Source of the DNA: a virus
Taxonomy: Duplodnaviria; Caudoviricetes
IMG/VR virus record: IMGVR_UViG_3300031753_000008
Location: 1-59,946 of that record
DNA length: 59,946 nucleotides
Strand: one strand, 5' to 3'
Both the position numbers and the translations under genes were made by a program. The notes beneath the pieces are model-generated. The model had not been told where the DNA came from. It searched no databases and saw nothing but the letters and a program-made list of their open reading frames with translations. This document shows positions 1 to 59,946 of this stretch, one piece after another (within the stretch, counting starts at the first letter, position 1; each line of letters starts with the position of its first letter).

Positions 1-171
1 CGGCATGGCGCAGGAGCAATACGCGACCCGGCTGATGGGCTCGGGTGCGCGGCCGGGCGGTGTTCTCCAGACCGACCGAAAGTTGTCCGAGGAAGCTTTT
101 GAGAGGCTGCGTGACGGCTTCAACCAGAATTACGCCGGGCTGCGCAATGCCGGCCGTACCGCGATCCTCGA
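1..171 (+). repeat. Terminal overlap, copy 1 (circularity)
   Basis: Matches 59776-59946 except G127 vs A59902 (synonymous CAG/CAA). Confidence 0.97.
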
Positions 172-736
172 AGAGGGGCTCAAGTGGCAGCCCTTGGCGA
201 TGACTGCGGAGCAGGCCGAAGCGCTCAAATCGCGCGAGTTCCAGCTCGAGGATGTCGGCCGCGGCTTTGGCGTGCCGCGGCACCGGCTGGGCTTGCCGAT
301 CGAGCGCGGCGACCTCGTGCAATTGCAGCAGCTCTACCTCAACACGACCTTGACCGCCTGGGCCGAGCGCTGGGTCCCGAAATTCGAGGATCTGGGCGAG
401 CTCGACGGCCAGAAACTCTTTGTCGAGTTCGACTATTCGCACTTCCTGAAGGCCGATTTGCAGACGCGCCTTACTGCGATGCGCACCGGCGTCGTGGGGA
501 TGGTCTATACCCCGAACGAGGCGCGGCTCGGCGAGGACTTGGGGGCGGTCGAGGGCGGCGACACGCTCTATCAGCCAGTCAACGTGGCGCCGATCGGCTA
601 TGTCCCGCAATCGGCGGCGAACGGCAACAACGCGCCAAACGGGCCCGGCAGCGACCAGTCGGGCGAAGCCGCCCCGGGCGGCCGAGGCGACGGCTCGCGG
701 CCGGCCGATCTGCCCGACGAAGCGCCGAACGTGTGA
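1..736 (+). CDS. HK97-family portal protein, C-terminal part
   Basis: GARPGGVL, NAGRTAILEEGLKW, FGVP and YTPNEAR motifs. Confidence 0.95.
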   Translation, partial: GMAQEQYATRLMGSGARPGGVLQTDRKLSEEAFERLRDGFNQNYAGLRNAGRTAILEEGLKWQPLAMTAEQAEALKSREFQLEDVGRGFGVPRHRLGLPIERGDLVQLQQLYLNTTLTAWAERWVPKFEDLGELDGQKLFVEFDYSHFLKADLQTRLTAMRTGVVGMVYTPNEARLGEDLGAVEGGDTLYQPVNVAPIGYVPQSAANGNNAPNGPGSDQSGEAAPGGRGDGSRPADLPDEAPNV

Positions 737-740
737 ACCG

Positions 741-768
741 CGCGGTACAACACGGTACAACGAGGTAC
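741..768 (+). repeat. 10-bp-period direct repeat (cgcggtacaa/cacggtacaa/cgaggtac)
   Basis: Seen directly between the portal stop and the next ORF. Confidence 0.7.
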
Positions 769-773
769 GCCGA

Positions 774-902
774 ATGTACGTCGATCGCATGCTGCGGCCG
801 GCCTATCGGTCGCGCGAGGAGCGCACCCAGCATTCGAAAGCGCGCGAGAACGCCCGGCGCGCCGCAAAACTACGCGAGCAAGCACAAAAATGCCCGAGCT
901 GA
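774..902 (+). CDS. Small basic hypothetical protein (42 aa)
   Basis: GAGGT upstream of ATG 774; MYVDRMLRPAYRSREERTQH...; overlaps the protease start. Confidence 0.4.
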   Translation: MYVDRMLRPAYRSREERTQHSKARENARRAAKLREQAQKCPS

Positions 903-2419
903 TCGACGTTGCGCGGGTCCGCGAGGGATTGCGCGCCGGGCAGAAGCCTGCGGGTGCGGTGTGGCGGCTGGCGACGGTCGAGCCGTTTGCCGATGTCGAC
1001 AGCAGCCGGCGCATCCCATTCTGTCTGTCGGACGGGACGGTCGACCGGATGGGCGACACGATCGCCGCCGACGGCTGGGTCCTCGACGGCTACCAGAAAA
1101 ACCCGGTGGCGCTGTGGGCGCATGACGCTTTCTCGCCGCCGATCGGCCGCGGCATCAATATCCGCGTCTCGGACGGGCGCCTCTTGGGCGACGTCGAATT
1201 CGCTGGCGCCGAGGTCTACGACTTCGCCGACCTGATCTTTCGCCTGGTCAAGGCGAAATACGTCAATGCCGGCTCGGTCGGCTTTATGCCGCTCGACCTC
1301 GAATTCTCGAACGATAAGGACCGGCCCTGGGGCATCGACTTCACCCGCCAGGAATTGCTCGAATTCTCGGTCGTGCCAGTGCCCGCGAACGCCAACGCGC
1401 TCGTCGAGGCGCGCGCCAAAGGCATCGACACTCGGCCGCTTGCCGAATGGGCCGAACGCGTGCTGGACGGCGGCGGGAGGGTCATTGTGCCGAAAACCGA
1501 ATTGGAGCGGCTGCGGCGCCTGGCGCAGGAACCACGACGCCGCGGCGGTGCTGCTGCCGACTGGAAATGCGGGGCGGCGCGCGACCTGGCGCTCGACGAC
1601 AGTGATGCGTGGGATGGCGGTGCGGCCGCGGCCTCGATCTTTGAATATGCCGGCGGCGACGATTTCGACCCGGCAAAGGCCAGGCGCGGCTTCCTCCTCT
1701 ACGACGCGGCCGCTCCCAAGCTGCGCGGGTCGTACAAGGATCCGTTCGCGCACGTGGCGGGCGGCGAATTGAAGGCGGTCAAGGGCGGCATCCGGGCGGC
1801 GGCCTCTCGCCTGCCGCAGACCGATGCCCCGCAGGAAGCGCTCGACGCGGCCGAAACCGTCGTCAAACATTACGAGGAGAAGTTCGGCATGGCCGGAGAC
1901 AAGAATTTGCGCCCGGGCGCTCAGGCTCGCGCGGATGGCGGCGGCATGGGCGAGGGCGACCCCTCGACCGGCGGCTACCTCGCCAATTGCGGGCGCGGGC
2001 TCGACAGCGAATGTGGCCTCAAAAACCCCGAGGAATGCATGATCCACGGCCCGTCGATGGCCGACAAGGCATTGGCGGGTGCGGTGGCGCGCGCGGTCGG
2101 CGCCGAATTGCGCCGCGAGCTCGCACCCCTGGTGGCGCGCGGCATGCCCGATGACGGCGGCGCCGACGACCACCTCGATCGCGCGATGGAGCACGTCCGC
2201 GCGGCGCACGGCCACGCCAAGGACCTCGCCGACGGCGACGGCCCCAAGGGCAAGATGCGCGACGCGGCGATCTGCGCGATGCACGCGCACGTCAAGGCGG
2301 CCGACGGCTACATGGAAAAGTGCCGCAGCCTGATGGCTGACGGCGGCGACGACGGCAAGCGTACGGTTGAGGACATCGAAGCCCGCGCTGCGCGCGTCGC
2401 GGCCCTCGCGGCTGCCTAA
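890..2419 (+). CDS. HK97-family prohead protease with long C-terminal extension
   Basis: DRMGDTI, NPVALWAH, SVGFMP and ELLEFSVVPVPAN motifs; sits between portal and capsid. Confidence 0.92.
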   Translation: MPELIDVARVREGLRAGQKPAGAVWRLATVEPFADVDSSRRIPFCLSDGTVDRMGDTIAADGWVLDGYQKNPVALWAHDAFSPPIGRGINIRVSDGRLLGDVEFAGAEVYDFADLIFRLVKAKYVNAGSVGFMPLDLEFSNDKDRPWGIDFTRQELLEFSVVPVPANANALVEARAKGIDTRPLAEWAERVLDGGGRVIVPKTELERLRRLAQEPRRRGGAAADWKCGAARDLALDDSDAWDGGAAAASIFEYAGGDDFDPAKARRGFLLYDAAAPKLRGSYKDPFAHVAGGELKAVKGGIRAAASRLPQTDAPQEALDAAETVVKHYEEKFGMAGDKNLRPGAQARADGGGMGEGDPSTGGYLANCGRGLDSECGLKNPEECMIHGPSMADKALAGAVARAVGAELRRELAPLVARGMPDDGGADDHLDRAMEHVRAAHGHAKDLADGDGPKGKMRDAAICAMHAHVKAADGYMEKCRSLMADGGDDGKRTVEDIEARAARVAALAAA

Positions 2420-2459
2420 TCCCCTTTCACCCCGCCCCGGTCTTTCCGGGGCGCCCCGC

Positions 2460-2484
2460 AAGCCCGCACTCCGCGGGCTTTTTT
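2460..2484 (+). terminator. Intrinsic terminator before the capsid gene
   Basis: aagcccgc-actcc-gcgggctt followed by a T run; a second hairpin lies at 2434-2452. Confidence 0.75.
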
Positions 2485-2503
2485 ATTGACCGGAGCCCGC
2501 TGA

Positions 2504-3763
2504 ATGGACCCGAGACCGAAACTCCACCAGCTGAAGCAACAGCGGGCGGCCGCCTATGACGAGCTGCAAAAGCTGCAGAGCCACCCCGACCAGCGCAAGT
2601 TCGACGCCAAGGCCTCCGAGGTCGAGAGCCTCGACATTGCAATCGCGCGCGCCGAAAAGACGCTCGAGCTCGCCCGCACGGACGCAAAGCTGACGCCGGG
2701 CGGCGAGCTAGTGCCGAACGACGGCTGGAAGAACGCCGGCGAGCAGTTCCAGGCGGTCATGCGCGCCGCCTTCAACGACGGCCGCGGGGTCGACCCGCGG
2801 CTGATCCGGGCGCCGGCGGGGCTGGGCGAAACCGACCCGTCGGGCGGCGGCTTTACGATCGCCCCCGAATTCTCGGCGACGATCCTGACCCGCGCCTACG
2901 ACATGGGCGAGCTCGCCAAGCGCGTCTTCAAGCTGCCGATCGAAGGCCCCGGCATCCGCATCCCGTCGATCGACGAGCAGAGCCGTGTGACCGGCTCGCG
3001 CTGGGGCGGCGTCCAGTCCTACTGGGTCGGCGAAGGCGACACGGTGACCGCGACCAAGCCCAAATTCCGGCTGATCGAGCTCTACCTCAAAAAGCTGATG
3101 AGCCTGTGGTACGTCACCGACGAGATGCTCGCCGACTCGACGGCGCTGACCGGCATCGCCAACCAGGCGTTCGCCGAAGAAATCATGTTCATGATCGAGG
3201 ACGCGATCTTCGAGGGCTCGGGTGCGGGCCAGCCGCAGGGCTACATGAACGCCAACGCGCTCGTGACGGTGCCGGCCGACAAGGGCCAGGCGCCAAAGAC
3301 GCTGACCTACACCAACGTCACCAACATGTGGCAGCACGCCTGGGCGCGGGCACGCAAAAACATGGTGTGGCTGATCAACCAGGACTGCGAGTCGCAGCTC
3401 TTGAGCCTTTCGACCGTGGTCGGGACCGGCGGCCAGCCCGTCTACCTACCGGTCGGCTCGATCGGCTCGCAGGCGGCGAACGCGCCGAACGGCACCCTCT
3501 TGGGGCGCCCGGTGATCCCGATCGAATATGCCAACACCCTCGGCACCACAGGCGACATCACGCTTGTCGACCTGTCGCAGTTCGTCGTCGCCGACCGCAA
3601 CGCGATGCAGCAGATGTCGTCGATCCACGTGCGGTTCACGACCGACGAGATGACCTTTCGGTTGACCTACCGCGTCGACGGCAGCCCGATCTGGCACACG
3701 GGCCTGACCCCGTTCAAGGGCTCGAACACGCTCTCGCCGTTCATCGCGCTGGCGAGCCGCTGA
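2504..3763 (+). CDS. HK97-fold major capsid protein
   Basis: Coiled-coil N-terminal delta domain, GGGFTIAPEF, WVGEG, GSGAGQPQG, TLLGRPV, FTTDEMTFR. Confidence 0.95.
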   Translation: MDPRPKLHQLKQQRAAAYDELQKLQSHPDQRKFDAKASEVESLDIAIARAEKTLELARTDAKLTPGGELVPNDGWKNAGEQFQAVMRAAFNDGRGVDPRLIRAPAGLGETDPSGGGFTIAPEFSATILTRAYDMGELAKRVFKLPIEGPGIRIPSIDEQSRVTGSRWGGVQSYWVGEGDTVTATKPKFRLIELYLKKLMSLWYVTDEMLADSTALTGIANQAFAEEIMFMIEDAIFEGSGAGQPQGYMNANALVTVPADKGQAPKTLTYTNVTNMWQHAWARARKNMVWLINQDCESQLLSLSTVVGTGGQPVYLPVGSIGSQAANAPNGTLLGRPVIPIEYANTLGTTGDITLVDLSQFVVADRNAMQQMSSIHVRFTTDEMTFRLTYRVDGSPIWHTGLTPFKGSNTLSPFIALASR

Positions 3764-3822
3764 CTTCTTGATCCGCCGCCTCCGGCGGCTCGCGTCCCGC
3801 CCTAGCTGAAGGTCTCCCTCTG

Positions 3823-4341
3823 ATGGCTACTCCGTTCCGCCTCTGGGAAAACGCCCAGATCGTCAACCTGCTGCCGGCCGCGGCCGACGCCGCCGGCCGC
3901 ATCTCGAGCTACGTCTCGGTCAAATACGGCCACAAGGCGTTCCTCGTCTGCGGCGTCAACCAAGGGAACGCCGCGACCGTCACCTTTACCCCGTTGCAGG
4001 CGACCGACAACCTCGGCACCAACTCGGCCGGGTTGAGCGCCGGCGCGCCGATCGCCGCCGACCTCGACACCTCGACCTCGACCGGGTCGGACCAGTTCAC
4101 GTTCCCCGCGGCGGCGGCGAGCTATACGACCGACGCCGGGCTCAAAAACAAGATCGTGGTCTTCGAGATCGATCCGGTCGAGCAGATGAACCCGAATAAC
4201 CTCGCTTCGGGCAACCCCCTGCCGTTCAGCCATATCGCGATCCAGACCGGGGCCTCGAACGCGGCCAACATCACCTCGGCCTATCTCGTCGTGATGCCGC
4301 TGCGCGACCAGCGGCTCAACCCGCCGACGACTTACGTCTGA
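3823..4341 (+). CDS. Virion structural protein (capsid decoration/cement candidate)
   Basis: Beta-rich 172 aa ORF directly after the capsid gene; function inferred from position. Confidence 0.6.
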   Translation: MATPFRLWENAQIVNLLPAAADAAGRISSYVSVKYGHKAFLVCGVNQGNAATVTFTPLQATDNLGTNSAGLSAGAPIAADLDTSTSTGSDQFTFPAAAASYTTDAGLKNKIVVFEIDPVEQMNPNNLASGNPLPFSHIAIQTGASNAANITSAYLVVMPLRDQRLNPPTTYV

Positions 4342-4403
4342 TCGGGCCGGGCCGCTCGCTTGGTTGGGCCCTCTCGTTTGACTGTCAACAAGGAGAGCCG
4401 GCA

Positions 4404-5171
4404 ATGGGCTCGCTGATACAGCTGCGGTCGCGCAACTCGCCGGCCGGCGATCGCCAGGCCGAATACGACTTGGCGACCCAGGAAACGATTTTGCGCGTCA
4501 ATGCGGCGGTGCTCGACGAGGATTTCTGCGGGCCGGGGCACACCACGATCCCGGCGGCTGGGTCGCCGGCGGCCGGATACCCGTGGGTCAAGAACACCGC
4601 GACCGGCTCGGGGACGGTCAGCGTCCTCGCTAATTTTTCCGGCGGCGCGGTCGCCTGCGCGCTCGCCGCGACCTCGGAAGCCGAGGAGGCGACGCTCTAC
4701 GCCAACGACATGCTGAATTGGGACGCCTCGAAGAGCGCGGTTTTCGAGGCGCGCCTGGCGATGAGCGTCCTGCCGACCGGCGTCGCCGAAGCGCTGTTCG
4801 GGCTTCGCGCCGCGCGCAACGCGGTTCCCGACAGCGCCGCGGTCTATATCGATTTCCAGATGCTGGGGAACGGCAACGTCAACGTCCGCATCAAGGACGG
4901 CGTCACCTCGGTCCAATCGGTCGCGACCGGGGTCACCCTCGCCGCCGGCGTGTTTCACAATTTCCGCTTCGACGCATCAGACCCGACCAACGTCCAGTTC
5001 TTCATCGACGGGATCAAGGTCAGCCCGGTGGCGTCGGCGGCGGCGATGACCTTTGCCGCGACCGGCGCCAGCGCGGTGCTGCAGCCCTATTTCGCGGTCT
5101 ACAAAACCGCGACGACCGACGTCGCGACGATGCAGGTCGACTCCTGCCAGATCGGCATGAACCGGTCCTGA
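4404..5171 (+). CDS. Structural protein with lectin/ConA-like beta sandwich
   Basis: AGGAG RBS; FEARL...FHNFRF...VQFFIDG pattern. Confidence 0.6.
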   Translation: MGSLIQLRSRNSPAGDRQAEYDLATQETILRVNAAVLDEDFCGPGHTTIPAAGSPAAGYPWVKNTATGSGTVSVLANFSGGAVACALAATSEAEEATLYANDMLNWDASKSAVFEARLAMSVLPTGVAEALFGLRAARNAVPDSAAVYIDFQMLGNGNVNVRIKDGVTSVQSVATGVTLAAGVFHNFRFDASDPTNVQFFIDGIKVSPVASAAAMTFAATGASAVLQPYFAVYKTATTDVATMQVDSCQIGMNRS

Positions 5172-5212
5172 CCTTTCTGCCAGATAGCGCCGTAAAGCGG
5201 GGCCGCCAGTAA

Positions 5213-5554
5213 ATGTCGCTCTTTACCGACATCGAATACTTCACCGCGACGATCCAGTCGGGCCAGACCGTCTCTAACGCGGTCCAGATCGGCAAGAAGA
5301 CCTTGGTCGGGGTCGTAACTCCGTCGGGGTGGACGACCGCAACAATCGCGTTTCAGGCATCACCCGACGCGGCGAATTTCTACCCGGTAAACAATTTTGC
5401 GTTTACCGGCGTCCTCTCGGGCAGCATCACCGCCTCGCAGTTTATCGAGATCGACCCGACTCAGTGGCGCGGTATCGACACCCTAAAGTTGGTTTCCGGC
5501 GCAAGCCAGGGGTCGACCGTAAATGTCACCCTCGTTGTTCGCGGCGTCACCTGA
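5213..5554 (+). CDS. Small beta-sandwich virion protein
   Basis: ATIQSGQTVSNAV...PSGWTTATIAFQASPD; a type common in phage head operons. Confidence 0.6.
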   Translation: MSLFTDIEYFTATIQSGQTVSNAVQIGKKTLVGVVTPSGWTTATIAFQASPDAANFYPVNNFAFTGVLSGSITASQFIEIDPTQWRGIDTLKLVSGASQGSTVNVTLVVRGVT

Positions 5555-5557
5555 CCC

Positions 5558-6541
5558 ATGGCGTTGCGCCGCGTTGTCGCCGTCACCTCGCCCGCTACGG
5601 CTCCGGACGCGCCCAGCGACAACCTGCCGGCGCCCGGCGCCTATGACCTCGTCGACTTTCCGACCGTGCTCGGCGAGCTCGGCGTCAACGCGTCCGACCC
5701 GAACTTGCCTTTGGCGTGGATGGCGCGCGCGGTGACCGACGTGTCGCTGCGCATCCGGGACTATTGCAACCGCGTCTTCCAGGTCGAAGGGCTGAGCGAG
5801 CTATTGATCCTCGACGGCGGTTCGGGGCTCACCCCCGGCACCGTAGCGCCGTTGACGTTGTCGCGCTGGCCGGTGGCGAATGCCGTCAGCCTCCTCGCCG
5901 CCGCCGAAGCCGACAGCGGCGCGGTGTTGACTTTTACGTCAACCGCCGGGGTTGCAGCCGGCATGCCGGCGAGCCACCGCGCGATCCCGCCCGGGACCAC
6001 AGTGGCGAGCCTAACGCCGACGACGGTCACCCTGTCGGCGCCGCTCAGCACGAATCCCACCGCGGCGTTGGCGACGAAGGTGCTCGCCGGCGACGCCGTC
6101 GTCTTTGGGCTCTCGGTGGCACGCATCCTCGCGACCGGCCAGTCGCCCTATCTACCGGTCAGCCTCGGCTTGCTGAACACCGGGCCGCTGCCGGCGCAGT
6201 CGCTCGGCCCCTATGTCGACTACCTCGTCGACAGCAAGATCGGGCGGCTGATCCGGCTCAACCCGTTCGACGCCGCGCCCTGCACCTGGGACACCTTTCC
6301 GACCTGGGTCAACTACAGCGCCGGCTATCCCGCGATCCCCGACGACATCGCGGGTGCGGCACTCGAGTGGATCAGCTGGCGCTATTACGAGCGCAAGCGC
6401 GGCGACCCGGCGCTGAAAACCCGCACCCAGCCCGAGCTCGGCACCGAAACCTGGTGGGTCGGCGGGCCGCCTTCTTCGGGCGGCGTGCCGGAATCGATCC
6501 GCGGCGTGCTCGACCATTACCGCGTGCCGGTGGCGGGATGA
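5558..6541 (+). CDS. Head-tail connector/adaptor (gp6-like) with inserted beta domain
   Basis: IRDYCNRVF, LSRWPV, YSAGYPAIPDDI and a terminal LDHYR. Confidence 0.8.
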   Translation: MALRRVVAVTSPATAPDAPSDNLPAPGAYDLVDFPTVLGELGVNASDPNLPLAWMARAVTDVSLRIRDYCNRVFQVEGLSELLILDGGSGLTPGTVAPLTLSRWPVANAVSLLAAAEADSGAVLTFTSTAGVAAGMPASHRAIPPGTTVASLTPTTVTLSAPLSTNPTAALATKVLAGDAVVFGLSVARILATGQSPYLPVSLGLLNTGPLPAQSLGPYVDYLVDSKIGRLIRLNPFDAAPCTWDTFPTWVNYSAGYPAIPDDIAGAALEWISWRYYERKRGDPALKTRTQPELGTETWWVGGPPSSGGVPESIRGVLDHYRVPVAG

Positions 6542-6735
6542 TCGCCGACGACTTTGAGGGGATCGCGGCCGGGCGCAAGCGGCTGGCCGGAGCGCCGGAG
6601 CCGTGGCAGGCACCCTCGAAGCTGCGGCCCTGCGCCAAATGCGGGGCCGACGACCTCGCCAAATGCACCTGCGACAACCCACGCTGCCCGTGCGGCTACA
6701 TGCCGGCCGGGCAATGCGATTGCTGCGGCTGCTGA
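6538..6735 (+). CDS. Cys-rich mini-protein (65 aa, 10 Cys)
   Basis: ATGA overlap with the upstream stop; ends 1 bp before the next ATG; CAKC-CTC-CPC-CDCCGC. Confidence 0.65.
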   Translation: MIADDFEGIAAGRKRLAGAPEPWQAPSKLRPCAKCGADDLAKCTCDNPRCPCGYMPAGQCDCCGC

Positions 6736-6736
6736 G

Positions 6737-7237
6737 ATGGTCGAGTTCGATGTGCTGGCGGTCGGCGAGCGCCGCCTGCAGGCGTTTTTTGACGATTTCC
6801 CGGCGCGGCTCGACGCGCGGCTCTATGCCGCGATGGAGCGTATCGCGGGGCGGCTCCTGAGTGCGGTCGAGGCGGCCGAGCCGCAGCGCACCGGCGCCCT
6901 GCGGAGCGAAACGACGAGCTTTGTCACGAAGACCGCCGCCGCGATCACCGCCGGCGTCGCCGTCGAGGCGCCGGCGGGCGACAAGGCGGCGCACGGCAAG
7001 GCGGCAGCCCTCGAATACGGCGCCCACCGATCGGCGACCGTCGCCGAGCATTGGGCGATCCGCGCGAATTTCTGGGGCCGCTACTCGGCACCGCGAGCGG
7101 TGCTGATCGAGGAATACCGCCGCCGCGTCGAGATCGGCGAGGAGCGCTATCTGCGTGGGCCGTTCGCCGCCTTGCGGGGCACGATCCTGGCCGACATCGA
7201 AGCCGCGGTCGGCCAGGCCGCCAACGCGCCCCCATAG
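6737..7237 (+). CDS. HK97 gp10-like tail completion/neck protein
   Basis: PQRTGALRS, AAALEYG and ERYLRG motifs; position. Confidence 0.8.
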   Translation: MVEFDVLAVGERRLQAFFDDFPARLDARLYAAMERIAGRLLSAVEAAEPQRTGALRSETTSFVTKTAAAITAGVAVEAPAGDKAAHGKAAALEYGAHRSATVAEHWAIRANFWGRYSAPRAVLIEEYRRRVEIGEERYLRGPFAALRGTILADIEAAVGQAANAPP

Positions 7238-7251
7238 GCGAGGGGAGGCCC

Positions 7252-7683
7252 ATGAACCGCGAAGCGATCATGCAGGCGCTGCTGACCCTGGTCAGCGAGA
7301 GCGCCGGGTTTGTCACGATCGGCCGCCGCCTCGAATGGGTCGCCAAGGTCGCCGGGCTGCCGGCGCTCTATGTGATCGCGACCGACAACGAGTACCAGCA
7401 GCACGGCACGACCTTTCCGCCGCGCCGCACGATCGGCGCCGAGATCTGGGTCTATGCCGCAACCGACCTGCAGCAGCCGCCGGGCGCCCAGCTCAATCCG
7501 CTGATCGATGCGATCGAGGCGGCCTTGGGCGTCATGCCCGGCCAGGCGCAGACCCTGGGCGGCCTCGTCGTCCATTGCTGGATCGGCGGCGACGACGGGC
7601 AAAAGGCGCGGATCGAAATCTTTGAAGGCCATGCTTCGAGCCGTGCCGCCGCCATCATCCCGGTGAGGATCCTCGTGCCATGA
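7252..7683 (+). CDS. Tail terminator-like protein
   Basis: GGAGG RBS; MNREAIMQAL...LNPLIDAIEAAL...QTLGGLVVHCWI; lies before the tube gene. Confidence 0.75.
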   Translation: MNREAIMQALLTLVSESAGFVTIGRRLEWVAKVAGLPALYVIATDNEYQQHGTTFPPRRTIGAEIWVYAATDLQQPPGAQLNPLIDAIEAALGVMPGQAQTLGGLVVHCWIGGDDGQKARIEIFEGHASSRAAAIIPVRILVP

Positions 7684-7952
7684 GCGAGATCGACCAGAAA
7701 CCGTCTCCAGAGCCCGTGGGCGCGCCATCGGCGGCCCCAGCGCCTGTCGAGCCCGGCAAACCCGAAACCCCCACCGTAGCGGCTCCCCCGTCGGCTCCGA
7801 TCGCCTGGATGGCGATCGACGGCGCGATCGAGGCCTGGTGGAGCGACAACTTCCCCGGGTCGGCGGTGGCGCGCGACACCGCGGCGTGGAACGTCGCCTT
7901 TACCGCCAAAGAGGATTTGAAACGCCGCCTCGCGGCGCTGAGCGGAGTTTGA
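7680..7952 (+). CDS. Hypothetical protein
   Basis: ATGA-coupled ORF with a Pro-rich N-terminus. Confidence 0.65.
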   Translation: MSEIDQKPSPEPVGAPSAAPAPVEPGKPETPTVAAPPSAPIAWMAIDGAIEAWWSDNFPGSAVARDTAAWNVAFTAKEDLKRRLAALSGV

Positions 7953-7953
7953 A

Positions 7954-8721
7954 ATGCAGCTTTCCTTCGGGTCCGGCGCCTTGTGGGGCGAGCGCGTCGA
8001 CGTGACCGGGTCGGGCATCGGCCCCCACCAGTTTGGCGTCCTCCAGGATATCCAGATCGATTTCGACTGGACCGACAAGGAGCTCTACGGCATGATGCAG
8101 TTCCCGGTCGCGATCGCGCGCGGCCAGGGCAAGATCTCGGGCAAGGCGAAGCTCGCCCAGATCCTCGGCCTCCTCTATACCGACATCTTTTTTGGCCTGG
8201 CGGCGGCGGCGGGCCAGTTCGCGGTCACCCAGCTCGAGGCCGGGAGCGTCCCGGCGGTGTCGACCTACACGATCACGGTCGCGAACTCCGCCAACTACGT
8301 CGACGACCTCGGCGTCGTCTATGCCGCGACCGGCAAGCCGCTCAACCGGGTCACGACGCCCGCGTCGGCGGGCCAGTATTCGGTCAACTTCACGACCGGG
8401 GTCTACACCTTTGCCGCCGCCGACGCCTCGGCGGCGGTGCTGCTGTCCTATACCTACAATATCACCGCCGCCGGCAACAAGGTGACGATCGCCAACCAGC
8501 TGACCGGCACCACCCCGGTCTTCAAGGCGACCTTTTACACGCGCTCGCCCTACAGCCTCGGCGGCAGCGCCGGCGAAGGCTACGCGCTCAGGCTCAACGC
8601 CTGCACCGCCAACAAATTGTCGTTCCCGACCAAGATCGACGACTGGACGATCCAGGAGCTCGATTTCATGGCGTTCGCCGACGCCTCGAACACGATCGGC
8701 TATCTCTCGACCGTCGAATAA
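7954..8721 (+). CDS. Major tail tube protein
   Basis: FGVLQDIQIDF...KELYG..QFPVAIARG; C-terminal DDWTIQELDFMAFAD; lies before the chaperone. Confidence 0.8.
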   Translation: MQLSFGSGALWGERVDVTGSGIGPHQFGVLQDIQIDFDWTDKELYGMMQFPVAIARGQGKISGKAKLAQILGLLYTDIFFGLAAAAGQFAVTQLEAGSVPAVSTYTITVANSANYVDDLGVVYAATGKPLNRVTTPASAGQYSVNFTTGVYTFAAADASAAVLLSYTYNITAAGNKVTIANQLTGTTPVFKATFYTRSPYSLGGSAGEGYALRLNACTANKLSFPTKIDDWTIQELDFMAFADASNTIGYLSTVE

Positions 8722-8736
8722 GGGCGGAGCGCGCCG

Positions 8737-9120
8737 ATGGCGAAGATCAAGGGCGTCCCGATCGAGATGGGCGGCAGCGAATGGATCGTTGCGCCATTGA
8801 CGATCGCCCAAATCCGGGAGTCGCAAGCGGACCGCGCGACCTGCGAGAGCGAGGAAGCCTCGCTCGAGGCCCGCACCGATGCCGCGGCACGGATCATCCT
8901 GCCGGCATTGCAGCGCAATTACCCCGAGATCACCGCGGCGACGCTCGAGGGCGAGCTGCTCGACGCCGGCAACGTCTTTGAGACCCTGCGCGCGGTCCTG
9001 ACCGGGTCGGGGCTGCGCCCGGCGCAAGCGGGGGAAGCCGCGGCGGCGAGGACTGGGCCGGCCTCTACGGGCTCCTCGCCACCGCCTGCGGCTACCGGCC
9101 CGGAGACATCGACGGGCTGA
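8737..9120 (+). CDS. Tail assembly chaperone (gpG-like)
   Basis: Between tube and tape measure genes; ALQRNYPEIT motif. Confidence 0.8.
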   Translation: MAKIKGVPIEMGGSEWIVAPLTIAQIRESQADRATCESEEASLEARTDAAARIILPALQRNYPEITAATLEGELLDAGNVFETLRAVLTGSGLRPAQAGEAAAARTGPASTGSSPPPAATGPETSTG

Positions 9121-9410
9121 CCCTCCATCAGGTCCAGGACCTTTTCGACTATTGGGAAGACCACCCGCCGGTGCATGTGTTGCTGGCGGCGTTTCTCGGG
9201 GTCGAGCCGCGCCGCGCCGGCCCCAATCGGGAGAACCCGCCGGGGAGCCCCCCGCTTCATGCCCCGATCGCCGACCACGAGGCGGCCGAGCTCGCGTTGT
9301 CGGGCCAGTTCGCGGTCGGCGAGCGCCCGCTGCATGACGGCCTCGGGGCGCCGGGCATCATCGATTTCGCGGTGCTCAAAGAAAAGCACCAGGCGCTAAA
9401 GGCGGGGTAG
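9030..9410 (+). CDS. -1 frameshift extension of the tail chaperone (gpGT-like)
   Basis: G GGG GAA at 9030-9036. The -1 frame is open to 9410 (DWAGLYGLLATACGYRPGDIDGLTL...YWEDHPP) and ends 2 bp before the tape measure ATG. Confidence 0.75.
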   Translation, partial: GGSRGGEDWAGLYGLLATACGYRPGDIDGLTLHQVQDLFDYWEDHPPVHVLLAAFLGVEPRRAGPNRENPPGSPPLHAPIADHEAAELALSGQFAVGERPLHDGLGAPGIIDFAVLKEKHQALKAG

Positions 9411-9412
9411 GC

Positions 9413-12400
9413 ATGGCCTCGAACCTGTCGATCGCGGTCCGCGCCGACACCGCCGAGGCGCGCGCCCAGCTCGCCCTCGTCCAGGCCGACGTCAAAGCGC
9501 TCGGCACCGCGTTGCGGCAGGCTGCGGCCGACGCCAGAAGCGGCGGCGGTATCGGCGCCAACGACAATTTGCGCCAGGCGGCAGGGCAATTCGAGGAGGC
9601 CCGCGCCAAGGCCTCGGCCTTGACAAAGGAGCTGAACGGGGCCGCCACCGAGGGCTCGCTCCTCGCCCGCAGCTTTGCCAATGTCAAGGAGGAGGTCGAG
9701 CGCGCCCGCAGCCCGATCGACACCTTCCGCCAAGGGATGGCCGGCATCCTCGAGGTCACCGGGGCCGCCTTTGCCTTCGAGAAGATCTCTGAATGGGTCG
9801 AGGAGATCACCGAGGGCGCGGAGCGGACCAAGATCCTGGCGGAGTCGCTCGGCACCAGCTCGGAACGCCTGTCGGAGTTCCAGAACATCTCGTTGCTCGC
9901 CGGCGGCGAGAGTCAAAACCTGATCCGCATCGTCACCCAGCTCGGGCACCAGCTCGAGCTCGGTCTCAACAAGCCGCTCTCCGACCAGGGCCAGGCGATC
10001 CGCGCCGCCGGCATCGACATGGCCGCGCTGAAAGAAGCGCTGCGGGACCCGATCGACACGATCGAGCTCTTGCGCCAGACCTGGCAGAACATGGCGGGGA
10101 GCGTCAATCGCCTCGACATCTTCCGCAGCCTCGTCGGGCCGCGCGGCATCACCCAGCTCGCACCCGTTCTGAGCCTGACCGCCGAGGAGTTTGAAAAGGT
10201 CAAGCAGGCGGCCGAGGCGAGCGGGGCCAATCTCAACGACGCGCAGATCGAAGCGCTGTCGGACACCTGGGAAAAGGTCCACGAGCTCGAATTGGCCATT
10301 ACCGGCCTCAAATCGCACATCCTTCTCGACTTCAAGGAGCCGATCGACGCCACCACCACGTCGTTGAAGGCGTTTGTCGAGACGATTACGAATTCGGGCG
10401 CTGCCACCGCGGCGTTCAAGAGCTTTTTCGACGCGATCCACGGGACCATCGACGCGACCAAGACCGACATCGACAATCTGAAGACGGTGTGGAACGCGTT
10501 CGCGAGCGGTTGGCAGCAGCTTCAAAATAATACGCTTCTGCAGCATCTCGGGATCGTCCCGCCCGCCAACGCGCCCTCGCTCGTCCCGGGGGCGTCGCCC
10601 CTGGGGTTGACGGATGCGGGGCGCCCCGCGGCACCCGCCGAGGTGAGCCTGCCCGAAGTTTCGGTGACGGCACCTGCCCCGGCCGGGGCCTCGGGGCGCG
10701 AGGGCGCCTCGTTCGCCGGCAACGCGATCGCGAACCTCTCCGGCAACGCCGCGATCGTCGCCGACGCCCTCGCCAAGATCGGCGCGTCCGCCAACACCGT
10801 GGCGGGGGTTCTCGCCAATCTCAAGGCCGAGAGCGGCATCAGCCCGGATGCCGTCAACCCGAGCGGCGCCACCGGGATCGCGCAGTGGACCGGAGACCGG
10901 CTGGCGCAGTTGAAGGCCGCCGAAGGCCCGGCGTGGAACACGCTCCAGGGCCAGGTCGATTTTCTCGTGAAGGAGCTGCAAGGCAAGTTCGCCGGCGTCT
11001 TTCACACCGCGAATAGGGCGGCGGACGCCGCGTCGGCCGCCAAAATCGTCTATTCCGGCTACGAAATCCCGGGGTCAAAGGACACGACGGGGCCGGCCCG
11101 CGAGGCGCTCGCCACCCAGATCGCGGCGGGCGGCGGGGTCGGGTCCGGCACCGGCAGCACCGCCGCGAGGTTCGACCCCGAGGCCGGCCGCGTCGCGCGC
11201 GAGCAGCAATATGCCGAGCTCGAGGCGCAGATCAGGCAGGCCGAGTACCAGCAGGATTTCGCTGCCGCCCGCGCGCTCCTCGACAAGAAGCTCGCGATGC
11301 TCGCCGAGGACAAGGCCAGCACGGCCTCGGTCACCGCCGAAAAGGTGCGCCTCGACCACGAGGAGGTCGCGGCCGCGATCCAGCTCGCCCAGCAGAAATA
11401 CACCTCGCTCAAAAGCGAGGACACCTCCTATCTCGCGGTCTTCAAGGCCAACATGGCGCAGCTCGTCGCCGAGCATAAGATTTCGACGCAGCAGGCGATC
11501 GGCTTTGAGATCGAGTACACCGCCAAGCTCTACGCCGAGGAGCGCCGCCGCCTCGAAATCATGATGGCGGACGACCGGCTGACGACGGCGCAAAAGCAGC
11601 GGCTCTATGACGAGCTCGTCGAGCTCGACGCGAGCTATACCGCCAAGATCAGCGAGGCCCAGGCGAAGACGGCGCAGGACACCGCGAAAAGCTGGCAGGA
11701 AAGCATCAAGCAGGTGTCGGACGCGTTCGCCGCCATGGCGACCGATGTCGTCCTGCGCACGAAGTCGATCGGCCAGGCGTTCGACCAATTGGCGCAAAGC
11801 CTCGTCAAGGACACGCTCAACAGCGCCTTCAAGAGCCTCTTCAGCTCGGCGCTCGGGGTCGGCGGCGGTTCGGGCGGCGGCGTCGGCGGCGGGATTTTCG
11901 ACAGCCTCGGCAAGGACATTTTCGGCGAGGGGCTCGCGGGCGCCGTCGGCAACCCGTTCTCCGCGGGCTCGGGCGGCCTCCTCGGCGGCCTCTTTGGCGG
12001 CGCTTCGGGTGCCGCCGACCAGGACTTCTCGGGCGGCATCGGCGCAGCGGCCGATGTCGGGGGCGGCGGCCTCTTCAGCGGCCTCTTCGGCACCTTGTTC
12101 AAGGGCCTCGGCTCGCTCTTCGCGTTCTCGAAGGGGGGGATCGTGCCGTCGGCGGCGGGCGGCTGGGCCGTGCCGCAGCTCGGGCCGGGAGGCACCCTCG
12201 CACAATTGCACTCGAACGAGATGGTCTTGCCGGCGAATATCAGCCAGGGGCTGCAAGGCATGATCGCCAACGGCGGCGGCGGCGGCGGCAACTCCTTCGG
12301 CATCAACATCAACGCGACCGATGCGGCCTCGGTGCAGCGGCTCTTCATGGCGAACGGCTCGGCGCTGGTCGCGGCATTGAATACTGCGATCCGCCGCGGC

Positions 12401-12421
12401 TCGATGCTGACCCCCGGCTGA
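9413..12421 (+). CDS. Tape measure protein with embedded phage tail lysozyme domain
   Basis: 1002 aa, Ala-rich and helical; AGVLANLKAESG...GIAQW...QVDFLVKEL; C-terminal LHSNEMVLP. Confidence 0.92.
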   Translation: MASNLSIAVRADTAEARAQLALVQADVKALGTALRQAAADARSGGGIGANDNLRQAAGQFEEARAKASALTKELNGAATEGSLLARSFANVKEEVERARSPIDTFRQGMAGILEVTGAAFAFEKISEWVEEITEGAERTKILAESLGTSSERLSEFQNISLLAGGESQNLIRIVTQLGHQLELGLNKPLSDQGQAIRAAGIDMAALKEALRDPIDTIELLRQTWQNMAGSVNRLDIFRSLVGPRGITQLAPVLSLTAEEFEKVKQAAEASGANLNDAQIEALSDTWEKVHELELAITGLKSHILLDFKEPIDATTTSLKAFVETITNSGAATAAFKSFFDAIHGTIDATKTDIDNLKTVWNAFASGWQQLQNNTLLQHLGIVPPANAPSLVPGASPLGLTDAGRPAAPAEVSLPEVSVTAPAPAGASGREGASFAGNAIANLSGNAAIVADALAKIGASANTVAGVLANLKAESGISPDAVNPSGATGIAQWTGDRLAQLKAAEGPAWNTLQGQVDFLVKELQGKFAGVFHTANRAADAASAAKIVYSGYEIPGSKDTTGPAREALATQIAAGGGVGSGTGSTAARFDPEAGRVAREQQYAELEAQIRQAEYQQDFAAARALLDKKLAMLAEDKASTASVTAEKVRLDHEEVAAAIQLAQQKYTSLKSEDTSYLAVFKANMAQLVAEHKISTQQAIGFEIEYTAKLYAEERRRLEIMMADDRLTTAQKQRLYDELVELDASYTAKISEAQAKTAQDTAKSWQESIKQVSDAFAAMATDVVLRTKSIGQAFDQLAQSLVKDTLNSAFKSLFSSALGVGGGSGGGVGGGIFDSLGKDIFGEGLAGAVGNPFSAGSGGLLGGLFGGASGAADQDFSGGIGAAADVGGGGLFSGLFGTLFKGLGSLFAFSKGGIVPSAAGGWAVPQLGPGGTLAQLHSNEMVLPANISQGLQGMIANGGGGGGNSFGININATDAASVQRLFMANGSALVAALNTAIRRGSMLTPG

Positions 12422-12434
12422 TGACCCCCAGCTG

Positions 12435-13625
12435 ATGACCGACGTCGGCATCATGGCGATCGCCGCCGGCGGCCTCGCGATCAGCCCGCTGTCCGGCAGC
12501 CCGCTCACGATCCTCCCCGGCATCGGGTGGAGCGTCACCAAAGCGCCGACGATGCAGACGCGCATCCAGCGCGCGGTCTCCGGCCGCGAGCTGCGGCTGC
12601 AGGATTACCCCTACCCGCTGTGGCAGTTCTCGCTGACCTTCGAGGTGCTGCGCGACCGTTGGGACAGCCGCGGCCGGGGTTTTGGGGCCGTCGGCAACTA
12701 CGACGAGCTGCGCACACTCTTCGGGTTCTACCTCGCCTGCGGCGCTGCCTTTCGCACGTTTCTGTTCGACGACCCGAGCGACGACCAGGTCACGGGGCAG
12801 CCGTTGCCGCTGGCGACGAGCTATGTCTCGGCCTCGTTCCCGGCCGCGGGCGGGAGCGGCTACAACATCGGCGACCAGCTCTCGCCCACCGGCGGCTCGC
12901 CGCCGCTTGCCGCCTCGCTGATCGTCAACAGCGTCGGCGGCGGTGGCGCGATCACCAATCTCGGGCCGAGCCTCGGCGGCATCTATTACACCGTGCCCGG
13001 CACGAGCGGCGTGCCGTTGACGACGGTGACGGGCGGCGGCTCGGGCGCCACCGTAAACCTCACCTGGGTGACGAGCGTCCAATTGCAGCGCGGGCTTGGT
13101 GTCGGCCCGTTTTTCAACGAGCCGATCACCGCCCCCAACAAGGTCGCCGCGCTTTATTTCGCCGGTGTGCCGCAGGTCACATTGATCAACACCGGGATCG
13201 TCGCGGGCGGGAGCGGCTACAACATCGGCGACCAGCTCTCGCCGACGATCGCAGGACCGCCGCTCGCCGCCTCGCTCTTTGTCCAGAGTGTGAGCGGCGG
13301 CGCCGTCACCTCGCTCGGCGTCTCGAATGGCGGGCTCTATCTCGGGACCCCACCCTCCGCCGCAGTGCCGTTCACCAGCGTCACCGGCAGCGGCTCGGGG
13401 TGCACCGCGAACCTGTTGTGGAGCAATGTCGCCGGCTGGCCGGTCGATCCCGCAACCGGCCTCGTGTCGCTGCCGCAGCCCTTTGTCGGCAGCCAGCCGG
13501 CGCTATCGGCGGATTTCTCGTATTTCTTCCGATGCCGCTTTGCCGATGACAGCATCAGCTTTGAGAACTTCATGCTGCAATTGTGGGCGCTAAAAAAGTT
13601 GGCGTTTATTTCGGTGCCGCCGTGA
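12435..13625 (+). CDS. Distal tail protein (DUF2460-like) with two inserted repeats
   Basis: AVSGRELR, FLFDDPSD and ADFSYFFRCRFADD; duplicated GGSGYNIGDQLSPT module. Confidence 0.85.
   Translation: MTDVGIMAIAAGGLAISPLSGSPLTILPGIGWSVTKAPTMQTRIQRAVSGRELRLQDYPYPLWQFSLTFEVLRDRWDSRGRGFGAVGNYDELRTLFGFYLACGAAFRTFLFDDPSDDQVTGQPLPLATSYVSASFPAAGGSGYNIGDQLSPTGGSPPLAASLIVNSVGGGGAITNLGPSLGGIYYTVPGTSGVPLTTVTGGGSGATVNLTWVTSVQLQRGLGVGPFFNEPITAPNKVAALYFAGVPQVTLINTGIVAGGSGYNIGDQLSPTIAGPPLAASLFVQSVSGGAVTSLGVSNGGLYLGTPPSAAVPFTSVTGSGSGCTANLLWSNVAGWPVDPATGLVSLPQPFVGSQPALSADFSYFFRCRFADDSISFENFMLQLWALKKLAFISVPP
12845..13243 (+). repeat. 42-bp identical direct repeat (12845-12886 / 13202-13243)
   Basis: cgcgggcgggagcggctacaacatcggcgaccagctctcgcc occurs twice, 357 bp apart. 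Confidence 0.9.
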
Positions 13626-14482
13626 AGCAAGCGTCCTCGACCCTGATTGCACTGCTGAACGGCGGCGCCCAGTTCCAGATGGCCGACCTCTACACCTTCA
13701 CGCTTCAGGGCGGCACGGTCCTGCGCTATTCGGGCGCGCTGACCCAAATCGTCGATTTCGCCACCGGGCGGGTCTTTCCGCTCGGCCCCAAATTCGAGCG
13801 CTCGCTGATCAATACCGTCATCGGGACCCAGGTCGACCAGCTCGACGTCAAGATTTACCCGACCGCAACCGACACGATCGGCGCCACGCCGTTTTTGGAG
13901 GCGGCATGGACCGGCGCGCTCGACGGCGCGCTCCTACAGGTCGAGCGCGCGTTTTTCGCCGCCGGCTGGGGCGACACCAGCCCGGGAACGGTGGTGCTCT
14001 TCGCCGGCCGGGTGTCGGACCTCGACTGCACCCGCTCCGGCATCGACATGAAATGCCGCTCGCACCTCGAATTGCTCAACATCCCGATGCCGCGACGGCT
14101 CTACCAGGCGGCGTGCAACCACGTCTTTGGCGACGCGATGTGCCAGTTCTCGCGGCCGAACCTGGCGCTGACGTTTGGCGCCGGCGCCGGCTCGTCGCAG
14201 ACCTCGATCAATGGCGCGCCGGTGACGACGACCCCCTTCGCGCAAGGATCGATCAGCGGCAAGAGCGGCGCCAATTCCGGGCAGACGCGCACGATCTTCG
14301 GGTTTCAGTCGGGGGGCAGCATCAGCGTCAAGCTCGCCTTTTTGTCGCCGGTCGGCACCGGCGACCAGTTCGAGATCCTGCCGGGCTGCGACCACATGCT
14401 CGCGACCTGCACCAACACCTTCAACAATGCCGTCCATTTCGGCGGCATGCCGTTCATCCCGCCTCCGGAGACCGCCGTATGA
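13622..14482 (+). CDS. DUF2163/BR0599-family tail hub protein
   Basis: GTGA overlap; PRRLYQAACNHVFGDAMC and PGCDH..TC.NTFNN..HFGGMPFIP. Confidence 0.9.
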   Translation: MKQASSTLIALLNGGAQFQMADLYTFTLQGGTVLRYSGALTQIVDFATGRVFPLGPKFERSLINTVIGTQVDQLDVKIYPTATDTIGATPFLEAAWTGALDGALLQVERAFFAAGWGDTSPGTVVLFAGRVSDLDCTRSGIDMKCRSHLELLNIPMPRRLYQAACNHVFGDAMCQFSRPNLALTFGAGAGSSQTSINGAPVTTTPFAQGSISGKSGANSGQTRTIFGFQSGGSISVKLAFLSPVGTGDQFEILPGCDHMLATCTNTFNNAVHFGGMPFIPPPETAV

Positions 14483-15555
14483 CGACCCCGGTGCTGCATG
14501 TCTTTACGGCGCGGTTCAACCCGCTGCGCTGGCGCCAGCCGCAGCGGCACTATCTCGACTGGGCCCATCGCATGCGCGAGCTCGGCGCCGAGGTCACGGT
14601 CGTCGAATGCGCCTATGGCGAGGCGCCGTGGGTCTGCGCAATTCCCGGCGTCGTCCACCACATCGGGGTCCGCGCCGATTCCTGGGCGTGGGCCAAAGAG
14701 TGCCTCCTCAACCTCGGCATCCAGCGCCGCCCGGAGGCGCAATACGTCTGCTGGGCGGACAGCGACGTCTTCCCGCGCCGCAACGACTGGGTCGAGGCCA
14801 CGCTCGACGCATTGCAGCACTACCACGTGGTGCAGCCGTGGGAGACCTGCTACGACCTCGGCCCCGGCGACAGTCACGCGCATGTCTGGCGCTCGTTCGC
14901 CCGCCAATACCTGCACGGCCACCCGATCGTCGTCGGCGAGGGCGAGGACTTTCACAAATTTTGGGGCGGGGAGCACGACTACCCGCATACCGGCTATTGC
15001 TGGGCGGCCAAGCGCTCGGTGCTGAACGAGGTCGGCGGGCTCTTCGAATACGGCGGGATGGGTGCCGCCGACCACCACCAGGCGGTGGCGATGCTGGGCC
15101 GCGTCAAGAGCTCGTTCCCGAAGACGATCTCGCCCGCTTACCGCGTCCTCCTCGAGGCCTGGGAAAAGCGTGCTACGCACGCGGTCAACGGCCGGATCGG
15201 CTATGTGCCCGGCACGATCGAGCACCGCTTTCACGGTGCGAAGCAAAACCGCCAATATTGGGACCGCTGGCAGATGTTTCTGCGCCACGGGTTCGACCCG
15301 ATGACGGATCTGAAGCGCAACACCTGGGGTGTGCTCGAATTCGCCGGCAACAAGCCGGCACTCGAGCTCGAATGGGACCAGTATCTGCGGATGCGCTGGG
15401 AAGACGACAATGGCGAGGGGTTCGCCGCGTTTCACCGGCCGGGCCACCCGCCGGCACCCCCGCCGCGCGACCCGCCGGTGTCGCATCCCCATCATCCGCC
15501 ACACCGCCATCATCACCCCGAGCCGCCGCATCGCCGCCATCCCGGCCGTGACTGA
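14479..15555 (+). CDS. Glycosyltransferase-like (GT-A, DxD) protein with His/Pro-rich tail
   Basis: ATGA-coupled; WAKECLLNLG, YVCWADSD, GYCWAA, GGLFE and IEHRFHG. Confidence 0.65.
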   Translation: MTTPVLHVFTARFNPLRWRQPQRHYLDWAHRMRELGAEVTVVECAYGEAPWVCAIPGVVHHIGVRADSWAWAKECLLNLGIQRRPEAQYVCWADSDVFPRRNDWVEATLDALQHYHVVQPWETCYDLGPGDSHAHVWRSFARQYLHGHPIVVGEGEDFHKFWGGEHDYPHTGYCWAAKRSVLNEVGGLFEYGGMGAADHHQAVAMLGRVKSSFPKTISPAYRVLLEAWEKRATHAVNGRIGYVPGTIEHRFHGAKQNRQYWDRWQMFLRHGFDPMTDLKRNTWGVLEFAGNKPALELEWDQYLRMRWEDDNGEGFAAFHRPGHPPAPPPRDPPVSHPHHPPHRHHHPEPPHRRHPGRD

Positions 15556-15973
15556 CCAGCGCCGCGCCGCGGTCGTTGCCGAGGCCCGAACCTGGCTCAA
15601 GACACCCTATCACCACATGGGCCGGGTGAAGGGTGCCGGTGCGGACTGCCTCACACTCCTCGCCGAAGTCTATGAGCGCGCCGGGGTGCTGCCGCATATC
15701 GAGCTGCCGTACTATCCGCCCGATTGGCACCTGCACCGCGGCGAGGAGCGTTACGCCGACGGCCTCCTCGCCTATGCGCGCGAGATCGACCCGCCGCCGC
15801 AGCCGGCCGACATCGCGCTGTGGCGCTATGGGCGCTGTTTTGCCCATGCCGCGATCGTCGTCCTCTGGCCCAGGATCGTCCACGCCCAGGCCGACGCGCG
15901 GCTCGTCTGTTGGGGGGACGCCACACAGGGCTCGCTCGCCTGCCGCGCGGTGCGGTTTTTCGACCCGTTTTAG
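15548..15973 (+). CDS. NlpC/P60 tail-associated peptidase
   Basis: EARTWLKTPYHH.GRVKGAGADC and AHAAIV catalytic Cys/His motifs. Confidence 0.9.
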   Translation: MTDQRRAAVVAEARTWLKTPYHHMGRVKGAGADCLTLLAEVYERAGVLPHIELPYYPPDWHLHRGEERYADGLLAYAREIDPPPQPADIALWRYGRCFAHAAIVVLWPRIVHAQADARLVCWGDATQGSLACRAVRFFDPF

Positions 15974-17689
15974 ATGACCAACATCCTGGGGATCGGCCCC
16001 AACGCCAAGCAGCAGCAGCTCGCGGGCTCGCTGCGGTTCCAGACCTCGCAAGCGGGCAGCGTCATCCCGCTCGTCTATGGCACCACCCGCATCAGCCCGA
16101 ACGTCCTCGACTACCAGGATTTCGAGGCCGTGGGCGGCAGCGCCGGAAAGGGTAAGGGCGGCGCTGCCGGCAGCGCCGGGAAGGCCGGCAAGTCGTCGCA
16201 GACGATGTACTCGGCCTCGGTCATCCTCGGCCTCTGCCAGGGGCCGATAACCCAGTTCGGGGAGGTCTGGTACAACAAGAGCGTCGGAGCACTCCTCGAC
16301 CTCTTGGGGTTGTCGACCAAAAATCTCGGCGCCGACGGGCAGCCGGCCGACCCCTATTGGGTGACCAACCACGCGCCCAATGCCATCGGCTATTCCGGCA
16401 CCGCCAACATCACGCTCGACAAGTACAACCTCGGCGCCTCGGCCTCGCTGCCGAATTTCACGTTCGAGGTCTATGGCATCGGCTCGTCGACCTGGCTCAA
16501 TGGCGCCGACGCCAACCCGGCCTTTATCGTCAGCGATTTTCTGACCAATGCGCGTTACGGCGCCGGGTTTCCGGCGGCGAACCTCGACAGCCTGACGAGC
16601 TATTCGGAGTATTGCACGGCCTTGGGGGTGGCGCTGTCGCCGTCGATCGACACCCAGATACCGGCACAGCAGCAGCTCGCCGACATCGCAAAAATCACCA
16701 ACTCGGCGATCGTGTGGTCGGGGGGCCTGCTAAAGATCATCCCCTATGGGGACATGCCGCTCAGCACGTCGTTCACGCTGATCACGGTCGCCGGGGCCGT
16801 CGCCGGCGGCGACACGATCACCGCGACCTTTACCGGCGCCGGTCTCGGCTCGCCGGTCGCGGTCTCCTACACGGCCGGCGCCGCCAACGTCAACGCCGAC
16901 ACCCTGTACATGAGCTCGTTCACCGGCGCGCTCGCCGGCCAGATCAACGCGAGCGGCCTGCAGGCGTTCGGCGTGCACGCCGGCGTGGCACCGAACGGGC
17001 TGATGATCTTCGACAATTCCGGCACCGGCACATTGGCGGTCGGGGTCACCTTTTCCGGCGCCGGCGGCGAAACCGCCACGATCAGCCCGCTCGGGACCTA
17101 TTCCTGGCAGCCCTACACGACCCCGGTCTACAGCCTCGACGACGACGATTTCATCGTCCAGGAATCGACCGTCGGCTCGTATCTCGGGGTTACCCCCGGG
17201 ACCGCGGCATTGCGCCAAGGGGCGACCCCGGTCACCGGCGGCTTTACCGACGACCCGGTGCACGTGCAGCGCTCCTCGCCGGCCGACGCCGCGAACTGGG
17301 TCGAGATCGAGTGCGTCGACCGCTCGAACTCGTACAACAAATGGCCGGTCGTCGCCTTCGATCAGGGGGCGATCGACCTCTACGGGGTCCGCAAAGACAG
17401 CAGCGTCAAGGGCAACGCGATCGTCGACGTGCAGCATGTCGGCCCGGTCGTGGCCCAGCTGGTGCTGCAGCGCAATCTCTATTACCGCAATACCTACACC
17501 TTCAATCTCGGTTGGAAATTCTGCCTCCTCGAACCGATGGATTTGGTGCAGCTGAGCGACCCCTACCTCGGCCTCGACAATCTGACGGTGCGGATCACCG
17601 GGGTGAGCGAGGACGAGGAGGGCACCTTGGCCATCACCGCGGAGGATTTTTTCGGCGTGCCGGCGGCCGTGCAATACCCGCAGGCCTGA
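15974..17689 (+). CDS. Tail tip/host-specificity protein (J-like), N-terminal part
   Basis: IPLVYGTTRISPN, LPNFTFEV, DANPA, WSGGLLKIIPYGD and LLEPMDLV. Confidence 0.85.
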   Translation: MTNILGIGPNAKQQQLAGSLRFQTSQAGSVIPLVYGTTRISPNVLDYQDFEAVGGSAGKGKGGAAGSAGKAGKSSQTMYSASVILGLCQGPITQFGEVWYNKSVGALLDLLGLSTKNLGADGQPADPYWVTNHAPNAIGYSGTANITLDKYNLGASASLPNFTFEVYGIGSSTWLNGADANPAFIVSDFLTNARYGAGFPAANLDSLTSYSEYCTALGVALSPSIDTQIPAQQQLADIAKITNSAIVWSGGLLKIIPYGDMPLSTSFTLITVAGAVAGGDTITATFTGAGLGSPVAVSYTAGAANVNADTLYMSSFTGALAGQINASGLQAFGVHAGVAPNGLMIFDNSGTGTLAVGVTFSGAGGETATISPLGTYSWQPYTTPVYSLDDDDFIVQESTVGSYLGVTPGTAALRQGATPVTGGFTDDPVHVQRSSPADAANWVEIECVDRSNSYNKWPVVAFDQGAIDLYGVRKDSSVKGNAIVDVQHVGPVVAQLVLQRNLYYRNTYTFNLGWKFCLLEPMDLVQLSDPYLGLDNLTVRITGVSEDEEGTLAITAEDFFGVPAAVQYPQA

Positions 17690-17696
17690 CCCCATA

Positions 17697-18518
17697 ATGG
17701 GTGTCAAGAGCCTCGGCGCCGGCATCGGCACGCCCGCGTTCTTCGCGCGCCAGGCGGCCGCACCCACCACCTCGGTTCCGGCCTACAATGCCGCCGCACC
17801 GAGCGTGAACCCGCCCTTTTTTGTCGAGCCGACGCAGCAATTGCTGGCAGCGCTCGGCGTCGCCGGGCCGGCATTGATCGTCGGGCTCAGCGGCGGCCCC
17901 GCCGGCGCCTACAGCCCGTTGTGGGGCGGGGCCGAGGTGTGGGCATCGCTCGACGGCACGAATTACGGCCAGCCTTTTGCCGACGACGCCTTTTTCGGGG
18001 TGTCGGCGATGGGGCTCACCACCGCGGCACTCGCGGCCTATGGCGGGGTCAACCCCGACACCGCCGACACGCTCGCGGTCGACCTCAGCCAGTCGAGGGG
18101 CACGCTCGCGAGCGTCAGCCCGACGAGCGCCGCCGCCTTTGTCAGCTTGTGCGCGGTGCAGGCGAGCGGCGGCCCAATCGAGTTTCTGGCGTTCGAGACC
18201 GCGAGCCTCGTCGGCGCCAGCGCCTACCACCTGACGACCCTCTATCGCGGTCTCTACGGGACGGATGCCGCGAGCCACGCGCTGGGCGCGCAGTTCGTCT
18301 ATCTCGGCAGCGGCGAATATTTCGCGCAGCCCTTGCCGGCGCAATACACGGGGGTGCCGTTGGAATTCAAGTTCCCGTCGTTCAATTCGACCGGCGGCGG
18401 CCTGCAATCGCTTGCCGCGGCGACGGCCTATCCCTACACCCCGGCCGGGTCCGGCAGCCTGCCGGGGCCGGGCTTCCAAACCGACGTCATCACCACCAAC
18501 ACGAATATCAGCCTGTGA
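17697..18518 (+). CDS. Tail tip protein, C-terminal part encoded as a separate ORF
   Basis: VNPPFFVEP, WGGAEVWASLDG, LYRGLYGT and FKFPSFN..GGGLQSL resemble the usual C-terminus of this tip family. Confidence 0.75.
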   Translation: MGVKSLGAGIGTPAFFARQAAAPTTSVPAYNAAAPSVNPPFFVEPTQQLLAALGVAGPALIVGLSGGPAGAYSPLWGGAEVWASLDGTNYGQPFADDAFFGVSAMGLTTAALAAYGGVNPDTADTLAVDLSQSRGTLASVSPTSAAAFVSLCAVQASGGPIEFLAFETASLVGASAYHLTTLYRGLYGTDAASHALGAQFVYLGSGEYFAQPLPAQYTGVPLEFKFPSFNSTGGGLQSLAAATAYPYTPAGSGSLPGPGFQTDVITTNTNISL

Positions 18519-18527
18519 CGTGATGAT

Positions 18528-18788
18528 GTGGCGGCGAATGCGTTCTTACGGATCTTCGAGCCCGCGGGCGGCGGGAGCTTCAACGCCATCTTACGGCCCC
18601 GGCCGCAAGATGGGGAGACTTGGCGCTTTACGCTGATTGGCGCCAATGCGGCCCAAGTCGTCGTGACGCTGACCCCCAATACCGGGCAGACGATAAACCT
18701 CGGCTCCGCCGGGATGCCGCTCACCGGGCACGGGGCGACCCGCACCCTCGTGTGGAACGCGCAGTTATCAACCTGGGTCGGCGGGTGA
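18528..18788 (+). CDS. Small beta-rich tail protein
   Basis: GTG start; ends TLVWNAQLSTWV, like fibre-attachment domains. Confidence 0.55.
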   Translation: MAANAFLRIFEPAGGGSFNAILRPRPQDGETWRFTLIGANAAQVVVTLTPNTGQTINLGSAGMPLTGHGATRTLVWNAQLSTWVGG

Positions 18789-18791
18789 CCG

Positions 18792-19676
18792 ATGATCAGG
18801 CTCCTCCTCGCCATCGTGCTGTCGCTCGCGGCGGCGGGTGCGGCATGCGCGCAACAGGTGCCATTCGACCGCACCTGGCTCTATCCCGGCGGCGCCAGCT
18901 ATGCCGCCGGGCTCGGCGACGACAACAAGGTCATCTCGGCGCTCAACGCCGGCGGCGCTCTGACCGTCACCCTGCCCTCGACGACGGCCATGGCGGCGAG
19001 CGGCTGGCAGATCGCTGTCGAGAACGACGCGGCGCATACCGTCACGGTCCAGGTCAACGGCACCGCGGGCGGCCATATCCTCTACCCGACGACATCAGGC
19101 GGGGCCTCGGCGACCTCGTTTTCGACCGCCGCCGGGAACAACGAGATCGCGGTCGTCGAATATGACGGCAACGGCAATTTCCGGATCGTCGCGGCGACCC
19201 CGGCTACCGCATTGGCGCTGGGCTTCTTCTCGGGCGGCAGCGTTCCGGCGGCGGCCGATCTCTTGGGCAGCAACGGGTCTGCTTTTGGCGGGGTGACGGT
19301 CGGCACCGGGTTGTCGCTGAGCGGGGCGTTTGGCGCGCAGACATTGTCGGCGACGGGCGGCGGGGTCGCGTGGTCGACCTCGGTCTACACGCTGACGACG
19401 ACCCCCCTCGTCCTGCCGGCGACCAACTACCTGATCGAAATCGTCAGGCAGAGCGTCGCCGCCCCGATCACGGTCGATCTCGCCGCCGCGCCGCCGGCGA
19501 ATTTCGTGCAGTGCGTAAAGGACGGCGGCAACAACTTCCAGGCCAACGCCGCCACCATCAAGACCACCGACGGCACCGCGATCGACGCCGTCGCCGGCTC
19601 GACCGGCTACGTGATGAACCAGGCCCGGCAATTCGGATGCTTCATCTTCGATGGAACGCAATGGGATATAATCTGA
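18792..19676 (+). CDS. Tail-fibre-like protein with Sec signal peptide
   Basis: MIRLLLAIVLSLAAAGAACA|QQ; TVTLPST...YDG..F and CVKDG...CFIFDGTQW domains. Confidence 0.8.
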   Translation: MIRLLLAIVLSLAAAGAACAQQVPFDRTWLYPGGASYAAGLGDDNKVISALNAGGALTVTLPSTTAMAASGWQIAVENDAAHTVTVQVNGTAGGHILYPTTSGGASATSFSTAAGNNEIAVVEYDGNGNFRIVAATPATALALGFFSGGSVPAAADLLGSNGSAFGGVTVGTGLSLSGAFGAQTLSATGGGVAWSTSVYTLTTTPLVLPATNYLIEIVRQSVAAPITVDLAAAPPANFVQCVKDGGNNFQANAATIKTTDGTAIDAVAGSTGYVMNQARQFGCFIFDGTQWDII

Positions 19677-20005
19677 GGCTCGCTTGGGCCGCGTCCGCAA
19701 TTTCGTTGCTCGCGCTCACTCCGGCCGCGCGTGCCGGCGCCGCGGCCGAGTTTCCGCCGCCGATGTGCGCGCCCGGCACCGCGACCGTGATCTGCCAGCT
19801 GATGATCGAGCGCAACAGCGTCTCCGACGAGTTGGCGCTGAGCGAGACCCGGCGCGTCGACGAGTCCAAATCGGCGCAGGCGAGTGCGGCCGCACTCGCC
19901 GATTACTGGCGGCATTACGTCATCGGCGCCGCGGCCAAGGCCGATTACTGGGGCCGCCTCTGGGACTGGCTCGCCGAGCATTTCCACCATCGCCGGGGCC
20001 GCTGA
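19661..20005 (+). CDS. Exported hypothetical protein
   Basis: MGYNLRLAWAASAISLLALTPAARA|GA; a Cys pair, then a helical region. Confidence 0.6.
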   Translation: MGYNLRLAWAASAISLLALTPAARAGAAAEFPPPMCAPGTATVICQLMIERNSVSDELALSETRRVDESKSAQASAAALADYWRHYVIGAAAKADYWGRLWDWLAEHFHHRRGR

Positions 20006-20008
20006 GCC

Positions 20009-21076
20009 ATGCGCACCGGACGGCACCTCGTAGCGGCGGCGCTGATCGGGTCGCTGATCAGCACCGCCACAACCCCGGCCGCGGCGTCCTATATGGGGAC
20101 GCCCCCGCTGCTCGTCGTCAACGGCGGCTCGGGCTTGACGACGGCGACGGCACACGCGGTCTTGACCGGCGAAGGAACCTCGGCCTTTGGCCAGGTCGGC
20201 CCCGGCGGGGCCGGCACCTTGCTCGCCGGTGTGGCGAGCGCCGACCCGACCTTCACCTCGACCCCGACCCTGGGGGCCAACGGCGGCACCGGCGGCACCT
20301 TGACGCTCGAGGGCTCGACGAGCGGCTCCGGCGTCATCCAGGTCGCCGCCGCGGCCGGCGCCGGCATCGTCTTCCAGCTGCCCTCGGCAAACGGCTCCTC
20401 CGGCAACGCGCTCACCACCAACGGCGCCGGCATCACGAGCTGGAGCCCGGTCGGCACGCTGACCTCGGTCACCTGCGGCACCGGGCTCAGCGGCGGCACG
20501 ATCACCACGACCGGCACCTGCTCGATTACCGCCCCGGTTACGGTAGCGCTCGGCGGCACCGGCTCGATATCGGCCTCGGGGACGGCGCTCGACAACATCA
20601 CCGGGTTTTCCGGGACCGGCCTCGTCAACCGCACCGGCGCCGGCACCTATTCGTTCATGGCGACCAACGCCGTCGCGTTTACCGGGGGCACGATCGACGG
20701 CGTCACGATCGGCGGCACCACGCCGGCGGCGGCCCACTTCACGACCCTGAGCACGAGCGGGATCACGACCTTTGGCTCGGGCGAGGTCGGGCCGGTCCGG
20801 GTCGTCACCGCGTCCGGAGCGGTGACGATGGCGACCACCGACAACACGATCGAGGTCGACAAGACGACCGGGGCCGCGACCACCGTAAACCTGGTGTCGT
20901 CGCCGACCCCGGGCACCCGGCTCTGCGTCAAGGATGGGAAAGGCGACGCATCCGCCAACAACATCACGCTCTCGCCCGCCGCGGGGAATATCGACGGCGG
21001 CGCCACTTTCATCATGAACCAGAATTACCAGAGCACCTGCATCCAGTACGACGGAACGAAGTGGATCATCTCGTAG
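20009..21076 (+). CDS. Tail-fibre-like protein with Sec signal peptide
   Basis: MRTGRHLVAAALIGSLISTATTPAAA|; VVNGGSG, VALGGTG, GTGLSGGTIT and LTTNGAG fibre repeats. Confidence 0.8.
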   Translation: MRTGRHLVAAALIGSLISTATTPAAASYMGTPPLLVVNGGSGLTTATAHAVLTGEGTSAFGQVGPGGAGTLLAGVASADPTFTSTPTLGANGGTGGTLTLEGSTSGSGVIQVAAAAGAGIVFQLPSANGSSGNALTTNGAGITSWSPVGTLTSVTCGTGLSGGTITTTGTCSITAPVTVALGGTGSISASGTALDNITGFSGTGLVNRTGAGTYSFMATNAVAFTGGTIDGVTIGGTTPAAAHFTTLSTSGITTFGSGEVGPVRVVTASGAVTMATTDNTIEVDKTTGAATTVNLVSSPTPGTRLCVKDGKGDASANNITLSPAAGNIDGGATFIMNQNYQSTCIQYDGTKWIIS

Positions 21077-21094
21077 TGCCTGCGGCATGAGCTT

Positions 21095-23383
21095 ATGCGC
21101 TATGTATTCGCGGCACTGGTGGCGCTCGTCGCTGGCGCACAAGCGGCGCGCGCCGAATTCGACGGCATCGTAAGGGTCCCCAACAACGCGGCGCTCGCCG
21201 CCCTCAAATCGACGCAGGCGGCATGGGTCGAGCGGCTCGGCTTTACGACGATCGGGGACGCCGAAAAGGTCCTCTACGCCTCGAGCAATTCGGCCTGCTC
21301 GCTCAATGCCGGCGCCGGCGACAACGGCTCGCAGGTCGCCAGCGCCGACAGCAAGTGCTGGATCGCCACCTTCCCCGCAGTGGGCGCCTCTGTGGGCGAA
21401 TGGGGGGCCGTCGATCTCGGCAGCGGCAACGTCACCGGCACCGACAGCTCGACCGCCCTCGACGCCGCGGCGGCGTGGTGTGGAAGGGTGACGGGCGGCG
21501 GGCGCCTCTTAATCGGCAACCACCGCTACGCGCACGACTCGGCCGCCAACTGGGTGGTGCCGCAGGGCTGCACGGTCGCCAGCTCGGGGCCGGTCGCCGG
21601 CGATCCCGCGACCAACCCCGTCAACTGGGCGTCGACGACGGGTGGTGCGATCTTGATAAACCCGACCAAGACGGTTTCGTTGTCGGGGAACCTCGACGGC
21701 GTTCTTGTGGCGCCCTATGGGATGGGGCCTGCGGCCTCGGGGCAAGCCTACTATCAGCAGGTTTTGACCTTTGCTGGGACCGGCATAACGATCGGCGCCG
21801 ATCATGCGGTCATTACACACAGCGGCGTCGTCGGGTTTGCGCAAGGTATTTCGTCGACCGGATTTGCGCGCCTGATAATGGACGACGTGCTGATCGACGA
21901 CACTGCCGGCCTGTTGTTGGCGAACAGTTATGACGTCGCCCACATCTCAAAGGTCCACGGCTGGTCTTGGACCGGCGGCAACGTCAACAACATCCCCTTC
22001 GACGTAGAGGCGATCACCGGCGTCGCGAATAACGGCTCTGGGTTAGTAAGGCTGACGGTCACCTCTACCACGGACCTCGCCACCGGTAATAACGTCTCCA
22101 TCGAGGGAGTCGGGGGCGCGGTCGGCGCCAATGGCGACACATGGACGATCACCGTCATCGACTCGACTCACGTCGATCTTCAAGGATCGGCGTTCGCCGG
22201 CCTAACGCATACCTGCTCATGGGGCAGCACGGATAACGCGATATCCTGCACTACAATTCAGGGGATCAATCCTGGAGGTGCTGTTAGCGGGACGAATATT
22301 CAGTCCGGGACAACCGTCATGGCGGTTGATCCGATCAATAATCGGGTCTGGCTGAGCAACTACCCGACCGCAGCCGGCAGTAGCGTTACCCTCACCTTTG
22401 CGTTGGGAACCTACACCTCGGGCGGCGATTTGGTGCTTAATGGCACGCGACGCTCAGGCGCGTTTGTCAAGGTTACGGGGGGCACCCAAAACGATTTTCA
22501 CGACATGTTCGAGTATGGCTATAAGAAGGGTTATTACGTTTCGACGAATTCATTGTGGAATTTCTTTCACGACGCGTCATGCGATGCCTTGATCGAAGGC
22601 AATTTCGTCACTACTGACAGCTGCATTTACTTAGACGCCAATGCGCATGAAAACGAATTCATCGGAGGCCAAATAGGCGGGTCGACGATCGGGGTCGACG
22701 AGCAAACCACCGGGGGCAATACCGTAAATCAGGTCATCGGCCTTAATTTCCGAAACCAGGCGAGCGATTTGTCAGTCATTGTTGCCGGGGTCGGCACCGA
22801 CTTTTTGCGACTGGACGGGATCGCGACCAACCTTGGCACTGGCTACGTCGCGGGATATTTCGGGCAGAACTTCACGCTCGATGGGTTGGGCGCAGTCGCC
22901 GGATTGTTGTTGGTCGAGGAGCAGGACGGCACGGCTGGCGTTGCCGTTCCTGCGGCGACGCTCTCGGGAACTTGGACGCCGACGGTCTTGCTGAACGGCG
23001 TGCCGAGTTCTGGCATGACCTTCTCGACCTCGCCGACCGGCCATTTTCGGATCGACCAATACGGCTACATGATGGTCGATTTCGGGTTTCAGTTGTCCGC
23101 TCTGGGCAGTGGGACCGGCAACCTGCAGCTCGGCAACATGCCATTGAACTGCGTGCCGGGAATCGACGATTTCGGGCTGGCGCCGGTTTTCCATTTCGGC
23201 AATGGCACGACGCCTACCACGGGGCTTACTGGTCCGGTGTGGGGGTCAGCCACCGGCAATGCAAACTATTTTGCGTTCACCGAGTCGGACACAGCGATCA
23301 ATGCCAATTCTCAGCCTGTGACCAATGCGAACATCACCAGCTCTCTTCAAACTGGTGGCACCTTCGCCTGCCGCACCCGATAA
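21095..23383 (+). CDS. Tailspike/pectate-lyase-like beta-helix protein with Sec signal peptide
   Basis: MRYVFAALVALVAGAQAARA|EF; SVGEWGA...TDSSTALDAA beta-helix entry; GTWTPT fibre-tip domain. Confidence 0.8.
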   Translation: MRYVFAALVALVAGAQAARAEFDGIVRVPNNAALAALKSTQAAWVERLGFTTIGDAEKVLYASSNSACSLNAGAGDNGSQVASADSKCWIATFPAVGASVGEWGAVDLGSGNVTGTDSSTALDAAAAWCGRVTGGGRLLIGNHRYAHDSAANWVVPQGCTVASSGPVAGDPATNPVNWASTTGGAILINPTKTVSLSGNLDGVLVAPYGMGPAASGQAYYQQVLTFAGTGITIGADHAVITHSGVVGFAQGISSTGFARLIMDDVLIDDTAGLLLANSYDVAHISKVHGWSWTGGNVNNIPFDVEAITGVANNGSGLVRLTVTSTTDLATGNNVSIEGVGGAVGANGDTWTITVIDSTHVDLQGSAFAGLTHTCSWGSTDNAISCTTIQGINPGGAVSGTNIQSGTTVMAVDPINNRVWLSNYPTAAGSSVTLTFALGTYTSGGDLVLNGTRRSGAFVKVTGGTQNDFHDMFEYGYKKGYYVSTNSLWNFFHDASCDALIEGNFVTTDSCIYLDANAHENEFIGGQIGGSTIGVDEQTTGGNTVNQVIGLNFRNQASDLSVIVAGVGTDFLRLDGIATNLGTGYVAGYFGQNFTLDGLGAVAGLLLVEEQDGTAGVAVPAATLSGTWTPTVLLNGVPSSGMTFSTSPTGHFRIDQYGYMMVDFGFQLSALGSGTGNLQLGNMPLNCVPGIDDFGLAPVFHFGNGTTPTTGLTGPVWGSATGNANYFAFTESDTAINANSQPVTNANITSSLQTGGTFACRTR

Positions 23384-23393
23384 AAGGTAGCGC

Positions 23394-26300
23394 ATGAAAC
23401 ATCGTCTACTGGCCGGCGTGCTAGCCTCGGGTCATGCCCTGAGTTTCGCTGCGGCGCTGGCGCTGGGGCTGCTGCCGTTCATCGTCCCGCTGTCGGCGCG
23501 AGCCGCGCTGCAAAACAACAGCTATCCGTCGACCGGCGCGGTGCTGTCCTGCCAAGGGCGGCCGTGGATCGACGTGATGTGCTATAGCGCCGATCCGACC
23601 GATACCAGCGACTCGACCACGGCCTTTACTACGGCGATCGCCGACGCGCTCACCAACGACGTGCCAATCCACATCCCGGCCGGCAAGTACAAGATCAGCA
23701 GCACGCTGACAATTGATACCTCGGGTTTCGGCGCCGCCGGGGTTCGCCTGATCGCCGACAACGCGACGCTCGATGGCGCCGCCGTATCGAGCGGCCCGGT
23801 GTTGCTGGTCCAGCGCTCCGGTGGGACGACCGGATCGCCGGCGGTCGACCAAAATTTCACAATCGAAGGATCTCTGTCGGTCCTATCGAGCGCAGCCGCC
23901 TACGCGGTCGCGATCGGCAAAGCCGACTTCTCCGACAAGTTTCAAGGGCTGCGTATCGAGCACCTGACCGCGGCCAACGCATCGAGCGCCGCTGGCGCCG
24001 GCGGCATCAAGGTCAACTATGTCGTCGGCGCCCGGCTGTGGCTCGGCGGCACCACCGCGGGCGGCTCGGCGGCGGCGGCCGCGGTCGCGGTCGAACAGGC
24101 TCAGGATTCGCAGATCGCCGGCGCCGGCGCGGCGAGCGGGGCGAGTGCTGCCTCGCTCCTCGTTGAGAACGGCATCTCGACCGGCAACACCTTTTCCGGC
24201 TTCAACTACGGCACCACGTCGAACACCTGCCTGTCGATCACCGCCGCCGGGGCCGCGCTGAACGCGTTTGTCGCCCCCAATTTCGGCTGCACTACCGCGG
24301 TCAACGCCACCGCCTCGGGCGCCGGCAACGTCCTGGTGCCGCCGGTTTTTGCCGGGGCCAACCGCGGCCCGATCTCGGGCGGCATCACGATCGTCGGCCG
24401 CGGCGCCTTGAGCCGCTACGTCGCCCCGGCCGCGAGCACCTATACCGCACTGTGCAGCGACGACGGCACGATGTTCAGCTCGGCCGCCGCAACCGGCTCG
24501 GGGGCGGGAACCTGGGCGGCGTCGAGCTTGCCGGTCACCCTGCCCAACCCCGCGACCTGCGGCGCCGGCTATTCGATCGGGTTCGCCACCGACGCGTCAA
24601 AGGCGGTCGTCCTGACTGCGTCGGCGGGCGCAATTCTCGCCGGCACCAGGTCGCTGGCGGCAATGACCCTCGGCCCCGGCAATTACGAATTTGTCGTATT
24701 GCGCTCCGACGGCACCAATTTCCGGGTGACGCAGGGCTCTTCCGGCAGCCTCGTCTACAATGGGGCCGCTGCCCCCGGCATCCCGTCGCGCTACGAATTT
24801 CCGGGCGGCCCCGGCTACCAGGCGACGCAGGGCGACAATGCCGGGGTCTTGTCGAGCTCGCTCACCTCCTCGGGTCTCGCGGTGACCCTGCCGTCGACGA
24901 CCTCGGTCGCGGCCGGCTGGACGATCGGGCTCGCGGCCGACGCGATGCCGCTCGCGGTCCAGGTCAACGGCACCGCCGGCGGCCATATCCTGCTGCCGGC
25001 GGGAACCTCGCTATCCACCGCACACGTGCCGATCGACTACATGGCCTATGTCCAGTTCGACGGCGCCAATTTCCGCTTCCTGCCGCTGTGGAGCACGCCG
25101 GCGATCGGCAACGACGTGCGCATCTTTGGGGCCGTGGGCGACGGCTCGACCAACGACACGGCCCCGATCCAGACCGCCTGGGACCTCGGCCCGGTCTACC
25201 TGCCGCCCGGCAACTGGCACGTCACCGACGAGCTCGCCTGCAATGGCGGCAACGCGATGAGCGGGGCCGGCAATTACGTGTCGGTTTTGACGGTGGGGAG
25301 CGCCGGCGGCAACGATTTCAACATGAACGCCAACGGGGTAGTGCAGACCGGCGCCATCGTCGGCGGCCCGTGCTCGCTGACCAATTTCGAGATCGGCTTT
25401 TACCAGCCCGATACGGGCGGCATGACGCTCGCGAACATCATCCATTACCCCAAAGCCCTCGATGGCGACTTTGTCCATTACGGCACAATCGACAAGGTCC
25501 GCATCAATGCCGCGTGGGAGTGCTTTGGCGCGGCGGGCGGAATGAGCGGCACCCCCGGCGGGACCCATCTCGGCACGATCGATTGCAGCTCGTTCAACAC
25601 CGGGCTCTACCTCCAGGGCAACGATGCCTTTTTCAGTGTCGACACCTGGGACCAGGAAACCGGCGGTCTCACCGCCAACCAGGGGGCGGTCTACGAGGCG
25701 GCCGGGGAAGCCGGCGCGGCGCAGTGCATCCATCTCGCCGGCGACGTGCAGGGGCCGGCCTTTGGCAAGGCCATGTGCTTTGCCCAGGGTGTGACCCTCG
25801 ACAACGGCACCGCCTACAACATCCCGACCTCGTTCAATACCCTCGACCTCGACGGCGACGGCGCGCTGCTCAAGGTCAATGGCGGCGGCCAGGGCAACGC
25901 GGTGCGCGTCGGAACCCTCTATTCGACCAAGAGTGCCGCCGACACGCTCGGGACACTGAATATCGACGGCGCCCTGACCTCGGTCGAGATCAGCAACTGC
26001 CGGGTCTCGGCGGCGCAGACCTCGGCCCCCGACATCCTGGTCAATGGCGGCAGCACGATCCTCAATGGCTGCTACTATTTCTATTCGTCGCCGAACGAGA
26101 CCCCGGTCGTGGTCACCGGCGGCCTGCTCAAATTCGCCAATGACCGGTTTGTCCTGCCGACCCCCGCGACCGCGACAATGATGAGCGTCGCCGGCGGCGC
26201 CAGCGGCACTCTCGAGCTCGTCGGCAACAATTTCTCCGAGCCCAACGTCGCCCGCGCCAGCGGCAACCCGCTGATCCACGTCAACACGGCGCTGTCGGCG

Positions 26301-27095
26301 CCGGCGCGCCTCATCATGACCGGCAACACCTTTCTTGGCGCCAATGTCGTCGGCAACATCCTCGAGATCGACCAGGACAACCCGGGCAACAACGTCCAGG
26401 GCAACTTTCTGAACGGCTGGCAGGTCGATCTCGGGTTCAATACGTCGGTTGGCTATTACGACTTCCCCGACGTACCGCTGCCGGTTACGAGCACGCCGCA
26501 ATTCGCGACCAACGGCGATTTCGCACCGACCGGCGGTACTACCGACGCCACCTTTACCGGCAACATTTTGGGCCCGGCCCTGACCGTCGTCAGCGGGCTC
26601 TCCGGCACGATCGCGCACGGCGAAGAGGTCACCTGCGGCGGCTGCGCCCCGAACACCGTGATCCAGACCGGATCGGGGTTCAACTGGACGGTGTTGCCGG
26701 CGCAGACCGTCGCGAACACCGCGATGACCGTCGTCACCCCGGCGGTCGTCGGCAGCTATTTCCGGCGCGGCGACTTTGTCGATTTTCACCTGCGCGACAC
26801 CTTCAACACCAATGCCTATACGACCGCCTCGGGGAATTTCGAGTTGCAGACCAACATGCCCGGCGCCCAGCCGTTCGAGGACCCGACCGGGATCCCGCTG
26901 TCGATCGGTTTTATCCAGAACATCACCTTCCTCTCGGGCCAAATCCCGTCCTCCGCCTATATCAACGGCCTCGGTCTCATCGTGCTCGGCTACTACCAGT
27001 CGGCCGCGATCCCGCTGCCGTTCAACACGAGCAACATTCTGCCGAGCACGGCGAACGTGTCGGTGAATGTCGCCGGCCGCTATCGGATCAGGTGA
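23394..27095 (+). CDS. Large tailspike-like protein (two beta-helix entries) with Sec signal peptide
   Basis: N-terminal ...PFIVPLSARA|; ADPTDTSDSTTAF...IPAGKY and DVRIFGAVGDGSTNDTAPIQ...VYLPPG; terminal GRYRI. Confidence 0.85.
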   Translation: MKHRLLAGVLASGHALSFAAALALGLLPFIVPLSARAALQNNSYPSTGAVLSCQGRPWIDVMCYSADPTDTSDSTTAFTTAIADALTNDVPIHIPAGKYKISSTLTIDTSGFGAAGVRLIADNATLDGAAVSSGPVLLVQRSGGTTGSPAVDQNFTIEGSLSVLSSAAAYAVAIGKADFSDKFQGLRIEHLTAANASSAAGAGGIKVNYVVGARLWLGGTTAGGSAAAAAVAVEQAQDSQIAGAGAASGASAASLLVENGISTGNTFSGFNYGTTSNTCLSITAAGAALNAFVAPNFGCTTAVNATASGAGNVLVPPVFAGANRGPISGGITIVGRGALSRYVAPAASTYTALCSDDGTMFSSAAATGSGAGTWAASSLPVTLPNPATCGAGYSIGFATDASKAVVLTASAGAILAGTRSLAAMTLGPGNYEFVVLRSDGTNFRVTQGSSGSLVYNGAAAPGIPSRYEFPGGPGYQATQGDNAGVLSSSLTSSGLAVTLPSTTSVAAGWTIGLAADAMPLAVQVNGTAGGHILLPAGTSLSTAHVPIDYMAYVQFDGANFRFLPLWSTPAIGNDVRIFGAVGDGSTNDTAPIQTAWDLGPVYLPPGNWHVTDELACNGGNAMSGAGNYVSVLTVGSAGGNDFNMNANGVVQTGAIVGGPCSLTNFEIGFYQPDTGGMTLANIIHYPKALDGDFVHYGTIDKVRINAAWECFGAAGGMSGTPGGTHLGTIDCSSFNTGLYLQGNDAFFSVDTWDQETGGLTANQGAVYEAAGEAGAAQCIHLAGDVQGPAFGKAMCFAQGVTLDNGTAYNIPTSFNTLDLDGDGALLKVNGGGQGNAVRVGTLYSTKSAADTLGTLNIDGALTSVEISNCRVSAAQTSAPDILVNGGSTILNGCYYFYSSPNETPVVVTGGLLKFANDRFVLPTPATATMMSVAGGASGTLELVGNNFSEPNVARASGNPLIHVNTALSAPARLIMTGNTFLGANVVGNILEIDQDNPGNNVQGNFLNGWQVDLGFNTSVGYYDFPDVPLPVTSTPQFATNGDFAPTGGTTDATFTGNILGPALTVVSGLSGTIAHGEEVTCGGCAPNTVIQTGSGFNWTVLPAQTVANTAMTVVTPAVVGSYFRRGDFVDFHLRDTFNTNAYTTASGNFELQTNMPGAQPFEDPTGIPLSIGFIQNITFLSGQIPSSAYINGLGLIVLGYYQSAAIPLPFNTSNILPSTANVSVNVAGRYRIR

Positions 27096-27592
27096 TGGCC
27101 GAAGACGCGCAGCTCGCCGCGGCGGCGGCGACGATCGCCGAATTGCGCCGCGAGCTCGCGGCGACCGAACTACGGCTCACCCGCGCCGATGCCGCCCTGG
27201 GCGAGGTTGCCGCCCAGTGCGATCAAACGAAAGCAGCGCTCGGCGATGGGCAGCGGGCATTGGCGAGCGAGCGAGAGCAGCATCAGCGCGATTTGACAGC
27301 AGCAGCTGCCGCACTCGCCGCGGCCAATACCGCGACCGCTGCGGCGCGGGCGGCCTATGTCGCGGTGTCGATGAAATTCGACCGGATGTTCGGCGAGCCG
27401 GTCGAGGACGGCATTGCCGCATTGCGCAAGTACCGTACGCTCGACAATGTCGAGCACGCCTCGCTCGAGGCCGCGCGGCTGCACATGGCGGCGGCGGCAC
27501 TGGGGTTGACGGACGCGGCGGCAAAGGACCTCGCGGCCCGCGCCGCGGCAAACCCCGCCGCAATGGCGGCACTCGTCGAGATCGCCCCTTAA
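27092..27592 (+). CDS. Coiled-coil hypothetical protein
   Basis: GTGA-coupled; Ala/Glu-rich heptads. Confidence 0.65.
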   Translation: MMAEDAQLAAAAATIAELRRELAATELRLTRADAALGEVAAQCDQTKAALGDGQRALASEREQHQRDLTAAAAALAAANTATAAARAAYVAVSMKFDRMFGEPVEDGIAALRKYRTLDNVEHASLEAARLHMAAAALGLTDAAAKDLAARAAANPAAMAALVEIAP

Positions 27593-27606
27593 AAGAGGAG
27601 CCGGCA

Positions 27607-27942
27607 ATGACACGGACACTGGCGCTCGTGGCGCTCGTGGCGATGGCGCTCGCTTCTTCCGGCTGCGCCCAGATCACCGGCTTCACCGAGGCGGACGCCG
27701 CAAGTGCGGCCGCACTCGCGGCCGCGACCGGCGACACTGCCAACGCCGCCTGCTATGCCGACATCGGCAAGATCACGGTGGCGATCGAGGGTGCGGCTCA
27801 GGGACAGGCCGGCCTGCTGACCAAGATCGAGGCGAAGCGCGCCGTCCAGGGCATCCTCGCCGACCCGAGCTGCGCCTCGCTGTGGCTGGGCCTCGTCGGC
27901 ACCGCGCTCAAGGGGACGCCGCTCGGCCCCTTCGTCCCCTAA
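27607..27942 (+). CDS. Putative lipoprotein
   Basis: GAGGAG RBS; MTRTLALVALVAMALASSG|C; two further Cys. Confidence 0.7.
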   Translation: MTRTLALVALVAMALASSGCAQITGFTEADAASAAALAAATGDTANAACYADIGKITVAIEGAAQGQAGLLTKIEAKRAVQGILADPSCASLWLGLVGTALKGTPLGPFVP

Positions 27943-27985
27943 CCCTCCGCGCCAGCCTCTGCGCGTATGAGGCATCGCGAACCCT

Positions 27986-28010
27986 GGGCTCCGAAAGTCG
28001 GAGCCCTTTT
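27986..28010 (+). terminator. Intrinsic terminator
   Basis: gggctccga-aag-tcggagccc then TTTT. Confidence 0.85.
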
Positions 28011-28041
28011 CTTTTCCGCCCTACGATTATGAGGCAACCCG

Positions 28042-29394
28042 ATGAGCGTGCTCCCGAACGACCTCGTCGCCTACGGCTCGGCCAACATGCCCGAGGCCGA
28101 TGGGGTGGCGGTCGGCGGTGCGGTCGATTTCGCGCGCCGCGTCGCGTTTTACGACGTCAGCCCCGCCGGCACGATCGACTTTGTCTCGTCGAACGCTGCG
28201 GACACCACGGTCTACATCCAGGTGGCGGGGCGCGACTCGACGGGTGTGATCCAAACCCCAGCGGCGGTGGCCCTGAACGGCACCACCAAGGTCAACGGAT
28301 CGCAGAGCTTTGAGCGGCTGCTTTATGGCGTCGTCTCGGGCGGCTCGCCAAATGGCCCGTTGGCCGGCCCGACCGCGGGCACCAACACGACGACATCGGG
28401 GACGATGACCAATGTCACGACCTCGATGACGGTCGCCGCGCATGCCGGCTTTCCCGGCTCCGGCAACTATTACGTCGCGGTCGACACCGGGGCGAATTTC
28501 GAGATCATGCAGGTGACGGGCGGCCAGGGCACCAACACCTGGACCGTGGCCCGCGGTGTCTCCGGCTTTCAGGGCGGGGTGGCGCACGGCTCGGGGGTCG
28601 CGGTCTATTTGATGCCGCTGGGCGATGTCGCGGCGCTGGCACATACCGCCACGGTCTCGGCCCATACCGCCCAAGTGGGCTCCGCCAACCATAGCGGCAC
28701 CACCCCGCCGCTCTTCAAACTGCAATCCGGGGACGGCGCCAGTGTCGCGGCCGGCCAGATCATCCAGACGACCGGCGGCACCGGCCCCAACCAGTTGCGC
28801 ATGATCATCGCGACCTCGGGCTACGGCACGGACATCGTCGCCGTCAACCGCGACTGGTCGACGGTGCCCGACGCCACCACGACCTATAACGTCAGCCAGG
28901 GCATCCTCTTCGAGACCGGGTTCGCGAGCTCGGGCGCCACCTATGGCGACCCCAACCCGGTGACCTCGGTGCTGCGCTCGTTTTCGACCGCGGCGGCCGA
29001 CGTGCCGGCGGGCTCGGCCCGGTACTTTTACGAAAAGGTGTTTGTCGTCAACAACAACACCGCGACCGCCCTGACCGGGGCGCAGGTCGAGATCGCGAGC
29101 GAAACCCCGTCCTTGCCGTCGGGCGCATTGCTCGATATCGGCCTCACGACCGCGCTCAACGACACCAACACCTGCAACCCGCGCCAGCAGGCCTCGTCGT
29201 TTCTGCCGACCGGGCTCGCCTCGTTCACCACCCAGCCAGCCTTTGTCAACGTGCCGTCGCCAGGCAACCTGCCGTCGGGTGCCGCCCCCAACGCCGCCGG
29301 CGCGCAAGGCGTGTGGCTGCGGCTGACCCTGCCGGCCGGCACCGCCGCCTACAAGGGGAGCGCCGATTTGCGCACCCAGGGAACCACGACGTGA
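28042..29394 (+). CDS. Beta-rich virion structural protein (no signal peptide)
   Basis: Thr/Gly-rich; FYEKVFVVNNN...QGVWLRLTLPAG C-terminal domain. Confidence 0.7.
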   Translation: MSVLPNDLVAYGSANMPEADGVAVGGAVDFARRVAFYDVSPAGTIDFVSSNAADTTVYIQVAGRDSTGVIQTPAAVALNGTTKVNGSQSFERLLYGVVSGGSPNGPLAGPTAGTNTTTSGTMTNVTTSMTVAAHAGFPGSGNYYVAVDTGANFEIMQVTGGQGTNTWTVARGVSGFQGGVAHGSGVAVYLMPLGDVAALAHTATVSAHTAQVGSANHSGTTPPLFKLQSGDGASVAAGQIIQTTGGTGPNQLRMIIATSGYGTDIVAVNRDWSTVPDATTTYNVSQGILFETGFASSGATYGDPNPVTSVLRSFSTAAADVPAGSARYFYEKVFVVNNNTATALTGAQVEIASETPSLPSGALLDIGLTTALNDTNTCNPRQQASSFLPTGLASFTTQPAFVNVPSPGNLPSGAAPNAAGAQGVWLRLTLPAGTAAYKGSADLRTQGTTT

Positions 29395-29477
29395 GCGATG
29401 GGGCGCTGGCGTTGCAGATCTTCTGCATCGCCGCGGCGCTCGCGGTGGCGCTGATGATCCTGATCCCCAAAGGTTGA
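29391..29477 (+). CDS. 28-aa single-TM micro-protein
   Basis: GTGA-coupled; MSDGALALQIFCIAAALAVALMILIPKG. Confidence 0.45.
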   Translation: MSDGALALQIFCIAAALAVALMILIPKG

Positions 29478-29502
29478 TTTTTAAGAAAAGGAGCCTGACA
29501 CC

Positions 29503-29889
29503 ATGAAGTTCCCCCGCCTCTTTCTCGCCGCAACGCTGTTCGCCGGCGCTGCGATGCCGGCCTTCGCCGGCTCGCTCGTCTCCGGTGACCTCCACATCGT
29601 CGTCACGCCTCCGGCCCTGGGCCTGGTGCTGCCCAACGGGACGCTGCAATGCCCGGTTCCGGGCGGCACGGTCGTGGCCACGGTGTCGACCTTCGGCGGC
29701 GACGGCACTGCCGTTACCTATTCGATGGGTGCGGGCTCGACCGGGACCGACGACCTCACCGACTTCGTGATCGGCCCGGCCACGGGCGTGGTCTCGGTGG
29801 CGGCGGCTGGCCTCACGACCTCGTCGCCCATGTGCGCGCCGGGTGCCGGGACGCACATCGTGAACGGCATCACAGCGTCGCAGAATTAA
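29503..29889 (+). CDS. Exported cadherin/Ig-like single-domain protein
   Basis: AGGAG RBS; MKFPRLFLAATLFAGAAMPAFA|; GTVVATVST...VTYS...FVIGPATGVVSV; two Cys. Confidence 0.7.
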   Translation: MKFPRLFLAATLFAGAAMPAFAGSLVSGDLHIVVTPPALGLVLPNGTLQCPVPGGTVVATVSTFGGDGTAVTYSMGAGSTGTDDLTDFVIGPATGVVSVAAAGLTTSSPMCAPGAGTHIVNGITASQN

Positions 29890-29893
29890 GCCA

Positions 29894-32866
29894 ATGCGCA
29901 CCCTGGCTGCCGGCGCCCTGCTGACCGCGGGGTTCGCTGTTCAGTCGCCGCCAGCGCCTGCGACCGGCGATCTGACGATCACCGTCACGGGGCCGCCCGC
30001 CAGCGGCGCCGGAACGCTGTCGCTCGCCATCGGCCCGGTCGGCGGCCCCTACACCGCCGTGCCGATACAGATGGACGAGGTTGGCACCTACGGATTCAAC
30101 GGCGAGCCTGCCAGCAACGGTGTCCGCACGGCGAATTTCTCGACCCGCGTGCCCTCGGTCCCGGTCGGCGGCACCTTCCAGGTGCAGATTTCCTACAATG
30201 GCGTCCCGATCGCGACCCGGACGGAGCAGAATGCCGGCGCGGCCGGAACCGACGTGCCCTTCACGTTTGGCGCGGCGTTCCAGCGCGGCACGATCCCGAG
30301 CTACAGCTACACGCCCGGCACTGGCCTGCCGTTCTCCGCGGCGGCCTCCGCGCACGATATCAAAGTCGTGTTCGGTTCGTCCACGATCCCGGTGCGCGAC
30401 GGCAACGGGGTCACGATCGGCTCCGGCGTGTGGGTGTGCGATGCCAACGCGCTCGCGGCACTCGGCGCCTACACCAAGAACGGCGGTTACAGGATCACCA
30501 GCAACGGCGCGCTGATGACCAGTTACGCCGTCGACGGCCCCTGCGTCGACCGGGCCAACGGCTCCCCGGCGGGCGCGCAGCTCTGGGCGCACTTTCCGGC
30601 GATCCAGCTCTGGCAGACCGCGCCCAACTCAGGCGTGCTCGGCGAGGTGCGGGTCGAAGACCCGTGGGTGGCGAACGGCCCTTGGCTCAACGTCGCGGCC
30701 AATGCCACGGCCGTGTACACCGGCGACATGGCGCTCTATGACGGGGCGGCGCTGATCGCCCAGCGCTCGACCGGCCTCGGCAGCGCCGAAGGGCCGTTCG
30801 CGATCCAGCCTGCCGCAGTGACGACCGGGATCAATGGGACTTGCGGCGCCGGAACCATCTCGACCAATTTCCAACTGCCGACCACGCTCCAAGACGGTGA
30901 GCCCGTGCTGTACAACGGGCCTGCTGCGGGCGGCACCGCGATCGGCGGCATGACGCCCGGCCGTGTCTACTTTTATGGCTCCTCCGTGGTCGGCAGCGGC
31001 AAGGGCAATCTTGTCCTCAGCCCCGCCAGCCAGAACGGCGGTGCCAACCCGCTCACCTGCCCCAACATCACCAGTCCTGGTGTAGGACCGCAGAATTTCA
31101 CGCCCGTCGCCTCAGCCAACTATCGCGCCGTGGCGATAATCGGCCCAGACGAGGTTGGCAGCCCGCTCTGGCTTGCCGCGGCCAACCGTGCCCCGGCGGT
31201 CCATCTCAACCCGGCCCTGACCACGGCCGAGATTTCCTACCTCGAAGTGGCCGGGGTCATCCCGTCCTACTACACCAACCTTGCGGTTCTCCCGCTCTAT
31301 AAGGCGCAGGGCAACAAAGGCGGTCCTGTCTATCGGCCGAACTCGACCGGGCTTGGCGATGTCGACGATGGCGCCGGCGGCGACCATGACGGGCTCGGCC
31401 CGCTCTCCGAATGGGAAGCCCGTGCCCTGCTCAGCGAAAATTCCGCGGCGTGGGACGGCGTGCGCGCCACCGCTCTGAGCGTCATGAACATTCCGACGCT
31501 GATGACCCTCAACGAGGCGACCGGCTACCTGCCCGCCCTCAACAACAAGACCTATCCCCAGCTCGGGGCCGGCCTGCCCAACGTGTTCTGGACCTATACT
31601 GGCAATGGGGTCTCCGGCGGCATGGAAATCCCGCCGACCGCGACCGGCGATACCTGCCCATCGTGCTTTCTCGGCGGGATGATGGCCGGTGTCGATGGGA
31701 TGCATTGGGAGGATTACGGGCAGTGGCTGATGGCGCTGCTGACCGGCGACCGCAGCATGATCGACGTGCAGTATTTCGCGGCTAATGCACAGCTCATGAA
31801 TATGAACGTCGACACGTTTGGCGTCGGCTCCCGCAACTTCGCGATGAACGGCACCCCCTACGTCGCTCGCATCTCATTTACGGACAGTATGCGGCGGACG
31901 GCGTGGGAGCTGCGCGAGTTCATGCGCGGATCGGTCATTGGCTCCGACAGCAACCCGGAGAAGCAATACGAATTCGACGTGCTGGCCGGCGATGTGGATA
32001 ATTTCTACACCGTGACGCATCACTACGCCGACCCCGGCATGGCTGCCATCGGCGCGACGGAAGGGATTTCGGACTTCCTGGCCAATTTCATGCACTACTA
32101 CGAGGAGACTTCATATTGTGCACAGAAGGGCTTGATCCGCTACACCAGCCCGATCACCGGAGGCAGCACGGCGGCCGAGTGCGACTACATGACCGTGTGG
32201 CCCGAACTCCTATGGGCATCGTCGTGGCCGACCTATTGGGCAGTGACGGAGCAGGTCACGGACACCTTCCCGTCGGCGTTCATGGCGGCGCCGGACCAGC
32301 TCCCGCACGCCAACGGCCCGAGCGAGATATTCACCCACTCAAATGCCGGCTTCCTCAGCGTCGATGCGACGGGTCTGTTCACGGCTAATGGCGGGTTATT
32401 TCCACAACTACAAAATGGCGACGCGGGGGTGATTTGGGACCTGAATCCCAACAACGACTTCGGGCCGACGACCAAGTATTTTACTTACAACGTCACCCAG
32501 CCGGCGGAAATGTTCCGGCTCTCGACGACCTGCACCGCGGCGACGGCCCTCAACCCCTGTCCAAGCCCGACCATAACCCCGTTCGTCCCGGCCCATGGCC
32601 CCTACTCCGCCGGTACGAATTTCAGCATGGCGTTCCAGTTTGCCTACGATCCCCCGAGCGGGCCGGCGGCGAACGGGCAGGGTGGCAACAGCAGCTCGGA
32701 CTATGACGTGTGGGCACGGTCGGGCATGGCGGCCGCCCTAAACAATGGCGCGACCACGCCTTCCCTTGCGACTGCGTTCGCCAATGCCGACGCGCGGTTC
32801 GTCTACACCCCGCGCTGGGGTGACGCAGAGCGCTGGGCGATCGACCCGACCGTCAGGGTGCACTGA
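29894..32866 (+). CDS. Large exported protein, possible polysaccharide lyase (beta sandwich plus alpha barrel)
   Basis: N-terminal signal-like segment; GGDHDGLGPLSEWEA and RRTAWELRE resemble PcRGLX/YetA-like barrel proteins (recalled, not searched). Confidence 0.55.
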   Translation: MRTLAAGALLTAGFAVQSPPAPATGDLTITVTGPPASGAGTLSLAIGPVGGPYTAVPIQMDEVGTYGFNGEPASNGVRTANFSTRVPSVPVGGTFQVQISYNGVPIATRTEQNAGAAGTDVPFTFGAAFQRGTIPSYSYTPGTGLPFSAAASAHDIKVVFGSSTIPVRDGNGVTIGSGVWVCDANALAALGAYTKNGGYRITSNGALMTSYAVDGPCVDRANGSPAGAQLWAHFPAIQLWQTAPNSGVLGEVRVEDPWVANGPWLNVAANATAVYTGDMALYDGAALIAQRSTGLGSAEGPFAIQPAAVTTGINGTCGAGTISTNFQLPTTLQDGEPVLYNGPAAGGTAIGGMTPGRVYFYGSSVVGSGKGNLVLSPASQNGGANPLTCPNITSPGVGPQNFTPVASANYRAVAIIGPDEVGSPLWLAAANRAPAVHLNPALTTAEISYLEVAGVIPSYYTNLAVLPLYKAQGNKGGPVYRPNSTGLGDVDDGAGGDHDGLGPLSEWEARALLSENSAAWDGVRATALSVMNIPTLMTLNEATGYLPALNNKTYPQLGAGLPNVFWTYTGNGVSGGMEIPPTATGDTCPSCFLGGMMAGVDGMHWEDYGQWLMALLTGDRSMIDVQYFAANAQLMNMNVDTFGVGSRNFAMNGTPYVARISFTDSMRRTAWELREFMRGSVIGSDSNPEKQYEFDVLAGDVDNFYTVTHHYADPGMAAIGATEGISDFLANFMHYYEETSYCAQKGLIRYTSPITGGSTAAECDYMTVWPELLWASSWPTYWAVTEQVTDTFPSAFMAAPDQLPHANGPSEIFTHSNAGFLSVDATGLFTANGGLFPQLQNGDAGVIWDLNPNNDFGPTTKYFTYNVTQPAEMFRLSTTCTAATALNPCPSPTITPFVPAHGPYSAGTNFSMAFQFAYDPPSGPAANGQGGNSSSDYDVWARSGMAAALNNGATTPSLATAFANADARFVYTPRWGDAERWAIDPTVRVH

Positions 32867-32901
32867 CCCGCCGTGCGGCGGGTCCCTTTCCGGAGAGAGA
32901 A

Positions 32902-33105
32902 ATGCCGCCACGCAAGCTGACTGCCATTGATCCGGAGCGAGCGCGCTACAAGATCGTGCGCCGCGACAACTTTGTCGACGTGCCGGGTCTGATCATGGCG
33001 GCCAACGTCGACACCGGGCTGTGCCTATTGAGGGATGCCAATGGCGTCTCGCAAGAGCACAAATTCGAACCCGATGGGTTCGCGATCGTGGCGGCCCGTC
33101 GATGA
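32902..33105 (+). CDS. Hypothetical protein
   Basis: GGAG RBS; 67 aa; coupled to the lysin. Confidence 0.65.
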   Translation: MPPRKLTAIDPERARYKIVRRDNFVDVPGLIMAANVDTGLCLLRDANGVSQEHKFEPDGFAIVAARR

Positions 33106-33794
33106 CCGCCCTCGCAGTGACCGCGATGCCCGGCGCCCAGTGCTTCGACACCGACACCAAGCTCGACCTGGTGGCGGCACGGTCTCTCGCCCTCCGGGGC
33201 TATGCCGCGGCGATCCGCTATGTCAGCCGCGCCGTGCCGAACGGCCCCGGCGACATCGGCGCCGAGGAGGCCGCAACGATCATGACGGCGGGTCTGGGGC
33301 TGATGCTGGTGCAGCATTGCCCGCCGGCCTACTGGACGCCGTCGTCCGGGCTCGGCACGGCCTATGGCGGTGCGGCGGCGCAGAACGCCGCCGCGGTCGG
33401 CTACCCGGCGGGCGCGACATTGGCGGTCGACCTCGAAAACATGCGGCCCGGCTGCGGCAATCCGGCGATCGTCGCCTATGTCAACTCGTGGTCGCGCGCG
33501 GTCATTGCCGCCGGTTACGTGCCGTGCCTCTATTACAGCGCCGACTGCCCGCTCTCCCCCGAAGAGCTCTATCTCGATCTGGTCGTGACGCTCTATTGGC
33601 GCGCGCTGAGCCGCGACACGCCCCAGGTCGCGGTGTGCGGGCCCTGCATCCAGCAATTCGCGCAAATGGGCCAGGTCGCGGGGATCGACATCGACCGCGA
33701 CGTGGTCATGGCCGACGCGTTCGGGCGCTTGCCGAGCTGGATGACCTCGCCGCCGGCGGTAGGGCCGATCGCGAACCCGGCCGGCGCATTATAA
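33102..33794 (+). CDS. DUF1906 (Rv2525c-like) peptidoglycan hydrolase, probable endolysin
   Basis: CFDT, AAIRYVS, AGLGLMLVQ, GYPAGATLAVDLE, GYVPCLY and DIDRD. Confidence 0.8.
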   Translation: MTALAVTAMPGAQCFDTDTKLDLVAARSLALRGYAAAIRYVSRAVPNGPGDIGAEEAATIMTAGLGLMLVQHCPPAYWTPSSGLGTAYGGAAAQNAAAVGYPAGATLAVDLENMRPGCGNPAIVAYVNSWSRAVIAAGYVPCLYYSADCPLSPEELYLDLVVTLYWRALSRDTPQVAVCGPCIQQFAQMGQVAGIDIDRDVVMADAFGRLPSWMTSPPAVGPIANPAGAL

Positions 33795-33816
33795 CCGCAC
33801 CCATCAGGGCACCGCG

Positions 33817-35886
33817 TTGACGGTAGTCTATCTTACGAAGTCGTCGTCATCGCCGTGGACGGTTCCGAGCGATTGGACTTCGGCCGGCAGCACGATTGAG
33901 GTTCTCGGCGCCGGCGGCGGTGGCGCAACCGCGACCCTGGCCAACGGCATTGGTTCCGGCGGCGGGGGCGGTGGCTATTCAAAGACCACCAGCCTGGCGC
34001 TGACAGCTGGCGGAAGTGTTCAATTCAGCGTCGGCGCTGGCGGCACGCCGGGCGTTGCGGGCGGCGGAACTTATTTTAACGGCACCAGTGTCGCGTCGTC
34101 ATCGGTCAGCGCCAACGGCGGCGGTTTTGGGCTTGTTGCGAGCACCGGGGGCGCTGGCGGCACCGCAGTCAACGGCACCGGGCATACCGGCGGTGCCGGT
34201 GGTAATGGAGCGGGTGCGCCGGGCGGCGGCTCAGGGGGTGGCGCTGCGGCTGGCCCTTCGGGCCCCGGTGGGGCCGGCGGCACGTCAACCGTCTCGTCAG
34301 CGGTCAACGCAGGCGCGTCCGGCGGCGGTGCCGACAATGGCGGCAACGGCGCCAGCGCCGCAACCAGCTCGCTCATAGGCGCCACTGGCGGCAATAGTGG
34401 CCCCGGCGGGGCCGGCGCTGGCGGCGCTGGCGGGGCCGCATTTACCGCAGGATCAGCCGGGACCAATGGCGGTGGCGGTGGTGGTGGCGGCAGCAACCAA
34501 GGCACCACCGGGACCCCGGCGGGTGCCGGGGGCGCCGGCGGCAACGGCACCGAATGGGATGCCTCACACGGCTGCGGTGGCGGTGGCGGCGGTGGCGGCG
34601 GCAACCAAGGCGGCCCGAACGCCGGAGCGGGTGGCAACGGCGGGCAATACGGCGGCGGTGGTGGCGGCGGCGGCTATGCGACGGGCGGCACCGGCGGGAC
34701 CGGCGGCGACGGTCTCATCGTCATCACCTATACGCCGAGCGCTGGAACAACCGTCACCATCGATGCCACGATCGCGACGGAGGCGCTTGCACGCCTCAAA
34801 GCCGACCCGGCAGCACTCGGCGAGATCATCGCCAGGCTCATCGCCGATGGCATCTTCTTCGCCGAGAGCACCGTTGCCGTGCGCAGCGATCCGGTTGCTC
34901 CAATCGAGGGAGCAGCCGGACAGCGCGCCGATGCCGCACTGCCGTTCGAGCCGGGCGCTACCGCGCGCGGCGACCCGGCAACCCCGAGCGAGGCCGCCGC
35001 GACGCAGCGGGCCGACCCGCCGATCCCGATCGAGGCGCCGTCCGGCGCCGCGCGCCGCGGCCCCGCGGCGCTCGAAGACCTCGGCGCCGTCGCGGCTGAC
35101 GGCACGACACCCGACGAGATCGTCGCGCGCCAGCGGAACGACACCCCGCTCCCGGCCGAGGACCCGGGCGGTCAGCGGGGCGCGGCCGGCGCCCCGGCCG
35201 AGGCGTCGGCGGCGGCCCGCGGCGATACGACTGCCGCGACCGAAACCCTGATCGCGGCTTTGCGCGGGCACGGCCTGGCGCTCGAAACGACCGGGCTCGT
35301 CGCCATTATCGCCGACGCGCTGCTGCGGATCGAGCTCGCGGCGGGGCTGCGCGGCGACGCCAACCCGATGATCGAGGCGACCGGAACCGCGTCGACCGCG
35401 GTCATCGGCGACAGCAGCCCCACGATCGAGTGGACCGCACTTCTCAGCGCCGACACCCCCGCGACAGCCGAAGCCGCCGCCGCGGTCGCGACGGATTTGC
35501 GCGCGCTCGGCGAAATTCTGGTCATGGCGCGCGCCGACCGCGCCGGCACGGTCGAATGGCTGAACCTCGCACGGCTCGACGCCGGGCTCCCGGACGAAGC
35601 GCTGGGCCAGGCGCTGGCGTTCGTCGACACGCTGCTTCAGCTCGAGGGCGCGGCCTCGGCAATCCATGATCACGCCGCCGTGATCGAGGCCACGGCGAGA
35701 GTGACGCCGTCGAGCGCCTCGCCCGCCGAATGGCAGGCGATCGTTTTCCATGTGCTGGGCGACGGCGACCTCGCGGTCGAAATACAGCAGCTCGCGATGG
35801 TCCCGCTTCTTTCGCTCGGCCGGGTGCTGCGGTCGCTCGGCAAACGCCGGGTGCTGCGGTCGCTCGGCAAACGCCGGGTGCTGTAA
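33817..35886 (+). CDS. Glycine-rich fibre protein with repetitive C-terminal shaft
   Basis: WTVPSDW...IEVLGAGGGG...GGDGLIVITY domain followed by quasi-repeats. Confidence 0.75.
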   Translation: MTVVYLTKSSSSPWTVPSDWTSAGSTIEVLGAGGGGATATLANGIGSGGGGGGYSKTTSLALTAGGSVQFSVGAGGTPGVAGGGTYFNGTSVASSSVSANGGGFGLVASTGGAGGTAVNGTGHTGGAGGNGAGAPGGGSGGGAAAGPSGPGGAGGTSTVSSAVNAGASGGGADNGGNGASAATSSLIGATGGNSGPGGAGAGGAGGAAFTAGSAGTNGGGGGGGGSNQGTTGTPAGAGGAGGNGTEWDASHGCGGGGGGGGGNQGGPNAGAGGNGGQYGGGGGGGGYATGGTGGTGGDGLIVITYTPSAGTTVTIDATIATEALARLKADPAALGEIIARLIADGIFFAESTVAVRSDPVAPIEGAAGQRADAALPFEPGATARGDPATPSEAAATQRADPPIPIEAPSGAARRGPAALEDLGAVAADGTTPDEIVARQRNDTPLPAEDPGGQRGAAGAPAEASAAARGDTTAATETLIAALRGHGLALETTGLVAIIADALLRIELAAGLRGDANPMIEATGTASTAVIGDSSPTIEWTALLSADTPATAEAAAAVATDLRALGEILVMARADRAGTVEWLNLARLDAGLPDEALGQALAFVDTLLQLEGAASAIHDHAAVIEATARVTPSSASPAEWQAIVFHVLGDGDLAVEIQQLAMVPLLSLGRVLRSLGKRRVLRSLGKRRVL
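35821..35883 (+). repeat. 27-bp tandem repeat (about 2.3 copies, RVLRSLGKR)
   Basis: cgggtgctgcggtcgctcggcaaacgc twice plus a partial copy. Confidence 0.9.
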
Positions 35887-35917
35887 GCGCCGTAATCCCA
35901 AAATCGAGGCCGCGAGC

Positions 35918-36304
35918 ATGCGCCTGACCACCCCGTTCGACCCGATCGAGCCGGGCGAGACCGACAATTTCGCCTTTGACTTCACTGCCGACATGGGCGC
36001 GGCGACGCTTGCCGGCACCACCTGGACCTGCGCGCTGGCACCCTACCAGACCGCGAGCGACCCCGCGGCCGGCTCACGCATCATCGCGACCTCGACGGCG
36101 ACGACGATCGCGGTGCGTGACCCGCTCACCGGCAATCTCGCCGTGAAGACCGGGTTCTTTTCGGTGGCGCTGGTCGGCGGCATGCCAACTTCGGCGATCG
36201 GCGCCACCTATGTCCTGAGCGCCACGGTCACGACCTCGGACGGCCGCACCCTGGTGCTGAGCTCGACCGTGCTGTGCTCGCCCAATTCGGCGTCGCCGGG
36301 CTGA
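35918..36304 (+). CDS. Fibre adaptor/connector-like protein
   Basis: DPIEPGETDNFAFDF...TVTTSDGRTL pattern. Confidence 0.65.
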   Translation: MRLTTPFDPIEPGETDNFAFDFTADMGAATLAGTTWTCALAPYQTASDPAAGSRIIATSTATTIAVRDPLTGNLAVKTGFFSVALVGGMPTSAIGATYVLSATVTTSDGRTLVLSSTVLCSPNSASPG

Positions 36305-36309
36305 ATGCG

Positions 36310-36663
36310 ATGCCCGAATATTCGCCGCGCGTCGAGCTCGGCCACATCCTTCAGGGCGGCCTCTTTTTTGTCGGCGTCATCAGCGTCGTGTTGACGATCA
36401 TCTTCGCCGTGGCGCCGGCGTGGAATGCGCTCTCGGCGCGCCAGGCCGAGATCGACGCGCGCCAGGCGGCGCTGACCGCAGCGATGGGTGCCATGGAAGC
36501 CGCGATCAGCCTGCGGGTCACCGCCGACGAGCAGCGCATGGACCGCTCCGATCAGCGCATGGACCGCTCCGATCAGGAGCGTCGCGATTTCGAGGTCGAG
36601 GAGCGCGCCGCCGTGCAGAAAGTGCTCGACGCGATCGCGCTCATCGCCAGGAGAATCAAATGA
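36310..36663 (+). CDS. TM plus coiled-coil protein (i-spanin or holin-associated candidate)
   Basis: One TM segment, then a coiled coil with a 21-bp tandem duplication (QRMDRSD x2). Confidence 0.55.
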   Translation: MPEYSPRVELGHILQGGLFFVGVISVVLTIIFAVAPAWNALSARQAEIDARQAALTAAMGAMEAAISLRVTADEQRMDRSDQRMDRSDQERRDFEVEERAAVQKVLDAIALIARRIK

Positions 36664-36917
36664 AATACGTGCTTGTCGCGGCATTGGCGGCAGCACTCTC
36701 GGGCTGCAGCCCGTCGGGTGCGGTGCCCTTGCCACCGGCAGCCCCCGAACCGCCAGAGGCGAGGGCGCCCTTGCCGCCGCATCACGCTGGCCGCGCCGAA
36801 ATCAACCGCCTGGTCGATCGCCTGCTCCGGCGCCTGACCGAGATGCGCGACCAGGAGGTGCGCCACGATGCAACCGAGAGCGTTGCCGCGCCGCCGGCGC
36901 CGCCGGCGGGGCCCTGA
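36660..36917 (+). CDS. Pro-rich lipoprotein (o-spanin candidate)
   Basis: MKYVLVAALAAALSG|C lipobox; overlaps the upstream TM gene. Confidence 0.65.
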   Translation: MKYVLVAALAAALSGCSPSGAVPLPPAAPEPPEARAPLPPHHAGRAEINRLVDRLLRRLTEMRDQEVRHDATESVAAPPAPPAGP

Positions 36918-36919
36918 AA

Positions 36920-37123
36920 ATGGACAAGGTGTTGCACCTCGCCGTGATGGTGCTGATAGGGCTCGTCATCGTCGCGGTCAATTTCGAGCCCGACGTTCCG
37001 TCATGGGCAGCGCCGTGGCTCAAGGACGCGGTCAACGCCGCGATCATGCTGGCTGCGTTTTTGATGAACCCGACCGCGGTCATCGGCCGGATGATCGGGC
37101 CGCGGCCGGCCCCTACGCCGTGA
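36920..37123 (+). CDS. Two-TM protein (holin candidate)
   Basis: 67 aa with two hydrophobic segments. Confidence 0.55.
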   Translation: MDKVLHLAVMVLIGLVIVAVNFEPDVPSWAAPWLKDAVNAAIMLAAFLMNPTAVIGRMIGPRPAPTP

Positions 37124-37127
37124 TGTC

Positions 37128-37244
37128 GTGACGACGCTCGCTTCCGACATGCGCGGCCGGACCGACCGCCACGTGATCCTTAGTGCGGCCGGCGCGCTGC
37201 TGCTCGCGGTCGTCGGCGCGGTCCTGATGCACGCCAAATTTTAA
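37128..37244 (+). CDS. Small TM protein
   Basis: ...HVILSAAGALLLAVVGAVLMHAKF; start uncertain. Confidence 0.4.
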   Translation: MTTLASDMRGRTDRHVILSAAGALLLAVVGAVLMHAKF

Positions 37245-37291
37245 CCAAGCCGAGACGGCGCCTTACCCCGGAACGAATCGAGGACGATGCA

Positions 37292-37486
37292 ATGCGCGAC
37301 GAGCCCGGCGACAGCGCCGAGATCCTCGACTTCCCCGGGCGCGAGAGCACCCGCGGCGCAAGTGCGGTGCGGCTGGCGATGGCGATCGTGGTGATTCGCG
37401 GCCTCGGCCGCGTGCTGCGCGACGGGGCCGCCCTCGCGATCCTGCTGCTCGCCGCGGTCGGGCTCGTCAGCCTCTTCGGGCGCTGA
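37292..37486 (+). CDS. Small membrane protein
   Basis: GAGG RBS; C-terminal TM. Confidence 0.55.
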   Translation: MRDEPGDSAEILDFPGRESTRGASAVRLAMAIVVIRGLGRVLRDGAALAILLLAAVGLVSLFGR

Positions 37487-37888
37487 TCAGGCCGCGACGG
37501 ACTCCGCCGGCGCTGCCGCCTTCGCCGTCCTCGCGACCGGCGCCGGGATCTCCACCGCGCGGTACAGCCCGGCCTCGACGGTCACCCGCCCGGTCCTCGC
37601 CAGCCGGTTCAGGTTGGCCGCGACCAGCCCCGGCGGCCAGCCCAGCGCCTTGATCAGCGCCTCGCGCCTGATGCCGGTCGCATTGTGCCGGCGCAGCACA
37701 TCGACGATGCCGGGCTTCGCCGCCGCCGAAGCGGCCCCTGTCGTGCGCGGCACGCCGATCAGCGCCTCGGCGTCGTCGATAAGCTTCCTCGCCGCCGCGA
37801 TGTGCCCCGGCGCCTCGCCGATCGCACCCTTGGTCGCGGCCTCGAGCTTCGCCCGGCAGCCGCGCAGCAATTCGATAATTCCCGCCAT
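37487..37888 (-). CDS. Protein with C-terminal winged-helix-like domain
   Basis: AGGAG RBS; REALIKALGW...NLNRLARTGRVTVEAGLY. Confidence 0.6.
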   Translation of the reverse strand: MAGIIELLRGCRAKLEAATKGAIGEAPGHIAAARKLIDDAEALIGVPRTTGAASAAAKPGIVDVLRRHNATGIRREALIKALGWPPGLVAANLNRLARTGRVTVEAGLYRAVEIPAPVARTAKAAAPAESVAA

Positions 37889-37962
37889 TGCCCTACTCCT
37901 GCGCCTCGCACCCCCGCGCGAGGGTTTACCATGCCGGCGCCGATCGCTCCTAGCCGATACCT

Positions 37963-38139
37963 TCAATGCGGCGGCGACGCCGCCAGGCTGGCGGCCGCGA
38001 GCGCGACGACGCGCGGGATCGGCGACCGGCCGCCCTCGAAGCGCACGATCTGGTCGCGGCTCATATCGAGCGCCTCGGCGAGCTGCGCCTGGGTCAATCC
38101 GAGGCGCTTGCGCAGCGACCGAAGCTCGTCTGGACGCAT
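37963..38139 (-). CDS. XRE-family HTH regulator
   Basis: LRSLRKRLGLTQAQLAEALDMSRDQIVRFEGGRSPIP. Confidence 0.9.
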   Translation of the reverse strand: MRPDELRSLRKRLGLTQAQLAEALDMSRDQIVRFEGGRSPIPRVVALAAASLAASPPH

Positions 38140-38266
38140 CGCGGGAATAACGGTAGCATCGTCCGGTCGCCGGGCTTGCTTGGCGCGGATAGAAACATTG
38201 CTACGCACGGGGATGTGCGGGTTCCGATCGCTCCCCGCTCCTGGTGAGCGGGGAGCGCGCCCGATG

Positions 38267-38671
38267 CTACCCATGGATCATGTCGTAATCAGCGCCGGGG
38301 TAGGCTGCCAGCACCTCGGCCCGCAGATCGCTCGGGCAGTTGGCAAGCGTCTGATATCCCGCCGCGGCCAAGGCGCGCTGCATCTCGGCCCCGCCCCAAA
38401 GCACGACGGCATGCTTGATTGCCGCGACCTCGCGCCCTGGGCGGCAGTCGCGATTGACCATCGCCAGGAAATCGCCGGGACGATAGGCCACATCCCATGC
38501 CGCCTCGGTTGCTGCGCCATTCCTAGCTGGTGTCGGGCGGATCAGAACAGGTAGGCCGTAGCTGCTCATCGGGTGGGCCGTCGATGCCCAACATCCGTAG
38601 GTGCCTGCGTCGGTCACGACTTGCACACGCGGCCCCAGATCGGGGTGATCGTCTGGACGTGTTGCGCTCAT
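38267..38671 (-). CDS. Hypothetical protein
   Basis: GGAG RBS; TAHPMSSYGLPVL motif. Confidence 0.65.
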   Translation of the reverse strand: MSATRPDDHPDLGPRVQVVTDAGTYGCWASTAHPMSSYGLPVLIRPTPARNGAATEAAWDVAYRPGDFLAMVNRDCRPGREVAAIKHAVVLWGGAEMQRALAAAGYQTLANCPSDLRAEVLAAYPGADYDMIHG

Positions 38672-38692
38672 CTGCGCTCTCCCTTCTGCACT

Positions 38693-39025
38693 CTACCTGT
38701 AGCTCTTTGCCGAGCCGTGGCGGTACGGGTTATAGCCTTCGCCGCCCTCGTTATAGCCGCGGTCGTATGCGCGCTCTTTCGAGACCCGCGATGCGTTCGG
38801 CCGAGCGCCCCGTGCTCCGGCCCAGCTCTTGGGAGCTGCTTGCCGGGCTGCCCGGATCGCGGCCTCTTCCGCCCGAAGTGCGGCGACTTGCCCGGCGGCC
38901 AGCGTCACGATCACGGTGGAGGTTGAGTCGACCACCGAAACCCCGTCCCGGCCGAGGTAGAGAGGGCGCCCATCGATCTTGATGTTGAGGCCGTCCTTTG
39001 TGACTTCCTGGCCGTTGATCTGCAT
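38693..39025 (-). CDS. Hypothetical protein with YD..YNEGGEGYNPY motif
   Basis: GGAG RBS; first gene after the promoter at 39051-39079. Confidence 0.7.
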   Translation of the reverse strand: MQINGQEVTKDGLNIKIDGRPLYLGRDGVSVVDSTSTVIVTLAAGQVAALRAEEAAIRAARQAAPKSWAGARGARPNASRVSKERAYDRGYNEGGEGYNPYRHGSAKSYR

Positions 39026-39050
39026 TTCCGTGCTCCCGTCTGACACTCGT

Positions 39051-39079
39051 AATGTAGGATTTTGCAGCATCGTATGCAA
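39051..39079 (-). promoter_or_regulatory. Sigma70-type promoter of the leftward accessory operon
   Basis: TTGCAT-17 bp-TACATT on the minus strand. Confidence 0.65.
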
Positions 39080-39239
39080 GCAGAAAATGCGGCTTTACGC
39101 AGCTTTTTTGGGGCGGGAGCGAGGGTGGCGGGGCGGCGAACGCCTCGGCAACCGCCGTGCCGGCCCCGTGCCAGCCGGCCGCGCGCGTTCGCGTCGCGGG
39201 CGCTCACGTCGCTCGCAGACGCGGCAGCGGCGTTTCCGA

Positions 39240-39456
39240 CTGTGCCGGGTTCTGTGCGGACGCCGGCACCCCCTTTGCCGATCCTGCCGCGCCGCTTCAT
39301 GCGAAAAACCTCAGGAAGACTGCGGCGTTGGTTGGCTGGGGGACTAGGATTCGAACCTAGACTGGCGGAGTCAGAGTCCCGCGGCCTAGCACCGAAAGGG
39401 GCGGCTTTCCTTGGCTTTTGGGCCGCTATCCGCTGTCCCTGTGCCGGGTTTTGTGC
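39240..39456. repeat. Putative integrase arm-type sites flanking the att core
   Basis: ctgtgccgggttctgtgc (39240-39257) and ctgtgccgggttttgtgc (39439-39456), 17/18 identical. Confidence 0.65.
39333..39379 (-). other. attP core: 3' half of tRNA-Gln(CTG) including CCA
   Basis: Minus strand GGA-CTCTGAC-TCCGCCAGTCTAGGTTCGAATCCTAGTCCCCCAGCCA, 6 bp past the integrase stop; no D arm or 5' acceptor strand. Confidence 0.9.
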
Positions 39457-40546
39457 CGGTGACCGCCGCCTGCAGGTGCTCATTTTCCAAAAACGCGTAA
39501 ATCTGCTCGGTCACCAGGACCGACGAATGCCCGAGCCACCGGCCGACTTTCTCCATGCTCATGCCGTGCTCTTGCAACAGCCGACAGCCGCAGGTTCGGC
39601 GCAGATCGTGCCAGGTCAGCGGCGGGATCTTGGCGCGCCTTGCGGCGCCGGCGAGGCCCTTGTTCATCGCCTTGTAGCGCTCGCCGGTGTCGCCGTTGAT
39701 CAACACATAATCCGAGCGTAGCTGCGCCGGCTTTTGTGCCAGGATCGCGCGCGTCCGGGGCAACAGCGGCACCTCGCGGGCGCGGCTGTTCTTGCTGGTG
39801 TCCTCGCTGACTTCGATCGCGTTTTTGTCGAGGCGGAGAACCGGGCCAGAAGCGGCCAATCGACCCCGGCGCAGCGTGAATTGTTCCCCCCGCCGCAACC
39901 CGGTATCGATGGCGATGGCGATCGCGTCGGCAAGGTCCTGCGATCCGTGACGATCGGCCGCCGCCGCAAGCAGCTTTGCTTCTTCCTCGATCGACAGATA
40001 CCGCCGGCGCGGCGCCGCCTCGCGCAGCCCGCGCTTCTTTGCCCGCTTGAGATAGCCCGCCACCGGGTTGAAATCGCACCATTCGAGCTCAATCGCGAAC
40101 CCAAACATGCTCGATAGACAGGCGAAGTCGCGGCGTATGCCGCCGGCCGATATTGCCTTCGGGCGCCGCTTGCCTCTCATCCCCTCGGGGATACGCACGC
40201 CCTCGCGCCTTCGCCCGGTCTCGAATTCACTGAGCTTGGCGCTGGTGATTTGGTCGAGGTAAAGGCCCTCGAAGCCATCGGTCAGCGCGTCAAGCGAGAC
40301 GGCGTAGCGTTTGGCGCTGCTTGGCTTTAGCCGGGGCAGATGCTCGTCGATAAACCGAACCCCGAGATCGTCGAAGGTGCGGCGAGGGCGCTCACCAAAG
40401 GCGACGCGGTCCAGTTCTTCGAGCCAGGACCTCAGGCGCCGGCGCGCAACTTCTTTAGCCGTTGTCTTAAGGGACCGGCGGAGATCACGGCCTTTACGCT
40501 GGACACGTCCCCACCAGACCCCGCCGCGCTGATAGAGGCCCGCCAT
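39386..40546 (-). CDS. int: Tyrosine integrase
   Basis: TGLRRGE, WHDLRRT, LGHSS and catalytic Y (EQIYA). Confidence 0.95.
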   Translation of the reverse strand: MAGLYQRGGVWWGRVQRKGRDLRRSLKTTAKEVARRRLRSWLEELDRVAFGERPRRTFDDLGVRFIDEHLPRLKPSSAKRYAVSLDALTDGFEGLYLDQITSAKLSEFETGRRREGVRIPEGMRGKRRPKAISAGGIRRDFACLSSMFGFAIELEWCDFNPVAGYLKRAKKRGLREAAPRRRYLSIEEEAKLLAAAADRHGSQDLADAIAIAIDTGLRRGEQFTLRRGRLAASGPVLRLDKNAIEVSEDTSKNSRAREVPLLPRTRAILAQKPAQLRSDYVLINGDTGERYKAMNKGLAGAARRAKIPPLTWHDLRRTCGCRLLQEHGMSMEKVGRWLGHSSVLVTEQIYAFLENEHLQAAVTGTKPGTGTADSGPKAKESRPFRC

Positions 40547-40734
40547 TCTTTCGTCCTCTGTCCATCCCACCATCGCCAGAACAGCGCTTCGTCAAAGCGC
40601 CACGCCCCGCCTTCGCCCGCTGGCTGGTAGGCGCCCGGTATCTTGCCCGCCGCCGCCATCGCGGTAAACCAGCGGCGCGAGAGCCCCGTGGCGCGCGCCA
40701 GCGACGCGCTGCTGACGTGGCCGCGATCAGGCAT
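40432..40734 (-). CDS. xis: Excisionase-like HTH protein
   Basis: AAGKIPGAYQ...GAWRFD; overlaps the integrase start. Confidence 0.75.
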   Translation of the reverse strand: MPDRGHVSSASLARATGLSRRWFTAMAAAGKIPGAYQPAGEGGAWRFDEALFWRWWDGQRTKEWRASISAAGSGGDVSSVKAVISAGPLRQRLKKLRAGA

Positions 40735-40918
40735 CGCCGGCCACGCGCAACCAGGCATCCCGCAGAAATTTATGCCAGGCTCTCGCCGCTGCCCTCTTTG
40801 CTCCGGCGATCGAAGCATAGGGGCGGTCCCGCAAGTAATACTGCCCGCTGACGCTCAGCATGGAGCCCGAATAGGCGCGCTGCCAACCCCGATCGACCTG
40901 CCAGCTTAGCGCCATCAC
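40727..40918 (-). CDS. Hypothetical protein
   Basis: Coupled 63 aa ORF. Confidence 0.55.
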   Translation of the reverse strand: MMALSWQVDRGWQRAYSGSMLSVSGQYYLRDRPYASIAGAKRAAARAWHKFLRDAWLRVAGDA

Positions 40919-41505
40919 CCGCGCTCCTTGCGCGCCTGATCCATCGCCTCATTGAGCCGCGCGGCGGCGCCGGGATCACCGCCGCGGTCGGGGTGCGCCT
41001 TTTCGAGCTTGGTGCGCCACACCGCCTCGATGGCGGCCAACGGCCAGTCGCGCTCGACGCCGATCACCTGCCACCACGGCGGCTCGCTGCTGGCCGGCGG
41101 CGGGAGCATCGGGCGCGCTCCTTCGACCGCCTGCTCGCGGGTGTAGGTGCCGTAGCGTTCAAAGGCCCGTAGCCCGGTTAAGGTCAGCGCAATCGCGTGC
41201 AAATTGTCCGCCCGCTCGCCATAGCTGTCGCAGGCCAGCACGCGCAAGTCGGAGCCGGCGGCGCTCCGAGGCATCGCCCACCACACCGCAACGGCGGGAT
41301 CGATCCGGCCTTGACGATAGGCCGGCGCCATCGAGATCACATGGCCGCGCGCACCCCAGCGCTGCATTTCCTCGGCTATTTCCTTGTGCGCCTTCGCCAG
41401 CGAAGTCCGAAACGGCGAGCGCTGGCGCTCGGCCGCGCGCGGCTTGCCCTCCGGCCAGCACAGCGGAAACTCGGTCACCTCGTCGAGCGAGCGATATTCG
41501 ACCAT
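40915..41505 (-). CDS. Phage J-domain protein
   Basis: FPLCWPEGKPR, LACDSY and C-terminal AHPDRGG...LNEA. Confidence 0.85.
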   Translation of the reverse strand: MVEYRSLDEVTEFPLCWPEGKPRAAERQRSPFRTSLAKAHKEIAEEMQRWGARGHVISMAPAYRQGRIDPAVAVWWAMPRSAAGSDLRVLACDSYGERADNLHAIALTLTGLRAFERYGTYTREQAVEGARPMLPPPASSEPPWWQVIGVERDWPLAAIEAVWRTKLEKAHPDRGGDPGAAARLNEAMDQARKERG

Positions 41506-41723
41506 CACCCGCCCCTCGCGCATTGCGCCAGAGTCTTGCCGCGGCCTGACACCATCCACTCGTCGACCGCCAGCATCGTCGCCAGCACGGCGCGCATTGT
41601 GGTCAGCTCGCGATCGGCCGCCTCCTGCTTCATCCGGCCGCCGGCAACCCACTTCGGATAGACGCGCTCGCGCAGCGCGATCTCGCGCTTGACGCAGGCG
41701 ATCTGGGCAGCGGAGTCGGTCAT
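41505..41723 (-). CDS. Conserved phage hypothetical protein
   Basis: QIACVKREIALRERVYPKWV..GRM. Confidence 0.75.
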   Translation of the reverse strand: MTDSAAQIACVKREIALRERVYPKWVAGGRMKQEAADRELTTMRAVLATMLAVDEWMVSGRGKTLAQCARGG

Positions 41724-42088
41724 TCCGCGGCCTCGGCGATGGGCTGTCGCGGCGGCCTGCGAGCCTCGTGCAATGCCTCATCTCGAGTGCAGCCCTTGCG
41801 GCGAAGCGTTTTGTAGACCTGGAGCTGCGCCGGGGTGAGCCCGCGCAAGTCAACGTTTTTTGCGGCCAACGCCGCCTTGCGGGCGGCCGACATGCGGGCG
41901 CGCACCTCGGGATCGGCCAACGCCGCCTTGCGGGCGGCCGACATGCGGGCGCGCACCTCGGGATCGGCCAACGCCGCCTTGCTGGCGGCCGACATGCGGG
42001 CGCGCACCTCGGGATCGGCCCACGCCGCCTTGCTGGCGGCCGACATGCGGGCGCGCACCTCGGCCGAGCGCTTATAGGTCCGGCTCAC
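41720..42088 (-). CDS. Basic protein with NUMOD3-like tandem repeats
   Basis: GTG overlapping the upstream stop; ADPEVRARMSAA(S/R)KAA about 4 times. Confidence 0.7.
   Translation of the reverse strand: MSRTYKRSAEVRARMSAASKAAWADPEVRARMSAASKAALADPEVRARMSAARKAALADPEVRARMSAARKAALAAKNVDLRGLTPAQLQVYKTLRRKGCTRDEALHEARRPPRQPIAEAAE
41864..42062. repeat. 51-bp tandem repeat, about 4 copies
   Basis: Unit ggccaacgccgccttgcgggcggccgacatgcgggcgcgcacctcgggatc with minor variants. Confidence 0.92.
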
Positions 42089-42786
42089 GCCATCTCTCCC
42101 GGCAGCAGCGGCCCGAGATCGGCGCCATCGGCGAGGCCGTCGATCGCAGTCGCGAGGCGGCGGCGCTCGGCGAAGAGGCCGTGGCGGCGGGCGCGTTCCA
42201 AAATCTCGTCGCGCATGTCGAGGAAATCGGCGAGGGCCTGGCCGAGCATCTTTTGCTGCGCGTCGTCGCGGAAAGTGCGCGCCAGCACCGGAGGCATCGC
42301 CGGGTGATACGAATAGCGCACGACGAAGTCGAACTCGCCGACGAAGATCTGCCCTTGCGCCTGCGGCAGGTAGTCGGGGCCGAACCCGTCGATCAGGTAT
42401 TGCAGGTGCGTCCATGGGGCCGGGCATTTCAGCTCCAGCGCCGCGGGCTTTCCGACAATGAGCCGATCGGGCGTCGCGCCGACTCGCCCGTCGTCGGTCG
42501 TCAGAAAGCCGACCGCGGCCGTCGCGACCTCTTGCTCGAACTCGTACATGCGCAGGGCCGCGGGCTCGAGCTCCTGGCCGCGCTCCATCCACTCGATACC
42601 CTCGATCGACTCGGTGACCTGGTTGAGCAGCAATTCGGCGGCGAGCCGAAAGGCGTAGCCGCGCGCCTGCTTCGAGAGCTGCCATTTCGCCGGCGTCACG
42701 ATGCGGTGAAATTGCGAGGCGGTCGGGATGCCTAAACGAGCGCGGAGCCATGCCGCGCTTCCCTGTTCGCAATCGATGATCTTCAC
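42085..42786 (-). CDS. YqaJ/lambda-exonuclease family protein
   Basis: EQGSAAWLRARLGIPTAS, MERGQELEP, GATPD, LELKCP and QAQGQ. Confidence 0.92.
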   Translation of the reverse strand: MKIIDCEQGSAAWLRARLGIPTASQFHRIVTPAKWQLSKQARGYAFRLAAELLLNQVTESIEGIEWMERGQELEPAALRMYEFEQEVATAAVGFLTTDDGRVGATPDRLIVGKPAALELKCPAPWTHLQYLIDGFGPDYLPQAQGQIFVGEFDFVVRYSYHPAMPPVLARTFRDDAQQKMLGQALADFLDMRDEILERARRHGLFAERRRLATAIDGLADGADLGPLLPGEMA

Positions 42787-42823
42787 GGGGGCGCCTGCGT
42801 GCAGCCGTGTAGCTGATGGTGGA

Positions 42824-43225
42824 TCATGGCGCGCCCTCCGCGACCGGCTCGTCGCCGAGCAAATGGCAGCACGAGCACAGCCACAGGGTTTTGTCGCCGC
42901 GCCGATAGCGACGGAGGCGGTGCGTGCACTGGCATTCGCCGACCCGGTGCACGACGAAGGGCAGCTCGGTTACGGAATCGTAAAGCTCCGGTATTATCGG
43001 CGGGCCCACCACGTCATCGGGACACTCGCATCGCGGCGCCTCGATCGTCTTTTCTGTCGCCGCGGGCTGCGCCTGGTCGCCTTCGCAGCAATGCGCGATC
43101 CCCGAGCCGCCGCAGTCGGGGCAGGGAAGCTGACCGCGCACCGTCGCGCATTTGCCGCTCCGCACGCGCAAACTCGTGGTCCTGGCCGATATCTGGCCGC
43201 GGCCGTGACAGCGTTCGCATCGCAT
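42824..43225 (-). CDS. Cys-rich zinc-finger protein
   Basis: CERCHGRG...CPDCGGSG..HCCEG plus further Cys pairs; the frame stays open upstream to 43678. Confidence 0.55.
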   Translation of the reverse strand: MRCERCHGRGQISARTTSLRVRSGKCATVRGQLPCPDCGGSGIAHCCEGDQAQPAATEKTIEAPRCECPDDVVGPPIIPELYDSVTELPFVVHRVGECQCTHRLRRYRRGDKTLWLCSCCHLLGDEPVAEGAP

Positions 43226-43678
43226 CACAGCCCCCATCCGCTTGACGACGAGCACCCGCCGGCGAGCGAGGCCGGGCCGGCCAGGCGCGCCGGCCCGTAG
43301 CGGCGCCGCGGCACGTCGTCGGCAAAGGGCTTGGCCGTCGCCATCTCGGCCGGCCATTCGCCGGCGGGGGCCGCGAGCCGGGGTGCTGCGTGGTTGGCGG
43401 CGACCTTGCGGCGCAGCTCGGTTATGCAGCGCTCGGCGCCGCAGGTCGGGGCGGTGCCGCGCCCAGCGCATCCGGGTAAACCCGACAGCGCGCAGGCAGG
43501 CGGCGATCGCCGCGAAGTCGTCGGGGCTCGGCCCCGTCGCCGCCAGCGCCTTCAGGGTCGCGACATCCTCGTCGCCGACGATGCCGAGCGCATATTTGAA
43601 CGGCGCGCCAAACCCGGCGCCGGGGCCGAACACCCGCAGGATGCCCGAGGTGACCTCGAGGTGGACGGGCGGGCTCAC
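43226..43678 (-). CDS. Hypothetical coding region, possibly fused or degenerate
   Basis: GTG at 43678 is coupled to the ERF stop; boundaries unclear. Confidence 0.35.
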
Positions 43679-44448
43679 GACTGCCCCTCCCGCCTGGCCT
43701 TGCGCGCCATCAGCAGGTTGATCGCCACCGGGTAGGCAGCCTGCTGAATGTCGGGCAGCGCCTCGACATTCAGGGTGCGGCAGAAATCGTCGAGATTGAC
43801 CGCCAGCTCGCGCATCAGGTCGGACAATTCCTTGACCTGCTCGGCGCTGATGTACTCGGCCCCGCCCTTGGCGCCGTCGTCGTCCTCGCCCTCGAAGACG
43901 AGGTTGAGCAGCATGCGCGTCGTGTAGCGCTGCCCGTAGGAAGCGGCCGACCCGCCGGCCTGCAGGTTGTTCTTGCCGCCCGAGGTATCGAGCGGCAGCG
44001 GGATCGAGGCCGAGCGGCTGTGCCCGTCGACATGCAAGAGGGTGCCCGAGCACAACAGCCGCCCGTCGCCGCCCGACGGGCTGTCGAAGATCAGCGAGAA
44101 GCCCTCCGCGATCAGCAGCGGGCGGATCGCCGCGTCGATGTCTTCCCAGCGCGCGAATGGGATCGATGAGCCCTTGCCGCCGCTCTTGCCCGGATACGCG
44201 ATCTTGCCGCGCCTCGTGATCCGGGGCAGCCGAGCCTGCAACCGGGCATAGGCGGCGTTGAAGGCGGCGCGCGCCTGGTCGGCCTCCAATTCGCGCTGCA
44301 TGCGCAGGAGCGCCTCCATCTTGGCGACGTCGACCGCCGGGTCGGTCGCCGCCCGCGCGATCAACGCCAGCATCGTCGCCGGCGTGGCGCGCCCCTCGGC
44401 GGGCGCGAGGTCGCGCCCGGCTTCGATCAAATCAGCCGTCTCTGCCAT
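43675..44448 (-). CDS. ERF-family ssDNA annealing protein
   Basis: FARWEDIDAAIRPLL, LLHVDGH, QAGGSAASYGQRY and EDDDG. Confidence 0.9.
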   Translation of the reverse strand: MAETADLIEAGRDLAPAEGRATPATMLALIARAATDPAVDVAKMEALLRMQRELEADQARAAFNAAYARLQARLPRITRRGKIAYPGKSGGKGSSIPFARWEDIDAAIRPLLIAEGFSLIFDSPSGGDGRLLCSGTLLHVDGHSRSASIPLPLDTSGGKNNLQAGGSAASYGQRYTTRMLLNLVFEGEDDDGAKGGAEYISAEQVKELSDLMRELAVNLDDFCRTLNVEALPDIQQAAYPVAINLLMARKARREGQS

Positions 44449-44644
44449 CGTCTTCCCCCTTCTCCTCGAACAGCGGGCCGGCCTCGACCGCATGCGTCGC
44501 GTCCCACGCGTCGAGCACGGTCAGCCAGCGCCGCAATTCCGCACCGGTGGCGCTCTGCCTCCCGTGCGTCTTGACCGTCGCCTCGGCATGCGCGGCGGCG
44601 GCGCGCGCGATGCGCCGCAGGATCGCGTGCTCGGTGAACCTCAC
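44432..44644 (-). CDS. Hypothetical protein
   Basis: GTGA-coupled ORF in the early-left operon. Confidence 0.55.
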   Translation of the reverse strand: MRFTEHAILRRIARAAAAHAEATVKTHGRQSATGAELRRWLTVLDAWDATHAVEAGPLFEEKGEDDGRDG

Positions 44645-44811
44645 GGGTGACAGCTCGGATCGCCGGCGTGCTGGGCGCACCAGGCCTCGTGCGCGTCCCT
44701 TTGCGCCATCTGGTAGCCGACATAGCCGCCGATCATCAGCGGCACGCAGCCGCCCAACCCCCACATCAACAGAGCCGCCAGCAGCAAGCCGCGCGCAAAT
44801 TTCCCAATCAT
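44641..44811 (-). CDS. Small lipoprotein
   Basis: GAGGAG RBS; LLLAALLMWGLGG|C; terminal Cys pair. Confidence 0.65.
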   Translation of the reverse strand: MIGKFARGLLLAALLMWGLGGCVPLMIGGYVGYQMAQRDAHEAWCAQHAGDPSCHP

Positions 44812-45014
44812 GGCGCGGTCTCCTCCTCGAGCGTCGGCTGGACGTGAGTGCAATCGAGGCACAGCGCATAGCCGCGCGGTTTGGGCGCCACCTCGGCGGT
44901 GAGGTCGATCCGCTCGAACTCGCCGTCGCGGTATTCGGCCCAGGCGATGACCTGGACCGCGAGCCGCCCCGAGCCGCAGCGCCGGCACCCGGCCCGGACG
45001 GTGTGGCGCATCAT
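44808..45014 (-). CDS. Zinc-ribbon protein
   Basis: CRRCGS...CLDC. Confidence 0.6.
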   Translation of the reverse strand: MMRHTVRAGCRRCGSGRLAVQVIAWAEYRDGEFERIDLTAEVAPKPRGYALCLDCTHVQPTLEEETAP

Positions 45015-45142
45015 CCGATGGCCGCGAGAAAAAACGCGAGCAGCAGCCAGATGACCGAGAGCGCCATGACGGCGCCCATCGCCAGGCGCAGCGTCCGCAG
45101 GCGCTCGCCCCGCCGTTGCGCTTGCCCGGCATCCCAACTCAT
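45011..45142 (-). CDS. Small TM protein
   Basis: Coupled at both ends; C-terminal hydrophobic helix. Confidence 0.5.
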   Translation of the reverse strand: MSWDAGQAQRRGERLRTLRLAMGAVMALSVIWLLLAFFLAAIG

Positions 45143-45330
45143 TGCCGGCTCCCCAAGTGCCAGCCGCCGCAATGCGGGCAGCGATAGGCCGCGCGAGGGC
45201 GCTCGCCGCGGCGGCGGGCCGCCTTGCTGGCGCGCACCTGCACGCGGTGCGCGAGGGCCGGGCTGGGAAACCGCTTCTTGCCGGCGCACCCCGCCTGGCG
45301 GTGCCAGGCTTCTCCGGTAGAGCGGCTCAC
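45139..45330 (-). CDS. Phage zinc-finger protein
   Basis: CAGKKRF...AYRCPHCGGWHL. Confidence 0.7.
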   Translation of the reverse strand: MSRSTGEAWHRQAGCAGKKRFPSPALAHRVQVRASKAARRRGERPRAAYRCPHCGGWHLGSRQ

Positions 45331-45632
45331 CGGTGCGTCTCCGGCACCGGCTCGATCATCAGCCGGTAGGTCTTCCCCGTGCCGAGCAGCTCGAAGACGA
45401 GCGTATGCCGGCCGCTCGCGACATAATCGGTCGGGACCGATACATCGGCGCGGCGGGCGAACCGCAGCCCCTCGACCTCGAACACGCCCGCGCGCCGGAT
45501 CGCGGCGGCAAAGGCGTCGGCGTAGCTGGTGATCCCGGCCAGTCGCCGCTGGTAGGCCTCGTGATCGCGCTGGCGCGCTTCGGGCGTGCCGTAGAGTGCC
45601 GCTTCCGCCGGCGACAGCCGCAGGTCGCTCAC
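45327..45632 (-). CDS. Hypothetical protein
   Basis: GTGA-coupled with a GAGG RBS. Confidence 0.6.
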   Translation of the reverse strand: MSDLRLSPAEAALYGTPEARQRDHEAYQRRLAGITSYADAFAAAIRRAGVFEVEGLRFARRADVSVPTDYVASGRHTLVFELLGTGKTYRLMIEPVPETHR

Positions 45633-45958
45633 GACGCCACCTCGTGGCGCAACAGCGTTTCGACCCGCGCCGAGAGGAGCGCCATCGTCTGGGAGGCGCC
45701 GTGGAGCTCGCCGATCTCGGCGGCGACCGCTTGCGCCAAGGCGGGCTCGCCGGCGAGCCGCAACGCCGCGGCCGCCTGGTCCAAGACCTGGTTGCGCAGA
45801 TACCCGATGCGGGGCTCCTCGCTCGCGGCATAGAGCCGGGCCGCCGCCGTCGTCAGGTGCCACTCGCGGGTGTCGGGCAGCGCGCGTCTCAGCGCCGGCA
45901 GCACCGCCGGCGCCGCGTCGCTCTCAACTTCGGCCGCTGTCGGTTTTTTCGATGCCAT
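45629..45958 (-). CDS. Hypothetical protein, first gene after PL
   Basis: GGAG RBS; 109 aa. Confidence 0.65.
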   Translation of the reverse strand: MASKKPTAAEVESDAAPAVLPALRRALPDTREWHLTTAAARLYAASEEPRIGYLRNQVLDQAAAALRLAGEPALAQAVAAEIGELHGASQTMALLSARVETLLRHEVAS

Positions 45959-45996
45959 CGCACTCTCCCCCTGCCCGCGTGGTTGCGTTCGATGTC

Positions 45997-46039
45997 GTCA
46001 TACGGAAATACCGTACGATGGTCAACCCATTTTCCCGTA
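45997..46039 (-). promoter_or_regulatory. PL promoter and OL operators
   Basis: TTGACC-17-TATGAC on the minus strand; palindrome TACGGAAATACCGTA (46001-46015) and a half-site match 24 bp on (46025-46039). Confidence 0.8.
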
Positions 46040-46091
46040 TGGCGGCAGAAATAAAAGTTCCCCCAGACTTTTCGAGAAAGGGGGAAAGCCG

Positions 46092-47216
46092 ATGGCGGGG
46101 GATCCGATTTGGGTGGGGTTCGGCGCCGCCGCTCTGGCTGCGGCCGGTCTCTATTTCGCCCGAAGAGCGCGCCGCGCCGCGCCGAAGCCCGGGGAGACGC
46201 CCACAATTCCCCGCTCGACCGAGGCGCCGGCGGAAAGCGAGCGTCCACACGCGAGCGTGGGGGAAGAGCCAAGCTGGCTCGTCGCGATGCCTCGCTACGT
46301 GCTCGCTCTCGACGTGGAAACCACCGGGCTCGAGGACTCGGACCGGATTGTCAGCGCCGGGTTTATCTTGCTTAACACTCGATCGCTGGCGACCGAATTC
46401 GTAGACTTAAAAATCAACCACCTGATTTTTGACCCGGGCAGGCGCAGCCATCCGGTTGCGGAGCGTATCCATGGCTACCGCGCCTCGGTCCTGGCTCACC
46501 AAGAGGCCTTTTCGGCCGAGCTGGCTGAGGTTTGCGAGCTGATCGACGCCAGCGACCTCATCGTTGCCCACAACGCCGATTTCGACATCCGCTTTCTCGA
46601 CCGCGAGCTCACGATGGCCGGTCGCCCGCTTATCGCCAAGCCGCGTTTTTGCACGATGACCGAATGGCGCGAGCGGGCGCTCACGGATTCTGCCTCGCTC
46701 CAGGCGGTTGCGCGATATCTCGGTCTCGCGCGGCGCGGCGGCACCCACAACGCGATCGAGGACGCGTGGCTGGCGTTGCGAGTCTACCTGCTGCTACGCG
46801 GGTGTCCGATCGCGGTGGGCTTTGGCCCAATTGCGGCGGCGGCGGGCGATCCGCTAAACTTTCATCCCGTTCCAGATGATGAAGCGCCAATCTCCGGGCA
46901 GCATCTTGCCGACGTGATGGCTGCCGCCAGACGCAGCGGAGACTATGCCGCCGCCGAGCAGTTTCTTTTGGAGCGAATAACCAGAACAGAAGGGGCGGCC
47001 CGTAGCTCGCATGTGGCAGTGCCCTTTCGGGCCTATGGCGTTATGGCGAGTATTCAGCGGCGGCAGAGGCGGTATGCGGCCGAGATCGAGGTGCTGACGC
47101 GATATTGCGACATTCAGGGCGAGCTCGGCTACCCGCCAGCTTTGACGGCAACGCAACGGCTGAGCCGAGCTCGCACGCTCGCCGAGCGCGCCGGGGTGAC
47201 GCCTTTGAGGCTGTAG
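46092..47216 (+). CDS. Membrane-anchored DEDDh 3'-5' exonuclease (DnaQ-like) with helical C-terminal domain
   Basis: N-terminal TM followed by RRARR; LDVETTG, VAHNADFD and HNAIEDA Exo I-III motifs. Confidence 0.85.
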   Translation: MAGDPIWVGFGAAALAAAGLYFARRARRAAPKPGETPTIPRSTEAPAESERPHASVGEEPSWLVAMPRYVLALDVETTGLEDSDRIVSAGFILLNTRSLATEFVDLKINHLIFDPGRRSHPVAERIHGYRASVLAHQEAFSAELAEVCELIDASDLIVAHNADFDIRFLDRELTMAGRPLIAKPRFCTMTEWRERALTDSASLQAVARYLGLARRGGTHNAIEDAWLALRVYLLLRGCPIAVGFGPIAAAAGDPLNFHPVPDDEAPISGQHLADVMAAARRSGDYAAAEQFLLERITRTEGAARSSHVAVPFRAYGVMASIQRRQRRYAAEIEVLTRYCDIQGELGYPPALTATQRLSRARTLAERAGVTPLRL

Positions 47217-47306
47217 GGCGGCGTGACGCTCCACTTGCCTGAAGGCGATAGGCGCTGAACCCAAACGCGTAGCGCGCACCAGCAGGTCGTGCGCCGGCCG
47301 TTGCCT

Positions 47307-47999
47307 TCATACCCATTGCCACTTTCCAAGAACGCGGCCCTCGATGCCGGCTTCGTCGAGAGCGGACTCGTAAACGCTGTAGCGCGGGTTGTCGGCGCTG
47401 ATGCGCACTCGCGGCGGGTTCGAGCCGACGACCAGCTCGACGCGCTTGACGACGTGGCCGACGCCGTCGAACAGCACAAAAATTCCGGGCGGGCTCGGTT
47501 GGCGGTCGCTGACATCGACCATGATGCGTTCATACGGGCGAAACGTGGTCTCCATCGAATCCCCGACCACGGTCATGATGCGGATTTGCCCCTCGGCCGC
47601 GTCGGTTGCCGCGCGCAAGAAGTCCTTTGGCATCTGCCACGCGTTCCCGCCACCGCCGCTTGGTTCTTCTAGGCCGTTTTCCGCGAGCTCGCGCGGCCTT
47701 TGCTCGCGAATTATTGCCATCCCGACCGACGTTAACGAAATCGGAAAATCGCCGCCTAAGGCAAGAACCCGGTCGCGGGGGATTCCCCGCTGCTCGAAGA
47801 TCGGCACCAGCTCCTCTACGAGCTTTAGCGGCAAGCGCTCTTCCTTGAATTCGTCTTCGTAATATTGATAGCTGCTTTTCGGGCGTCCTAATTTGTCCGC
47901 GACTTGCTGTACGCTCAGGCCCGCCTCCCTCGCCAGCGCCTTGAGCGCTGGTCCGGCGCCGCCGCGCCGGGGACGGTTATTTAATTTGCTGTCCGCCAT
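47307..47999 (-). CDS. cI: CI-like repressor (HTH plus S24 peptidase)
   Basis: AGLSVQQVADKLG HTH; VVGDSME and VVKR catalytic Ser/Lys. Confidence 0.92.
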   Translation of the reverse strand: MADSKLNNRPRRGGAGPALKALAREAGLSVQQVADKLGRPKSSYQYYEDEFKEERLPLKLVEELVPIFEQRGIPRDRVLALGGDFPISLTSVGMAIIREQRPRELAENGLEEPSGGGGNAWQMPKDFLRAATDAAEGQIRIMTVVGDSMETTFRPYERIMVDVSDRQPSPPGIFVLFDGVGHVVKRVELVVGSNPPRVRISADNPRYSVYESALDEAGIEGRVLGKWQWV

Positions 48000-48034
48000 C
48001 GCCGAATTTGACCAGCCTCGCCGAGAGCGCGCCG

Positions 48035-48077
48035 TACGAAATTACCGTTTGACGACCGGACGGAAATACCGTATGGC
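48035..48077 (+). promoter_or_regulatory. PR promoter and OR operators
   Basis: TTGACG-17-TATGGC; operators TACGAAATTACCGTT (48035-48049) and GACGGAAATACCGTA (48059-48073). Confidence 0.82.
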
Positions 48078-48086
48078 CCTTCGCCC

Positions 48087-48311
48087 ATGAATGTCGCTCA
48101 AAAAATCGCCGCGCGTTTTGGCGGGCTGAACGCGATGGCGCGCGCCGGCGGCTGGCCGGTCACGACGGTGCAGCATTGGTGCAGCACTGGCTTTATCCCG
48201 GCCCAGCGCCAGTACGAGGTCTTGCAGGCAGGCGCGTCGCTCGACCCGCCGCTGAGCCCGGCTGATCTGATCTCTGGCGAGGTCCGTGTCGCCGAGGATG
48301 CGCCGCGATGA
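48087..48311 (+). CDS. cro: Cro-like regulator
   Basis: FGGLNAMARAGGWPVTTVQHW..TGFIP; divergent from cI. Confidence 0.85.
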   Translation: MNVAQKIAARFGGLNAMARAGGWPVTTVQHWCSTGFIPAQRQYEVLQAGASLDPPLSPADLISGEVRVAEDAPR

Positions 48312-48529
48312 CGGCGAGCCCGCAAGAGAGCGCGCTGCGGCTGGACTGTCTGCGGCTGGCGGTGGAATCGGGGCGCTATTACCTCGCCGATGATCGGGCG
48401 TCCGCATCGGGCGAGATCGTGGCGCGGGCGCAGGCGTTTTACGATTTTGCGGTCAGGGGTGCTGCAACGGCCCCGGTGGCCGGCAAGGCCCCCGAGACAG
48501 CGGCTGCCGGACATTCTCGAAGTGATTGA
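48308..48529 (+). CDS. Hypothetical protein
   Basis: ATGA-coupled; LRLDCLRLA...IVARAQAFYDF. Confidence 0.65.
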   Translation: MTASPQESALRLDCLRLAVESGRYYLADDRASASGEIVARAQAFYDFAVRGAATAPVAGKAPETAAAGHSRSD

Positions 48530-49305
48530 CGATCCCGCCCGACGGCATGGGGCCGCTCGACCGGGCGGCGAGGATCGCGTCGAGGCGCCGTGGCGCCAAA
48601 GTCATGCCGGCCGCTCTCGCAAAGCGGCCGGCAGCACAGCTCGAGCGAGCGTTGGGGGAAGGTGGGCGCGCGGGCACCGTGCTCGAGCGGGCGGCTGGCC
48701 GAAGGGGGAATTTCGGCCGCCGGCAGGCCCGCGCGCCACATCGTCGGTCTTGTTTTGGCTTGGTCAACTCCTTTGCTGCGCTGTGGTTCCACGCCCTGAA
48801 ACTGGCGTGGAAAGATTCCGTGCGCGCAGAATTTTCACCCGCGAGCGCGGAATTTTCGTCCGCGAGCGCGGAATCCCCGCTGCCGCCGTCAGCGGAGCCT
48901 GCCGTGGCGTTTACCGCTGAGGTCTTCACCCCCGAGGCGGTGCGGGCCGAGCTGTCGGCCCGGATCCGTGAACTCGTCGAGGCTTCCCCCGGCCTGACCG
49001 TCAAGGCGCGGCTGCGCGCGGCGGCCCGTGCGCTGGGTCTGCCGCCGGGGCGCGTCACCCGCTTTTTTTATCGCGAGGTGCGCCGGGTTGAAGCCCACGA
49101 AGCCGACTGGATCCGCTATCGCGCCGCCGCGGCCAAGCGCCGGCGGCTCGCGGCACTCGAAAACGAATACGCCGCACTCGTCGCCGAGCTGGTGGCCGAG
49201 GCTCCTCTTGGCCTGGCTCATCTGGTGCCGCCTCGCCTGGGGACGCCGACGGCGGGCGCGGCAGAGGGCGCGCCGCGCGCGCAACAGAAGGAGGGGGAGC
49301 GATGA
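48526..49305 (+). CDS. CII-position HTH protein (start uncertain)
   Basis: AARALGLPPGRVTRFFYREVRRVEAHE. Confidence 0.6.
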   Translation: MTIPPDGMGPLDRAARIASRRRGAKVMPAALAKRPAAQLERALGEGGRAGTVLERAAGRRGNFGRRQARAPHRRSCFGLVNSFAALWFHALKLAWKDSVRAEFSPASAEFSSASAESPLPPSAEPAVAFTAEVFTPEAVRAELSARIRELVEASPGLTVKARLRAAARALGLPPGRVTRFFYREVRRVEAHEADWIRYRAAAAKRRRLAALENEYAALVAELVAEAPLGLAHLVPPRLGTPTAGAAEGAPRAQQKEGER

Positions 49306-49490
49306 CGATAAGCGCCGCTGCGCGCGGCGAATCGGGATTGCTCGAAATTCGGCTGCGCCGCGACCCCGAAGGGCTGGGCGCGGGCGCCGGCCCCGCAGCT
49401 CGTGCCGACGAGGGGGATCGGCGCTGCGGGGCCGCTACCTTTTTGCCCGCTCGGGGGGAAGAGCGGGCGTCGACTGAAAGGAAGTCAGTC

Positions 49491-50066
49491 ATGGCGGAAA
49501 TGGGAGACGGCTCGGCCGCCGTCAACATCGGCAAGCTTTCCGGCCTGGTGCAGCGCATCGAAGCGAAGAAACAGAACGCCGACGACGTGCGCAGCGACTT
49601 GGGCAACCTCTACCAGGAGGCCGAGGATTACGGCTTCAACCGGGCGGCGCTCAAGATGGCGCTCAAGCTCAAGCACATGGAGGACGACAAGCGCAACGAC
49701 TTCCTCGCCTGCCTCGCGACCTATTGCGACGTGCTGGGCGTGTGGGCGCAGGGCGACCTCTTCGGCGATCAGCCGCGCACTCCGCAGCCCCGCGACCCCG
49801 GCCTCGTCGAGCTTACGCCCTATAGCGAGGGGGTGATCGCCGGCCGCGCCGGCGAAGCCGCCTCGCGCAACCCCTACCCGGAGGGTGGGGCGCAGAACGA
49901 GGCGTGGCGCGACGGCTGGACCGCGGCATTCGCGGCGCAGTGCGAGCGCCCGCCCGACGCCGCCGAGCCCGAGCCCGATCCGCCAAAGCGCGGGCGCGGC
50001 CGCCCGCGCAAGGCGGCGAACGGCGCGGCAAACCTGCGCGACGCAAGCCCGGGCGGCTCGGCATGA
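49491..50066 (+). CDS. GapR/DUF2312-like protein fused to an Rmf-like motif and an AT-hook
   Basis: LVQRIE...LYQEAEDYGFN.AALKMALKL; YSEG..AG...NPY...AWRDGW; KRGRGRPRK. Confidence 0.8.
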   Translation: MAEMGDGSAAVNIGKLSGLVQRIEAKKQNADDVRSDLGNLYQEAEDYGFNRAALKMALKLKHMEDDKRNDFLACLATYCDVLGVWAQGDLFGDQPRTPQPRDPGLVELTPYSEGVIAGRAGEAASRNPYPEGGAQNEAWRDGWTAAFAAQCERPPDAAEPEPDPPKRGRGRPRKAANGAANLRDASPGGSA

Positions 50067-50245
50067 GGCCGATGGGCTTCTACCGGCGCGGCAAAGTGCG
50101 GGCGCGGCCGAGCGCGCAGCAATTGGCGGCAGCGGCCGCGCTATTCGGGCCGCGACCGAGCAAGCCGATTTCGGAGCAACCTGCGGCCGATGACCCGGGC
50201 GGGCCGGCAGTGCCCACGCCTCCGGATGGGGAGGAGGCCGCATGA
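50063..50245 (+). CDS. Hypothetical protein
   Basis: ATGA-coupled at both ends. Confidence 0.45.
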   Translation: MRPMGFYRRGKVRARPSAQQLAAAAALFGPRPSKPISEQPAADDPGGPAVPTPPDGEEAA

Positions 50246-50619
50246 GCGACGAAATCCGAGAGAGCGAGACGATCCCGGCACGGGAAGGCGAGGAGGCAGG
50301 CAGGGGCGCGCCTTATTGGGCCGTCATCGAAATCTTCGGCCATCGCCGGCATGTCGGTGTCATCTCCGAGGCTGAGCAATTTGGCGTGAAAATGTTGCGC
50401 ATCGACGTACCCGGCCCGGCTCAGCAAGACCTACTAGCTCCACAGCCGGCGATCAAAGCAACGTACTTTTACGGCGGCGCATCGGTCTTTGGCATCACGC
50501 CGATTACCGAAGAGCGAGGCCGCGCCGAGCTGGCGCGCATGTGCGATGTCGCAGCGCCAGCTCGGCTGGGTGTGCGCCTCGACTTCGACGACGACTTTGA
50601 TCCGGGCGACGATCCGTGA
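50242..50619 (+). CDS. Conserved phage hypothetical protein
   Basis: [14 protein letters not shown]...[13 protein letters not shown]. Confidence 0.75.
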
Positions 50620-50942
50620 CCGCCGTGCGACGCATGGCCAGACCGCTGGCGCTCGACCTGTTTTGTGGCGGCGGCGGGGCAAGCATGGGCCTTCATCGCG
50701 CCGGCTTCGACGTGACGGGAATCGATATCCGGCCACAGCCTCACTATCCCTTCCGCTTCATCCAAGCTGACGCGTGTGAGCGGGCAGCCCGAGGCCAACG
50801 AATGCGCGAGGTACAGCGGCTTCGCGAGACGAGGTCGGCTGTCGCTGCGTCGAACAGACGAAGAGCGCTGCCAAAGGGGGAAAAACGTAATCGCCTCCGA
50901 GAGAAATGGAGGCGCCAGCGGATAAGCCGAGTCGCGCCATGA
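50616..50942 (+). pseudogene. Truncated C5 cytosine methyltransferase fused to an unrelated tail
   Basis: [39 protein letters not shown], with no PC catalytic motif afterwards. Confidence 0.8.
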
Positions 50943-51334
50943 CCATTCAAGCGGAACGTACCCTTCAGCAAGAGGTTCTATGGCGCCTGAAAGGCTACCC
51001 GATCTTGGCCGTCCCTATCCCTAATGGGATTTGGATACCAGCCCGGTCGGAGGCCGAGAAGGCCGTAGTGGCCAGGCTTATTAACCGATTAAAGGGCGAC
51101 GGTTTCCTTTTGCCAGGCGCCCCCGACATCATCCTCGCTTGGGCAACCGGCTGTGCAGCGGTCGAGCTGAAGCGCCCGGCGTTTCGCGACGTGTTCGGCC
51201 ATCACGCCGCGGGCCAAGCCTCGGAGGACCAGCGCGAGTTCGCCCGCCGCTGCGCGGCACTCGGGGTTCACCACGCGTTTGTCCGCTCCTGGGAGGGGCT
51301 GAAAGAGCGGCTCGGCGAATGGGGGGCGCTATGA
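50939..51334 (+). CDS. VRR-NUC-like nuclease
   Basis: E..LQ, IPNG, PGAPD, VELKRP and SEDQREF. Confidence 0.8.
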
Positions 51335-51555
51335 ATGCCGAGATCGAGCGTTCTGTGCGTGTCGAGGTCAGCGCCATTGGCGACGGCCGGGTCGTTGTCG
51401 CCATCTGTTTTTCCTGCGGCCACCAGGCGCGCATTTGCGACGGCGCCGACGAGTTGCGCGTTCTCGCGCACCTGATCCTGCGGACCTGCGACACCGCCGA
51501 TGCGCTGAAAGCCGCACCCGAAGCGCTTCAGGGCCAGGTCAAGGGCCGGGCATGA
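51331..51555 (+). CDS. Hypothetical protein
   Basis: ATGA-coupled. Confidence 0.55.
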   Translation: MNAEIERSVRVEVSAIGDGRVVVAICFSCGHQARICDGADELRVLAHLILRTCDTADALKAAPEALQGQVKGRA

Positions 51556-51668
51556 ACGGGTTTGTCTGGGGATTTGTCGCCGGGGTCGCCGCGTGGCCGC
51601 TCGTCGTGCTCCTCGCGGCCTGGTTCCTCGCGAGCCGCCTGCCGGTCGACTACGGCGGTTGCGAATGA
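51552..51668 (+). CDS. Small TM protein
   Basis: MNGFVWGFVAGVAAWPLVVLLAAWFL. Confidence 0.5.
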   Translation: MNGFVWGFVAGVAAWPLVVLLAAWFLASRLPVDYGGCE

Positions 51669-51720
51669 GGGGGGAGCGCCTGCGCAGGGCGCTAAGTTTT
51701 TTCGTTGGGGGAAAGCAACG

Positions 51721-52479
51721 ATGTTCTGGGGGAAGCATCACGTCGGCATGATCACCGACGACAAGCTGGTGACGGCGGCTGATATGGCCGGCGCTTCGCC
51801 GCTTCTGGGGCCGGTCGTGTTCGGCGCATTGTTCGAGCGCACGATCGAAAATGGCGATGGAACGTTCCGCGGTTTTCAGCCGCGCGTGCTGGCGTACAAA
51901 TTCCGAGTCAAGGTGGAGGAGGTCGAGCGCCTCATCGCCGCCTTTGTAGAGCTCGGGATCGTCGCCGGCGAGCGCTTGGTCAACTGGGCTAAGCGCCAGG
52001 GCGCCGCCGCCATCGAGGCTGGCCTAGCCGCGGCCAAATCCGTCGACCGCGCGATCACGAAATCGGCCGAGCGGATGCGGCGAAAGCGCGAGCGCGACGC
52101 CGCCGCGCACCGGCAGGGGGAGCTCTTTACGGCCGCCGCCAAAGAGGCGTCACACCGCCCCGTCACAGCGTCACATCCGGGCGTCACATGTGACGCTACC
52201 GCGTCCCTTCCCCCTGCACCCCCTACCAGAGATATATATAAAAATACCCCCCAAAAGCCCCCCCAAGGGGGAGCGCGCAGCGCCCGGATGCAAATCGCCG
52301 AGAGGGAAGGCGAGGGGGTTCAGGGCGAGATCCTGATGCCGCTCGACGGCGGCCGGCGTCGGCCAGTGTTAGACAGGCCGCCGCGGATGACGGAACGCGA
52401 GCGGCGCAGGATCGCCTACCATGCCATGCTCGCGAACTGGGTGGCTCGGGTGGAGGCGGCCGGTGGCCTCGCCGCCTGA
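51721..52479 (+). CDS. Replication initiator (lambda O-position)
   Basis: Winged-helix N-terminus, LVNWAKRQ and SAERMRRKRER; internal iterons. Confidence 0.8.
   Translation: MFWGKHHVGMITDDKLVTAADMAGASPLLGPVVFGALFERTIENGDGTFRGFQPRVLAYKFRVKVEEVERLIAAFVELGIVAGERLVNWAKRQGAAAIEAGLAAAKSVDRAITKSAERMRRKRERDAAAHRQGELFTAAAKEASHRPVTASHPGVTCDATASLPPAPPTRDIYKNTPQKPPQGGARSARMQIAEREGEGVQGEILMPLDGGRRRPVLDRPPRMTERERRRIAYHAMLANWVARVEAAGGLAA
52147..52246. other. Probable replication origin
   Basis: (G/C)CGTCACA at 52147, 52160, 52168 and 52181, an inverted copy at 52189, then AT-rich agatatatataaaaata. Confidence 0.75.
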
Positions 52480-53008
52480 GGTCGCCGTCGCGGTGGCGAT
52501 GCTGGCCGAGATATTCCACGACGGCCCGAGCGAGAGAGGCGTGAACCTCTACGCCCGGGCCCTGGCCGACCTGCCGACGGTTGCGCTGACGGATGCGGTC
52601 GACCGGCTGATCCGCGACCACGAACGCTTTTTCCCGACCCCGGCCGAGATCCGCGCCGCCGCGGGGTTTGCCGGCGACGATGCCGCTTCCGGTGCACTGC
52701 CGCTGTTTCCCCCCGACCCGCGCAGCCTCGACCAGATAGCCGACACCCGTCGGCGGCTGGCGCCGCTGTGGGGCGAGGTGCGGCGCGTGTTCAACGGGGG
52801 CGAGCTGCGCCCGTTCGCCGAGGTTATGGCCGATCTCGATGCCGGCAGGCTCGGCACGGCGTCCTTGCCGGCGCCGGCCGCGCCGCGCCGCCCGGCGCCG
52901 TGCTATGTCGCCGACGGGCCGGACGACGACCGGTTGGCGACCGGTTGGCGACCGCTGGGCGACGCTCTCGGGCCGATGCCGGCTATCGCAGAGGAGGAGA
53001 GGTCATGA
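52463..53008 (+). CDS. Replication accessory protein (helicase loader/inhibitor-like)
   Basis: YARALADLP...AVDRLI...FFPTPAEIR, immediately after the initiator. Confidence 0.7.
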   Translation: MASPPEVAVAVAMLAEIFHDGPSERGVNLYARALADLPTVALTDAVDRLIRDHERFFPTPAEIRAAAGFAGDDAASGALPLFPPDPRSLDQIADTRRRLAPLWGEVRRVFNGGELRPFAEVMADLDAGRLGTASLPAPAAPRRPAPCYVADGPDDDRLATGWRPLGDALGPMPAIAEEERS

Positions 53009-53313
53009 ATTTCGAGGATCTGGTGGACCGAGTGACGCAGCGTCTGGCCTGGCCGACAGCAAAAACGACGGTGCGCGAGGTGTTGCGCGCGGAGTTCGCG
53101 ATTATCGGCGAGGCGTTGGCGACCGAGAGCGAGGTGGTCCTGCCCGAGCTCGGGCGGTTCAAGGTCGAGCATGTCGGCTCGCGCACTGGGCGGCATCCGC
53201 GCACCGGCGAGCCGATCGCGATCCCGGCGCGCCGACGGGTCAAGTTCGCCCCCACACTGCGGGTCAAGCGCAGGCTGCAGCCCTGGTGGCGGAATGGCTC
53301 GCCAGGGAGTTGA
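53005..53313 (+). CDS. HU/IHF-family DNA-binding protein
   Basis: LGRFKV...RTGRHPRTGEPIAIPARRRVKFAP. Confidence 0.9.
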   Translation: MNFEDLVDRVTQRLAWPTAKTTVREVLRAEFAIIGEALATESEVVLPELGRFKVEHVGSRTGRHPRTGEPIAIPARRRVKFAPTLRVKRRLQPWWRNGSPGS

Positions 53314-53566
53314 TTTGAAATTGGCGTGCGTCACGGTGACGGTAATGGGGCCAACGGGGTCCGGTAAGTCCCGAATTCTCGGCGAGATTGAGATCGCGCT
53401 CAAGGCGATCGGCGTCTCGGTTCGGTGGGCTGACGCGGACGACCGGCGTTCAGTCAACAGCGAGCATTGGGCCGAGGCGACAGGCGGTTGGCAGCCGGAT
53501 TTCCCCGTGGTCGTGCTCAAGGAGATTAATGTGCCGATCAGTCCGAAAAAGCCGTGCGCGCGCTAA
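53294..53566 (+). CDS. Small protein with P-loop-like motif
   Basis: VTVMGPTGSGKS. Confidence 0.55.
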   Translation: MARQGVDLKLACVTVTVMGPTGSGKSRILGEIEIALKAIGVSVRWADADDRRSVNSEHWAEATGGWQPDFPVVVLKEINVPISPKKPCAR

Positions 53567-53911
53567 CGGTTTGCGTGTTTGTAATCCCAGTAGCAGCCGC
53601 CTTCGGAGGCGGGTTATGTACGGCGGCGGCGCTCTATTTTATTGCCTTGGAAGCGATCGGTGGTTGGTGTATCTCACACCAACTTACTTGGGCGCTCTGT
53701 TCAGCGTCGGTCGTCGCCGCCTCGTCACTGATGACGGTGGCCGTCAGGTCACAAATAAGGCCATGCCCGCCGCGACCTAGCCCTTCAACCGACCCAGGCC
53801 GAGCAGTCGATCCCTCGTGGCACAAGCTGACGCGGCGTATTAAACATCCTATTTAAGTGTTAAGTGCGGTATCGCCTGTCTTGGGGGAAAGCACTTGTCG
53901 CATGAGGCGGC

Positions 53912-54250
53912 ATGCTCGGCTGGCGGGGGCGGATGCACATGGCTGGACTGCGCCAGCGCACGATCGCGCGGCTCCTCGGCTGGAGCGAGGGCGGTGTATC
54001 GAAAGGGCTGCGCCGCGATCCGGTGCCGGGGCCGATCCGGGCTGTGATCAGCGCGTGGGAAGTGATGCCGCCTCAGCAGCGCGCCGATTGGCTCGCGGCG
54101 CACGGCCTGCGCCACCGATTGCCGCGGCAGCGGCTGGTCTCGCCCGGGTTGCCGGCGAAGAGTGCACCGCGCGCCGCCGGGCAAAAAACAACCAAACTGC
54201 AACCGGGTTGCATTTTACCGCCGCACTCGGATCGGAACTTTCCGGCATGA
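53912..54250 (+). CDS. HTH DNA-binding protein
   Basis: AGLRQRTIARLLGWSEGGVSKGLR; GAGG upstream. Confidence 0.6.
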   Translation: MLGWRGRMHMAGLRQRTIARLLGWSEGGVSKGLRRDPVPGPIRAVISAWEVMPPQQRADWLAAHGLRHRLPRQRLVSPGLPAKSAPRAAGQKTTKLQPGCILPPHSDRNFPA

Positions 54251-54302
54251 TTCCGGCTACCCTGGGATAATTCGACCTTGGGCGCAGCGGGGCGTCACGA
54301 AT

Positions 54303-54839
54303 GTGAGCAAAAAAACTCGCAGCGCCCATGGCGCTCGCCTGGTCTCCCCCCTGCCAGGCGAGCGTTTTACGCACGGCCCGGTCGAGCTCTGCCCAAATCC
54401 GATCGCCGATGACGCGGGGGTGATCTCGCGCCCCTACCGCGCGATCAACATCCTCGCCGCGATGGAGCGCCGCGGTGCGATCACCGCCCGGATGCGCACC
54501 GCCGGCGACGACTTCAACGAGCTTTTTCGGCGAGCCGCGCTCGACCCGCTGCGCGCCGCTCCGCTTGTGCGCCAGAGTCGCGGCCGGAACGAGCCGAGCC
54601 TGGCGCTCGAAGTGGCGCGCGAGCGGGTGTGGCGCGCCATCACCGCGGTCGGAGGGGTCGGCTCGCCCGGCGGGTCCTGCCTGTGGCATGTCGTCGGCTG
54701 GGAAACCTCGCTGAAGGAATGGGCGCTGGGCCAGGGCTGGAACGGCCGCCGCGTCAGCCAGGAAGCGGCCTCGGGCATCCTGATCGCCGCGCTGGGCGCG
54801 CTGCATCAGCATTTTCAGGGCGTCGCCCGCGCCGCCTGA
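54303..54839 (+). CDS. Late transcription regulator (DUF6456-like, Q position)
   Basis: MERRGAIT..MRTAG..F, LWHVVG and ILIAALGAL..HF. Confidence 0.7.
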   Translation: MSKKTRSAHGARLVSPLPGERFTHGPVELCPNPIADDAGVISRPYRAINILAAMERRGAITARMRTAGDDFNELFRRAALDPLRAAPLVRQSRGRNEPSLALEVARERVWRAITAVGGVGSPGGSCLWHVVGWETSLKEWALGQGWNGRRVSQEAASGILIAALGALHQHFQGVARAA

Positions 54840-54875
54840 AACCCTCACACCACCGACAAACCGACGTTTTAGTCT

Positions 54876-55622
54876 GTGACGCGCTCGGAACGGCGTTACA
54901 GGTGCGCAAGAAGCTTGTCGGCGCCCCCGGTTTCGGGGCCGCGCTTTGTCGCCTATTTCCGGGTTTCGACCGATAAGCAGGGCGCCTCGGGGCTGGGGCT
55001 TGAAGCGCAACGCGAGGCCGTCTCCCGCCATGTAGGTGCTGCGGGCGGGCTCGTCGTCGCCGAGTTCACCGAGGTCGAGACCGGCACCCGAAAACGCCAC
55101 CGGCCGCAGATGATGGCGGCGCTGGCGGCATGCCGGCTGAGGCGCGCCGTCTTGGTCATCGCCAAGCTCGATCGGCTGGCGCGCAACGTCCATTTCGTCT
55201 CGGGGCTGATGGAAGCCGGCGTCGAGTTCGTCGCATGCGACAACCCGCATGCGACGCGCGTCCTGGTCCACATCATGGCGGCCTTTGCCGAGTACGAGGC
55301 CGAGGCGATCTCGCGCCGCACCAAGGAAGCCTTGGCCGCCGCCAAGGCGCGCGGCGTCAGGCTCGGCAACCCGCATTTGAAGCCCGGCGACCGTTTCGGC
55401 CTGGCGCGTGCGGCGCGGCGTGCCCGTGCGGTGCGGGCGCAGGAGCGCGCCGCCGACGTGATGCACTTCATCGCTGCGGCGCAAGCCGCGGGCTGCGCCA
55501 GCCTCGGCGAGATCGCGCGCGCTTTGACCGCGCGCGGCATCGACACCCCGGGCGGCGGCCATGAGTGGCGCGCCGAGCAGGTCAAGCGAGTCATTCAACG
55601 CGCGGGGGATGCGAACCGGTGA
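54876..55622 (+). CDS. Serine recombinase (resolvase domain plus recombinase/HTH domain); start uncertain
   Basis: VAYFRVSTDKQG, RPQM, AKLDRLARN, ISRRTK and IARALTARGI.T..G..W. Confidence 0.92.
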   Translation: MTRSERRYRCARSLSAPPVSGPRFVAYFRVSTDKQGASGLGLEAQREAVSRHVGAAGGLVVAEFTEVETGTRKRHRPQMMAALAACRLRRAVLVIAKLDRLARNVHFVSGLMEAGVEFVACDNPHATRVLVHIMAAFAEYEAEAISRRTKEALAAAKARGVRLGNPHLKPGDRFGLARAARRARAVRAQERAADVMHFIAAAQAAGCASLGEIARALTARGIDTPGGGHEWRAEQVKRVIQRAGDANR

Positions 55623-55936
55623 ACATCGAAGCCGAGATCATCGATTTCGGTTGCGCCTATCCCCTCGACGATGCGCCGATCCGCTATTGCGGCTGCCGGC
55701 GGCGGGTCGGATCGAGCTATTGCGAGGCGCACCATGCGCTGTGCTACCTGCCGCGCGGCTCGCGCGCCGAAGAACGCCTGCTAGGCTATCACCGATGGCT
55801 GGCGCGCGTCGGGCAGCGGACGATCCGCGATTGCCTGTGGGCGCAGCGTGAAGACGCTCGCCGCGCGGCTGCGGCTGTTGCCGGCGCGGGTCAATCTCCC
55901 TCAGAAGAAAGCTGCCCCGCTCTACGCCTCGCCTGA
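55619..55936 (+). CDS. GcrA-like C-terminal domain protein
   Basis: CAYPL...YCG...SYCEAHHALCY. Confidence 0.75.
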   Translation: MNIEAEIIDFGCAYPLDDAPIRYCGCRRRVGSSYCEAHHALCYLPRGSRAEERLLGYHRWLARVGQRTIRDCLWAQREDARRAAAAVAGAGQSPSEESCPALRLA

Positions 55937-56195
55937 ATGGCGCTCGCTGATCGCGTCGATCATCGCCGAGCGCGGCCGGCGTTGTGAAGACCCGGCCCAT
56001 GATCCGGGGCGTCCGCGCGCCGGGGTGCGTCTCTTTGGCGACCACATCAAGGAACTCGCCGACGGCGGGGCGCTCCTCGACCGGCGCAACATCATGCTGC
56101 TCTGCGGCGCGTGCCATTCGCGCAAGACCGCGGCCGCCCGCGCAAGGCGCCAGGGGGATGGGGGTTTCCCGTCGCCGTCGCCGACGCACGAGTAA
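55848..56195 (+). CDS. Terminase-associated HNH endonuclease
   Basis: YASPEWR, DHIKELADGG and LCGACHSRKT. Confidence 0.9.
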   Translation: MKTLAARLRLLPARVNLPQKKAAPLYASPEWRSLIASIIAERGRRCEDPAHDPGRPRAGVRLFGDHIKELADGGALLDRRNIMLLCGACHSRKTAAARARRQGDGGFPSPSPTHE

Positions 56196-56258
56196 CCGCG
56201 TGGGACCGCACGCGCAGAGTTTTTTTGGCGTCTTGAGAATTTTGGGGAAATCCTCGAT

Positions 56259-56657
56259 TTGACCGAAAAAGTCACCGGCCGGCCGCCATTCAAGCCGACG
56301 GCGAAGCTGCGGCGCGCGGTCGAGGAGATGCGCGCCTGTGGCGAGGCGCAGGAGACGATCGCGCGGGCGATCGGGTGCAGCGACGAGACCTTGCGCAAGC
56401 ATTTTGCCAACGAGCTGGCGACCGGCCATGCGGTGCGCCGGCGCGAGGTCATCGGGCTCCTGTTCCAGAGCGCGCGCGGCGGCAACGTCTCGGCCCAGCG
56501 CAAGCTCGACGACATGACACGGCCCGGCGCGGCGCGACCGGAAGGCGAAAGGGCGCCCCCACTCGGCAAAAAGGAAGAGGCGCAGGAAGCAGCCCTCCAT
56601 CCCGATGCCGCGACTGACATGGGCGAGCTGATGGCGCGTCGCGCGCGGATGCACTGA
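56259..56657 (+). CDS. terS: Terminase small subunit
   Basis: GRPPFKPT, IARAIGCSDETLRKHF.NEL, GNVSAQ and LGKKE. Confidence 0.85.
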   Translation: MTEKVTGRPPFKPTAKLRRAVEEMRACGEAQETIARAIGCSDETLRKHFANELATGHAVRRREVIGLLFQSARGGNVSAQRKLDDMTRPGAARPEGERAPPLGKKEEAQEAALHPDAATDMGELMARRARMH

Positions 56658-56809
56658 TGGCGGTCGAAACCGTCGCGATCGGCGACGCGCGCCTCATCCT
56701 CGGCGACTGCCGCGAGATATTGCCGGGGATCGAGCGGCACTGGTTCGACATTGCCTGCCGCCGCATCGAAGAAGCGCAGGCAAAGGTGACGGCCGCCGCC
56801 GCGGCGTAA
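56657..56809 (+). pseudogene. Internally deleted N4/N6 DNA methyltransferase (50 aa)
   Basis: IGDARLILGDCREILP joined directly to GIERHWFDIACRRIEEAQ; DPPY and FxGxG are absent. Confidence 0.8.
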
Positions 56810-56824
56810 GCCCGAATTCGCAAA

Positions 56825-58513
56825 ATGTGGGACCTGTCGTGCCGGGACTGGGAAGAGCGGATACGGCAGGGCCGCCCGCTGGTGCCCGAGCTGCCGCTGT
56901 GGCGCGAGGAAGCCGACATCGCGGTCGAGTTCTTCGACCGGTTGCGGCTGCCCGACGTCGTCGGCAATCCGACAATGGCCGAGGCTTGCGGCGAGTGGTG
57001 GCGCGACATCATCCGCGCGTTGTTCGGTTCGCTCGACCCGGTCGCGATGACGCGCTGGATCGAGGAAATATTCGCGCTAGTTGCGAAAAAGAATTCGAAG
57101 ACCACCTACGGCGCCGGGCTAATGCTGACGGCGCTCTTCATGAACCGGCGGCCGCTCGCCGAATTTCTGTTTATCGCCGTTACTCACTCGATCGCCGACC
57201 TCGCCTTCAGCCAGGCGGCGGGCATGATCGAGCTTGATCCCGAGCTGAAGCGGCGCTACCGGGTGCGCGAGCACATCAAGGAAATCCGCGACCGGATCAC
57301 CGGGGCCCGGCTCAAGATTAAGACCTTCGATTTGAACGTGCTGACCGGGCCGCGGCCGGCGGGTGTGTTTCTCGACGAATTGCACCTGCTCGGCGGCGTC
57401 GCCGCGGCATCGAAAATCATTCGGCAATTGCGCGGCGGTCGCGAGGCGATCCCGGAAGGGTTTCTGGTTTTTTGCACGACCCAGTCGGAGGACGCGCCGG
57501 CCGGGGCCTTTGCCGAGGAGTTGGGAACCGCGCGTGCGATCCGCGACGGCCATCGCTCGGGCAAGATGCTGCCGGCGCTTTATGAATTCCCGCGGGAATT
57601 GCAGAAGTTGTCGGTCGCAGGAGAGCCGGCGCCGTGGGAGAATCCCGCAGCGTGGCCGATGGTTACGCCCAATCTCGGGCGCTCATTGCGGCTCGATAGC
57701 CTGATCGAGAAGTTCGGCGAGGCCAAGGAAAAGGGCGACGCCTCGTTGCGTGGATGGGCCTCGCAGCATTTGAATGTCGAGATCGGCCTCGCCTTGCATT
57801 CGGCGCGGTGGGCCGGCGCTGATTTCTGGGAAGGGGCGGCCGACCCGAGCCTGTCATTGCTGGCGCTATTGGCGCGCAGCGAAGTCGTGTGCATCGGGAT
57901 CGACGGCGGCGGCCTCGACGACCTATTGGGGCTGGCGGTATTGGGCCGCGAGAGCGGCAGCGAGCGCTGGCTGCATTGGGGCCGCGCGTGGGCGCACACC
58001 TCGGTATTGGAGCGGCGCAAGAGCGAGGCAGCGCGGCTGCGCGACCTCGCCGCAGCCGAGGAATTGGTCATCGTCGAGCGGCTCGGCGACGACATCGACG
58101 AGTTGGCCCAGATCTGCGAGCACGTGCTCAACACCGGTCTTTTGGCGCAGATCGGTCTCGACCCGGTCGGGATCGGCGTCGTGGTCGACGCCTTGGCGCA
58201 GCGCGAGATGACCGGAGAGAGCGGCCATGTCATCGGGATCAGCCAGGGCTGGAAGCTCTCGGGTGCGATCAAGACAGCCGAGCGCAAGCTCGCCGAGGGC
58301 AGCCTCGCGCATTGCGGCCAGGCGCTGATGGCGTGGGCGGTCGGCAACGCCAAGGTCGAGCCACGCGGCAACGCGATCACGATCACCAAGCAAGCCGCCG
58401 GCTACGCCAAGATCGACCCTGTAATGGCGCTCTTCGACGCGGTCGCGTGCCTGTCACAGAACCCGCCGTCGCGGCGCTCGGTCTACGAGAAGCGCGGGCT
58501 GTTGGTCATTTGA
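56825..58513 (+). CDS. terL: Terminase large subunit
   Basis: VAKKNSKT Walker A, FLDELH, TTQS, GIDGGGLDD and KIDPVMA. Confidence 0.95.
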   Translation: MWDLSCRDWEERIRQGRPLVPELPLWREEADIAVEFFDRLRLPDVVGNPTMAEACGEWWRDIIRALFGSLDPVAMTRWIEEIFALVAKKNSKTTYGAGLMLTALFMNRRPLAEFLFIAVTHSIADLAFSQAAGMIELDPELKRRYRVREHIKEIRDRITGARLKIKTFDLNVLTGPRPAGVFLDELHLLGGVAAASKIIRQLRGGREAIPEGFLVFCTTQSEDAPAGAFAEELGTARAIRDGHRSGKMLPALYEFPRELQKLSVAGEPAPWENPAAWPMVTPNLGRSLRLDSLIEKFGEAKEKGDASLRGWASQHLNVEIGLALHSARWAGADFWEGAADPSLSLLALLARSEVVCIGIDGGGLDDLLGLAVLGRESGSERWLHWGRAWAHTSVLERRKSEAARLRDLAAAEELVIVERLGDDIDELAQICEHVLNTGLLAQIGLDPVGIGVVVDALAQREMTGESGHVIGISQGWKLSGAIKTAERKLAEGSLAHCGQALMAWAVGNAKVEPRGNAITITKQAAGYAKIDPVMALFDAVACLSQNPPSRRSVYEKRGLLVI

Positions 58514-58779
58514 AAATAACGGTCCTCGGGAAGAAATCCGGGGACGCGCTGGAGTTTGGCAAAGTCCTCGCGGCTGCGCACGACGAGCGCCTCGCCCCAA
58601 AGCGCATCGAGAATGATCGTGGCGGCTTCGGGGCGCATATCTGAGGATCTGGGAGCGCCCAGGACAGACACGTTCTCGATGACCAGCAGACTGAGCGTAG
58701 GGCTGTCGGGCGATAAACGACCGATCCCATGCAGTTCGCCGATGACCGCGCCATCGAAGACGACCGGGTAAATCTCCAT
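58483..58779 (-). CDS. Antisense-oriented hypothetical protein (moron-like)
   Basis: Globular-looking ORF converging on terL; start uncertain. Confidence 0.5.
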   Translation of the reverse strand: MEIYPVVFDGAVIGELHGIGRLSPDSPTLSLLVIENVSVLGAPRSSDMRPEAATIILDALWGEALVVRSREDFAKLQRVPGFLPEDRYFQMTNSPRFS

Positions 58780-58811
58780 CGCGGTCAGAAGCATAACAGG
58801 CGAGGGGGCGG

Positions 58812-58907
58812 ATGGAAAAGCTCGACGCCCGGCCGCTGTGGCGGCTCGACCTCGCGGCACTCGCCGCTGCGGTCATCACCTTCGCGATCGTCTGTGGCTT
58901 CGGCTGA
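58812..58907 (+). CDS. 31-aa TM micro-protein
   Basis: GAGGGGG RBS; LAALAAAVITFAIVCGFG. Confidence 0.45.
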   Translation: MEKLDARPLWRLDLAALAAAVITFAIVCGFG

Positions 58908-58910
58908 ATT

Positions 58911-59174
58911 GTGTTCGGGTTTCGCCGGCGCTGGCGGCCGCGGCTGCGGGTGACCGCGCTCAACCACGACTTCGCCGCCGCCCAGCCGCATTACGCGATC
59001 GTCGCCGACCATGAACTGACCCCGGCGCAGATGCACCTCGTGTCGCGCGCCTGGCACGCGCTGGCGCCCGGAGGATCGGCGCTGATCATCGACGGCAACG
59101 CCGAGATCCTGTCGCATCGCCTCGAAGCCGCCATTGCTGAGCTGCAGGGCGGCACCGAATTGCTGGACTCCTGA
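58911..59174 (+). CDS. Hypothetical protein coupled to portal
   Basis: Its TGA overlaps the portal ATG. Confidence 0.55.
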   Translation: MFGFRRRWRPRLRVTALNHDFAAAQPHYAIVADHELTPAQMHLVSRAWHALAPGGSALIIDGNAEILSHRLEAAIAELQGGTELLDS

Positions 59175-59946
59175 TGGCCGGCCTCTTTCGCCGGCTCGCC
59201 ACTGCGTTTCGCAAGGACGCGGTGGTCGGGTCCGAGCTCGTCCACGCCTTCAACGAATGGGGCTTGTCGACCGCCGGCATCGCGGTCAACGACGTGACGG
59301 CGCTGCGCTACGTCGCGGTCATGACCTGTGTCGCGATCCTCGCCGAGGACATCGCGAAATTGCCGGTCAGGATGATGCGCCGGCTGCCCAACGGCGGCAA
59401 GGAGCAGGTCGCCAACCATTTCCTCGCCCGGCTGTTGCGCCATCCCAATGCGTGGCAGACCCGGTTCGAGTTCATGGAAATGATGATGGCCTCGGTGGTG
59501 CTGCGCGGCAACGCCTGGGCGGTCATCCTGCGCGACGCGAACGGGTTTCCGACGCAATTGGTGCCGCTGCACCCCGACCGGGTGACCCTGTTCGAGGCGC
59601 CCGGCGGCGAATGGTTCTGGGTCGTGACGCGCCAAGGGCTGCACGAAATGGCAGTCCTTCGCGACATGCCGGTCATGATCCATTCCGACGACATGCTGCA
59701 CATCCGCTGGCTGCAAACCTGGCATAGCCTCTTGGGCACGCATCGCGTGGCGCTGATGCGCGAGACGATCGGCCTCGGCATGGCGCAGGAGCAATACGCG
59801 ACCCGGCTGATGGGCTCGGGTGCGCGGCCGGGCGGTGTTCTCCAGACCGACCGAAAGTTGTCCGAGGAAGCTTTTGAGAGGCTGCGTGACGGCTTCAACC
59901 AAAATTACGCCGGGCTGCGCAATGCCGGCCGTACCGCGATCCTCGA
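59174..59946 (+). CDS. HK97-family portal protein, N-terminal part (continues into 1-736; about 445 aa in total)
   Basis: ATG at 59174 reads MAGLFRR...AVMTCVAILAEDIAKLP...LLRHPNAWQTRFEF...LRGNAWA...LVPLHPDRV. In frame with the ORF at 5 across the overlap. Confidence 0.95.
   Translation, partial: MAGLFRRLATAFRKDAVVGSELVHAFNEWGLSTAGIAVNDVTALRYVAVMTCVAILAEDIAKLPVRMMRRLPNGGKEQVANHFLARLLRHPNAWQTRFEFMEMMMASVVLRGNAWAVILRDANGFPTQLVPLHPDRVTLFEAPGGEWFWVVTRQGLHEMAVLRDMPVMIHSDDMLHIRWLQTWHSLLGTHRVALMRETIGLGMAQEQYATRLMGSGARPGGVLQTDRKLSEEAFERLRDGFNQNYAGLRNAGRTAIL
59776..59946 (+). repeat. Terminal overlap, copy 2
   Basis: Direct repeat of 1-171, lying inside the portal gene. Confidence 0.97.

Follow-up and report, generated by a model that had tools for sequence, protein, structure and literature searches.

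Two neighbouring genes of a temperate siphophage encode fibre-like proteins of 294 and 355 amino acids (aa) that end in related domains with two cysteines at equivalent positions, and we put the probability at roughly three in four that this pair is an intrachain disulfide on adjacent strands of Sec-exported proteins encoded in the late tail operon. Judged from sequence, a disulfide bond is the most likely state of the pair, and both proteins probably fold outside the cytoplasm.

Gene neighbourhood of the fibre-like proteins

The window, meaning the whole stretch of DNA that was analysed (59,946 nt), is a complete temperate siphophage genome. The phage is a soil phage. The following features, all on the plus strand, are referred to below.

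15974-17689, plus strand: Phage-tail_3 gene, central tail fibre/host-specificity, adjoining the fibre-protein genes on their 5' side
17697-18518, plus strand: Rcc01698_C gene, central tail fibre/host-specificity, adjoining the fibre-protein genes on their 5' side
18528..18788, plus strand: ORF of 86 aa, without signal peptide and without Cys
18792..19676, plus strand: putative exported fibre-region protein, 294 aa, with a predicted C-terminal XD1/gp9-type domain at about residues 195-294 (nt 19374-19673)
19512-19514 and 19638-19640, plus strand: codons for Cys241 and Cys283 of the 294-aa protein, aligned with Cys306 and Cys344 of the 355-aa protein
19661..20005, plus strand: small ORF, 114 aa, N-terminus signal-peptide-like, a single Cys pair (Cys36/Cys45)
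20009..21076, plus strand: putative exported fibre protein, 355 aa, with fibre repeats and a predicted C-terminal XD1/gp9-type domain at residues 255-355 (nt 20771-21073)
20474..20521, plus strand: Cys156 and Cys171 of the 355-aa protein, a short-range pair within a fibre repeat
20924-20926 and 21038-21040, plus strand: codons for Cys306 and Cys344 of the 355-aa protein (domain positions 52 and 90; HMM columns 47 and 85)
21095..23383, plus strand: 762-aa protein, N-terminus signal-peptide-like (…AQAARA/EF), 10 Cys
23394..27095, plus strand: 1233-aa protein, N-terminus signal-peptide-like, mature part with 16 Cys
27986..28006, plus strand: intrinsic-terminator-like hairpin (9-bp stem, T-run), the first strong one 3' of the tail genes
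29503-29889, plus strand: 128-aa protein, signal-peptide-like, 2 Cys
29894-32866, plus strand: 990-aa protein, signal-peptide-like, 10 Cys

The signal-bearing genes from 18792 to 27095 all lie 5' of the hairpin, with intergenic gaps or overlaps of no more than 18 nt (the small ORF overlaps the end of gene 18792-19676 by 16 nt), and they are probably co-transcribed with the tail genes as one late operon. Since GC3 in frame stays at 0.83-1.0 across the N-terminal hydrophobic segments of both fibre-like proteins and across the small ORF, these sequences are coding. Residues 29-79 of the small ORF product match the N-terminus of P0185 (E 1e-7), in which this sequence is fused to a Cys-pair domain; no homolog besides P0185 was found, and a word-based homolog search gave none. 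Searches of Pfam and PHROGs with the 294-aa and 355-aa proteins returned sub-threshold noise only, the 762-aa protein had no match in Pfam or PHROG, and family searches gave no match for the 128-aa and 990-aa proteins. The 1233-aa protein carries a pectate-lyase-like domain (PF12708) at residues 575-652. The 86-aa ORF could be a distant stand-alone copy of the C-terminal domain, to which it shows a weak match (hmmsearch E 0.002; hhalign probability 16%). Further Cys-less copies were sought in the window with hhalign, and the probabilities obtained were 11% at residues ~27-143 of the 294-aa protein and 1% for the product of nt 24300-25100 within the 1233-aa protein.

The C-terminal domain and its paired cysteines

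The C-terminal parts of the two proteins align by BLASTP with 35% identity over 88 aa (E 2e-11) and with both cysteines in register, which bears out the original prediction that the two proteins end in the same Cys pair; on this similarity the C-terminal ~95-aa domains are judged to be homologous. The C-terminus of the 294-aa protein reads ...NFVQCVKDGGNN...MNQARQFGCFIFDGTQWDII, and that of the 355-aa protein ...TRLCVKDGKGD...MNQNYQSTCIQYDGTKWIIS. A further pair had been noticed inside a fibre repeat of the 355-aa protein, and is indeed present as Cys156/Cys171 in VTCGTGLSGGTITTTGTCSI; signal-bearing homologs, e.g., P0009 and P0066, likewise have Cys pairs spaced 10-17 in their fibre parts. 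The 294-aa protein has a third cysteine, Cys19, within its signal peptide, where GAAC is a candidate lipobox, but this is the less likely reading and cleavage after ACA is preferred. A word-based homolog search with the C-terminal domain of the 294-aa protein recovered one relative, P0076; both this and L018, a 94%-identical relative, keep the signal peptide as well as the Cys pair.

An AlphaFold2 (AF2) model of the C-terminal domain of the 355-aa protein is a 9-strand beta-sandwich (pLDDT 93.5) that places Cys52 (domain numbering) in the middle of strand 5 (50-55) and Cys90 in the middle of strand 8 (88-93). The model of the 294-aa protein is confident for the C-terminal domain (pLDDT 81-96), with Cys241 in strand 238-244 and Cys283 in strand 281-286, while the N-terminal half has a pLDDT of 37-62 and residues 1-18 are helical. 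Foldseek matched the 355-aa domain model to TSP4 of CBA120 (7rfv/7rej, constructs 1-250/1-335; TM 0.76-0.77, E ~3e-5), and also to T4 gp9/gp10 (1qex, gp9, E 0.015), CpaA and StcE, and gave 294 matches at E<=1e-3 in BFVD. At the sequence level, a profile from alignment A3 matched residues 100-169 of TSP4 (E 2.4e-6) and the long-tail-fibre proximal subunit 9x3r (E 1.1e-6) among PDB sequences, and PF07880 (T4_gp9_10_N) was matched by 3 of the 62 relatives in A3. With a superposable 9-strand sandwich in the model and a profile relationship to solved members, the predicted fold class is the CBA120 TSP4 XD1/T4 gp9 type of beta-sandwich.

The two cysteines are strongly coupled. Among 231 related domain copies the two columns held C/C in 25 cases, C/other in 3 and other/C in none, with about 3 C/C expected from the column frequencies; the 25 of 231 is not the frequency of the pair, because the profile used for collecting (150 proteins) was made from the two window domains, both Cys-paired, and so favoured Cys-pair hits in the ranking. 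The representative hits to this profile numbered 5106. In a pattern-based set of viral contigs, the pair occurs at these positions only in two L018 proteins. Versions without the cysteines had been expected to carry aliphatic residues here, and this is largely true of the first position, which is mostly V/I/T/L (160/231), but not of the second, which is mostly polar (T/E/G/N/K/D/R) and apparently surface-exposed. Val with Thr is the most frequent combination in nature.

Co-variation points the same way. By MI-APC the Cys column pair ranks first of 4095, and still second when rows bearing Cys in those two columns are left out; with 301 unique domains it again ranks first, and falls to rank 11 without any Cys-containing row, where the pair 50-90 is at rank 2. 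A strand order of 5-8-7 in one sheet would account for the co-varying pairs 50-90 and 52-90 as well as for the hairpin pairs 82-87 and 80-89, and the topology of TSP4 XD1, as given in the accessible part of PMC8825819, allows an antiparallel pairing of strand 8 with strand 5. Taken with the model, this suggests that Cys52 and Cys90 sit side by side on adjacent strands. Two other Cys pairs, at columns 23/51 and 53/81, occur mostly in signal-bearing homologs and rank 2 and 19 of 4095 with all rows, and 14 and 15 without Cys rows; the 23/51 pair is also present in 4 proteins called signal-less.

Export, cysteine parity and alternative explanations

The 294-aa protein begins with a signal-peptide-like segment at residues 1-21 (MIRLLLAIVLSLAAAGAACA/QQ) and the 355-aa protein with one at residues 1-27. 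A heuristic scan gave a mean KD of 2.6-2.9 for the hydrophobic window in the two proteins, and the layout (K/R in the n-region, an uncharged hydrophobic core of ~11+ residues and a c-region of small residues) is that of Sec substrates of the signal peptidase I type. The same scan combined with reading identified n-, h- and c-regions with AXA-like ends in seven proteins of the window.

To call signal peptides across the homologs, a crude hydrophobicity rule was combined with visual inspection of the N-termini, the reader being aware of the Cys state, and on that basis 23 of the 25 Cys-pair proteins were signal-peptide-like by eye (the automatic rule flagged 18), two could not be determined and none was clearly cytoplasmic. 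The original prediction had called for a test of co-occurrence between the pair and signal peptides, which turned out in its favour: all 22 classifiable proteins with the pair were signal-peptide-like vs 42 of 168 without it (Fisher p 2.4e-12, uncorrected for relatedness), and no protein with a clearly cytoplasmic N-terminus carried the pair among the 190 classifiable homologs. The association is largely phylogenetic. The tree holds nine changes of Cys-pair state, and its supported branches yield three independent pairs, which agree in direction or are ties; the phylogenetically controlled sign test, underpowered at that number, was not significant (p 0.25-0.5). Export does not need the pair, since most signal-bearing homologs (42/64) are without it. 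Signal peptides themselves were found in 64 of the 190 domain-carrying proteins of the pooled set and in 18 of 74 in viral contigs, i.e., in about a quarter to a third.

Cysteine parity provides a separate line of evidence. According to PMC2823432, a bias towards even Cys numbers is recognised as a sign that exported proteins are disulfide-bonded. In the pooled set, the 65 signal-bearing domains have no Cys (33) or two (32) and never one; the signal-less domains have none in 132 cases, one in 26 and two in 5. For whole mature proteins, the Cys total is even in 56/59 with a signal vs 36/82 without, and the density per 100 aa is 1.16 vs 0.29. All seven signal-bearing proteins of the window phage have even numbers (2, 2, 4, 10, 16, 2 and 10), and its signal-less proteins with Cys comprise 3 even and 11 odd. 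Parity was weaker in an independent viral-contig set (13-14 of 18 even), where three signal-bearing domains have a single Cys. The support for periplasmic folding, which had been expected to come from the disulfides themselves, thus turned out stronger than first envisaged, by way of parity in the signal-bearing homologs and in the seven of seven phage proteins.

The mechanism that we propose is as follows. Fibre- and depolymerase-like genes with predicted Sec-type signal peptides lie directly 3' of the central tail-fibre genes in the same packed late operon; the 294-aa and 355-aa proteins would be exported, and on oxidation an intrachain disulfide would form between Cys241 and Cys283 in the one and between Cys306 and Cys344 in the other, stapling the sheet. 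The pair may be an optional stabiliser, present where exported proteins carry the domain; in versions without a signal peptide the first position is V/I/T and the second is T or a polar residue.

A real disulfide might instead link protomers of a trimeric fibre and so lock the trimer covalently, and this has in its favour that co-variation is blind to the difference between intra- and interchain contacts, that the XD1 domains of TSP4 pack round a threefold axis (in the sections of PMC8825819 at hand) and that the mosaic adhesive trimer (MAT) fibres of Bdellovibrio have trimeric tips with disulfides (PMC10769870, available in part). It is nevertheless very unlikely, as both cysteines are mid-strand in a confidently modelled monomer, the co-varying pairs fit one sheet in an order that the XD1 description allows, and members without the cysteines vary at these positions and have polar residues there, which suits a solvent face and not a conserved interface. 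We also give little credence to a reading in which the two cysteines stay unbonded, as free thiols or a metal site, and mark common descent in a clade whose members have signal peptides by coincidence. The few independent transitions, with their non-significant sign test, and the Cys-biased collecting profile would suit such a marker, but a single first Cys is seen in only three proteins, none with a signal peptide, and exactly one Cys in none of the 65 signal-bearing domains. Moreover, the same columns co-vary strongly without Cys, signal-bearing lineages with different Cys pairs have these, too, on contact-like column pairs, monophyly of the 24 Cys-pair domains was rejected by an AU test with the two Cys columns left out (p 0.031), and two thiols alone make a poor metal site.

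The hydrophobic N-termini could also be mis-called starts or virion-anchoring helices, in which case assembly would be cytoplasmic and the cysteines oxidised only after lysis. The setting is compatible with this, since the genes occupy the usual side-fibre/tailspike site and are packed in the tail operon, whose first strong terminator is at 27986, the domain belongs to a module type known from tailspike assembly or baseplates, and several homologs have an internal Met after the hydrophobic segment (YMGTPP here; MGAY in P0002/3/4/8). Furthermore, searches of article listings and abstracts, with passages of PMC6102473 and PMC3556154, turned up no account of tailed phages whose tail fibres or tailspikes bear signal peptides. 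It is improbable all the same: the N-terminal segments are coding by GC3, seven proteins of the window have the same succession of n-, h- and c-regions with an AXA-like end, and the segments are conserved in L018 and P0076 (AYMGTPPLLV after ...ANA). In addition, Cys enrichment and parity track the segment across the 190 homologs and are absent in signal-less fibres, which are equally extracellular after lysis. An intrachain disulfide in exported proteins is, therefore, the reading that we prefer.

Implications and comparison with known systems

Tailed-phage particles are, by the textbook account, built wholly in the cytoplasm. The Cys pair offers an independent readout of the folding compartment and, together with the signal peptides and parity, indicates that ~11.7 kb of the 60 kb (a fifth of the genome), at the receptor-binding-protein locus, encodes proteins that mature extracytoplasmically. 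These may be virion appendages added after export, or proteins acting on the envelope or on polysaccharides. If they join virions, this would be an undescribed assembly route; if they stay off virions, phages would commonly export fibre- or depolymerase-like proteins for purposes such as receptor masking or surface-polysaccharide remodelling. A more speculative picture, which we hold to be unlikely, is a two-compartment assembly used by the phage of the window and by a large set of similar phages from soil and water. Their host-recognition appendages, namely fibres and depolymerases, would be Sec-exported, disulfide-stapled and trimerised ahead of time in the periplasm, and would dock on cytoplasm-built particles only once the holin opens the inner membrane, possibly via the conserved C-terminal XD1-type domain and the signal-less 86-aa protein (18528-18788). 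In practical terms, producing such fibres and depolymerases in folded form would call for oxidising conditions during expression, and the recurrent stapling sites 52-90, 28-56 and 58-86 would be natural positions at which to stabilise a widespread domain.

Among solved structures, TSP4 XD1 (PDB 7RFV, 7REJ, 7RFO) and T4 gp9 resemble the window domain in fold class and in profile-detectable homology, and also belong to phage fibre/spike proteins. The profile alignment places Thr, at about Thr123 and Thr162, at both positions in XD1, whereas the window proteins have the Cys pair and signals; TSP4 is not known to have a signal peptide. In the available text of PMC8825819, XD1 of CBA120 TSP4 (residues 80-178) is a 9-stranded mixed sandwich near the N-terminus that serves spike-complex assembly on the baseplate, while the window domain is at the extreme C-terminus.

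A functional parallel is found in the MAT proteins of Bdellovibrio bacteriovorus, which, in the accessible part of PMC10769870, are phage-tail-fibre-like trimeric fibres with signal peptides and C-terminal tips whose crystal structures show disulfides. From the same source, these fibres have a conserved ~130-aa beta-rich domain after the signal peptide, a trimeric beta-helical stalk and often an S74 chaperone-protease. They differ in being encoded by chromosomal genes of a predatory bacterium and not in a phage tail operon, and their tip folds are different (TNF-like and others). The resemblance to the window proteins is functional only.

The phage depolymerase C-terminal beta-sandwich PF25692 (Phage_depo_C) shares its C-terminal position with the window domain and was matched by 22 of the 62 relatives in A3 at E<=0.01. 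It gave no match to the whole window proteins at E<=0.1, or to the domain 20771-21073 alone at E<=0.01, and by these searches the window domain appears to be a neighbour of this family and not a member. Among cultured phages, weak domain matches were seen only in Halorubrum tailed virus 27 and Agrobacterium phage Atu_ph07, and none of the cultured phages matched gave a proteomics-backed example of the domain.

The genomic position invites comparison with lambda-like side tail fibres and tailspikes, since these too are found after a gpJ-like gene and before the lysis genes, and have fibre repeats and a pectate-lyase-like depolymerase domain. Lambda-like side tail fibres and tailspikes are assembled in the cytoplasm and are not known to have signal peptides. 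The window phage differs from them in having seven proteins with signal-peptide-like N-termini and paired cysteines.

A matching cysteine pair in two neighbouring proteins

The C-terminal ends of the proteins encoded at 18792–19676 and 20009–21076 (hereafter the 18792 and 20009 proteins) read as originally noted, in agreement with ORF translation, and VTCGTGLSGGTITTTGTCSI is indeed present inside the latter. Their C-terminal parts align by BLASTP over 88 residues (35% identity, E 2e-11) with the cysteines in register, as had been claimed, and the matching Cys pair is real. The features are:

5–736 and 59174–59944, the two halves of the portal gene (Pfam Phage_portal profile positions 145–318 at the window start, 2–198 at its end)
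15974–17689, gpJ-like Phage-tail_3
17697–18518, Rcc01698_C
18792–19676, strand +, 294 aa, Cys19, Cys241 and Cys283
19661–20005, small ORF, 114 aa, overlapping the 18792 gene by 16 nt, with its stop 4 nt before the 20009 gene
20009–21076, strand +, 355 aa, Cys156, Cys171, Cys306 and Cys344
33021–33794, glycoside-hydrolase-like lysis candidate
Also present in the window: prohead protease and capsid genes; tape measure and tail assembly genes; integrase, ERF/YqaJ recombination genes, S24 repressor and TerL

Third-position GC is 0.83–1.0 in frame across the small ORF and the hydrophobic N-terminal segments of the three proteins, indicating that these are translated and are not start-codon artefacts. 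Cys19 of the 18792 protein lies within the signal peptide (18792–18854, …AGAACA/QQ), and cleavage after ACA would take it off the mature protein; a lipoprotein reading (GAAC) is possible, the −3 residue being unusual. In the product of the small ORF a Cys loop precedes a helical C-terminus rich in Trp. A word search with this ORF returned no homologs. The homolog P0185 combines an N-terminus like that of the small ORF (E 1e-7) with a Cys-pair XD1-type domain in one protein, which hints that the two may work together.

Gene neighbourhood in the phage and its relatives

CheckV completeness is 100%, and the division of the portal gene between the window ends shows the record to be a complete phage genome, circularly permuted or terminally redundant, whose gene content (tail, lysis, integrase and repressor genes, among others) is that of a temperate siphophage. 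Downstream of the central fibre genes comes an 86-aa ORF, then ORFs of 294, 114, 355, 762 and 1233 aa, and farther on 128 and 990 aa; the last seven products all carry signal-peptide-like N-termini (positive start, uncharged hydrophobic core, AXA-like end). Intergenic gaps or overlaps are at most 18 nt throughout 18528–27095, and no strong terminator-like hairpin precedes the one at 27986–28006, a layout suggesting that the signal-bearing genes of that stretch are co-transcribed with the tail genes. At 22001–24000, over the 3' half of the 762-aa gene and the beginning of the 1233-aa gene, the GC content dips to 0.598, against about 0.66–0.70 in adjoining 2-kb windows, possibly the trace of a module gained recently. 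Elsewhere, the end of ORF 33817–35886 overlaps the start of ORF 35750–36304 on a short tandem repeat (35750–35900), whose two frames give LRSLGKRRV, twice, and GCCGRSANA repeats; ORF 35750–36304 weakly matches the podophage fibre-tail adaptor Gp77.

Similar arrangements are found in relatives. In one contig (L018, domain 94% identical) the two genes are retained, each with its signal and its Cys pair, and in the homolog P0076 a 20009-like N-terminus (…ANA/AYMGTPPLLV) is joined to an 18792-type domain with the Cys pair. The Mu-like prophage L002 has three consecutive signal-bearing fibre-like genes (9024–12222; 125, 293–304 and 645 aa), 3' of a tail fibre and DUF4376 assembly gene and 5' of an endolysin; the 125-aa product comprises hardly more than a signal and one domain with an alternative Cys pair (columns 23/51). 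In L009 the gene for a signal-bearing homolog stands ahead of one for a depolymerase-like protein and a GH108 lysin gene. In a Sphingomonas genome (L011, 8990–10294) another homolog begins with a signal-peptide-like segment and lies near a Wza-like polysaccharide export gene and a GDP-mannose 4,6-dehydratase gene; the locus is chromosomal, with no obvious prophage. Copies within one phage tend to be all signal-bearing or all signal-less.

Domain fold and coupling of the two cysteines

Residues 255–355 of the 20009 protein gave a confident model (66 homolog rows, pLDDT 93.5, pTM 0.85) with nine strands, in which Cys52 and Cys90 (domain numbering) lie in predicted strands 50–55 and 88–93. When the 294-aa protein was modelled at full length, Cys241 and Cys283 fell in equivalent strands (C-domain pLDDT 81–96). 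Foldseek matched the domain to the N-terminal part of the CBA120 tailspike TSP4 (7rfv/7rej, TM 0.76–0.77, E about 4e-5) and also to a Klebsiella phage baseplate protein, T4 gp9 and gp10, CpaA and StcE. Fibres, collagen-repeat and pectate-lyase proteins account for many of its matches among predicted viral proteins, which number at least 294 at E ≤ 1e-3. By sequence, a profile of 62 domains (A3) matches TSP4 residues 100–169 (E 2.4e-6), inside the XD1 domain, which the TSP4-N paper places at residues 80–178 and describes as a mixed sandwich of nine strands (PMC8825819). The nearest Pfam family, PF25692 (Phage_depo_C), is matched by 22 of the 62 relatives and by neither window domain. The domain family is large, with 5106 cluster representatives at E ≤ 1e-3 in a profile search. 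The giant signal-less protein P0077 (3238 aa) has 23 stretches matched by the domain profile; 22 copies are in the alignment, about half with a single Cys.

Homologs were pooled from overlapping word searches with the 20009 domain (74) and the 18792 domain (2), together with the 150 top-scoring hits of a profile search, giving 194 proteins and 231 domain copies. The two columns held Cys/Cys in 25 copies, Cys/other in three and other/Cys in none. By average-product-corrected mutual information the pair ranked 1 of 4095 in this set, and 2 once rows with Cys at either column were removed. With viral contigs added (301 unique domains) it ranked 1; after removal of every row with any domain Cys it ranked 11, with pair 50–90 at rank 2. 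The other top pairs (82–87, 80–89, 31–37 and 12–16) are sensible hairpin contacts, so the co-variation map looks physical. Using the XD1 description, the simplest layout would be a sheet of strand order 1-3-5-8-7, with strand 8 antiparallel to strand 5. In Cys-less members V/I/T/L dominate the first position and T/E/G/N/K/D/R the second, with R-D and E-K combinations over-represented, a make-up that fits two adjoining solvent-facing side chains.

Association with signal peptides and interpretation

Read by eye, 23 of 25 Cys-pair proteins have signal-peptide-like N-termini (18 by the automatic rule); the other two are not classifiable, P0004 starting at a conserved MGAY, which in relatives comes after the signal, and P0103 being a fragment. 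Counting one domain per protein, a signal-peptide-like start goes with all 22 that have the pair and with 42 of the 168 that lack it (Fisher p 2.4e-12, which ignores relatedness), figures that come from a crude rule and reading by eye with the Cys state known to the classifier, and from a collecting profile biased to Cys-pair matches. This co-occurrence, the test originally proposed, supports the predicted disulfide. Where only the first Cys is present (three proteins), there is no signal peptide. On trees inferred with the two Cys columns left out, the state changes nine times, but supported branches yield only three independent pairs, each of them tied or pointing the same way (sign test p 0.25–0.5). 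A single clade for the 24 Cys-pair domains was rejected by an AU test (p 0.031), which makes repeated gain or loss likely.

Cysteine parity was also examined; a bias to even Cys numbers is an accepted hallmark of exported proteins with disulfides (PMC2823432). Signal-bearing domains of the pooled set have 0 (33) or 2 (32) Cys, never 1, and signal-less domains have 0 (132), 1 (26) or 2 (5). Over whole mature proteins, an even Cys number is found in 56 of the 59 Cys-containing homologs with a signal (the crude cut for the mature part accounts for two of the three exceptions) versus 36 of 82 signal-less ones, and density is 1.16 versus 0.29 per 100 residues. In this phage, counts are even in 7/7 signal-bearing proteins (2, 2, 4, 10, 16, 2 and 10), while 14 signal-less proteins with Cys split into 3 even and 11 odd. 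An independent viral-contig set, in which 18 of 74 distinct ORFs are signal-bearing, had Cys in 18/18 of these versus 31/56 others; parity was weaker there (13–14 of 18 even), with a single Cys in three signal-bearing domains. Elsewhere among signal-bearing lineages the domain has alternative pairs, at columns 23/51 (nine signal-bearing proteins, but also four that are signal-less) and 53/81 (in a single viral contig), ranking 2 and 19 of 4095 with all rows and 14 and 15 without Cys rows. Pairs spaced 10–17 apart, like Cys156/Cys171, recur in fibre parts of signal-bearing homologs.

The most parsimonious interpretation is that the Cys pair forms an intrachain disulfide between adjacent strands of the XD1/gp9-type domain after predicted Sec export. 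It would then be one of at least three stapling solutions to have arisen where exported proteins carry this phage domain. Position, operon packing, fibre repeats, a depolymerase domain and an assembly-type domain point to putative virion appendages, and the predicted signals point to the periplasm as destination. No account of signal-bearing fibres encoded in the late operon of a tailed phage turned up in our literature search. Exported, disulfide-tipped, tail-fibre-like trimers do exist in bacteria, as described for the MAT fibres of Bdellovibrio (PMC10769870).
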